Shown here piece by piece: positions 1 through 61,153 of a stretch of 61,153 nucleotides of DNA. Under the pieces are notes generated by a model. That model saw only the letters and a program-made list of their open reading frames with translations. It did no database searches and was not told the origin of the DNA. Source of the DNA: Nemertoderma westbladi (lineage: Eukaryota; Animalia; Xenacoelomorpha); contig JAUCBJ010001349.1 in assembly GCA_032718475.1 (NCBI GenBank), positions 1 to 61,153 of the forward strand. The letters are read 5' to 3'. Numbering within the stretch: the first letter of the stretch is position 1; every line of letters begins with the position of its first letter. A program made the translations under genes and the position numbers.

Positions 1-430
1 CCCGGGCCCCAATTGTCGCACCACACATCAGATAATACAGCTGCAACTGTAGGGGACGTACAGACTACCTATTTCAGGACTCAGGCTGTGTGTCACAATA
101 AATTTACAGAATAACTTCTTCTGTTTATTTAAATCACTCATTACTTCATTTTTTATTGCTTTATATTGTAGTAGCCACTGTAAACTACTCCTGTAATTCA
201 TTAAGTCGGCCCTAATAAAAAAAATGGCTGTTAGGGGGCGGCACCCCTCAAATATAAAGCACAGCCGTCCCCAATAGCCACTGTTTATCAGAGAAATGTG
301 TCTGAAGAGACATGTAAATTTGAAATTTACAATGGTGTTATTTGTTATTTATATCTATGTTGTGCCTATTTGATATTTTTGAAATTAATATAAATCAATT
401 TAAAATATTTAGATAATAAAGTATAACACA

Positions 431-460
<30 letters not shown>
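431..460. repeat. G30 homopolymer
   Basis: 30 consecutive G; similar G/C tracts near 4848, 18350, 25307, 31470, 40763 and 45532. Confidence 0.95.
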
Positions 461-461
<1 letters not shown>

Positions 462-3400
462 GCAACAACCACAACCATGATTACGAACAAAAATCAATCT
501 GGAAACTGCGCTGTTGACTTTATTGTTTTTGTTATTATAATAACGAGTCATTTATATTCGACAACCAGTCTTCTGCAAAACTGAAAAATACCCTTCATTG
601 ACTCCCGCTGTTCTACTCGGTTGAGTGGCTCATCGCCCATCTGACTCGGTGTAAATTACAAATGTAAATGTTTTGGAAGATTATTCCGGCACTTAAATTC
701 AAGCTGACAGAGACACAATTGGCCGTTAATTCGGTAGGGTGAAATTCCCCTCCCTTATGACCGGTACGTTACCTACTAAGCCTTACTAATCTGGGCTATA
801 ACACGGCTCTGAGCTCCGCTAAACCTCCATATATATGCCAGTACAATTTATTCGTGCATAACTTTGGATGGCAAATGGGGGTTGGTCGCAATTACATCGG
901 AGATAGGCCTCCACCACCCCCTACATCATTCTTGGCCCTATAAACCTCCCCTTTGTGATACGGGGCCCAAGAGTGTATGTTGTATAGTGTATCGTTCCAT
1001 TGCTGCATACATCAATGTCGGCATACCTGGACCTCACTTTGACGTGCATTCACGCAGAAGTCAGGCTATCATACGCTAACAAAAACTCGCCCAGAAAACA
1101 CTCAGCCTATTTAAGTGAGTTGGATCGCTATAACAGGCCTATTGTGACAGTGTTGTACACCCACCATGGTCGGCGCTCATAGACCACTTACTGGTGGCGG
1201 CGGCTTCAAAGCCCTGGGTTGTGGCCCTCAGGTCTGTCGTTGGTGTACTTGCCAAGCTTGGCCCCGCAATGTCGCTAAAATATCTATAACATCCCTGTAC
1301 CACTATGGGCTATATATCGTATAATTATGTCTCCATTTTAACTTTAAAGTGGTTTAAAATATTCTTCACACCTATAGTACTATGATACTGGTGCATGTAA
1401 TGAATGGGTCTATATATTCCAGGTAATACATGGTTTATTGTGTTGTGTATACCGGATCAACCTCTAATGGCGGCCTAGGTCACCCCCACCCCCGCCTCTC
1501 TATTTGCCGTGCACATACTGATTTGTTTGACCTCTCCATTCTCTCTTAATATGAATTCCATTTCGTGTTCAATTGTTCAAATATACATTAGAGTGAGCAA
1601 ATCCGTTTCGCCGGACAGCGTGCAAATATCTTTAGATGCCGAGGAAAGTTGACGGAAATCGTTCCTCAAGGTCTGGCTGACCCTGTGGAAATATCCTCGT
1701 CTTGTTTTTATTTTTGAAAAACTGAATGGATAAGTTTTTTCAGTTTAGAATGCTCGTCTTGTCTTATTATTTTATTCAATTTTGTGCAAAGAAATTTTAG
1801 TGGTTTTCTTCAGTTTAACATTCATAGATTGAATAAATATATTGTAATTTAATTATTCATAGACCTGCTGATGATCTATACAAAATATCAATTGAATTAA
1901 TTGGTAACTACACAGATAAAATTTGAATGAAAACTTTGGTAAGTTTTTATATCGTAAATTTTACTTTATCGATTAAGAAAAGCGTTGTTTACATTGAAGA
2001 CAGAAGTCAATGTATTTTTTTGGTATGTTTTCCATAATTTGAATAGGAAGGTTCTGTTATATAATTTAATAAATAGTAGGGGGCCTATATAAACCACAGC
2101 ACACAGCATGTTAGGTAGTTTGAAGTTAATTATAATGCAAATTAAAAATGCCTTGATAAGTTTGTAACTTTATTGTAACTTAGTTTTAGACTCATACACG
2201 TGTGCTGCGCTAACTAAATTTTCTTATCGCGGTCGCGGAAAGATTAATATTTGCTCGTGTTCTTCCATAGAGACAACGGATACCTACAGCTACACTATCT
2301 TATGTCTCGCTTGAATGAGGCTTACTCAATGCAACTGCGATCGCCAACACGGCCTCAAGTATAGATAAGCCCTTTATATGTTACATCAAACGTTTGGTTT
2401 TCCTGTATCGATTTACAATCAGCACGGTTTGATTACAGTGACATCCTGGGTAGCAGTAGGCCTATACCACCTTCTGCTCTACCGGTACTGGTTGATTTTG
2501 ATTACAACAACATCCTGATTATTGATAGGTAGCAATAGGTCCACCTCAACCGGATATGGGAACACACTCAAAACTGTAAGATAAAGCCTGCATATAGCCT
2601 AATGCTACTTTTTACACCAAATTTGAAGATTTTATACCAGTACTGAACAAATAATCATGGAGTAGCAATCACTGTGTTGATGAATGTTATTCACTTAATT
2701 GAATTTGATAGTTTGTAAGATACATCATTCATTGATGATTATATAGTAGCGCTCACGATTTTTCTTGTTTTTTTTTTTTACTTAGAATGTTAAATTTATA
2801 GTCTATTGTAGTTAGTGATAGTTTAGTGATTGTGAAATCCATTTGGTTAATTCAACAATTTTTGTTAGATAAATTAATTTAATTGGTGTTGTTTTATTGT
2901 TGCTGCCACAGTCAAATAATGTGTTTCTACTCTATATTACTATACATTACTACATCGTATGTGCTTCATATTTAAAGATTGATATGATAAAATATATATT
3001 GTACTTGTACAGATGATATAGCCCGTTGTATATGTAGAGTACATTACATGCAGTATGATACATGGAGTATCACTACTCTCTATATACCTTGCGGTACGTG
3101 ATAGTAACATACTGATCCGGATAAATATATAAGAATAAGCTCCATAGTTAATCCTCTTAACATCTTCCATGCTATGAATCTTAATGGAATGTTTAAAAAA
3201 CGATCAAATTTATAATTCCAAATCCTGAAGCTTATTACACTGTTGTATTACCATTAATAGGAGCTCAGCACTTCTCACACAGCCAATAATACTCATAAGT
3301 GATGATTCCATAGCTTAAGAATACATGAGGCAATGCGGCAATATGGAACTCTACTGTTGCATCATGGGATGTTTATATTGTAGGGAAGTACAACAATTAT

Positions 3401-6400
3401 CGAGCGATCGAGCAATGGGACATCCTCCTTCCATATGTCGAGTATAGATTTTTTTCTCGCGTTTCGCGTGAAGCAACTTGGGCCGGTAACAACTATATTG
3501 CGTCCACGGGCACATTTAGGCCTGTCAGGGCATATTAGCCATAATTGCAATAAAATATATTGTATGTATTTTATTTCCGCCAACCTTGTATAAATATGGG
3601 AATGAATGGGTGTGATATATTGAGCGTCAACTATACATATTTTCTTGTAAGTACAACAATATGAAATTGGGATGAATTTTGTTGTTGTATGAAGAATGCT
3701 GTAAATTGCACAGGCATGTAAATTGCACGTTAAATTCACATTGCACATTCACACACTCCTGGGAAATATTTCTTAGTAATAATTGTTTAGTTTAACGTAA
3801 GTTAAAGCGAATATGGGTTAACTGATATCCTTGTAACATAATAACATGTTATTTTTGATATGCACTGCCTTTTCAGTAGCTTTCCAGTGTTCCCTTTCCC
3901 GTTGAAGGTTTTTTGTAATTAGGTCCCGTAAACACAAAAGTATACAACCATCCGTCTCACAGCAGTGGTTTGTGTATACCGGTACCACTGAAAGACATAG
4001 CCGAGTTCGTTAATCTATATTACCAATTCATTTATATTTGTAACTTTGGTTGAGGGTTTGTAAGGCGCATGGCGTAGATTAGTCGCAAGCTTCATTAATG
4101 TGTGACAGTGCCTCCTAATCACAAGAAAATATGAACCCCATTCGCACGTGTACACAAATTGTACACAAGTTAATTTGATTTGACAGTGAAAAAAACCAAT
4201 TTATCTAATGATTAAACCTAGTACCACAAGCGGACCATGCCAATCAGTAACTATTCGCAGGTAGATAATATTATATTCTTAAATATACAGTTAATACTTA
4301 TTATTAAAGCAGCTGATTTTAAAAATATGATGTACATGAACACAATCGAATTAAATTTTAATAGAATTAAGAAATAATTGTTTATTATGAAAAGCTGAAT
4401 CAAACTGTGGCCCTTCAATGAGAATTCGTTTTTGTGATGTTTCTCACTAGAATTATCTCGTCCCATTTTCACACAAAATAATAGGCAAGTTGCTCATGGG
4501 ATTTATTAAGTAATTGTGTATAGAAATATAAGATAAATTGTGGCTTGATGCTCTGAGGAAGTGAACCATTTTCTTTGCCGTAATTTCACAGTGAGTTGAA
4601 TACTAACCCTTGAAATTGTTAAAAGCTTTGGAATCTGGACAGCTGCTGGTAAATTCGTAACAAATTAACGTTCAAGTAATTGAGAAGGAGCCTCTCAGTT
4701 CGCTGCCGTTCAATTCTTCCGTATTGAGTTAACGTTCAACTGAAGTGGGATAAAAAAGGATCAGCGTTTCCGCTGGATGCATTTCGGTACCGGTTCCAGT
4801 TAGAAATTATACCGATGTGATACTGGGTGTCTGTGTGTGTGTGGTGTGGGGGGGGGGGGGGGGGGGGGGGGCTTATATCGGCCGCAAATTTACAGCCAAA
4901 TATTGATCAAATCAATTTTATCAAAAATAGTACAATATATATTATGGTTTGTTCTTCATAATTTGTGCACTTTTATTTTTATTCATTAACATACCCACCT
5001 TGTTGAATGAATGCACGCATCTAACTTTAATGTGAACTTAAATTTACAAAGATTTTAACGTATTTATCTGTATTGAATTGAACAACTATTATTATGGGTG
5101 GTGAAGCGACTGTATTTGGTTTTGGATGTGGGTATGTTTTGGTGTTCTGTCTTCTATTCCCTTTGTAGTGTTCCTTTGTAGTTTCTATTCCCATTTTCTT
5201 GTCTTCTTTCAACATTCGGTAAGAGTGTACGTATACGTAAGTTACAGCTTGTTGCCTTGTTTGATATGTTCATTACCAAATTGAATCATATATTTTAATA
5301 ATAAAATGGAAAAAATAGTCATTTAACAAACAGATTTTAACAACCTAGCAAATGTAGTGACAACTTGATTACTCAAGTCGTTCGATAATTATTGCTTCTT
5401 CTAGGGGCCCTTATATATGACTGTTGTACCCTCCGTGCAACCACCTTCAGCTCATTGGACCCCTTAAAGCTTATAGTACTATCACTATGACCTCCCTAAA
5501 TGCCCTAATTCCCAAGTACAACCGTGTGAATCTCAAACTACCTGGCATATGGTATTTCAAATATATTCTCCCATCCCATCACCCCAATCTCGGGACTACT
5601 GCCCCTTTTCGGGTAGTTAGTTAGGTCAAGTAAAGTCACAATATGTCATTGATTACCATTGAGACACCATGCTATCTCAGTCGTGAGATTAAAATGAATG
5701 TCATAAACCTACAATATCGTTAGGCTTGAAATACCAAGAAAACCATTATTTATTTTATGTCGCCGTGGTTGTTTTTACAAATATCGAACATTGTTATAAA
5801 AAATTTAATTAGAGCCGTACAATACATTTTTTCTCCGATCATATTCTGCTGTCTATCTATAGTTTATCATAACCAGTACCTAGACCTGCGGGCCTTGTGT
5901 GTGCCTGGTAGTCTACACTGCACTGTCTCGGGCCGATAAATAAATTAAATGCAAGCTAGAACAACAAGAAGACAGTACCACCAGTGCAGGCTACGCAAAA
6001 AATGAAATAACTCTTGACAACAGGATGGGTGAATTTTATGAATGTTAGTTGAAATCGTTTTCTACTTTGAAGCTTTTAAATTCCTATTGCAAAATTAGAT
6101 AAATTTCAAAAAAAATTAATCGTTTTTTAATAAGAAAATATTTATCTGCACTTTTACAATGTTTCAATATTTGTATAAAGCGTAATACTTACTTGTTACA
6201 AAGGGCTTTACAATCGCCGTGACTATATTTTTCTCACTGCGCTCGTTCGTGTAACAAACCACTGATGTTAGCACACCATTGAAGTTCTGCATACAATTCG
6301 CCTTATTCGATTCACCTTTCTATTGACGAATTTTCCCTTACTATTTACGGAACTGGGCTTTCTGGGTGGACTTATTCTGTCGTAAGTCAACATTACGTCT

Positions 6401-6913
6401 AAAGTCTTCAAGTTTTAAGTTTTCTGTGTGAATTGGTGTATTTAATGCGATTGCGAGAAATACCATGGAAATTTCTAAAAGATAGCCAGACCTTAGTCTA
6501 TGCAAAGTTGTAATTCATAAACCAAACACACACAACAAATAGCTTTAATAATCTAAATCTTCTGCCAATCAAGTGCGCCGCCATTGCAGTTTGTTTATTG
6601 AAGTATAATTTATTCTATGTACTTTGCGATTGGAAAATTTTGTGCAGTCGTTTGATAAACGCACTCTATTCAAATTGAATTCTACGAAAATAAATTAAAT
6701 CCAAAACGCAATAAATTTAGTCTCACTTGATAAGAATTAGATTTGTCACTCTATACGAATTTTAAAGTCGCGGCGTTTGAAAAGTAGGCCTTAACTCATA
6801 ATAGAATTATATATGGTTTAAAATATAGAAATGTATATTTCGCTACATTACAAGCGTACATTATTCATACATAGAAACAGGAATAATAGGTATTCGATTA
6901 TATTTCTTATGAA

Positions 6914-6986
6914 GTCCAGGTGGGATCGAACTGGTGACCACCGGGTTGGAACTCTGACGCTGTAACAATTCAGCTAGAGGCTCCGG
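6914..6986 (-). mobile_element. tRNA-derived SINE head / tRNA pseudogene
   Basis: Minus strand reads ctctagctgaattgttacagcgtcagagttccaacccggtggtcaccagttcgatcccacctgg (A-box-like, B-box GTTCGATCC); closely similar to 29722-29790. Confidence 0.5.
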
Positions 6987-7993
6987 TAAAAGATAGACCT
7001 GGAAATACTACCTGATACCTTGTATGAAACCACTCATTCACCCATAACACCAATAATAAATTATAAAGTTAACTGCTATGTTATACTCTAACATATTAAG
7101 ATTAACATATCGGCAACACCACTATCGCCGTCCGTCTCCTCAGTGCGACACCTCGCTCTCGTCGCAACGTTTCCTCTCTCCAACCCGCTGCCATAGAACA
7201 ATATTACACACAAACTGATCATGTAGCCACTGAAGCAGTGGTGGGCAAGTCTTATCTGTAGTATGCAGTGTATGCCGGGTAGTTCTGTGTTTTGACAATA
7301 ATAAGAGTTTGGGGTGCTAAATATAACCGATTTTGAGTTGAGGAAAACTCGACATAGCATTCTTAATATGTAATATTTATAGAAGATATATAATACAGCT
7401 GCAATACCCGAATATTGATGTACGTATAATTATTCCTGGCAGCATTAGAGCCTATGCAGCTATATGGCAGTTCACTGGTGGGTTCTTACTCAAGAACGTT
7501 ACAGAGGACAACAACCATTGATGGTACAATAACCAGTATGCTACATAGGGTTCATGTTATAGGATTTAATGATTATTTTACAAATATGGCATTTTAAAAC
7601 CTCGGTAATATACTTTTGTCGAAACTCAGCACCAACCTGCAGGTACAACGTATGAGTCTTACCAACAAATGCTATCGTGTAATTGTCCAGCTCTGTAGAT
7701 GATCTTGTTTTTATGGCAGCCGGCCGAGATAAAAACGGAGGTCAGCCATTGACAATTTTGACATCCTTAAACTTCTAAACGTCACAAGTCTTCGGAAGTG
7801 ATCGCAAATGGTGTTGCGTTGCTGGGCTGGCAGGCAATGCGTAGTAGTGCCGAAGGCCGATTTATGTATCACGTACGGTACGGTACGGTATGGTATGCAT
7901 GTTTGTGATTTCACATCTTTCAATTGCTCAACGGCTTTCAATACAGCAGGCCTGCAGCTTTGCAATACACTGAAAGGTGACTGTTATTCACCT

Positions 7994-8068
7994 ATTGGAT
8001 AACTTCAATGCCTATCAGCCAACTATTAGTCCAAATCCTCACAGTTCCTCTAAGTTGTCTCTGATTGG
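7994..8068 (-). promoter_or_regulatory. Two inverted CCAAT boxes upstream of the Otx ATG (candidate proximal promoter)
   Basis: ATTGG at 7994-7998 and 8064-8068, both followed by ATAA, 250-330 bp upstream of the start codon; position only. Confidence 0.3.
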
Positions 8069-8319
8069 ATAAACGCGCTTATACTTTGGCTAAAGTTGGG
8101 ATATTTCTGGCTGAGCCTAGAAGATCTTGGGATAATTCCACATTAAGATACTCAGATCAACTACGCCTACTTTATACTAAGACGATTATAAAATTCTTTA
8201 CTTAGTTTTGTTTTGTGAGATTAATTTAATACAAATTATCCCCATTCTTCCGAGCTCATATCTAATTGTGCTGCCTTATTCTCCCATCTGTTATCCCATC
8301 ACACTAACGTTGCATCGTA

Positions 8320-13316
<4,997 letters not shown>

Positions 13317-13670
13317 ATTCGAATTTCCGCGTGAGGAATAAACATAATATTAATTGGTGTAAAATGGATAAACATTACTGTATGTCTATGGTGTGTTATC
13401 CGGAACATTTATATGTAATCTTCTGTTTCAATAAGTAACTTTTCCCATTGTAACTGTATTAGTATCCCTCCTATTTGGAGTATTGATAAATATTACTGTA
13501 ATAATTAGATGGTTACATACAGTTATTTACTATTTACCACCTTATATTTGGAGCGATTTGAGATGAGTATTATTTCGTATATCAGTATAACAATTTACGA
13601 TGAGCATCTAACAAGTTAGAATAATAATTATATGATATTATTATTTTGTTCTATTAAATAATAATATTCG

Positions 13671-13676
13671 AATAAA
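13671..13676 (+). terminator. Candidate Otx polyadenylation signal (alternative AATAAA at 13337-13342)
   Basis: AATAAA followed by a T-rich stretch (gtcgtttttt); the AT-rich context lowers specificity. Confidence 0.4.
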
Positions 13677-14495
13677 ATTACAGTCGTTTTTTCAGCTGAT
13701 ATTATTAAATATTTACTGGTTTTTCAAGGTTTACAAAACTATGTGTTTCTTACATTTTTTTAAATATTTTTTAATTGTTAATTATTTAGAAACCTTCATT
13801 TAATATACATTCAGTACAATATTTTGGGTGTAATTTGAGTTTATTCCAATATTTTGTCAGTACACATTTTGTATTGTAAGGCTTTTTAGAGGAGGCGAAA
13901 TGTTTATTTAGATTATAGTTTTTATTATAAATAACTACCTAATGAGTTCAAATAAAATATTACACATGAAATCCAAATCCGAATATAATATTATGGATAT
14001 ATGTTTGATAAAATATTGGAGTATTTATGTAGAATTTTGTGCCAAATATTGTAAAGTTTGGGTGTATTACGCGCAACAACTTGCGCAACCACCACCAGAA
14101 AAGTATAGGCCTAACTATATTTTATAGTTGACTGTCTTTTTTGTTTTGTGTAGGAGTATTTGTCAAATTTAATGTAAGCCTATTATTATACAGTATACGT
14201 TAATTTATTTGCGGCCAAGTCTAAGCTGATGGTTCCACTATATAGTGCTTTCTGTTTTGTTGTGTAGAATATTTTAAATCCTAAATTTTCTTTTTGCAAT
14301 AAATTGCTTCGTATATTGAGAAATTATTTATTTTTAATGAGGGCCCTCGGATATAGTATGACAGATACTTGGCGTACATGATAGACTAAAATAGTAACAG
14401 ACCTCCATCAGACAGAGAGTCGTCCTCACGTTGATATGAGAGCGACGGCTGGGCGAGTAAAAAGAAATAGGTTGGATACATTGATTGGGATTATC

Positions 14496-15855
14496 GATTC
14501 AATGTGCTTTTGTGTACGCCCAAGGTTTTCTTTAGGTAATTAGTCTTTACTCTGTCAATTGTATGGAGGTTCGCGGTAGTCAGATGAGGCCAGATTAGAT
14601 GTAGGTTGTACGTTATTATGGGTCGTATCTTTATGTTGAATACTTTTATAGCGGTCGCCAGAGAAAGATAACGCGGGTTTGTAATGTTGTGGATAGACAT
14701 TATAGATTTACAACAGATATTTGTAATGTGTGTCGAAAAGGATAACGTTGGCTGGAAAGTAACACCCAAATATGTGTAAGCGTTTCGGATTATAACAGGT
14801 TGCTGGTTGTAATAAAACTCATCTGCTTTACAAAGTTTACCTCCCCGTCGAAACTTGATCACGGCAGTTTTCTTTAAATTGACTGTGAGACCATTCAGAG
14901 CCGCCCACTCTGATAGAGCATTGAGGCCGGCTTGTAGACTTTCCCTGGTGTGTGAGTAAAACAGTAGATCGTCGGCAAACAGTAATATTACTAAAATGGC
15001 AGCCCGCTTGAGCGCATCTACCAGATCCGCAATGTATAGTATAAATAAATAAGGACTGAGTGTATCACCCTGTAATAGGCCGATCAGCTGGCTTATTGGT
15101 TTGGTTTTACGCAACCCATCGAAGACTTGTATGTAATTGGTCGATAGTAGTATTTCTATAAATCGCAGCATTCTTCCTTTGAGCCCAAATAAACGGCGCA
15201 GTTTCTCGATGAGTTTAGGTCTTGGAACGGAATCGAATGCTTTCTTGAAATCCACAAAGCATGCGTACAGGGGTCTCCTTGGTTGGTCGAGGTTACAGTT
15301 TATATCATGGAGCAATTGTTCAATGGGTTGTGCCGTAGATCTTCCCGGTAGGAAACCAAATTGTTCTCTGGGTATCAGGTGGCTGAAGGCGGCACGTAAG
15401 CGGCGAGCTACGAGACCAGTTAAGACCTTGTACGCATTGCACAACAACGCAATGCCTCGGTAGTTATCTGGTTCGTTACGTGGTCCTTTACCTTTGTACA
15501 ACACCTTACATATACAAGATTTCTAATTCGGAATGGACAGAACCTAACCAATCCGGTCGGCACGTAACAACACGGGTATCGGTCCACGGATTTCATCATA
15601 AGATCTGTGCGACAGATAAATTTCATGCCCCCAACCTGGAGAGCTGTGTATGTCTGCTGTGCGGAGACCCGGCCCCACTATACCACCTACTAACATGCAA
15701 GGAAAACTCGCGAACGCTAACCTCCTGGGCCTCTAATGATACGTAATTTACCGAACTCTTTTAACTCTTTAACGTTTTTACTTATTTATTTGATTTAATT
15801 AAATACCGTTTTTATCTACCATAATGCCAGTACCATGGCGCAATTAAATTAATAT
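14496..15855. mobile_element. 5'-truncated, 5'-inverted non-LTR retrotransposon (APE-type LINE, clade unresolved)
   Basis: RT core on the minus strand (14496-~15510: YRGIAL, QFGF, FVDFKKAFD, QGDTLSP, FADD). ORF2 C-terminus with CxxC..HxxxC, 3'UTR and AT tail on the plus strand (~15510-15855). Flanked by direct repeat attgggattatc at 14484-14495 and 15856-15867. Confidence 0.88.
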
Positions 15856-16673
15856 ATTGGGATTATCCTTTTCTTGAGTTGTCGGTACGTTATGCGATAT
15901 TTTTGTTAATTTAAACCACGGTATATTTTCAAACAATAAATAACTGTTTACTTCATGGCAAATAACCATAACACTATTTTACTATAATATATATATTCAA
16001 TTCATGACAACATGTCACTTACTATAGTTGATGATACCATATTGTATACGGACTAACTTTACACAACAACCAAAATTCAACCAAAAATATATCTCTGGAG
16101 ACCCCACACCCAACTAAACACCTAAACAAATGTAATTTTGAAATATAACAAAAGAAATAAAAAAAATAAACGGTATAGAGAATTATTATTGGTTACGATA
16201 TAACTAATAGCGCTGATTCGTCAGGCTAATACACAATAGATTTACTACGTTACACATTTAGATGTTATTAATTCTAGCTGCGCGTAGTATTAGTGCCTTA
16301 TATATATATAGATAGACTACATAGATAGATTTACTGTAGAATCTTACTGGTGAATTTTTATAAATCCGGAGTTTTTTTGGCACAGAAAAGGCGATAAACT
16401 CCTCAATAGGATTAGTTTCATATAGCTTTTTATTTACTCTATAGCAGAATTTATTGAGGATTTCAAATCTGAAAACTGCTTAGCGAAACTTCTTTTAGTT
16501 CTCGAGTTATCGCTGTTTTTCTGTATGATGGTCTGTCAGTCAAATTGTAAGACAGACGAACAACCGACAACCAGACTGGATTCCACCAAACATCAATACT
16601 GACATCGGAAATGAAATCAGCGACCCCGAAAACCCCCATAATGAAAGTTTAAACTCGGTGGTGTGTTTCCTTC

Positions 16674-17940
16674 GGATCTAGGACACTTCCCCCCCGGACA
16701 CTTCCCCCCCGGACACTTCCCCCCCGGACACTTCCCCCCCGGACACTTCCCCCCCGAACACTTCCCCCCCAGTTAAAGTGTTAAAATTAATCTGGGTGAA
16801 TCAAAGCAATAAACAAAAGTTAAAGATGGTTACAGGACAAGTTGTATCTAGACAAGTTTTTTCAAAATTATAAAAGAAACATTTTTATAGTCAAATTTTG
16901 TTTGTTTTTCTTTTAATTCCTTTAATTCTTTTAATTTCGTTTAATCGGGGGCTGCCGCCCCCAAACCCCCGCTTCTTTTGTTGGGGGCTACCGCCCCCAA
17001 ACCCCCGCTTCTTTTCTTGGGGGCTACCGCCCCCAAACCCCCGCTTCTTTTCTTGGGGGCTGCCGCCCCCAAACCCCCGCTTCTTTTCTTGGGGGTTATC
17101 GCCCCCAGATCCCGACATTTCCCTGAGTGCCCGTGGTGAAAGACTTAAGACCACTTTGAAATAATTAATTCATGTTTGTATCATCAGATAATAAATTGAC
17201 TAAGCCTAAAGTAGGAGCTGTATTGAATGTTAACCAATTTAATATATAAATTACTACAATATTATATAATTCAACAAAATCCTATTAAAAATATTGCAAG
17301 TAACCAGGAAATTTAATATGTAGTGTGTATAATATCTATTTAGTATGTATAGTAGTAATATGTATATCAATATGTAATGCTGAACACAGAATACAGGTCG
17401 ACGCATGTCGATTTTACCCTGGAGAGGTATAATTTTAATTGCAACAATAATATTCATCCCCATCTGCTACAATTTGAAGAAGACTATTACATAATAATAC
17501 CTATAATTAAAACAATTAATTATTATAATTCTATAGTTAATAAAAACAGTATATCATTCCGGGGATGGAATTTATAGGTCATCTAATATAATTAATTGTT
17601 TAGCAAACAATTAGATTAGCAAACAATACGATGTAATTGCATTGATAAAATCCATAAATAAAACTTGGATATAAAATGTAAAATCGGGATGCAAAAGATC
17701 ACTTTCTGAGCTACGAAAGGAAAATGCTACGAAAGGCTACAAGCGGTCCGTTTACCTTACAAAATGAAAAATACGAATGTGCGAAGTTAAGAACAGTCGG
17801 GGGGGAAGTGTCCGCGGGGGGGAAGTGTCTGGGGGGGACGTGTCCGGGGGGGAAGTGTCCTACTTGAGCGGGGGGAACTGTCCGGGGGGGGGGGGGAGTG
17901 TCCGGGGGGGAAGTGTCCGGGGGGGAAGTGTCCGAACACC
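16674..17940. mobile_element. Non-autonomous TIR element with 9-bp TSD (Mutator/foldback-like)
   Basis: TSD gtttccttc at 16665-16673 and 17941-17949. Imperfect TIR ggatctaggacac / ggtgttcggacac(rc), followed by inverted arrays of the 15-bp unit ggacacttccccccc (16681-16770 and ~17799-17933). Confidence 0.85.
16947..17110. repeat. 36-bp tandem repeat (~4.5 copies) inside the MITE
   Basis: Unit ggggctrccgcccccaaacccccgcttcttttcttg. Confidence 0.9.
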
Positions 17941-19675
17941 GTTTCCTTCGTTCAGAAATGATTAACCAACCAGACCACAGACCCTACAGTAATTATCTCG
18001 GAATGACATTTTTCATTTTTCAAATTACTACTCCTCCGCCTCTTTTTATCCAATCTTCTTTATTTTTGGCTCATTCGAAAGGTTTTCAAGAGTTCTTTAA
18101 AAGTTATCGGTTGGAGTTTTTATATTTTTGTTTTTACAGCCAATTTTTCAGATTAAAGCCAATTGATAAAATTGTTAAAATTGTAACATTTTAACCGCAA
18201 ACTTGTTTCATTCAATGGTCACTAGAGGGCGCTTGGAAATTTGAAAATTTTTCGAAAAATGAATGTTTAGCCATAATTTAACAGCCCATATTATTAAAAT
18301 CATAATATTTTAATTTCAGTTGAAATTGTAGACATTTAAAAAAGTGTTTGGGGGGGGGGGGGGGGAGGTATTCCGGCCTTAATGTGATATTTACGGTATG
18401 TTAGAAGCATGTAGAAGTATAAAGTAATGGAAAATGAAAGTTCCTACCTGTTACTGCTGCTTTGACATATTTTCGTACTCAATTAATTAGTATTTGAGTA
18501 AAATAAAGTATGAAGTACAATAAGATTCACCTCGTTAAGGTTTCACATGAAATATTTTATTTAATGTATCGCGCCTATAATATTAATCTGACACTAACTG
18601 ACTGTAATGTATTTGGCTTGGATGTAGTCTCTATAGCATGAGAAAAATAAGTTTTGTCGACTTTTACTAATGTAGTGTGTTAGTGAACTATAAATTACCC
18701 AGGCGGCCTCAAGCTTCGTTATTCACACAGTCGGGCACTTATATTAGTAAGGGCTTGTGTTAATTATACAAGTGGGGCCACTCAAAGACGCGAAACAATC
18801 TAACGATACTGATATCCAATACACACATGCAGTGTATACATGGATAGAAGCACATGGTCATAGTGAAAGTAGGTAATGAGGTTTACCCCACCGTTTATAT
18901 GCGATCTCTGCCCACGTAATGATTCAGACACGCTTGGTTGGTGGCCCTGCAAACAGTCTGTAGTCTGATAGCGCGCCGTCATTCCAGCTGCACCCCCCGT
19001 AGTCATTGGTAGGCTAAGAAGGGCCCCGGTAGGGCTGCAGCAATGCTCCCTTGGTTTCGGTTGAGTGCGGAAGAAACAGAAAGGTTTAATCGTTCTACCA
19101 GCCCGTTGGAAACAAGGTTGCCATACCGAGTTCCACAGTACATCGAGTTCTACGCCGATCTGTGGTTAATTTTTCGCCTAGGCTAGCCGGTGGCCCCTCA
19201 TTGTCGTTGGTCATTCGAGTGGAATCCTGGTTAACGGCGGTCCATTAGCTAAACACTTATGGTTCTTGTATGTATACCGGTGCGGAGTGTATGTAGACCG
19301 AGTTCACTAATAGGTGCATGCAATAAGTAGGGATGTATATCACGGTAGACATAGCGACATTGTCTAAGTAAACCACTTTGGGATATGAGAATCTTTTGGT
19401 TTGAATCCGGAAGAATCTTTCGATACATCTGTAATGTAGACCTTATATGTAAAATTTTTACATTATGTATTATTGTGAACAAACTGAAAAATAGGAACTT
19501 AGGCCCGAAACGATCTGAGAGGACCCTCTAAACGGGTATAAATGTTACACTGACGTTAGACCGACACATTACGCCGACATTGTATCTACACTAGGCTGCT
19601 GCACGTATAGTCACACTACCGACATTACTGACACTGCGATAATCCTATACCGACGCTGACGTTGTGCCGATACCA

Positions 19676-22380
19676 GACAGGCCGACAATATGCTGATACA
19701 ACGCTGACATTGTGCTGAGACCAGGCCGACAATATGCTGATACAACGCTGACATTGTGATGAGACCAGGCCGACAATATGCTGATACAACGCTGACATTG
19801 TGCTGAGACCAGGCCGACAATATGCTGATACAACGCTGACATTGTGCTGAGACCAGGCCGACAATATGCTGATACAACGCTGACATTGTGATGAGACCAG
19901 GCCGACAATATGCTGATACAACGCTGACATTGTGCTGAGACCAGGCCGACAATATGCTGATACAACGCTGACATTGTGCTGAGACCAGGCCGACAATATG
20001 CTGATACAACGCTGACATTGTGCTGAGACCAGGCCGACAATATGCTGATACAACGCTGACATTGTGCTGAGACCAGGCCGACAATATGCTGATACAACGC
20101 TGACATTGTGCTGAGACCAGGCCGACAATATGCTGATACAACGCTGACATTGTGATGAGACCAGGCCGACAATATGCTGATACAACGCTGACATTGTGCT
20201 GAGACCAGGCCGACAATATGCTGATACAACGCTGACATTGTGCTGAGACCAGGCCGACAATATGCTGATACAACGCTGACATTGTGATGAGACCAGGCCG
20301 ACAATATGCTGATACAACGCTGACATTGTGCTGAGACCAGGCCGACAATATGCTGATACAACGCTGACATTGTGCTGAGACCAGGCCGACAATATGCTGA
20401 TACAACGCTGACATTGTGCTGAGACCAGGCCGACAATATGCTGATACAACGCTGACATTGTGCTGAGACCAGGCCGACAATATGCTGATACAACGCTGAC
20501 ATTGTGCTGAGACCAGGCCGACAATATGCTGATACAACGCTGACATTGTGATGAGACCAGGCCGACAATATGCTGATACAACGCTGACATTGTGCTGAGA
20601 CCAGGCCGACAATATGCTGATACAACGCTGACATTGTGCTGAGACCAGGCCGACAATATGCTGATACAACGCTGACATTGTGCTGAGACCAGGCCGACAA
20701 TATGCTGATACAACGCTGACATTGTGATGAGACCAGGCCGACAATATGCTGATACAACGCTGACATTGTGATGAGACCAGGCCGACAATATGCTGATACA
20801 ACGCTGACATTGTGCTGAGACCAGGCCGACAATATGCTGATACAACGCTGACATTGTACTGAGACCAGGCCGACAATATGCTGATACAACGCTGACATTG
20901 TGCTGAGACCAGGCCGACAATATGCTGATACAACACTGACATTGTGCTGAGACCAGGCCGACAATATGCTGATACAACGCTGACATTGTGCTGAGACCAG
21001 GCCGACAATATGCTGATACATTGCTGACATTGTGCTGAGACCAGGCCGACAATATGCTGATACAACGCTGACATTGTGATGAGACCAGGCCGACAATATG
21101 CTGATACAACGCTGACATTGTGCTGAGACCAGGCCGACAATATGCTGATACAACGCTGACATTGTGATGAGACCAGGCCGACAATATGCTGATACAACGC
21201 TGACATTGTGATGAGACCAGGCCGACAATATGCTGATATACAACGCTGACATTGTGCTGAGACCAGGCCGACAATATGCTGATACAACGCTGACATTGTG
21301 CTGAGACCAGGCCGACAATATGCTGATACAACGCTGACATTGTGATGAGACCAGGCCGACAATATGCTGATACAACGCTGACATGGTGATGAGACCAGGC
21401 CGACAATATGCTGATATACAACGCTGACATTGTGCTGAGACCAGGCCGACAATATGCTGATACAACGCTGACATTGTGATGAGACCAGGCCGACAATATG
21501 CTGATACAACGCTGACATTGTGCTGAGACCAGGCCGACAATATGCTGATACAACGCTGACATTGTGCTGAGACCAGGCCGACAATATGCTGATACAACGC
21601 TGACATTGTGCTGAGACCAGGCCGACAATATGCTGATACAACGCTGACATTGTGATGAGACCAGGCCGACAATATGCTGATACAACGCTGACATTGTGAT
21701 GAGACCAGGCCGACAATATGCTGATACAACGCTGACATTGTGCTGAGACCAGGCCGACAATATGCTGATACAACGCTGACATTGTGCTGAGACCAGGCCG
21801 ACAATATGCTGATACAACGCTGACATTGTGATGAGACCAGGCCGACAATATGCTGATACAATGCTGACATTGTGCTGAGACCAGGCCGACAATATGCTGA
21901 TACAACGCTGACATTGTGCTGAGACCAGGCCGACAATATGCTGATACAACGCTGACATTGTGCTGAGACCAGGCCGACAATATGCTGATACAACGCTGAC
22001 ATTGTGATGAGACCAGGCCGACAATATGCTGATATAAAACGCTGACATTGTGCTGAGACCAGGCCGACAATATGCTGATACAACGCTGACATTGTGATGA
22101 GACCAGGCCGACAATATGCTGATACAACGCTGACATTGTGCTGAGACCAGGCCGGCAATATGCTGATACAACGCTGACATTGTGCTGAGACCAGGCCGAA
22201 AATATGCCGATACAACGCTGACATTGTGCTGAGACCAGGCCGACAATATGCTGATACAACGCTGACATTGTGATGAGACCAGGTCGACAATATGCTGATA
22301 CAACGCTGACATTGTGCTGAGACCAGGCCAACAATATGCTGATTGATACAACGCTGACATTGTGCTGATACCAGGCCGAC
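19676..22380. repeat. 44-bp minisatellite, ~61 copies
   Basis: Unit gagaccaggccgacaatatgctgatacaacgctgacattgtg(c/a)t, head-to-tail with no spacers; degenerate copies at both edges. Confidence 0.97.
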
Positions 22381-25037
22381 AAATACTGACATCACGCTGA
22401 ACGCTGAAACTGTTTACATGTGCGGCACTGAAACACTGATTCTCATCACCAATTCTGGTCACATCGCTCCACATATCAGTCTATGAAAGGACCAAGATTC
22501 TGCGATGTCAGTGGTGCATTATTGCGCGGAAAGCTTTTTAAAAACTTGGTAAAAAATTTTAAATCCCAAATTAAATTTAGGGGGGTATGGGGTGAAATCA
22601 ATATTATTATTGGACATGGTGTATAGATAGAGAGATATGTAGGCCGATATATCATTAACTAATTGACTCTAGTATTGTGCGTAAGCGTTTCGGCACAAAC
22701 TTTTTACCGCGGGAATTCAACGGCAGTGTAAAATGAAGTAGACTGTAACGGTTGGGTGAATGTAGGTCCCACCGGAATATAGATAAATCCCTTAGAGCGA
22801 ATTGAAGTCACTTTAGTGCAAATTTAGTCTTCAAACTACACATTTGAGACATCGAACTTAGGACCCCTGCATGCGAGCCAGTGAAATTAGGCTCTCATCC
22901 ATCGACTTAACCTTTTATCAGGAAAAAATTATTTATATGAAGTAAATTGGAACTGAGATGATATACTGCAACTATTACATCACTGGGCGTTGAACCAGCG
23001 CTATACGGTGTAAGTCACAATGTATATGTATAACATGTATAACACATGTAAAAGTCTATATATAGTCTGCATGACATGTATAAGTCACAAATGACAGCCC
23101 TACGGGACTCAACTATGTTAGAGTAAAGCATGTTGGTATGTTGCGTGCGGAGTTTGTTGTAATCAATTACCAGTTTATACCAGATTTAATACCAGATTTA
23201 AATAAACCAGATTATAATCTTACCATTTTTAGCGGTAACAGTATAACAATTGAAGTAAATAGTTAATTATTATAATCTTCAATTTATTTATTATCTGTTC
23301 CAGTTTGTAGTTTTTTATATTTAGTAACATTCGGACTTAATGTAAAGCGCCTTAGGAGTTGTGAACAGATCAGCATTACATGTTCACGAAATCACGGATT
23401 TGTGGCCATAAACGCAGTGTTAATCTAATTTCACTCCGTAACGATAAGAATAGATTATCTGCACTAAATCGCACCGTTTATCGTAACACTCGCGACAATT
23501 CAGTATTATTAGTATATTTAAGCTGCAATAATTCCGAATGTTAAAGGACTCAACTCCAAGCTTAACGATTAAAGCGTCAAAGTTATGCCACCCATTCCGT
23601 GGAGGCAGACGTCTTCATTTACAGACTTTAATCCGAAAAAATAGTTCAAATCGGAACCGATGAGTCGCCACTAACTATTCGTCCCGCCAGAACAAGGAAT
23701 TCTGGACAAATCCGTTCGTCTCGCTTTTTGTGGCTAACTTGATAATTGATGGTCCCAGGGGAAGAAAACTGCTTCGTGAAACCCAGAGTGCATACCAGCG
23801 TGTAACACAGTGGAGACGGGCGGCGTGTTCACTGAAACAAGACTCAAAGGAGTAGCATATTCCATGCTCGACTGTTTGTCTGGATTCCAGTCTGCCAACA
23901 CATGTACCGCTGTAAGTCTGACATCGTGTAGTATGTTGCAGTACTTTGTGTCAATAATTATACTTCCAAGCAATCAAACTAAAAGTGACTTTTAATGATG
24001 ACGAAACTGTACTTCTCTAAAAGAAACCTATTATATTGCTTGAATTCTAAAAGTAACGATACAAAAATGGTACATATCCTACAATACTTTATCTCAACCT
24101 TTGCAGTTAGTTTCAAGTTTGTACGGAGTGATTCATGTAATGCATTTCTTGTTGTTTAAAATCTCATTAATTGATTAAATTGGTCTAAATTAAAGTCAAC
24201 ATTTTTCATATATCATGGAATTAAATAGGTTAAATTAAAAATGAGAATATTTATTTAATTTATTTCATTGATCACCCAAATAAGTGTAAACCTAACGGTC
24301 TGAGAGGTCTTGCGTTTTGAAAGATACTTCCATTCAATTGACCCTTCCTGACAAACATTTAAGAAAGAAAACGGAACAATCTATGAAAACTTTGGGGAAA
24401 ATATACTATTTTGCAATTTAATCCTGGAACCACTATTACTTTTCGTAAAATAAACAGCATTATGTAGCCTAGGTGGTATGTGCAGTTTAGAACTGATTTG
24501 TTCTACCTCGGTGCTATTAGTGTTAGACGCAAGAGTTTCAAGGGAAGGGGGTAAAAGGGAGAAAGTAGTGGAGTAAATGGAAGTTGTGTAGACAACAAAT
24601 CTAACAGGTCTGGTGCTGTGCGTAATAGAAGGAGTAGAATAATAGATGATCGCGGTTTATTTTATACCGTACAATACTGTAGTTAGTAGTAGGTGTACCT
24701 ATCGCATCCGCGCAGATGTCACTGGAAGGTTTTATTTTATTTATAAATATTATTATTTATTCCAACATATTTTTAATGGAGACAGGGGCGGGGCGCGGGG
24801 GGGGGGGGGGGTGTTGTGGTGTCTCGATGAAAAACCCATCATGGCGAACAAATATCTTTAGCAGATTAGAGTGGTATATTATTCTAACCAAAACAAATTA
24901 CGAAACTCAATAGAACATGGTTACAGTTTTATTTTACGAGTAATCAGCTATGCGTCGAATTTCCCACGCAGAGATTTCACTTTTTGTTACGACCACCACA
25001 CCCCCCCCCCTGTGCTTTAATGTAGAGAATCCAACAT

Positions 25038-26671
25038 CAGGGCCGTAATAACGGCGGGACTTTTGGGGCTGCAGCCCCGGGCAACGTGAAGGTTTGGGGC
25101 CGCCCCCAGAAAAAGAGAAAATGTAATGGTCCCTCCTTACATTAAAAAAAAAAATTTTGGAACCGCGTTAAAACTAAAACATAAAAGGAATATCGTACCC
25201 AGATGAACAAATGCGAAATTCACATTCCAAATTCTACTACTGAAAATATACCATACTATACCTCTCCAATTTCTCACTGTAAACATTGCCAAAGGGCAAG
25301 AAGGGCGGGGGGGGGGGGGGTCATAATGTAAAGAACACTAACAGTAGTAAATGAAGGGAACAACTACATTATTGGTGTGCGTGCCAGTGTGTCCACCAGA
25401 CAGACCACTAACAAATAAACCTATAGGGGTAAGCAAGCATCAACCATGGGCTACATTATATTTGTAATGGCTCTTTAGGTTAGGCTAATTTTAGTTATCT
25501 AATTTCAGTTAGACTAATTTTTCATAAAAAAAAAAATGGAGAAATATTATGAAATCCAGAAAACTGGCCGAAATTTATTGAAGCTTATACTGCATTGCAG
25601 CTGCAGTTTTAAGAATGCTGTGCCGTCTTGTCGACAAAATTGCACCGCCACAACTCCCTATCACCCATGACATTTGCTAGATCATCCGCATCTTCAAGGC
25701 CAGTGTCCTTTAAGGTGCGTCTCAAGAAAGTCATGGGCTGTCCACCATGCTTATTCACTCCATGGGGCTGCCAAAGCACAAGATTATGCACTGGAAAGTC
25801 CGCACGGCGAAAGCAATATCCTGCAAAGCAGAGGCGACTTTGTTCAAGTGTCAAGCTTGGGGGAACCAATGAGACACCTCCAATGTTATATAGTGTCTGG
25901 TTGGAGATGTGTGCATTGAACTTGACACAATGAACCCGGCGTAGCATTCTTGTGAATGTGCCATCCAGAGATTTGGTGTCCTCAGCAGTTAGAGCCCAGC
26001 ATGGACTCCCGTAGAGGAGTACTGGAACTTCTGCTGTTCTAAATAATCGGACCTTGAGATTCGCGATTCTGCGATTTCCAAATCCTGGAAAGCCTATTCA
26101 AGGCTGCCCATGCCTTTCCCTTACGTATTCGAAGGTCCTACCTTACATTCATTTTTCCTTTCATATAAATCAAAAATTGCAAAAAACAGTTAAGGAATGG
26201 AGGAGGATTAATATTTTTCGCGTGAAAAAATGTCATTCATAGATAATTGCCTGAAGTTCAAACCTTCCCGCGCAAAATTGCCTGTATGGGGTCTGGTTGG
26301 TTAAGAGTCTGACAGGAAGGAAACACACCTCCGAGCAAAAATTATATTCATCGAGGTTTTCGGGGTCGCTGATTTCATTTCCGATGATTTAATATTTGGT
26401 AGAATCTAGTATGTCGGTTGTCGGTCTGTCTTACAGATTGACAGATTGGCAGGCAGATCTTATACTATAACTCGAGAACTAAAAGTTATCTCTCTAAGCA
26501 GTTTCTAGATTTAAAATCCTCATTCAATTCTGCTCTCGATACAATAAAAAACAATTCCAAAATTTGTGATCATTATATGCGAATACCCCCCCCCCCCCCA
26601 AAAAAAAAAAATTTAAGGGGGCCCCAAATTTATATTAGCCCCGGGCCCCGATATAGCTCAATCCGGCCCTG
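25038..26671. mobile_element. hAT-type non-autonomous element with nested inserts
   Basis: TIR CAGGGCCG...CGGCCCTG; perfect 8-bp TSD tccaacat at 25030-25037 and 26672-26679; ggggccc subterminal motifs. Confidence 0.9.
25590..26144 (-). mobile_element. RTE-like LINE 3' fragment
   Basis: Translates to IRKGKAWAALNRLSRIWKS..VLLYGS..WALT..LDGTFTRMLRR..RLCFAGYC..DRELWR; same 3' end as 39926-40131. Confidence 0.8.
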
Positions 26672-27669
26672 TCCAACATGCAACATGTTGTGTATGCCTG
26701 CTTCTACTATGTAGGCCTACTGAAACTGAAATTTCATTCCTTTTAATTTGTGTTCACCTATGGCTCATACCAGGCAGTAATAGGTAGAATTAAATTATAC
26801 AACATCAACTAATGACTTCTTCGTAAATCGGAATACCCTGTAATGAAAGCAAATTTTGGACACAAGGTGGCGTTGCTTTTTCATATTGATTAATTTCCTA
26901 TGGCGACTGGGATTGCATTAAATTAGTATTCATTTTTGTATGTATCTTAGAATCAACCACAATGAATAGGAGACTTAACACTAATTAATTAACCTTGGTT
27001 GGCAGGTTCGGAACTTTTTCCTAAAATGTAATAGGCTATCCAGCAGCGCAACTGCCAATTATATAGCTGTGATAGATTTCGTGCTGGGGTTCCATTCTGG
27101 CATGGTGCCCATTTCCCAAGTTTTTATAGCTCGCTAAGATAAATTTATTTGAGGTATGTAGAGGTTTTTTGTGGGGTGATCACCATTATATAACTCAAAT
27201 ATAACATTCGAGAAAATTTCGGGTAATTTTAAATGTTTCACCTTGGCTACTAAAAAAAAGTTGTAAAATATAAGTGCTCGAAAAATTCAAGTAGCATAAA
27301 TTGATTAATACATTTGATGGATCCATTAAATATTTTTAACAAATTCTGTCGTGACCATCGATCTCTTATACCACTATAGCTTCAGAATAATGCAACCAAA
27401 TTAAATGTTTTATGCGATTGTTAATTTTCGTCCCACCACACTAGCACCAAAATGCGATACCGCACCGGTATTAACGAATTTTAAGTAGTTGTGTCGAGAT
27501 CAACGACCTTGAATACCAGTGTATACTGTTGCTTCGAATTACCCAACCAAAGGTAAAATTTAACAGGCAGGTTTATAGTTTTGTTTCTATATATATAGTG
27601 TTTCCTTTTAAATATCGCTTATTAGGGTAATTTGAGAATAACCTATCTATGCTGAGTAGATTTCCAGGT

Positions 27670-27960
27670 TCAGGTGCTCGTCACCGGTGGTATAAAATAC
27701 CCAGAGAATCGAGAATCTGCCCGGTTTGTAACAAAAATGATATAGAGGATGAATATCATTTTTTGTTGGTGTGTGATGGTTATCGAGATCTGCGCATGAA
27801 GCACTTCTCTGGGCGCTACAATGTGAATCCTACTATATTTAAATACCATGAGCTAATGGGGGCAACTACCAGGGAAAAACTGCTAAAATTAGGCCGTTAG
27901 GCCTAATTTCAAATGAGGCTTTTCGGGTTAGGGAGAACATTATGCAATGTCGTGCCATAT
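27670..27960 (+). mobile_element. LINE ORF2 C-terminal remnant (zinc-knuckle region)
   Basis: RWYKIPRESRICPVCNKNDIEDEYHFLLVC..Y..LR is the typical CxxC..HxxxxC tail of APE-type LINE ORF2. Confidence 0.75.
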
Positions 27961-29721
27961 AATTTTTATATTTATTTATATATTTTTTCACTAGTCTCAT
28001 CGTGTGATCTGTTTCTCTAAACTGCCTGTGCCGTTCGCGATGGTTAGACTAATTCAATTGTTCACAGAGCGTCGGTTTACTTGTAGGAGAAAGTCTGGTG
28101 CGTTTTCAACGCGCTTCCTTTAATACAGTAGGTGTGGTTTTCACGGAGTGATGTAAAGTTAGATTGAATGAAAACATTATGAATTGAGTTTAACTGATAA
28201 TCGATAATACTGTTTAAAGTTACATTTCACAATGAGTTTGAATTTCAGAGTGAATTACCAAGAAACTTTAAAGCATAATAATATTACACCAAATACTGTA
28301 GTTTATTTTACTGTATAACGTAGCGGGGCAATTCCACCATTGATGTAACACTTACGTCGAAAATAAAAAGTCATCTAATCAGCATAATTTTGGCATCAAA
28401 ATTTTCAATAAAAGTGACGGATTTTTAATATTTTTGAGGGTAACAACTGGTTTTTCATTATTCAATATGAGTAAATTTTTTAACGTATTTTCAAATTTGT
28501 AGAAATTAATCCATGTCATTTTTTAACATAATCTTACTACCATTGAAATTGTCGGAATAAGAAAGGTAAATACACCAACCGAAAATTAGACATTTATTAG
28601 AAGCTATTGATAATAAAGATTAGAATATTGACAGTATAGCATTGCATAATCAAAATTTAAAAAAAATTAGATTTGGCCTACATAATTATGTGAGTCCGTA
28701 ACGAATAGTACTTAAAGTTTTAATTTGGAGTACACCCCGCATGTATATTGCACTGACAATCATTTTCCTTTGGGTTTACAGCCAATCCGATCCTTCCATA
28801 ATGTATCTGTGTTCTGTATTGCCGATGAAATGTGTAATAGCAGCGTTACGGACTCACATATTTTTCGTTACGGACTCACCATATGGAAGGTTAGGTATGA
28901 ATCATTCTGCTTTGTAAACATTATTCACTATGTAAACTGAAAGTATTTACCTCGATTATACTCACATGTGCCCATCGACTCGACAGTCTGTCATATGGAC
29001 AATCAAACGTATTCATACATCACCTGTAATGTGTTACTGTTGACACTGACCGACATTCTGCATTGTGACTGTTAATAATGGTTAAAACTCCCCTCTCTGG
29101 GGCCGAGAGGGACAAACGTCATCGACAACGGATGGCAGAAGAGAAGAGGGAGTAACATAAGAATGGAGATTGGATACGGAAAAAGAAATATCGTAATTCT
29201 TTAGAAGGGTCTGCAAAGACTGCTTATCAAAATCGTCAACGTTGCCATACAGTGAATTGGCGGAGCAATAAAACATTACCAATCCCTCAAACACCTACCA
29301 CATCGCCAGCCAAAGCTTTCCAATGCCGGCAGAGCTTAGGAAGGGCTATTTCCCGTGTAAAACGTGTTCTACCATTGAGTTCCCCCAAAAAGAAGGCTGT
29401 TATTCAACAGTTAGCTGAGGTTGCTGGTCTCACAACGAATGTTTATGTGGGAATAGTCGAGGTAAGATTGATATTTGGAAAATATTTAATACTTATTATT
29501 CATTGGATATTGTTATTAATAGGTCCTTCTTATTATTATTTATTATATTATAAGCAAGGATTGTGATAGAGACAAGTATGTCAGGTATTAAAGACGGCCA
29601 TGTACAGCATAATTCGCACAGTGGCTGTCGATGAGATGATTGGTGGATGGGAGCTCATGATGACGTAAATTGCGGACATGCAAGGAATCACGTAGTACTT
29701 CCAGGTCTACCTTTGACATGA

Positions 29722-29790
29722 GCCGCTGGTGGGATGGTTAGAGCGCCAGACTTCCAACCTGGAGGTCAGCAGTTCGATCCTACGTCGGCA
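29722..29790 (+). mobile_element. tRNA-derived SINE head / tRNA pseudogene (TCC loop) in the transposase intron
   Basis: gccg...ggttagagcgccagacttccaacctggaggtcagcagttcgatcctacgtcggca: B-box present, anticodon stem imperfect. Confidence 0.5.
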
Positions 29791-29838
29791 TCAATGCCGA
29801 GTTTGAAAAGCAGTGTCCAATGAAGGTTGTAATGTATG

Positions 29839-29913
29839 GTACTGTATCTTGAAGTGCTACAAGATTACGCCATGGACCATGGCGTAATCTTGCAGCACTT
29901 TAAGATACAGTAC
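29839..29913. repeat. 75-bp near-perfect palindrome (hairpin / micro-MITE)
   Basis: gtactgtatcttgaagtgctacaagattacgccatgg-a-ccatggcgtaatcttgcagcactttaagatacagtac, centre at 29876. Confidence 0.9.
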
Positions 29914-31456
29914 AAGGAACAGGCCTACATATTGTTATTACACTTACACCTAGTACCGCAATTACATTAATTGTATGATAAGCTTTCCTTATTTAATATA
30001 CATTCCTAACTAGAGAAAATGTTATAATAACAATATAATAATAGTAACAATAACAATAATTATGAAATCGTATTCTATTCTACTGTATTTTAGGTAATCC
30101 TGGTATCAGTAAAGAAATTAAAGATAAAGTAACTTCGTTCTATGAAAGGGAGGACATCAGTCGACAAGCACCAGGTCGTCGGGATTCAGTGAAAGTTAAG
30201 GGTGAAGTCAGACAGAAAAACCATCTAATGATGACCATACAAGAAGCTTACCAGGTGTTTATGGTGGAAAATCCTAATGTAGTGATTAAAAAGTCTGCCT
30301 TTGCCGCTCTTCGTCCCCCACATGTATTATTGTCCTCCGAGTTCCCTCGCAATGTATGCCTATGCATCTACCACTCGAATCTAATTATGCTATTAGAAGC
30401 ACTGCATAGTGTCATTGACGAGATACCATTATATAAAAATGATAACAAGTTTTTAAACTTGTGTGTTTGTGATCCAACGCGAAAATCATGCATGACTGGA
30501 TGTTGCACAGATTGCTTTCCACAAAGTATCTTTCACGGAATAAATGGACCAACGCGGAATCAACCAATAAAATATTGGCAGTGGAGGAAAAGGATGGAAA
30601 ATAAAACTGTAAAGGTTCTATTTGAAGGTACTGTTGGTGATGCGATTGATTGTCTCCATAATCAATTACCGAAATTTCTGCAACACCACTTTATAAAGAA
30701 TCAGCAAAGTGCAGCTTTCAATAATAATAAAAAATTGGTTGAAGAATCTACTGAAATGGTAATGTTGCAAATGGATTTTGCTGAGAATTATACGTGCGTT
30801 TATCAGAATGAAGTCCAATCGGCCCATTGGTCTCCCTCACAAATAAGTATCTATACATCATGCATTTGGGGTCCGGGTTCCGAATATCAGTCCATCGCAC
30901 AAATATCTGACTACCTCACTCACTATAAAACAACGGTCATCCCTTATACAATAAACCTATTAGATCAAATATTCACTAACAATCATATTCACGTCATTAA
31001 CATCTGGACAGACGGACCATCAAATCAATTTAAGAACAAATTCATCGTCGATTTCGTTGGTCATATAGCTCTAAAACGGTACCCTAAGAAATTAATCACT
31101 TGGAATTATTTCGCAACCTCTCACGGGAAAGGTGCTGTGGATGGTGTTGGGGGGATATTAAAGAGCACCACCAGAAGGGCTGTCGTTTCTAAGAACGCTG
31201 TAGTTCAGTGCGCCAGTGATATGGTGAATACAGTGAATTGGAAAATAGTCTCCAACTTGTCTGTCTGGGAGAAAACTCAGCCTATTCATGGAATTTTGAA
31301 CATGCATCAATGCAAATTGGACAACCCATCCAATTTGAAACCAGTTATTGTCACAAAGATGTTCAGCAATGATACGCTCGAAGTTCGACACGACTTCCAT
31401 GGATTGAATGAGCAAGGGATGGATTGTGATAGTGACAATGAACCAACAACCCTTAA

Positions 31457-32816
31457 CCGTATCAGTCCCGGGGGGGGGGGGGGGGGGGGTTCATATGAAC
31501 CCCCCCCCTATCAAAATTCGATTACAAACATAAAAGCACTAAAAATGAGATACGCAAATTTCTTACTTTTCCTAACTTTTATCGGCGCAACTTTTGGCAC
31601 TATTTTTATTTTCAACGGATTGCTACTTTTCGGTGGGTGCCCCCCTATTTTTCATAGTGTCTGAAAAAAAATCGAAATTTTTTTAGACTTAAGATATCTA
31701 TAACTATTGACTGCCTAATAAGGTTTTTTGGGGTGCTGATTACAATTAATTATGTTTTGGACTTACTCGGATGTGTGAAATTGTTATTTTTTGCACCCTG
31801 CATGTTGCACGAAAAGTGCTGGTAATGAAAAAGTTTCATTTTGTAACAACATCAAATAGACATAAATTTTATGTAAGAAGGGGTATTTTCGGGTGCTGAT
31901 TACAATGAAACATGTTTTGGACTTACTCGGATGTGTGAAATTGTACTTTTTTGCACCCTGCATGTTGCACGAAAAGTGCTGGTAATGAAAAAATTTAATT
32001 TTGTAACAACATAAAATCAACATAAACTTTATGTAATATGGGGTATTTTTGGGTGCTGATTACAATGAATTATGTTTTGGACTTACTCGGATGTGTGAAA
32101 TTGTTCTTTTTTGCACCCAGCATGTTGCACGAAAAATGCTGGTAATGAAAAAATTTCATTTTGTAACAACATCAAATCGACATAAATTTTATGTAAGAAG
32201 GGTTATTTTTGGGTTCTGATTACAATGAAACATGTTTTGGACTTACTCGGATGTGTGAAATTGTACTTTTTTGCACCCACCATGTTGCACGAAAAGTGCT
32301 GGTAATGAAAAAATTTAATTTTGTAACAAATTCAAATCGACATAAATTTTATGTAAGAAGGGGTATTTTTGGGTGCTGATTACAATGAAACATGTTTTGG
32401 ACTTACTCGGATGTGTGAAATTGTACTTTTTTGTACCCTGAATTTCTGCTACTTGTAATTTTCATGCCGCACCGCACCAAAAAATAAGGTGCTAGACACA
32501 ATGCAATGTCTTTGTGAATGTCACCATTGAACTCAGCATATGCGAAAACCTAAATAAAGGAAGTTTCTAATCGCAAAACCTGGTATTTAATATTTTCAAA
32601 TAAAAATTTACTAGCACTTTTCGTGCTCCCAAAAATGACACAAGAAATGGTCAAGTGAAATTATTATTTGCACCATTATTCTCAGCATATGCGAAAACGT
32701 CGGGTCTGATGTATTTTATGTAAATTTCATACTGCTTTATGAATTTGGAGGGGGGGGGTTCATATGAACACCCCCCGGGACTAATGGGGTAGGAAAATAT
32801 GCCGGGACTGAAAGGG
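31457..32816. mobile_element. piggyBac-like MITE (TTAA TSD) inserted in the transposase ORF
   Basis: TTAA at 31453-31456 and 32817-32820; TIR ccgtatcagtcccgg / ccctttcagtcccgg(rc); subterminal gttcatatgaac palindromes; removing it restores EPTTL-NIYVNAMG in frame. Confidence 0.88.
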
Positions 32817-35800
32817 TTAATATATATGTCAACGCAATGGGATTGGTTGTAAATGACTTTGTTTGTGTGATTTCGGATGGAAAACATTATCCAGGGCAGA
32901 TAACGGCAACGATGGAAGATGTGCCGATGTACGGCGAATGTCACCCAGCGGGAATGCCTGGAAGTGGCCAGTGCAACCGATTATCGCAAATCATAAATAC
33001 AATGAAATATTGTTCAAAATTGATATTCCGAGCCAAAAAACTTCCCGTGATCGTGGTATTTATATTGTTAAAGAACTGGAAATTGGTCACTTTGACTTCT
33101 TTGCAATATAAATCTATAGGATAGACTATGACAATATACACCAATTTACTCAATTGCATACATACATCAAATACAAAGTATTTTTTTTCGTCAACTATTT
33201 AGAAACATAACTACTGTGAGTGATTTAAAGTACATTTTTAAATGTATATGATTTAAGCCAAACGCTATTAAATCTATGTTATGAATTTAATAAATGAACA
33301 CCACAAACATTCACGATTCGGTGAAATTCGTTTTCTAAAAAATAACAGTCCATAACGATTTCAAGTGTGAGTCCGTAACATTTTTTTCTGTGAGTCCGTA
33401 ACGAAAAATTGACCCTAAAAATGTGGTTTAGCACCACATATTTCTGGTACTAATTAACAAATTTAAAAATGTGATGTATCTACTTTGCATTGTGAAATCT
33501 ATAACGTATGGCGTTAAACATTTCAAGAGAATTTGTCAAAATAAAATTGGGTGATTTTTCTTTGTCCATTTGCATGTGAGCCCGTAACAGGTACTATATT
33601 TACAATATCCTATGAATCTAATGAGATACAACTCTTTTTGATCAAGTCAAAGTAAAGATGTACCATTAATCCATCAGCCACCATAGGTAAATGTTATTTA
33701 CATTGTAAAGTTACTAATTAAATATGCCAATTAATTTGGAAAATTGCGTATGAAAGTGAGTCCGTAACGATGGAATTGCCCAGCTCGGAGTGTAGCGGTG
33801 AGAAAAGTGTAATACCATAGGTACGTCCTAAAGTATTCCGACCCTGTAATGACACGACTGTAAATAAGGTCTGCATTTATGCACAAGATGGAAAGGTCAA
33901 CAGGTTATTAGTTGACCCCAATTATCAGAAGTTAAATGCCACCGCTATTATAGTTTAATATGAAGTATAATTACTGCACAAAATCTATTAGCTCATTGAA
34001 ATCCGGTCTTATATAAATTTTGGCAATGAATGTCAACCCATTTGACAAGCGATACTGTTTCCTGATTGGTTTATATTTTCTGTCATACCTGCAACTGTGA
34101 ATATTGTAATGTGCGCACTCCTATTAACTATTATTGATACAGCAAACATCAGAATTCGTCCCCAATATCTATAACTATTGACTGCCTAATAAGGTTTTTT
34201 GGGGTGCTGATTACAATTAATTATGTTTTGGACTTACTCGGATGTGTGAAATTGTTATTTTTTGCACCCTGCATGTTGCACGAAAAGTGCTGGTAATGAA
34301 AAAGTTTCATTTTGTAACAACATCAAATAGACATAAATTTTATGTAAGAAGGGGTATTTTCGGGTGCTGATTACAATGAAACATGTTTTGGACTTACTCG
34401 GATGTGTGAAATTGTACTTTTTTGCACCCTGCATGTTGCACGAAAAGTGCTGGTAATGAAAAAATTTAATTTTGTAACAACATAAAATCAACATAAACTT
34501 TATGTAATATGGGGTATTTTTGGGTGCTGATTACAATGAATTATGTTTTGGACTTACTCGGATGTGTGAAATTGTTCTTTTTTGCACCCAGCATGTTGCA
34601 CGAAAAATGCTGGTAATGAAAAAATTTCATTTTGTAACAACATCAAATCGACATAAATTTTATGTAAGAAGGGTTATTTTTGGGTTCTGATTACAATGAA
34701 ACATGTTTTGGACTTACTCGGATGTGTGAAATTGTACTTTTTTGCACCCAACATGTTGCACGAAAAGTGCTGGTAATGAAAAAATTTAATTTTGTAACAA
34801 ATTCAAATCGACATAAATTTTATGTAAGAAGGGGTATTTTTGGGTGCTGATTACAATGAAACATGTTTTGGACTTACTCGGATGTGTGAAATTGTACTTT
34901 TTTGTACCCTGAATTTCTGCTACTTGTAATTTTCATGCCGCACCGCACCAAAAAATAAGGTGCTAGACACAATGCAATGTCTTTGTGAATGTCACCATTG
35001 AACTCAGCATATGCGAAAACCTAAATAAAGGAAGTTTCTAATCGCAAAACCTGGTATTTAATATTTTCAAATAAAAATTTACTAGCACTTTTCGTGCTCC
35101 CAAAAATGACACAAGAAATGGTCAAGTGAAATTATTATTTGCACCATTATTCTCAGCATATGCGAAAACGTCGGGTCTGATGTATTTTATGTAAATTTCA
35201 TACTGCTTTATGAATTTGGAGGGGGGGGGTTCATATGAACACCCCCCGGGACTAATGGGGTAGGAAAATATGCCGGGACTGAAAGGGTTAATATATATGT
35301 CAACGCAATGGGATTGGTTGTAAATGACTTTGTTTGTGTGATTTCGGATGGAAAACATTATCCAGGGCAGATAACGGCAACGATGGAAGATGTGCCGATG
35401 TACGGCGAATGTCACCCAGCGGGAATGCCTGGAAGTGGCCAGTGCAACCGATTATCGCAAATCATAAATACAATGAAATATTGTTCAAAATTGATATTCC
35501 GAGCCAAAAAACTTCCCGTGATCGTGGTATTTATATTGTTAAAGAACTGGAAATTGGTCACTTTGACTTCTTTGCAATATAAATCTATAGGATAGACTAT
35601 GACAATATACACCAATTTACTCAATTGCATACATACATCAAATACAAAGTATTTTTTTTCGTCAACTATTTAGAAACATAACTACTGTGAGTGATTTAAA
35701 GTACATTTTTAAATGTATATGATTTAAGCCAAACGCTATTAAATCTATGTTATGAATTTAATAAATGAACACCACAAACATTCACGATTCGGTGAAATTC

Positions 35801-36639
35801 GTTTTCTAAAAAATAACAGTCCATAACGATTTCAAGTGTGAGTCCGTAACATTTTTTTCTGTGAGTCCGTAACGAAAAATTGACCCTAAAAATGTGGTTT
35901 AGCACCACATATTTCTGGTACTAATTAACAAATTTAAAAATGTGATGTATCTACTTTGCATTGTGAAATCTATAACGTATGGCGTTAAACATTTCAAGAG
36001 AATTTGTCAAAATAAAATTGGGTGATTTTTCTTTGTCCATTTGCATGTGAGCCCGTAACAGGTACTATATTTACAATATCCTATGAATCTAATGAGATAC
36101 AACTCTTTTTGATCAAGTCAAAGTAAAGATGTACCATTAATCCATCAGCCACCATAGGTAAATGTTATTTACATTGTAAAGTTACTAATTAAATATGCCA
36201 ATTAATTTGGAAAATTGCGTATGAAAGTGAGTCCGTAACGATGGAATTGCCCAGCTCGGAGTGTAGCGGTGAGAAAAGTGTAATACCATAGGTACGTCCT
36301 AAAGTATTCCGACCCTGTAATGACACGACTGTAAATAAGGTCTGCATTTATGCACAAGATGGAAAGGTCAACAGGTTATTAGTTGACCCCAATTATCAGA
36401 AGTTAAATGCCACCGCTATTATAGTTTAATATGAAGTATAATTACTGCACAAAATCTATTAGCTCATTGAAATCCGGTCTTATATAAATTTTGGCAATGA
36501 ATGTCAACCCATTTGACAAGCGATACTGTTTCCTGATTGGTTTATATTTTCTGTCATACCTGCAACTGTGAATATTGTAATGTGCGCACTCCTATTAACT
36601 ATTATTGATACAGCAAACATCAGAATTCGTCCCCAATAT
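31694..36639. repeat. 2471-bp direct tandem duplication
   Basis: 31694-34164 is repeated at 34165-36635; identical ORFs offset by 2471; ATAT microhomology at the junction. Confidence 0.95.
31725..32440. repeat. 160-bp tandem repeat (~4.5 copies) inside the MITE; duplicated at ~34196-34911
   Basis: gggt(g/t)ctgat recurs at 31731, 31891, 32051, 32211, 32371. Confidence 0.92.
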
Positions 36640-38786
36640 GATTACTAGTTAAAGTCATTGGTCCCGATTTATATTGGCAACCGATTTATGATTAATATGT
36701 CCCTCCGTTATACACTGCAACACCCTAAATTGGTTTCTACAATGTTAATTCCTGGTAGAAATTAAAGACGGCGTCGAGACGCCGTGAAGGAACCGAAGTT
36801 AAACCAAACCGAAACTAATATTTTTACAGGCCATAAGCCGCTAACTATTTTTTTCAGGATATCAACTCTAAACCAGTTTCGAATCTGAGCGCCTGGTTAC
36901 AAATCTGTATTTCCGCATTACGAATCAATGTGTTTGGTTAAAAATATGAGCACCTTGTCACGAATTGATGTCCTTGGTTACAATTTGTTACAAATGGTTG
37001 CAAATATGAGCACCCAGTATCAGCCAGCACTACCTATACTAATACTGTAATTTGCACGTATGTTCAGCATTTATAATAAAAAATTGCACCAAGGTAGTGA
37101 ACAAAGGAGACAGGGTGGGAAGTGGACGCAAAACCCACCTTGGCGAATTAATATCCCGCCTCAATGTTAAATTCTCAATTTAGGGAAAAGAAACTCATAT
37201 ATCTCATAATCTGTTCCTAGTAATTATTAAAGCAGTTAGGGCAACATATATCCTGTCTACATCAAAATTATATATAATACCAAACACCACTCATAGTATT
37301 AATGTTGCCAAAACATAATTAGACCTCCAAACTCTGATTTTAATTGAACATTGCAACTAGTATAGTTATCAATAGTACCCTACAGTTAGGTTCATATATG
37401 GCGAGTCAGAACTGCGAATAACCAGCGAACTTAGGTGTAGGTTTCAGTGTATGTGTGTGTCGGAAGCCAATATCAGAATATATAACTAGCCATAGTATAA
37501 TTATAATTGTTCGCTGAGAGAGTTAGGCCTCACTCATGTACACTACTCTATAACTAAAAAGTCATTCAGGTGGCCAGCTTTTCCCAGGAACCTACTGTAA
37601 TCGACATTCGCATTCATTGAATCCAGGGCAACAGTTTGTGTTGGATTAAAGGAGCTATCAGCTGGGTAAAAAGTTATACAGAGACAGGTACTGTAGATCC
37701 CACTCTGTATTCCCTCTGGTTTGACAGATTAATATAATTAATGTTTGCCAAGCAAGTCATTAACTCACCTCCCTCTCGGATTTTTAAATACATCAATTAT
37801 TATTTTATTATTAACTGAGTATAGTACCATTAACGGTAACCAGCACTATGTGTGTAACTAAAATTCATTCCGCTGACCCACAACCCACCACCACCTTGTA
37901 GATATTCCCTTAGGAAGCACGGGGAAGAGTTATTCAGCTGATGGGATAATAGTAGATTACTAACCAAGTTAATGTTTGCTTATAGTCTGGGTTGAAAGAG
38001 TGAGTGATTAAATAAAAACTTGGCACAGAAAGTACATCCTTGTTAGTTGGCCCTTTCTCTATTGAATAGAATCACTAGGCCCTCTATACATTTTTCATGC
38101 GCTCGCGCTCCAGCTGGTGTTTTATCATTGCGCCTATGGCGTTTTTTCGTTTATGACTATTTTTCGAGCCCACATTCTATGGACAGACATGGGACCAGCG
38201 GGAAACGATAGTGGTCATCAAAACATTGCGTTATGCAAAATTTTAACAAAATCGTTAGAGCCGTTTTTATGTTATTTCGAATATAGCATTGTAATCGGCG
38301 CATTCAGACTCACCCATGTCTAGTTTGAGTAGGTAGACCTAACACTGTGAGACTGTACCAGTAGGCCTATAACTCGATATGGTAGGCTAACTACTGATAG
38401 AGCCTAACAGCCTAACCTCTGAACTATAAACTCCAACTATGAAACTTCATAGTACAGTTACAGTTAGTACTGTAGTAGTACAACAGTACGCAGTAGTATA
38501 GAGAGGACTAGTGAATAACTGACAGTCGCAATTAATATTAAAAAAGCTTGGAGCTGCTCGGCGCCCACACAACACCACACACTCGCACTGCTGTTATACC
38601 AGTACTTACTACAGTAGCCTACTGACTTAGATACTTCAGTATGCTGTTCTACATCCCTTACTGCCTTACCTGCTTACCTACCGGCAGACCGGTACCGTAC
38701 TATTCTAACAACTATTACAAGTTCTGCAGTTGGTAGATTAAAAGTGGCTACCAGCAGACCGGTATCGTACCAGTTTTCAGACTTTT

Positions 38787-38947
38787 GAGGGGGCTAATTT
38801 TCCTGAGGGGAGACATTATTTCCTAAGGAGAAAATGCCCCCCCAGGCTAAATTTCCTAGGAAAAATTGCCCGGGGGGACATAATATCCTAGGAAATAATG
38901 CTCCGGGGGGCATATTCTAGGGGGGGCTGATTTCCTTGTGACACCGG
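38787..38947. mobile_element. One end of a MITE-like element with tttcctagg / poly-G subterminal repeats
   Basis: Repeated (t/a)tcctaggaaa and gggggg motifs ending in tgacaccgg; partner end not found. Confidence 0.4.
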
Positions 38948-39925
38948 TACCACTACAGCACTACCAGCTGACCAGACCACCTACTGACCTATACCAGTGC
39001 AGTACTGCAGTATACTGCTGTACTGTGACTAACAGTTGAATTGAATTTGAGTTTAATGTCAAAGGCTGTGGCCCCCAGCCATATTTGGCTTATTAGACAA
39101 ACAAACTTATTACACGAATGTAATATACAGTACACAGATAATACACAGGTCAGCAGGTATATATTGGTTAGTACACAGATAATATTGTAATACACAGATA
39201 GGATAGGTTACAGGGTTTAGTACACAGATAATAAGCGGGTAAGATATACTGCTGTACTGTAGGTAACAGTATACTGCTGTACTGGTATAGGCCTTCTGGC
39301 TGACTGGTATAATGGTCTACTGCCATGTCAGCATGTACTGTCCAGATCTTGTGATGTAGTACCACCTACCAGTACAGCAGCAGAAGTAGGACCCTACAAT
39401 CCTACATGTACAAAGGGGTTCACCATTCAACTTCAACAGTCCTGCTTTTACATTTACAATAATTTATCTTTATGAATTACCTGTAGTATTTTTCTTTTTT
39501 TTGCATGTAAAAAAACTTAAAATAGTACAGTACAGGCCACCAGAAAAAGCAGATTTCTTCCAATGTGATCACATGTGAAAACATTTGTTCAAAGTCATCT
39601 GATTGGCAGGTTATGGCAAGTTATCTTCTACATCACACAGCAGGAGGCTAACTTGCTGGGACTGACAAAGGCTTTGTGTGCGGTGTGCATGTATGTCTGA
39701 TATCAGGTAGATAAGAGAGCCCCCAGGGCGTAACATTGCGGACATGGGCTGTATTGGTAGAGAGAGAACTACATACAAGACCACATGGAGGTTCATGGAG
39801 TGTATGGGAGTGGATGGGTTGGGTATATGGATGGAGGAGCCTAGACCATTGAATAATTAATTTAGTGCAGGGAGATATCGCGCCTAGTCTGACAAGGAGA
39901 GGGCACTACTACTAGGATCGGCATG

Positions 39926-40131
39926 CTGCATTGCAGCTGCATTTTTAAGAATGCTGTGCCGGCTTGTCAACAAAATTGCACCGCCACAACTCCCTATCAC
40001 CCATGACATTTGCTAGATCATCCGCATCTTTAAGGCCAGTGTCCTTTAAGATGCGTCTCAAGAAAGTCATGGGCTGTCCACCATGCTTATTCACTCCATG
40101 AGGCTGCCAAAGTACAAGATTATGCACTGGA
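39926..40131 (-). mobile_element. RTE-like LINE 3' fragment (second copy)
   Basis: Near-identical to 25590-25795 (HNLVLWQPHGVNKHGGQPMTF..DRELWR); abuts and truncates the hAT transposase. Confidence 0.85.
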
Positions 40132-42055
40132 TTACACCCATAGCATTCCGCACTTCAGGCACTGTACTTGAATGGGTTAAGACAAGGTTGAGGCGATGAT
40201 TGCAGCAGTGGATCGTGTCCGCCAATAATGGATTAGCTTCCTTTATAATCGTTGAACAACCTTTAAAACGTGCCATCATCGCCGATGCGCCATCATAACC
40301 TTGACCTCGACAAAGTTCCATGGACAGTCCAATTGCTTTGACTTTATCCATCAGCAAAGTTGAGAGTCCTTGACCTAATAGAAAATTATCTATTTATTTA
40401 TTTTCATATTATGTAAATTTTATATTAATTATTTATTTTATTTATTATTGAAATTCAATAATAAATAAATGAATAATACAAATTTAAATTTATATAATAA
40501 TATTATTAAGAAAAATAATTATTAAGAATAATAATTATTAAGAATAATAATTATTAAGAATAATAATTATTAAGAATAATAATTATTAAGAATAATAATT
40601 ATTAAGAATAATAATTATTAAGAATAATAATTATTAAGAATAATAATTATTGGATAAATTTAGATTTACTGTCATGGGATTCCATTAATTAATAAAAATA
40701 TCAAAATAACCCCCACCCCTCACCCTCTATCACTATGTCTACTACTAACCTTTAAACAACCACCCCCCCCCCCCCCCCCATTATGTTTACTACTAACCAT
40801 TAAATACCCCCCCCCCATCCTCTATTACTATGTCCAGACATCTACTTCTACTAATAACCATTAAACAACCACCCCCCCCCCCCATACTATTGTGGGATGT
40901 GGTGATTGGCAGGTTGACGCCTGTAGCATTATATAATTAATTAATTAATTGTGAATTATTTCGTGTTTTACAAACCTGATAAATCCAGAGCATGAGCGAA
41001 TCCAATGAATTCCTCATGGATAATCCCTTCATCATCCACATGACGAATGACAATTGTTGCCTGCTCCTTGGTGCTACTATCTGTGGTCTCATCCATACTT
41101 ATCGAGAAGAATTGGTTGCTTCACCATGGCTTTTCACTTGAGCTACATCTTTATCCAATATATCATCAGAAATAACGCTCAGGAGCTCGTTTTGAGTTGT
41201 TTTGCTTATATAGCTGGCATTTCCAGTTGAGCGATTAATCATTATACAGAGGTCCTTATCACCAGCATCCAATCTGAACCGTAGTAAATCCCTAAAAACA
41301 CCCTCACCTGCAACGTGGTTAGTTCCACAATCAACGAGTGGCCCATCATCGAGATGTCCCCTTAGGGGGAGCATGTTTCGGCCACAAAATATTACGGTTT
41401 TGATGATGGGCTCCAGAATTTTGCGGTTCTCTTCCAATTCCTTTCTCCTTTGCTCATCAAGCAAATTTGCAACGCTCTGAGATGGCTGTTCTGCGACTTG
41501 TTGGAACGATTTCATTCGAAGCATTGAATCTAAATGGTAGTTTAGGGTCTGGTGCTCACGAAAGATGTTTATTGCTTTCTTGAACTTACCAAGCGGTTTG
41601 GTGACCAGCGTTCCAAGAGCCTGCTTTCCCCTACCACCTTCCTTCTGACCAAAGAGAACACACGCGATACAAAATGCTCCACCTTTGGCCTCGCTATAAC
41701 GGATCCACGGAAATTGGCCGAACCAGGAGTACTGAAAACTCCGTCGTTGATTTCCTTCAAGGATGGCAGGGTACTTTCTCGTTTTCGGTGGTAACTGCTG
41801 GCGAAGTATGCGGTGACGAATGTTATCTGATATGGGGTGGTCCGTTATGCTGCCGATGTCGTCACAACCTATACATTCTCCGTGGTCCATTATCACGTCC
41901 CCACCTTCAGGGATAATGGATTCCATTGGAGTCTCCATTTCCAAAGCAAATGGTTCAATTGATTGTTCAGGATAGGAAACGGAACCAGAAAAGAAATCAG
42001 TAATTTTAATCTTCTTTACAGTCCGACGCTGATCATACATAATGCAATAAAACAA
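40128..42055 (-). pseudogene. hAT transposase (ZMYM1/THAP12-like; TTF zinc finger + DUF4371-like), truncated and frameshifted
   Basis: RSFQYSWF..FPW.RYS....AFCIAC, LPLRGH, YISKTTQNEL, (frameshift near 41130) MDETTDSSTKEQ.TIVIR, phase-1 intron 40375-40975, then CRGQGYDGASAM and IHCCNHRLNL. C-terminal half missing. Confidence 0.88.
40494..40651. repeat. 16-bp AT-rich tandem repeat (ataataattattaaga, ~10 copies) in the hAT intron
   Basis: Visible directly in the sequence. Confidence 0.9.
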
Positions 42056-42263
42056 AAGGTTAATACAAATAAATATGTGAATGGAAAATATACAATCTGA
42101 AAATGTGCTGGGGTGGCTGAGTGGGTAGAATTAAAGCGCTGCTGTTTGAATAAATGATTTTGAGACTTTTAACATGACATGTAATATTAATATTTTACAA
42201 AGAACGGATAGCCATGACCCAACTACGGTGGCTGAATGCGGCCAATTTTTTCCAGACAAAAAT

Positions 42264-42843
42264 TGTGACGGGATCAGATAGAGGATCCCGGTTTATCCGG
42301 TGGTTAGGTTTATTTACGCGTCCCGCCGTGTGAAAAGAGTTTGTTAGAGTTCCTGTTGTTAATCACTCGGTATGTATATAATATAAAATGGTATAAAGTA
42401 TAAGCACAGTTATAGCGAATGCAGTTAGTAATTGCAGTATACAGACAACATGAATGAATAAACGGCTGAACGGTAATAAAAGTTGCCGTCCTACCCTAAC
42501 TGAACTGGCTAGCTAATGAGTGAATGAATAACACGGTTACTGGTAATATATTGCACCGGTTGGCCGAATTACACTACTCAGCCGATGCCTTCCCCCCATT
42601 GGCTAATAACTCACTTGTCACCCTCATCTCCCTGGGAGTGTTCTCCCCTTGCTGCTGTCACTCTCTCCCTCCCGGAGGTGTAACCTCTGACCCCTGCTGT
42701 GTGTGTTCCCTTGGGGCCAATTGTCCCCGCTTTATTGGGGTGACACGAGGTTGATTGGCAATCAACCTCGTGTTCCCAATATTGCTTAAGGCGCTCTTTC
42801 CCACTTTATGGGGGTTGGTGTGGTGGAATTGAATACGCTCACA
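42264..42843 (-). mobile_element. Solo LTR (580 bp) inserted in the left TIR
   Basis: TGTGA...TCACA termini; 5-bp TSD aaaat at 42259-42263 and 42844-42848; the right TIR shows the empty site gacaaaaataatattt. Strand is inferred from a taaataaa near one end only. Confidence 0.85.
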
Positions 42844-42860
42844 AAAATAATATTTACTTA

Positions 42861-43117
42861 CCGCCGGTCACCCGCGGTCACCGCCGGTCACCCACGGTCA
42901 CCGCCGGTCACCCACGGTCACCGCCGGTCACCCACGGTCACCGCCGGTCACCCGCGGTCACCGCCGGTCACCCGCGGTCACCCCGGTCACCAGCGGTCAC
43001 CCCCAGTCACCCGCGGTCACCCCCGGTCACCCACAGTCACCGCCGGTCACTTGCGGTCACCCCCGGTCACTCGCGGTCACCGCCGGTCACTCGCGGTCAC
43101 CACCGGTCACCCACGGT
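42861..43117 (+). repeat. Left subterminal array of 10-bp units (ccgccggtca / cccgcggtca / cccacggtca), ~26 copies
   Basis: Near-strict 10-bp period; reverse complement of the 48322-48560 array. Confidence 0.95.
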
Positions 43118-43285
43118 GAGCGGTTGTAGGCTATAAAAGTACAGTACACCAGTAAGTTGTTTATAAGATTTTATTATTATTCCACGTGTATGCAAGATAC
43201 TTTCCGTTATATATTAAATTTATTACTTGCTTCTATTGTAATTTATAATTATAATTAATTAGATAACTAATTAAGATGGTGCATT

Positions 43286-44435
43286 ATGGATAATGAACAA
43301 GAACAAATGATTGAACGTTTATTCTGGTTGAATTATAACCATAAAGAAATTGCACAGTTTTTACATGGACAATCATCCAGAACAGTACGGAGAAGATTGC
43401 AAGAAATGGGTCTTTCAAAGGTTTTCGACCCTTTAAATTTCAACCACGTTGTTGATTCTATCGAGAAGGAATTTGCCAACAATGGAACGAATTCTGGATA
43501 TCGACAAATGCAATCTACTTTGATGCTTAAATATAAACTGTTCGCTCTGAGAGCACTTGTTGGTGGTGTAATGAAGGCATTAAATCCAAATGCTGTAGTA
43601 ATGCGCTTACATAACAACGTAGTCCGGAGAACTTATATATCAAAGGGCCCCAACTTTATACATCATATAGATGGGTTTGATAAACTAAAGCCCTTTGGTT
43701 TTGCGATTCACGGGGCAATCGATGGGTTTAGTAGAAAACTGTTATGGCTGCGCTGCGGAAAAAGCAATAATGACCCGTTTGTAGTTGCTCAATACTTCGT
43801 TGATGTTATCCTCGAGCTTGGTGGAGTACCAAAGACCATAAGGTCCGATAGAGGTACAGAAAACGTAAATGTAGAACTCTTAAAGCGTTACTTGAACTCA
43901 ATAAACAATGGGGATACACGATCTTCTTTTCTTTACGGGAAAAGCACTCGCAACCAAAGAATCAAAGCATTCTGGAGCAAAATTCCCATTTTAGGAATAT
44001 CAAGCTGGTTGACACACTTGCGTGAGTTGGAAGGCTCAGGTCTATTGGATACTTCGAACTATTTACAGATGGAGATAGTGCGCTTTACATACATGCCATT
44101 ACTCTCGCAAACCTTGTCCGATATACAGTGCAAATGGAATTCTCATAGATTGAGGAAGTGCAGCATCGTATCCCCAGGTGGCAAGCCAGATATTTTGTTT
44201 ACCTACGAGCCGAACTATCTATCTACAGCCGGTGCGTAACGAAGATTTGGAGTTACTCGAAGTGTTTGCATTTGATGACAAGCCATGCTTAGACAGCGTT
44301 CGAGATGTGTGTGAGGACTACTTGAGAGAAAACAACGTTGTAAAGAAGCCTCGCGATTGTGCTTACCTCACTGAATGCAAAAGCACATTCTTGTACTTAA
44401 AAAATTCAATTGTGCGTGATATTGAATTAGTTTGA
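43286..44435 (+). pseudogene. IS3/integrase-core DDE transposase (~381 aa when repaired)
   Basis: HTH-like N-terminus (SSRTVRRRLQEMGL), GYRQM, RRTYISKGPNFIHHIDGFDKLKPFGFAIHGAIDGFSRK, IRSDRGTEN, STRNQRI(K)AFW, WNSHRLR. The expected catalytic E is AAA (K) at 43964-43966, and a 4-bp CTAT duplication at ~44215-44222 shifts the frame. Confidence 0.9.
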
Positions 44436-44662
44436 TTTGAATTTATAATTGTGTTGAATATAAATCCGGATACAAAAGCAAGTAAATCATATGCATTTAT
44501 ATTCAAAACGTTAGGCCTATCCGTTTTTATAAAACTTTAAATTACGGGGGATATAAAGTCCAGGACAAGCAATGTTAATTGATAAATAATTAATTGATAA
44601 AAGTGATAAAACAATTTAAAAATAGATAATTGAATAAATAATATATAATAATAATTATTATT

Positions 44663-44792
44663 TATTCCATGGGAAAAAAAGTAGAACTTTTTTCATTATT
44701 CTCGAGGCATTTTATTTAACGAGCATCAGCGAGGTTAATAAAGGGTGAGAGAATATTGAAAAAAAATGTTCTACGTTTTTTCCCATGTAATA
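44663..44792. mobile_element. Small palindromic MITE between the two genes
   Basis: ttccatgggaaaaaaagtagaac ... gttctacgttttttcccatgtaa, inverted repeats of ~40 bp. Confidence 0.6.
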
Positions 44793-45319
44793 CGTAATTT
44801 TATTTACGTAATTTAATTTTAATTTTGCTGGGAGTAAATAGATTTCTGGTAAGAAATAGCTTTCCTGTAAATATAAATAAACATACTGTATTATATGCAG
44901 CACCTACGACGCAGGGAATATTGACGCATGACCCAACGACCACACTCGCAGCCGCAGGACCTAAAGACGCAGGACCTGTACGTAGTGTAATAACGTTTTA
45001 TATTAGTTTTAGGTTAGCCTAGTGTAATTGTGTATTTGTAACCAAGTAACATAAAGGACCCCATTGCCATTGGAAATATTATGTTATGTTATGTTGGACA
45101 ATACCAATATTAATATCATCATATTATGTAATAATTATTAATAATAAGTTTTCTATTTGTTTACTATAAGTTTTATTTTCGGTACGAATGATTTGAAGTG
45201 GCTAGAATAAGTAAGTAAATAATAAAGTAAGTAAATAAGTAAGTAAAGTAAGTATATGTTAAAAAAATATATAAATTTTGATAATAATTTAACAAACTAA
45301 TTGGCAACTATCAAACTAC

Positions 45320-45437
45320 TTAGGAAACTGGTAATTCCGGTAAAATTCCGGCCGGAATTGACCCCATTCCGACCGGAACCGGAATCGGGCAAAAACCGCC
45401 GGAATTCCGGCCGGAACGGAATTCCGGGACATCCCTA
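45320..45437. mobile_element. hAT-type MITE fragment (attccgg repeats, CATCCCTA end)
   Basis: Clustered attccgg/ccggaat motifs ending in acatcccta. Confidence 0.5.
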
Positions 45438-45887
45438 ATTAAAACTATTGTTTGAGTCAGAATTATTAATTTCACTTTCAAAGTAAAGTCCCAGGTGAGT
45501 ACTATGATACTGAAGTATTACATCAGATTTACCCCCCCCCCCCCCCCCCCCCCATGGAGTTTGTGATCATTTGATTGAAAATGTATAGAGCAGGAAATAA
45601 GTTGTATTTTGATGTACTTTATACAGCGAGAGAACTTAACATGGCGGAAGATAATTAAGATATTTCCAATAACAATTTTGAACGATGAGAAATAAAATAT
45701 TAACACAAATAAACACTACTAACACTATTTAGAAGACTATTATAAACAATAATGGTTTGCCTGACTAATAATTCACTGACGGCATTGCAATTCAGTTCAA
45801 TTAATGACTAATTCAATTAAACGTTAAGTTCAATAATAATAATATACAATAATGAGTAGCTCGAGATATATAAATCGTATTGCAGGT

Positions 45888-47958
45888 TTAGGGAAGGCCG
45901 AATCCGACAGCGCGAAGGATATCTTCAGAAATGCGACTGCAAAACGTTGCAGTGCTACCAACTAAATAGCGATCGTTGATAGGAAATTTGATACTGAGGG
46001 CACACGTATCAGCTGATAAACGACGGTCGGGTTGATTAGATCGGTAAAATTCAAGCTTGCCCTTGAAGTTGGAGAATCTTGACCCTGAACCGAACTGAAG
46101 AATGTCCCCTAACCGCAATACCTTCTCTTCCACAATATCATTTTCTAGATTCAAAATGTCGCATCTCATATTTCCCTTAGAAACTTTAGTCAGAAATTGG
46201 CCAAATTTAAAAACAATTTCGTGTTGTTTTTCACGTTCCTTTGAACGGGCATCTCCTTCATAGTGTGGAACAAAACAACCTTTGACATCTTCAATTGTCA
46301 CATCTTGAAAGATCAGTTCATTCAAAGCATTAGCCGGTCGTTCTTTCATTATTGACAGCACTCCAAACGATTTCAAACCCTCCCGAAACATAGAAACTTC
46401 TTCACAAACACTACTTACAACAATGTGCTTAGAAAGAATTTCCACAACATAATCTTTATCTTTAAATTCGAATGAGGCTGATGTCAGTCCCATATCGAAG
46501 CGTTCTGGGAAGTTACGTATTGCTGTGCGGAAAGAAACTTCATCGGTCGATGTTTCAATAAGCCCCACCTTGATCTTAACATCTTGCTCCTCATTGGGGA
46601 TTTCGCTTATAGAGACTTTGTGTGGTATAGATAGCACAGCCTTTGCAACAGATTGACACAAAAAATGCGGTCCAGGGAGGCCGTTTAAAAGTGCTAATGC
46701 CAGTCATCATGCCCAATTGACGAAAACGTCCCAAGGCCTCAATATTGTGCCGGAACGTGAAATATGGATAGGAACCTCGAAATAACAAACCTCCTTGATC
46801 CTTAAAAAACATTGTAAATAACTCGCGTGTCAAACCACCAGTGTCAAGTCCCTCTTCCTCAAGGAACTTAGCCATCACCCTAGGGCTAGCAATTTCAACA
46901 TCGATTTCATCTAGAATGTCAAAAACGCTTTCTACAACCCTACTCCGAGGAACTTCAAAACAAGTGTAATAAGAACTTTGTCGTGTGAGCTTGGAATAAG
47001 CATTGTCTAAAAGAACACCCAAGGAATTATCACTAGAATCGCCAATAGTGTTATCATCATCACTGCCAATCGATATGTAATTATCGACGTTAATAACATC
47101 CACATGTTCAGAGGCCAGAGGGTCCAAATTTTCAGCAGGGATTATTGTAACCGATGGTGGCTCGATGGATGCGCTAAAAAAATCATCCACATTGAAATCT
47201 CCCGGCTCGTTATTGTTAGAATAATTTTCAAATACGTCAATGACATTAGCTGATGTAGAAGGGGAACCAACAACAACTTGATTGCGCTCCAAGATTTCAA
47301 CCATTTCACTATCATTCGTAGGTGAGTATCCGACTTGAGGGTAAATGCCTTCCATTGAACTAAGTTTTGCATGGAAACATATTTTAGGTGTTCCGACGAT
47401 GCATTTGCTTTGTATATATTCCTTCAATGTCTTGAACGCTTCCGAAAGTTCGCCACTGGATGACCACAAAGAATAACTATAGCTATTTACATCAGTTGGT
47501 AATGCATAATTATCTAACGCCATACACTTGTTATCAACGAAAATCTTTGCTCTTAGTATTTCGACGACAGAAGATAATGAGTCATTTAAAGGTAGCCTTA
47601 ATTTAAGGGCATTTGATTCACCAAGCGGTTTTTTCACTTGGAAATAACCCGCTCCACTGTCTACTTTAACACGAACTTCTACCACATTCCACGAGTTTTT
47701 TATCTTGCGAGTGGGATTAGGGGTTTGACTTAATTGGCGACGATCGGGCATTCTGGTGGATCCCGTAGCTCGGATAGGTGTAGTGGAAACCTTTTCGATA
47801 GAATGGTTCGATCGTTCATCCAAACAACCTTCGAACTCTATTGTTTCTTTATTAATATCGAAAATCTTGTTATTAATATCGTGGCGCAAATTGCTAAGTA
47901 AAGTTCTTCTTAGTTCACTAATTGGTTTGCAACCAGAAGGCCTATTAAACTCTGCCAT
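45888..47958 (-). pseudogene. HECT-domain E3 ubiquitin ligase (G2E3-like), transposon cargo, ~689 aa with one frameshift
   Basis: KFLEEEGLDTGGLTRELFTMF (HECT N-lobe start), FREGLKSFGVL, DILQFGSGS, LSADTCALSIKFP (catalytic TC) and terminal GFGLP. Removing one C of the CC at 46700-46701 joins the 455-aa and 257-aa ORFs as GMMTALALLNGLPGPHFLCQSV. No introns. Confidence 0.88.
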
Positions 47959-47985
47959 CTCCTCACAACGCTGAACGAACTGAAA

Positions 47986-48097
47986 GGGGTATAACTTTTC
48001 GCCATATCCTGATATCCGTATGTCAGTATGTGTACATGTAGGTGATATCCATATGTATGGAATTAATGCGGATATGGCGAAAAGTTATACCTAACCC
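47986..48097. mobile_element. 112-bp MITE just upstream of the HECT ATG
   Basis: 22-bp inverted repeat ggtataacttttcgccatatcc / ggatatggcgaaaagttatacc; direct repeat aactgaaa at 47978-47985 and 48098-48105. Confidence 0.7.
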
Positions 48098-48321
48098 AAC
48101 TGAAAAGTACCGGTACTGTAATCGTAATCATAAATCATGTAGGGCCTACATGTACTACTGTCTGACAGCAGGAATACAGGACTGACTGACTGAAGGAGTA
48201 ATCAAGTCATTGCCTACACCAACCCACTTGTGTTGAAATGCAACACAGTACTGCAATACCCTGCTAGCAGTAGGCCTACATAGTACATACAATTTCAAAT
48301 TTCCCTCCTGATTAAAATTGT

Positions 48322-48560
48322 ACCGCGGGTGACCGGGGGTGACCGCGGGTGACCGGCGGTGACCGTGGGTGACCGGCGGTGACCGCGGGTGACCATCGGT
48401 GACCGCGGGTGACCGCGGGTGACCGGCGGTGACCGCGGGTGACCGGCGGTGACCGCGGGTGACCACGGGTGACCGGCGGTGACCGCGGGTGACCGCGGGT
48501 GACCGGCGGTGACCGCGGGTGACCGCGGGTGACCAGCGGTGACCGCGGGTGACCAACGGT
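48322..48560 (-). repeat. Right subterminal array of 10-bp units (gaccgcgggt / gaccggcggt), ~24 copies
   Basis: Mirror image of 42861-43117. Confidence 0.95.
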
Positions 48561-49301
48561 AAGTAAATATTATTTTTGTCTGTGGAAAAAATTGGCCGCA
48601 TTCAGCCACCGTAGTTAGGGGTGTCCCTTCTTATCTAAAATTACACTTTATTACGGGCAAGGTGTTATATATTATAATACACCTTGTTGTATGCCTAAGT
48701 AATGGGACTGTGTGGCAGACTTAAAAATGAAAGTTTTTATTATACATTACCGGTTGTATTCTCTGTCAGTTACTTTACTGCATTGCAGTACCGGTAGGCC
48801 TATTGGTACCATTGTAGTTTGTTTATTTAAGTAGAACTACCAGTTGGTTAAAACGCCATTGATACAAACCAATAACAAACAACCTAACAGATAACTGAAT
48901 ACATAATATTATTAAGCTAATTGCTGGTTTATTAGTTTATTTTTATGTTACATTTACCGGAACCAAACCGCACCTAAAACTATCCGACTACAGGGACTAT
49001 GTTGTAATGGTCTATATTCTGATACCCCTATTAGACTAATTTAAATTTCGTTCCCATGGTACCCAATATTGGCAGGAGGCAGTGAAGGTAATGTTCAGTT
49101 AATCCGCATCATATCGGTAAGTAAATTATTAATTAAATATAAATTAAAGAATAATAATTAATGTAATTTAATTCATTTAAGTGTTATAGGCATGATTATT
49201 ACTTGATTATGGTACTGGTACAGTACTGAATTAGACCATAGTGCCTACAGCTTAACTTAATTTAACGTGTTTTAATAAAATAGGCTCTATTAATTAATTA
49301 C

Positions 49302-50148
49302 CTGTAATAATATGCCGGTCATCTTTACAGAAATCGACAGCATCGATGCTGCTCCCAGTTCCTTCAATCCGGTTGATAACCTCCCCAGTTACAGAATTTA
49401 GAATATAAATCAACCCGTTCACCCCAACAGCAGCGATTCTGGATCCGTTCGGACTCAATACGATCCACAGGACCCCAGGAGTTGCTTCCTGTCTCCACAA
49501 GGTCTCCCCTGCACCAACAACGAAGCGATGGATCCCTCCTCTCCCATCTACCGACACCACTGACTCCCCATCCGGACCCCAACCCAGACTCCAGACCCCC
49601 CACTGTGCCCCCGGTATTGATACAACATCTCCCGGGTTCCGGTCACCCAAACTTTTACTGTTCCATCCTCCGAACAGCTGGCCAACCGGGACCCGTTCGA
49701 GTCGAACCGAATACAGTTAACCGGCCCAGAATGCCCCACCCAGTTCGTTACCTTATATTTCCTCCCAGTTATTGATATAATAGAAATCCCCCCGTCGGAC
49801 CCACAAGTTGCCATGACGTCCCGGTTGGAGGGATTTATATCTATTCCCTCCCTCCATCTACCCACCCCCCACCAACCACTAACTCCTCCCCGGTACCTCC
49901 ACTACGACCCTCCAACCGGTCGCTTCCCGCTCCCAGACAGTCACCGACCCCCCCACCCAGGTTCCCGAGGCAACGCGGTTCCCGTCCGTAGAAACCGCGA
50001 CTCTCCAGTAATCGTTAGAACCTCCGGATCCCGGTAGATCTTCCTTTTTGTAGAGAGTTGTTGAGTTTATGATACAGGGGAGGTTGTTAGACACAAAGAC
50101 AACCTCCTCGGTACCCGGGATCATTTTGAGTTCCTCGATCGGCGCCAT
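49302..50148 (-). pseudogene. WD40-repeat protein exon with two frameshifts (pseudogene or homopolymer errors)
   Basis: Three consecutive ORFs give WD repeats: VAVSTDGNRVASG..SVTVWE; GHSGPVNCIRFDSNGSRLASCSEDGTVKVW; GHSG/VWSLGWGPDGESVVSV; LSPNGSRIAAVG; IDAVDFCKDDRHIITG. Donor GTAATT at 49301. Confidence 0.8.
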
Positions 50149-50355
50149 TGTTAGGGGGATTATTGAATCTAAAAGATAAAATAAAGTAAATTGCCGCTAA
50201 ATTGCTAAAGTACTAATAAGTATTACAGCGCTAGTAATTGTTATTAGATAGTCAGCGTAGCCAGTAATTATTTACTAGCTGTTTTTATTTATTCGGTTTG
50301 TATAAACGATCAATATAATATTTAATTTATTTTTAATGTTCCAGTAAAACAAAGT

Positions 50356-50481
50356 GTTCTAGAACCTTAATTGATAACGAACTTGTTCTAGGAGATTAAA
50401 AAGTAGCGACAACTAGTTAGTTTAAATAATTTATTTTTTTTAAATAAAATGTTCTAGAACAAAATAAATATGTTCTAGAAC
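50356..50481. promoter_or_regulatory. Cluster of GTTCTAGAAC palindromes (heat-shock-element-like) upstream of the WD40 ORF
   Basis: Copies at 50356, 50385 (imperfect), 50451, 50472; further copies at 52364 and 52449-52462. Confidence 0.35.
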
Positions 50482-50623
50482 ATCAATATTGAACATCCAG
50501 TATTTGTGCTACATACCGTAGTTAGTATAAGGTTTGGTATTTAATAAATATACGGAAGAAAACCTTTTCAAACTAAAATTTATTTAGTTTATTTTGCAGG
50601 AATAACAAACCGACATAAAAAGG

Positions 50624-52225
50624 TTCCGCTGCGCTACAGTCGGCTCCGCGGACCTCCGCCGCGCTACAGTCGGCTCCGCGGACCTCCGCCGCGCTACAGT
50701 CGGCTCCGCGGACCTCCGCCGCGCTACAGTCGGCTCCGCGGACCTCCGCCGCGCTACAGTCGGCTCCGCGGACCTCCGCCGCGCTACAGTCGGCTCCGCG
50801 GACCTCCGCCGCGCTACAGTCGGCTCCGCGGACCTCCGCCGCGCTACAGTCGGCTCCGCGGACCTCCGCCGCACTACAGTCGGCTCCGCAGACCTCCGCC
50901 GCGCTACAGTCGGCTCCGCGGACCTCTGCCGCGCTACAGTCGGCTCCGCGGACCTCCGCCGCGCTACAGTCGGCTCCGCGGACCTCCGCTACGCTACAGT
51001 CGGCTCCGCGGACCTCCGCCGCGCTACAGTCGGCTCCGCGGACCTCCGCCGCGCTACAGTCGGCTCCGCGGACCTCCGCCGCGCTACAGTCGGCTCCGCG
51101 GACCTCCGCCGCGTTACAGTCGGCTCCGCGGACCTCCGCCGCGCTACAGTCGGCTCCGCGGACCTCCGCCGCGCTACAGTCGGCTCCGCGGACCTCCGCC
51201 GCGCTACAGTCGGCTCCGCGGACCTCCGCCACGCTACAGTCGGCTCCGCGGACCTCCGCTACGCTACAGTCGGCTCCGCGGACCTCCGCCGCACTACAGT
51301 CGGCTCCGCGGACCTCCGCCGCGCTACAGTCGGCTCCGCGGACCTCCGCCGCGCTACAGTCGGCTCCGCGGACCTCCGCCGCGCTACAGTCGGCTCCGCG
51401 GACCTCCGCCGCGCTACAGTCGGCTCCGCGGACCTCCGCCGCGCTACAGTCGGCTCCGCGGACCTCCGCCGCGCTACAGTCGGCTCCGCGGACCTCCGCT
51501 GCGCTACAGTCGGCTCCGCGGACCTCCGCCGCGCTACAGTCGGCTCCGCGGACCTCCGCCGCGCTACAGTCGGCTCCGCGGACCTCCGCCGCGCTACAGT
51601 CGGCTCCGCGGACCTCCGCCGCGCTACAGTCGGCTCCGCGGACCTCCGCCGCGCTACAGTCGGCTCCGCGGACCTCCGCCGCGCTACAGTCGGCTCCGCG
51701 GACCTCCGCCGCGCTACAGTCGGCTCCGCGGACCTCCGCCGCGCTACAGTCGGCTCCGCGGACCTCCGCCGCGCTACAGTCGGCTCCGCGGACCTCCGCC
51801 GCGCTACAGTCGGCTCCGCGGACCTCCGCTGCGCTACAGTCGGCTCCGCGGACCTCCGCCGCGCTACAGTCGGCTCCGCGGACCTCCGCCGCGCTACAGT
51901 CGGCTCCGCGGACCTCCGCCGCGCTACAGTCGGCTCCGCGGACCTCCGCCGCGCTACAGTCGGCTCCGCGGACCTCCGCCGCGCTACAGTCGGCTCCGCG
52001 GACCTCCGCCGCGCTACAGTCGGCTCCGCGGACCTCCGCCGCGCTACAGTCGGCTCCGCGGACCTCCGCCGCGCTACAGTCGGCTCCGCGGACCTCCGCC
52101 GCGCTACAGTCGGCTCCGCGGACCTCCGCCGCGCTACAGTCGGCTCCGCGGACCTCCGCCGCGCTACAGTCGGCTCCGCGGACCTCCGCTACGCTACAGT
52201 CGGCTCCGCGGACCTCCGCCGCGCT
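50624..52225. repeat. 30-bp GC-rich minisatellite, ~53 copies
   Basis: Unit gcgctacagtcggctccgcggacctccgcc (23/30 GC, SacII site in the unit), very homogeneous. Confidence 0.97.
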
Positions 52226-52771
52226 CCACTCCAGCCCTCTCTCTGGCGGGATTGTATTTATCGGGCGGGATTCCCCGCACCTCCCGACTTTATGTGGGAT
52301 TGTTTTACTTGTTAGTTTAAGGTTTATTGTTTGTGGTCGACTGGCTTGGGTTACATTGATGGTTTCTAGAATGTCAGATTGTCTATTTACCGGTTCTACT
52401 TCGCCCTGTCGACACCCCCTGTCATTTTTTAACCATTAATTTGTTGGTGAATGTTCTAGAACATTAGTAGGTATTTTTTCAAGGTGGGTAGATAGTATAT
52501 ATATTATGAAAATACAAAATATATTTTATTCTTAAATTATGACTTTTTTGCTCGAATATACCCCAAAATAGGGAGAAAAAGTTTCTCTTTTTTTCCCTGG
52601 GGAAAAAAGTAAAATAAAATATTTTGTTTGAATTTCTTAAATTTTAATACAATTTGATTGAAAGAGAATCGAAGTAGAAAAGGTTTGCAAGTAATTTGAG
52701 CCAAAATCCATTCAAACACTCAAAAGTTATTGCAACTTTAGTGTCTGAAAGACGAACTCCATAACGGAACT

Positions 52772-54404
52772 CAATTCAATATTCAATATTCAATATAAAA
52801 TATTTTATTTTATCCTCAAACGAACAAGTAATACATATTAGATCAACATTCGCACTCCGGCACCATAGATGAGGATGATATTTCTTGGTGAATGAGAATA
52901 TGATGATGGATGTTTTGTGACCAGGTGAGAGTAGCGGTGAATGGAAAATTGTTTAAGGAATGGATGGTATCAAAATAGCGAAGCTAGTAACCTGATACCA
53001 ACCAGAGATGAGATTAATTATATTTTTACATTGAAATATGGTACTTGATTGATGGTGAGGGGGGGGGGGGGGATCAATAAGGTAAGTGGGTGGGATGGGG
53101 GTGTAAAGGGGAAATGGAGGGCGGGAGTAGGAGGGCGGGGGGGGGGGGGGGTGCAATGCAAAATAAAATTGTAAATTAAACGAAAAGTGATGGTTCCATA
53201 TATATGTTCAGTAGGCATGATGGCCTATTTGCCGTGCGTGACATATCACCCACAAAGCAGCATTCAAGCGACGGAACTGGGTGTATAAAAGTTGCTATTT
53301 CTTAACATAAAGGCTTACTGCATAGATACGAGAAAATTATGTTTTAAGTGTTTGGAGAAAGACGTTTTCGACATTTTCTGTTTAATATAATTTGGGATGG
53401 TGTTCCATACGGTGGGGCCTAGAAAAGATGAGTGTAGATGAAAGACGGAAAAGTGGTGTGTAATAGTTACTGTAAGTAACAGAACGAGTGTTGTAGTTAT
53501 GTACAGTAGAGGTTTTCGTAAAGAGAGAGCCAATGGTTGACGACTTAGAGATAGTGTTATTGTTTATATCATACATAATAAGTGAAATCTGATGCTTAAA
53601 TAGGAGATGTAAGGGGAGAATGCCAAGGGATTTGTATAGCGGGCTAGAGGAGGACCGAGAGTGAATAAAAGTAATACAACGTAGCAGTTTATTAATTTTT
53701 GTTCGTAGCGGTTTCAGAGTTGAAGTGTATGTACCACCCCACAAGACTATGCCGTAATGTAAATAAGGGTGTACAAGGGTTAAGTAAAGTTGACGTAGAA
53801 TTCGGAGTGGAAAAATGTTACGTAATTTATAAAATATTCCAGAAGTTTTCGATATTTTTTTGAGAATGTATTGTGTGTGGGCTTTCCATGATAGTTTGCT
53901 GTCCACTAGCACTCCTAGAAATTTAGTAAAGTTAGTCTGGCGAATGGTTTGCGACGAGATGTGTAGGTTTTGTAAAGTGGAATTGATGGTGTTAGAAAAT
54001 ATAGTGTACTCCGTTTTTGAGAGATTTAGTGATAGACAATTACAAGACAGCCATTCTGCGATTTTCGATAGTTCTTTGTTCGTGTTGCTGATGAGAGTAT
54101 TAGAGTCAGAGTTAGAGTTCAATAGGGTTGTGTCATCAGCAAATAGCGTTGTTATTAGAGAGGTAGCGTTAGGAAGGTCATTTATGTACAAGAGAAACAA
54201 TAGCGGTGATAGGACCGAACCCTGCGGGACTCCACAGGTTAGTGGTTCTATAGATGATACGTAACTGCCAATACTAACAGTTTGGGAACGGTTAGATAAA
54301 AAACTAGATATTAGTTGGTTAGGTAAGCCACGAATCCCATATGCATTTAATTTATTTAATAGAATTTTATGGTTCAAGGTATCAAAAGCTTTTTGAAGAT
54401 CTAT
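52772..54404 (-). mobile_element. CR1-group LINE (CR1/Crack-like): 3' half of ORF2, 3'UTR and (tattgaa)n tail
   Basis: IDLQKAFDTLNH..YGIRG, GVPQGSVLSP, FADD, KFLGV, HNYNTR; frameshift into GPTVWNTIP (ends 53315); tail at 52772-52795; cut at 54404 by the next LINE. Confidence 0.88.
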
Positions 54405-55055
54405 ATTATTATACTCGCGCACATAAGCGCAAACCAGGCTAGCTGGCATTTATTAGTAAAATTGTGACGATTATACAATTATGCCGATTACACTATTATA
54501 AAATCATAGTAAATAGTAAACGAACAGGATCAACATCACTACTAAATTATTAAATAAAATATAAGTCAATAGTTGGCTAAAAATAAAGCTTAAAAATGGC
54601 ACCAGTGATTATACAATCAATGTTGGGTAGGGTTAGTATAGCATAGGGACGACACGTTATAATTAACATTAATCAAATATATATCGTTATATATAAGTAT
54701 ATATACGGTTCGAATTAACTCCAATCAAGAGTATGCAATAAAGAAACAAACTTAAAATCCGTAAAATTGTAGTATTCTATTATGTTTAGTTTTAAAAGTT
54801 ACTCCGTGCAGATCGTAGCAATTCTTTACAAAATTAGCACAGATTATGTCGTCAAGCGAGCTATTGCCAGTTTGAAGTCCTGTCAAAAGTGCACGTTTGT
54901 CATATTCACATGTTAGTATAGACCACATGGAAGGGATTTGGTGAGTTTCCTTTGCTCGTCTGTAGGTGCTCATAAGGCCCCTGTATAACGTGCGGGATAT
55001 CGCATTATCCAAAGCAATGTACTGGAAGCTTGTTTGTAAGGTGAATATAGGGCGT

Positions 55056-57902
55056 CTAAGTATTTGCAATAATGGCCATGGTGCTGAGAGGCAAAATATT
55101 CAGTAGTTCGTATAATGTGTCGTTGTTTATATATACTCCAACATGCAGAAGTCGGCGTAGAGCCTGTCTATATGCTGAATCGATACGAGATATGTCATTC
55201 TTGCTCAGGTTACCAATCGTATACTTCAGCTTGTATGTCAAGCTTGGGATTACAAGTGACTTCCAGAGATATGATAATGTTTCGGTATCTAACCATTGCG
55301 ATGTCCACCCTTTCTGTTGAAAAATTCCTCCCATTTTCCATATATGCTGAGTGCACTCTGCGGCAGCGTGTGCGCTAGTTTTGTTGGAAGAAAGAGTGTA
55401 GCCCAGGAACTCGATTGTCTGACTTTCCGGTATTAGCTGCCCATTAATATTGAGGAAACACGGTATGTAAGTGTTGTTGTTAGCTTCGCTGTACATCCAG
55501 TGACATTTAGACGGCTCGAACATTAGTTGTAACTTATCGAGCCCCATGTTCAGTATATTTGACATGAGTTCTATTTCCTGTATTGTAGTGGCTAAAAGAA
55601 AAACATCATCAGCATACATTATGCAGCCGAACCAGATATCGTTGATCATGCACCCCAGTCCGGATTCAGTTAGCGACTGCATGACGCTGATGGTGTAAAG
55701 ATTAAATAAGCATGGTGACAGTAATGATCCTTGCATGATCCCTCTAGGCATATTTATGCCAACCACATCTATCAGATTTCCAAACTTGAGGTACACTATG
55801 GCGATGCTGTAGTAATGAACCAGTAGACGGCAAATGAATGGGTTTATAATTCCTGATAACTTCTCGAAGAGAACTGCGTGGTCAACTTCGTCAAAAGCGG
55901 ATTTGATATCAAGTTGGCACATATACAGACCTGATCCTAGTTCACTAAAGTGTTGTATACATTCCAGTATCAAACCGATGGCAGCCTCGCATCCCACATG
56001 TTCTTTATATGCTAACTGATAGTCGTTTCTTGGAAGGATATTCTCAAGGAAGCCTTTGTATATTATACGCTCGAGTACCTTTGCTAATAGGCATATGCTG
56101 GCAATCGGTCTATAAGAGTTAGTTCTCATGGGATCCTTCCTCTTCCCTTTGAATAGACTTGTTATGATAGTTGCTCCAAAAACATCGGGCACCATGCCAA
56201 TACGTATACTTGCATTGTACATATTTGCTAACAGGTGACACATAGTCTCGGGGTTGGCGGATAAAAGGTGCTCCACTGTTATAGAATTGAGGTCTGGCGA
56301 CTTCCCTACCGATAACGATAGAATAGATTTCCTTATAGTTTCTTCAGATATGGTAGGCATAGTAGTATTCTTGCATTGTCTGTCCAAATTATCGGTGATA
56401 TTGGTAGTACTAGTAACGTTTCTTGTGATTCTGTCCCTATATGACTGACGTATTTGTTCCTGAATCTGAGTTGGTGGTGTACTTGAAGTTCCCTTGTTTG
56501 AAAATTTACGCCAGAAACCCTTTGGGTTGCACTTCAGCTTGTGAGTTACTTCACCGACCGATCTTGCAACGTGTGTCTTCATAAGTGCATTTTTTAGTTG
56601 TCGTACTCCGCGTTTGGACTGTTTGAAGGCGATCCCCACCTCATCGTTAGGATCTTTCCCATTATTGACCCATAGGTTGTACAGGCTGCGGGTGGTTCGG
56701 CATCGCTCCGAAAGAGTAGCTGAGCGTATTCTATAATTTTTGGTTGTCCTTTTCTTTTTTATTACATTAATAGATTCAAGTGCTGATTTGTGTAACGCAG
56801 AGTTAATGTTGTTGGCAAGAGTATTGAGGTCGTCTATGGTGTCGATAGCGAGTAATGCCATCCCCTCAAGGTGATTATCTAAGGTTCGATAGTACTGGTC
56901 TTTCTGTTTTTTGGATGCGCTTCTCCAGTTAAATCGTATAGGCGTCTGTTTTGTAGCAGTTTGTTCCACCAACCCTTCCTTTGCAACGTCACAGTTGATT
57001 GAAATCACGATTGGTAGATGATCAGAAAAATTTTCTGCTTCGTCATGTTCTATGATGTATCCCCCTATGACTTTAAATGGACCATTGATAGGCATCACAA
57101 TGTGGTCGATATAACTCCAATGACCACCCCCTATATAATTATATGCTGGTCCTGCCACGTTGTCAAGTGTGTCTATAGCTGTAAGATTGTGGTTGAGTAG
57201 GAAGTTGTTCAGAATGAGACCGCGGTCTGTTGCATTGGGTCTGTGAAATCGTGGTCCTTGTTCAGACCCTAAGTCCGCGTTAGCATCCATCATAATGATA
57301 GGGATTGCCACTGGGTACATGGTGATTAAAGCAGTAAGGCGACCAAGATGCTCATTATAACTTTGAATGTTTTTGTTAGAGTCTGGAGCATAGCCTGAAA
57401 GTAGAAGAACGCGAACATTGCCAGTGTCACCAATTATTCCAACAATGTCGTCCCCAGAGGCGACTTTGGCCCAGTTACATACTTTACCTCTGCGGAATGC
57501 CAAGGCTACCCCTCCAGCGCCTCTAACCCTATTAGGGTTATTCATTAAATCGCTGGTGGAGTATACGAGCTCGAAGTTTTCATTGAATGATTTCTTAGCT
57601 ACATGATCAAGCTCTATAGCATCCATCCAGTGCTCCTGAATTCCAATGACATCGCATACTTCAAGCAGTTTGTCTATCTGATCGATGCTACTCGAGTACC
57701 CGTGGCAGTTAAAGGATCCTAATGTAAGTCTTACTTTAGAAGATTTATAATCCGTGTTGCTAGTACCAGTGTTCTTATTCGCTGCAGAGTCCACCTTTGG
57801 AGATGGAATGTCCTTTGGAGATGTCTTGGCTTGATGTTCTGTGAGGGTGGGGCCAGTGCAGTTTTCTGTATATTTGGTTATTTTGGTATTTGCGACTGGC
57901 AT
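55056..57902 (-). CDS. LINE ORF2: AP endonuclease + reverse transcriptase (948 aa; may continue by frameshift to 54752)
   Basis: APE motifs SFNCHG, IQEHW, MDANA, SYIDH, SDHLP; RT motifs YRPI, LDIKSAFD, GIMQGSLLSP, YADD, FLG. Confidence 0.93.
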   Translation of the reverse strand: MPVANTKITKYTENCTGPTLTEHQAKTSPKDIPSPKVDSAANKNTGTSNTDYKSSKVRLTLGSFNCHGYSSSIDQIDKLLEVCDVIGIQEHWMDAIELDHVAKKSFNENFELVYSTSDLMNNPNRVRGAGGVALAFRRGKVCNWAKVASGDDIVGIIGDTGNVRVLLLSGYAPDSNKNIQSYNEHLGRLTALITMYPVAIPIIMMDANADLGSEQGPRFHRPNATDRGLILNNFLLNHNLTAIDTLDNVAGPAYNYIGGGHWSYIDHIVMPINGPFKVIGGYIIEHDEAENFSDHLPIVISINCDVAKEGLVEQTATKQTPIRFNWRSASKKQKDQYYRTLDNHLEGMALLAIDTIDDLNTLANNINSALHKSALESINVIKKKRTTKNYRIRSATLSERCRTTRSLYNLWVNNGKDPNDEVGIAFKQSKRGVRQLKNALMKTHVARSVGEVTHKLKCNPKGFWRKFSNKGTSSTPPTQIQEQIRQSYRDRITRNVTSTTNITDNLDRQCKNTTMPTISEETIRKSILSLSVGKSPDLNSITVEHLLSANPETMCHLLANMYNASIRIGMVPDVFGATIITSLFKGKRKDPMRTNSYRPIASICLLAKVLERIIYKGFLENILPRNDYQLAYKEHVGCEAAIGLILECIQHFSELGSGLYMCQLDIKSAFDEVDHAVLFEKLSGIINPFICRLLVHYYSIAIVYLKFGNLIDVVGINMPRGIMQGSLLSPCLFNLYTISVMQSLTESGLGCMINDIWFGCIMYADDVFLLATTIQEIELMSNILNMGLDKLQLMFEPSKCHWMYSEANNNTYIPCFLNINGQLIPESQTIEFLGYTLSSNKTSAHAAAECTQHIWKMGGIFQQKGWTSQWLDTETLSYLWKSLVIPSLTYKLKYTIGNLSKNDISRIDSAYRQALRRLLHVGVYINNDTLYELLNILPLSTMAIIANT

Positions 57903-57918
57903 ATCCTTGAATCCATTG

Positions 57919-60900
57919 TTAAAAATGAGACCTGTTAAGTGGATTCCTCGTCAGATAGTAATCCTGTGCGATTTGGTAGTGTTTCATGTAATCTCGCTTG
58001 TGTTGTCTTGTGTCTGCTTTGGAGTTTTCCTGCCTGTTAAGATCATGCGTGATTGCACTGTAGCATCTCAAGTCACTTGGTGCTCTGTAGTTATGTTTTC
58101 TTGATTTCTCATGAAAACTACGGGAGTGATCATCTATAGAAGATTCTTTGGAGGCATCTGGGGAGCTATGCTGTTCCTTATGGTTTAGTGCAGAACTGTT
58201 GTCAGATTGCTTTCTTGAACGTCGTCCTTGCCAGTCATTAGTTGCATGTCTATCTGGGTTTGTGACCCATTCTTTACATACAATCCCAGAAGGCCAGAAT
58301 GCATTGTGCATAAGAGTATCTTTAAGGTTAGCGTCAGTAGTAAGGCGAACGCTTTTCCCATCTCCATGTAGGCGAGTTGTGATTCGATGCACAGCAATTT
58401 TCCTTTCGATAAGGAAGTTTACTACATCATCCTCGGTGTTGTTCTTATTAATGCCAGAAATAAAGAGTTGTACTCTGAGGCGTGATTCGGCGCACATCAA
58501 TGGAACTCCACATCTTTCAGAATTGATTAAGTTGTCCTCTCCCTTGCAATTATTTCCCGAGTTCACTGCAATTCTTTTGGTAATCCTCTTTGGTTGATGT
58601 TGAACGACATGCTGTTGCTGCTTATCTTTACGGACAGTAGTGTGTCTGCTGGTAGTGTCTGACGTTGTGTTATCGGTATCGAAATTACTTAGTAGGTGAT
58701 AAGGGTTGGGGCCAATGATTGTACCGCCCATGTCCCTTTGCCGTGGCGGTTGTTTTGCTACATGTTTGTTCCTCGGCATACTGAATGAAGTACTATAATC
58801 CTTCGATTGCTGGCTACTGCGCTCATCCTGGAATTTTACTTCATGTAAAGTTGATTCGGGTGAAGAAAAAGTTCCTGGTAAGTCGTCATCATCATTAATT
58901 GAGTCTATTATCAGCCAGTCGGATTCCGTATCATTACTTGGGGTCAGGGTGCATTGCGTGCCTATGGCAGAGTTGCCCTGTTTCCTGGTTGAAATGATGT
59001 TCCGAAACTTTTCCTCCAGTACAATCCGGGAGTTACGCTCATGGTTTAAATCTTGTTCTATTGTCTTATTTTGCTCTTTTAGTTTGTCGTTATTGGTTTC
59101 GAGTAGGCAGATGCGTGATTGTAGGGATGCGATAGCAGTTATGAAGTCATTTCTCAGAAGCCGTATGTTGTCCTGTTCATTTTTGTCCAGTTTGATATTA
59201 TCTGTTGTATACATCCTCTTGCGGCATTGGTTTGAAAGGACCTTTTCTCGAATAGCTAAGAGCATCTCATATACATCAGTGGCTAACTCCCTATGAGAGT
59301 TCCGTGGATAGAGCTGTAGTGACAGCTGCTGTAGAGGTGACATAAATGGTTTTAAGTCCTCGAATAACTTATTCCTATGCTTTGATAAGTCCCCATTTGC
59401 AGTATTAGCTATTAGATTGATTGCTTTCTTTCGGGGGTGCTGTATAAGTCCAAATAAATTGATGCATTGTGAGGATTTCTGTTCCTGTATGTTATGGTGC
59501 TTGGTGGTGATGGTACCTGCTAATGTCGGGTCCGTGATGGTTGGTGCATTTAAGTCTGGTAAGTGAACAGGATCCAGGGTTTCTGGATCTCGTAGTTTAT
59601 GGTCCACGAGGCACTGTAGTAACCATTGTCGCAGGTTAGCATTTTGTATCTCACCTGATAGACTATTACCGGTGGATACCATAGTCGCATATAGGCATGC
59701 AAATACGCCGCAATCTTTGCTTAGAGGTTTTTGAAGGGGGTAATTGTTGATGTGGGAGACGGCAGTCCATGAACTTTTTGCCCCTCCAGAAACATATTCG
59801 ATTGAGTTTAGCAGTTTACAGATTCTCCGAGTCACAGTTGATGGTCGAGTCATCGCATTGATGCTGCATAAAGTATATACACTATGGTCGCTGAGATTAG
59901 CGATATGCAGAACGAAGTGGTCATTGAAGCAGTCAGGAAAGAGGCACAGTGATGTAGATCTTATGTTACAGGTAGATGTGATATATTTCAAGGCACTTGC
60001 ATAGTCGAACCTTTCTTGATGCAACTTGCTACAAAGACTTGAGTCGATACAACCTATTCTATCATCTCCCATTGAGTTATTTAAAATAGATAAAAAAGAA
60101 TCCACAATGACAGTTGAAAGTTTGCATCCTGGTTGTAGGTAGTCCCAGTCTGGGTCTGATGGCTTAATAATCACTTTGCTATTTATTACTGGTGTTTTGA
60201 GGATGGCATCCCTAATTCGCACATCATCATGCTCTAAGTCTGTGTCAGGATAAAATTTGTTTACTTCTCCTTGGGAATATTTGTGTTCTCCCATGTACAC
60301 CACATCCTTGTTACGGTTAATGTTTGACATTACCATATGATTAGAGTTTTCCGTCGATGTAATGATGGTGGTTGGATGGTCTGGAGTTATTCCACCCTTC
60401 TTATGTCTAATTGGTTTGAAGAAATCAGAAATTTTACTTCTTTTTGCTTTAGACATTAGTGCTTGTGAGTCTGTGACAGTTGAGGGTAGATTGAGGTCTG
60501 TCACCTGAAGCAATGCATTGTCAGAAATGTCTATCAACTCTGGAGTGGACATGCCGGATGGGCCGCTAGTTGGTTGGAGATGCCCCCCATATGATTGGTC
60601 TGTCCTGCAAGCCCCTGATTGAGTGACTGCTCGATCAGTACATGGCATGTGGTCCAAAAGCTTGGAATTCGAAACAGAAATTGGAATATCCCTGACTGTA
60701 ACGTCCCTGGGCCTCCATATGCCATCACTATGAAGATCTTCGACCATGACACCAGTGAAGTGGGCGTGGTGGTTTGTTGAGGGATGCTCTGTGATGTTCA
60801 ATTGGGGCAATGGTGGTGAGAGTTCCTGGTGTGAAGGTGTGGGGTATGTCAGGGGTGTCGGGTTTGTCTGGGGTAATTGTGTGCTGGTATGTGATGTTTG

Positions 60901-61153
60901 TATAAGATGTGTGGGACTGTAAATGTTACCTATTATAGATGAGTAACTAACTAACCCATTGTTTCTGTCAAGTTTAGGCCGGAGTTGGTAGTTATGAGAA
61001 TACCCGATCTCTGAGCTTCTCCGGGGTGGGTCATGGGCTGTATGGATACCCGGGCCTACCCATCCCGGGAGCTGTGGAAAGGTTGGGGTTGGCGTTATGT
61101 CGATAACGTCCGCCTGTGGTTGGCGCATCCCCATCGATGCATTGGCCCTGTTA
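57919..61153 (-). CDS. LINE ORF1 (>=1071 aa, open to the window edge) with Ulp1/C48-like protease, coiled coil and RRM-like domain
   Basis: LQPGCKLSTVIVDSFL..FPDCFNDHFVLHI..YTLCS..PLQKPLSKDCGVFACLYA (~59620-60160); coiled coil (~59010-59130); QLFISGI..TEDDVVNFL..FWPSGIVCKEW (~58268-58470). Confidence 0.85.
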   Translation of the reverse strand, partial: NRANASMGMRQPQADVIDITPTPTFPQLPGWVGPGIHTAHDPPRRSSEIGYSHNYQLRPKLDRNNGLVSYSSIIGNIYSPTHLIQTSHTSTQLPQTNPTPLTYPTPSHQELSPPLPQLNITEHPSTNHHAHFTGVMVEDLHSDGIWRPRDVTVRDIPISVSNSKLLDHMPCTDRAVTQSGACRTDQSYGGHLQPTSGPSGMSTPELIDISDNALLQVTDLNLPSTVTDSQALMSKAKRSKISDFFKPIRHKKGGITPDHPTTIITSTENSNHMVMSNINRNKDVVYMGEHKYSQGEVNKFYPDTDLEHDDVRIRDAILKTPVINSKVIIKPSDPDWDYLQPGCKLSTVIVDSFLSILNNSMGDDRIGCIDSSLCSKLHQERFDYASALKYITSTCNIRSTSLCLFPDCFNDHFVLHIANLSDHSVYTLCSINAMTRPSTVTRRICKLLNSIEYVSGGAKSSWTAVSHINNYPLQKPLSKDCGVFACLYATMVSTGNSLSGEIQNANLRQWLLQCLVDHKLRDPETLDPVHLPDLNAPTITDPTLAGTITTKHHNIQEQKSSQCINLFGLIQHPRKKAINLIANTANGDLSKHRNKLFEDLKPFMSPLQQLSLQLYPRNSHRELATDVYEMLLAIREKVLSNQCRKRMYTTDNIKLDKNEQDNIRLLRNDFITAIASLQSRICLLETNNDKLKEQNKTIEQDLNHERNSRIVLEEKFRNIISTRKQGNSAIGTQCTLTPSNDTESDWLIIDSINDDDDLPGTFSSPESTLHEVKFQDERSSQQSKDYSTSFSMPRNKHVAKQPPRQRDMGGTIIGPNPYHLLSNFDTDNTTSDTTSRHTTVRKDKQQQHVVQHQPKRITKRIAVNSGNNCKGEDNLINSERCGVPLMCAESRLRVQLFISGINKNNTEDDVVNFLIERKIAVHRITTRLHGDGKSVRLTTDANLKDTLMHNAFWPSGIVCKEWVTNPDRHATNDWQGRRSRKQSDNSSALNHKEQHSSPDASKESSIDDHSRSFHEKSRKHNYRAPSDLRCYSAITHDLNRQENSKADTRQHKRDYMKHYQIAQDYYLTRNPLNRSHF

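Follow-up and report, generated by a model that had tools for sequence, protein, structure and literature searches.

Two-gene DNA transposons such as Harbinger and Zisupton carry a regular second gene beside the transposase, and the second proteins of such elements include a Myb/SANT protein and SUMO-protease domains. HECT ligases take ubiquitin from an E2 onto a conserved cysteine, and those of the G2E3 type carry N-terminal PHD/RING-like fingers. Both the removal of eukaryotic cut-and-paste transposases from DNA after integration and the countering of host silencing by transposons are open fields, and a transposon with its own ubiquitin ligase and natural kinase variants makes both questions testable in a small two-gene system. 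IS3EU (GingerRoot) elements, whose structure and function are largely unexplored according to the available text of PMC11934779, are defined by TA..TA termini (TAYGG..CCRTA; PMC10045372 and the available text of PMC12730594) and usually show a 6-bp target-site duplication (PMC10045372). Here we analyze a member of this group in Nemertoderma westbladi, a dead copy that matters solely as a pointer to its family.

A decayed IS3EU-type element

The window, i.e. the whole 61,153-nt stretch of N. westbladi DNA analyzed here, contains an IS3EU/GingerRoot-type DNA transposon of 6.39 kb at 42224–48613. The first-pass annotation had proposed an element bounded by terminal inverted repeats (TIRs) that encloses an integrase-type transposase and a convergent second gene of about 689 amino acids with a TC motif and a GFG end, and each of these features was recovered. 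The terminal TACGGTGGC starts at 42224 and its reverse complement ends at 48613; the outer 31 nt of both TIRs are identical (chance about 1e-9 within 61 kb), and with a 580-bp insert omitted 257 of 292 aligned nt in the two arms agree (88%), mostly within a 10-bp tandem array. The left TIR (42224–43117, plus strand) runs from the TACGGTGGC end into this array at 42860–43117, and the right TIR, delimited by the TIR alignment, occupies 48322–48613 on the minus strand with its own 10-bp array. The ends, TACGG..CCGTA with TIRs, have the TA..TA (TAYGG..CCRTA) form of IS3EU/GingerRoot termini. Within the 61,153 nt there is no second copy of the TIR, no inverted repeat connects its right flank with the ORF on its left side, and Rfam gave no match in 42000–49000.

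The left TIR is split by a solo LTR (42264–42843; 580 bp, TG..CA, with AAAAT on both sides), which is a later retrotransposon insertion foreign to the element's own make-up. In a contig from sequencing run X4, 413 other letters precede a match whose first position is exactly 42264, and the summed contig depth over the LTR is hundreds of times the flank value. Depth was not taken as a copy number, since runs X1 and X2, made from one sample, give about 2-fold versus about 4.5-fold over flank. The spacer between the genes (44472–45464) contains several short repeats of high copy by contig depth, one with 31-bp inverted arms (44663–44792) and one palindromic (near 45340–45420), which are probably later insertions as well. 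No target-site duplication flanks the copy, the neighboring letters being CCCAAC on the left and GTTAGG on the right. Ends reaching over CCCAAC/GTTAGG were considered and dropped, as relatives end at TACGG and the contigs of X1 and X2, coming from the left, leave the window at 42223.

The transposase gene (43286–44435, plus strand; about 381–382 amino acids) matches Pfam PF24764 (rva_4) with E 2.8e-35 and is broken by a frameshift near 44216. Read through the break with an X, the 382-residue protein matches the family profile up to residue 370, so that the limits 43286–44435 are right. Compared by eye, its motifs GPNF.HIDG.DKLKPFGFAIHGAIDGFSR, R.D.GTEN and YGKST.NQRI correspond to those of Repbase IS3EU-4_CGi and IS3EU-1_CGi in a published supplement. 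The catalytic residues are D129, D188 and K227, where lysine replaces the glutamate of the third position (codon 43964). A search gave 380 homologues of the transposase. Of 120 homologues compared at this position, 118 have NQRIE and none has NQRIK, and contigs of all four runs carry G at 43964, restoring E. Given the missing 6-bp duplication and the incomplete DDE triad and frame, we file the copy as a decayed element of the IS3EU lineage rather than an intact insertion; it is dead, without mobility of its own.

A putative HECT gene opposite the transposase

The second gene (45888–47958, minus strand) is convergent on the transposase and encodes about 689 amino acids, with an X at a frameshift near 46703. 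As far as the alignments show, the coding regions of both genes are intronless, as had been proposed. The protein has a TC motif (Cys codon 46002–46004) and ends in GFGLP, and together with the similarity to relatives these features delineate a probable, divergent HECT domain at about residues 334–689 (45888–46959, minus strand). This region is 41% identical to the relative P0001, which falls short of the Pfam HECT cut-off (21.1 bits against 23.9), and 40% identical to the ORF of locus L077, which passes it with 30.1 bits.

The frameshift splits the domain. Neither frame piece has a Pfam match at E 0.1, and a PDB search with the C-terminal piece gave nothing meaningful. A profile of 20 distant locus ORFs matched none of 1026 window ORFs and scored only the X-read protein, at E 4.3e-7, a value that refers to distant relatives only. 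In the profile of downstream ORFs described below, ahTC lines up with the AHTC of HUWE1 in a solved structure, and the catalytic cysteine column holds C in all 22 rows that cover it. An AlphaFold model of P0001, from an alignment of four rows only, had a pLDDT of 30.8 and was set aside. The HECT assignment of the N. westbladi gene, a probable one, leans on its relatives and the conserved cysteine. The closest named relative is annotated as 'G2/M phase-specific E3 ubiquitin ligase', and the N-terminal 455-aa frame has no Pfam match to PHD or RING. The HECT domain of vertebrate G2E3 is a late arrival among animals.

The gene pair recurs in relatives

Of the 80 nearest loci with a transposase, 30 have a convergent HECT gene, always downstream and on the opposite strand, and the share rises to 18 of 22 where at least 3 kb of downstream sequence is available. 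No HECT was found upstream at any of the 80 loci (60 kb scanned upstream, 182 kb downstream). When the transposases are clustered at 90% identity, the HECT-bearing loci fall in 24 of the 63 clusters; at 7 of 35 loci with at least 2 kb downstream, neither HECT nor kinase is present. Pfam HECT was matched by 22 of 52 chosen downstream ORFs, 16 of them above the curated cut-off, and the profile of the downstream ORFs retrieves the HECT structures of HUWE1, Rsp5, E6AP and NEDD4 (best E 3.8e-23). Two complete TIR-bounded elements with both genes, L076 and L077, share the TACGGTGGC end; L076 is flanked by a 6-bp duplication (AAAAAG), and L077 has no 6-bp duplication. Paramuricea clavata has three near-identical copies of 679 amino acids on different contigs.

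The HECT genes of relatives are under purifying selection, with dN/dS values of 0.19 and 0.15 (L005/L006) and 0.07 (L029/L026), compared to 0.14 for the transposase; four of eight second-gene comparisons yielded no ratio because of saturation. Of 64 pattern matches in viral contigs none was a relative. Prokaryotic genome contigs yielded nine loci, all in metagenome-assembled genomes and one with a convergent HECT, which likely represent host contamination. Taken together, the identity of the transposon and the standing gene pair leave us in little doubt, and the earlier view that the likely ligase gene belongs to the family as a standing second gene, and was not captured just once, is supported. 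The N. westbladi copy itself, frameshifted and with K227, cannot move on its own. No published account of a HECT-carrying IS3EU was found in the papers searched.

Apparent exchange of the enzyme part

In relatives, the second-gene slot holds one of two HECT types or, at three loci, a protein kinase of the conventional Ser/Thr/Tyr type with its catalytic motifs kept. The two deep HECT clades are only about 18% alike, and the catalytic cysteine is kept across both. Transposases that are 70–80% identical may pair with HECTs just 18–28% identical, and on the transposase tree, which is made of unnamed relatives only and includes no named Repbase members, the HECT types are, it appears, repeatedly exchanged (AU p 2e-45); L014/L029, L027/L074 and L005/L010 are discordant pairs. 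On the discordant trees and these identities we reject strict co-descent of HECT and transposase, which the first-pass annotation had suggested comparing; a weak overall correlation persists (Mantel rho 0.36, p 0.019, 21 rows). The C-terminal tails of the second proteins vary too. As judged from sequence, the slot is standing and its enzyme content has apparently been swapped between elements. Frequent HECT exchange and kinase replacement fit a host-directed arms race and self-regulation equally well.

The front module

The second proteins of relatives begin with a predicted ubiquitin-like domain, often together with a UBX domain (Pfam matches in L005, L017 and L011). The front domain of a relative was modeled by AlphaFold with pLDDT 91.6, and a fold search returned a list of ubiquitin-like folds (best match Z 9.0, rmsd 2.4, 80 residues aligned). 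This domain is common to HECT-A, HECT-B and kinase genes, and the two front-domain types of relatives show only a weak link between them (P 0.002, with a probability of 14%).

For N. westbladi, the front of about 330 residues had been called unrecognised, which stands as regards direct searches: no homologue reached E 0.001 in a set of 1.84 billion representatives, all 10 matches of that search falling on the HECT start, and an Atlas search returned only unnamed eukaryotic clusters (0.89–0.90). Residues 90–199 (47362–47691, minus strand) may form a weakly indicated ubiquitin-like domain, for which shuffling against the N-terminal domains of relatives gave z 3.2–3.4 on a segment chosen by eye. 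With hhalign the same segment was not significant against the front domains of relatives (P 0.14 and 0.49), their HMMs did not find it, and the N. westbladi second protein has no Pfam match to UBX. The front region may share the relatives' ubiquitin-like domain.

A likely ligase that may act on its own transposase

The explanation we tentatively favor, coming close to an even prospect without reaching it, is that N. westbladi harbors a decayed IS3EU element in whose working copies a likely HECT ligase would be steered by its front part to the element's own transposase and would tag it with ubiquitin. Docking of the L005 transposase with residues 1–198 of the L005 second protein gave 0.47 (best of three controls 0.00; contacts agreeing to 44% or more, partner pLDDT 65 or higher), a score in a range where most predictions are false unless the pairing was probable to begin with. 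In the benchmark, 51 of the 78 solved pairs attained the mark, as did 2 of 108 mismatched ones; at scores of 0.60 or less, only 5 of the 78 solved pairs passed, yet all 4 passing mismatches of 180 lay there, and the L005 docking is weak support for this reason. Obtained with proteins of a relative rather than of N. westbladi, it weakly suggests that the ligase may act on the element's own transposase.

The mechanism by itself, a ligase addressed to its own transpososome and tagging it with ubiquitin, is a good possibility rather than a probable one. The HECT domain would receive ubiquitin from a host E2 onto the conserved cysteine while the front module binds the transposase; the tag would then clear the transposase off the DNA after integration or limit its level, and in many relatives the UBX domain would recruit the host unfoldase p97/VCP. 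Selection would keep the second gene because it travels with the element and, as proposed, serves it, and elements would trade their enzymes (type A or type B HECT, or kinase) behind a similar front module. A wider generalization, which we consider unlikely, would make this the standard second gene of animal IS3EU: a ubiquitin-like domain that serves as an address by docking on the transposase, in many cases accompanied by a UBX that recruits p97, and joined to an exchangeable writer (two HECT types or kinase), with host p97 dismantling the transpososome that the element itself has ubiquitinated and the vertebrate G2E3 HECT possibly a domesticated piece. The counterpart of such dismantling is ClpX for phage Mu.

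The strongest competitor, a serious but doubtful possibility, takes the second protein as an anti-silencing weapon, i.e. an active ligase aimed at host piRNA, chromatin or DNA-damage proteins or at the histones of the element, with enzyme exchange reflecting an arms race. The repeated exchange of HECT types and the kinases in the same slot fit this view, as do the IS3EU of rust fungi, which have an alpha-kinase on the opposite strand and a gene of the TET/JBP type, the latter proposed to act against methylation (available text of PMC12730594); Polycomb RAWUL/ULD domains are among the folds nearest to the front domain, on a par with numerous other ubiquitin-like ones. Against it count the weak docking of a relative's front module on the transposase of that same relative and the purifying, rather than positive, selection seen in close pairs.

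We regard as improbable that the second protein merely assists the transposase as a structural partner, as in other two-gene DNA transposons, its HECT serving as a scaffold for binding and having little activity as a ligase. The strong divergence of the HECT (no Pfam match for the N. westbladi pieces, P0001 below the cut-off) and the variable tails would suit a scaffold, but a catalytic cysteine retained in 22 of 22 rows across two clades about 18% alike and a kinase alternative that keeps its catalytic motifs would not. Hardly credible, and already largely refuted, is the reading in which a host gene resembling G2E3 was captured a single time, or happens to lie between the TIRs, and is carried as a neutral passenger: the G2E3 annotation of the closest named relative and the passive host gene fragments in 22 of 77 Selaginella GingerRoot elements (available text of PMC6839031) speak for it, and against it stand the fixed position and strand at 30 of 80 loci, dN/dS of 0.07–0.19, whole domains instead of fragments, the lack of a PHD or RING match in the N. 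westbladi protein, and multiple copies of a relative in an octocoral although Table 1 of PMC2837046, in its available text, scores the G2E3 subfamily as absent from the cnidarian ancestor.

Given the recurring transposon HECT genes, many multi-copy 'G2E3-like' gene models of invertebrates probably belong to transposons, a point to weigh wherever an expansion of E3-ligase families is claimed.

Comparison with known systems

Host G2E3 ligases share with the element a HECT domain (a probable one in the N. westbladi copy) with a C-lobe cysteine and a GFG end, and the nearest relative bears their name in databases (G2E3 as described in the available text of PMC2837046). The element HECT differs in having no front PHD/RING match, in lying inside TIRs, in being multi-copy and in having relatives in cnidarians, where that text scores G2E3 as absent. 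With IS3EU/GingerRoot the element shares TA..TA termini, long TIRs and an integrase-like DDE transposase without HHCC; unlike them, the N. westbladi copy lacks the 6-bp duplication and the catalytic E, and HECT or ubiquitin go unmentioned in the main texts of the IS3EU papers compared. The rust-fungus IS3EU, so far as the available text of PMC12730594 describes it, has the same TAYGG..CCRTA ends and a second enzyme gene opposite to the transposase, but that gene encodes an alpha-kinase, with TET/JBP between, whereas the present element has a putative HECT ligase gene and three relatives have one for a Ser/Thr/Tyr kinase. KolobokP likewise has a regular second gene downstream on the complementary strand (available text of PMC9587614). 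The second proteins of KolobokP, Harbinger and Zisupton, among them a His-Me nuclease, are not known to include a ubiquitin ligase whose enzyme part can be exchanged. Judging from the sequences of the relatives, the second gene analyzed here is modular, with an exchangeable enzyme placed behind a predicted ubiquitin-like front.

Results

Anatomy and decay of the element

The element at 42224–48613 begins with TACGGTGGC at 42224, and the reverse complement of TACGGTGGC ends at 48613. The outermost 31 bases of the two ends are identical, and the arms, most of each being a 10-bp tandem array, align over 257 of 292 bases when a 580-bp insert (42264–42843) is omitted. Two convergent genes lie inside the arms, their stops 1453 bases apart across a spacer with short high-copy repeats, confirming the first-pass annotation of long TIRs around such a pair. 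The left end is marked independently, as left-flank contigs from host DNA runs cease matching at 42223, one of them continuing with 80 other letters. The hexamers flanking the element, CCCAAC (42218–42223) and GTTAGG (48614–48619), do not form a direct duplication. They are near reverse complements (5/6), which could reflect chance, a palindromic target or later rearrangement. The insert in the left arm, with TG..CA ends and AAAAT at either side (a 5-bp duplication), is best read from its sequence as a solo LTR; its summed contig depth is very high, pointing to an LTR family that is high-copy in the host species.

The transposase frame from 43286 (+) matches Pfam rva_4 with E 2.8e-35. Of its 380 homologues, the best 120 are 36–48% identical, and those with named sources come from corals, oyster, acorn worm, hydrozoan and wasp. 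Read with an X at the frameshift near 44216, the protein has 382 aa; the family-profile alignment reaches residue 370, and the tail outscores 200 of 200 shuffles. Catalytic D129 and D188 are kept, and the third catalytic position, within NQRIE in 118 of 120 homologues, is K in the window; at 43964 all four DNA runs carry G, restoring the catalytic E. By eye, the motifs agree with those of the IS3EU rows from Repbase given in the PMC10045372 supplement. We conclude that 42224–48613 is a real but decayed IS3EU-type element.

Other copies were sought by comparing contigs of the four runs (X1–X4; three samples, three studies) with 40500–50400 at 85% likeness. Contigs of X2 and X3 that cross the break in the second gene lack one base and show one gap, and an X3 contig crossing the transposase break lacks four bases and shows four gaps; with gaps counted over each contig as a whole, this is compatible with open frames in other copies or alleles. 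In X2 and X3, from two studies, position 43400 is joined to 46781 (short side 36 letters), as would fit a second copy that has both genes and an internal deletion, though repeats can give joints at this likeness. Another joint, from 43338 to 48591, occurs in contigs of X1 and X2, which are one sample (short side 21 letters), and may represent a short non-autonomous derivative that retains just the left part plus the final bases of the right end.

Other features lie outside the element. Adjoining the element on the left, a 343-codon frame (41099–42130, −) has no Pfam or PDB match; by its motifs we take it to resemble the N-terminal half of a hAT-type transposase. Just to the right, broken WD40-repeat coding pieces (49294–50196, −) lie within high-depth repeated DNA and so are perhaps cargo of another mobile element. 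The LINE at 55059–61152 (−) has an endonuclease plus reverse transcriptase frame, ahead of which stands a 1077-codon frame that matches nothing in Pfam; two further LINE RT remnants lie at 53385–54449 and 14494–15522 (both −). Long tandem arrays at 50535–52436 (30-bp unit) and 19614–22480 are open in several frames. A homeodomain C-terminal exon with WFKNRRAK (12510–13313, +) is presumably Otx-like. This exon, the LINE remnants and the relatives of the element point to an animal host.

Identity of the second gene

The second protein (45888–47958, −) has 689 aa, with an X at the frameshift near 46703. Neither piece of it had a Pfam match, and the C-terminal piece had no meaningful match in PDB; taken naively, this absence would sink the HECT identity proposed in the first-pass annotation. 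The identity stands through relatives. The C-terminal piece is 41% identical, over 99% coverage, to P0001 (679 aa, from Paramuricea clavata and annotated as G2E3), itself a weak Pfam HECT match, and the window protein is 40% identical to the ORF of metagenome locus L077, which passes the Pfam HECT cut-off. The X-read protein scored E 4.3e-7 against a HECT profile from which the window, P0001 and L077 had been left out. A 23-sequence profile, the window piece being one of the 23, found 74 PDB sequences (best E 3.8e-23), and 60 of 60 among those listed are HECT ligases; its TC motif aligned on their catalytic AHTC, and all 22 rows covering the column of the cysteine keep this residue. On these sequence comparisons the assignment to HECT holds, resting on relatives.

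Recurrence of the gene pair

A scan of metagenome contigs confirmed at least 556 stretches with a related transposase, and the best 80 of these were used, with a HECT profile that omitted each locus's own rows and retained near-twins. HECT matches occurred in 30 of the 80 loci, always downstream and on the opposite strand, and in 25 of 35, 18 of 22 and 13 of 15 loci with at least 2, 3 and 4 kb of downstream sequence, respectively. Upstream there was none in the 80 loci, 17 of which have at least 1 kb there. HECT-bearing transposases make up 24 of 63 clusters at 90% identity and 16 of 41 at 70%; among 52 hand-chosen downstream ORFs, 22 matched Pfam HECT, 16 above cut-off. Two of 33 loci of at least 4 kb are complete elements with the TACGGTGGC end: L076 (5.1 kb, TSD AAAAAG) and L077 (6.6 kb, no TSD). 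In Paramuricea clavata, different contigs carry three copies of 679 aa that fall into a single 90% cluster. The dN/dS of the HECT part was 0.19 and 0.15 (L005/L006) and 0.07 (L029/L026, 53 codons), four further pairs being saturated; it was 0.23 for the front part of the second gene and 0.14 for the transposase. The HECT gene is thus a regular second gene of an IS3EU-type lineage, as had been proposed against a one-off capture.

Three features were seen in individual loci. L053 and L078 carry a partial inverted duplicate of the transposase gene downstream, inside the HECT region. An ORF at L051:8493–9341 (−) has a weak major-capsid-protein match (E 0.017) and perhaps marks a Polinton-like element beside the IS3EU copy. 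IS3EU-type transposase sequences in bacterial and archaeal MAG contigs (L081–L089) are likely animal host contamination of the assemblies.

Apparent exchange of the enzyme part

The HECTs form two deep clades (support 100/100 under two models): type A, with a GFG end (window, P0001, L077, L010, L046, L051, L002), and type B, with W-x-D/N-I-V-like tails. The six type A carriers are dispersed on the transposase tree, and enforced grouping was rejected (p-AU 2e-45), the groups being taken from the HECT tree after a quick transposase tree had been seen. Transposase pairs 80%, 79% and 70% identical have HECTs 28%, 21% and 18% identical; joining the first two pairs on the HECT tree, with five short rows omitted, was rejected. 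The closest HECT to that of the window is L077 (41%), with a transposase only 36% identical and among the less similar ones. Three loci (L068, L069, L073) have a conventional Ser/Thr/Tyr protein kinase where HECT stands in others. The slot is standing, and its content appears to move between elements; some of these cases could be artefacts of chimeric metagenome contigs.

N-terminal region of the second protein

The second gene of seven relatives has a common first domain, followed by HECT-A in L010, HECT-B in L005, L006, L017, L029 and L074, and a kinase in L069. It shares one frame with the HECT start in L017 and with the kinase in L069, and in the other five the link is presumably spliced. 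In L069:2632–4908 (−), the Ser/Thr/Tyr kinase is fused to this N-terminal domain in one 759-aa frame. The domain had no Pfam or PDB sequence match; its predicted fold (pLDDT 91.6) is a ubiquitin-like beta-grasp, with a structure-match list of ubiquitin-like folds (best Z 9.0, rmsd 2.4, 80 aligned; three chains at Z ≥8), and Foldseek concurs, though E 0.001 was not passed. Behind this domain L005 and L017 carry a UBX domain and L011 a weak match to one, and the region is alignable in five further loci. For the first 330 aa of the window protein no homologue was found, nor a link to the relatives' first-domain profiles. When compared with these domains, window residues 90–199, chosen by eye, outscored 498–500 of 500 shuffles and all of 400 unrelated segments, a thin hint that the window protein may share the ubiquitin-like domain.

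Discussion

HECT ligases pass ubiquitin from an E2 through a cysteine thioester to a substrate lysine, and UBX domains are p97 adaptors. We tentatively favor a model in which the front module addresses the putative ligase to the transpososome, whose ubiquitin mark would lead to extraction or turnover, the UBX domain serving as p97 link. A model of the L005 transposase with residues 1–198 of the L005 second protein scored 0.47 (best control 0.00; contact agreement ≥44%, partner pLDDT ≥65). Among solved pairs 51 of 78 attained this docking mark, against 2 of 108 mismatched ones (39/65 and 2/126 for eukaryotes); at scores of ≤0.60, however, it was attained by 5 of 78 solved pairs and by all 4 mismatches that passed, so the support is weak. 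A host-directed ligase with an anti-silencing role is a somewhat less probable alternative. A scaffold role, for a protein whose relatives keep the catalytic cysteine, is unlikely, and passive capture, alongside a HECT gene recurring in one position and orientation at low dN/dS, is very improbable.

Full-text searching found no paper linking HECT with IS3EU/GingerRoot; the Kojima 2020 review, Repbase and the GingerRoot supplements, outside this scope, may note HECT. 'HECT' is absent from the available main text of PMC10045372, PMC12730594, PMC6839031, PMC11934779, PMC4455052 and PMC9587614, and from the available supplement of PMC12730594. The point added here is the modular second gene with its apparently exchanged enzyme part; within the literature searched, the pair appears to be new. 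In Table 1 of PMC2837046, G2E3 is scored absent in the cnidarian ancestor, with an origin after the chordate/echinoderm split. According to the text available of PMC12730594, rust IS3EU elements carry an alpha-kinase on the opposite strand. IS3EU, joined with GingerRoot as one in the available part of PMC10045372, is described there with TA..TA ends and usually 6-bp TSDs; the window element is alike in its transposase motifs but differs in that its copy lacks the 6-bp TSD.
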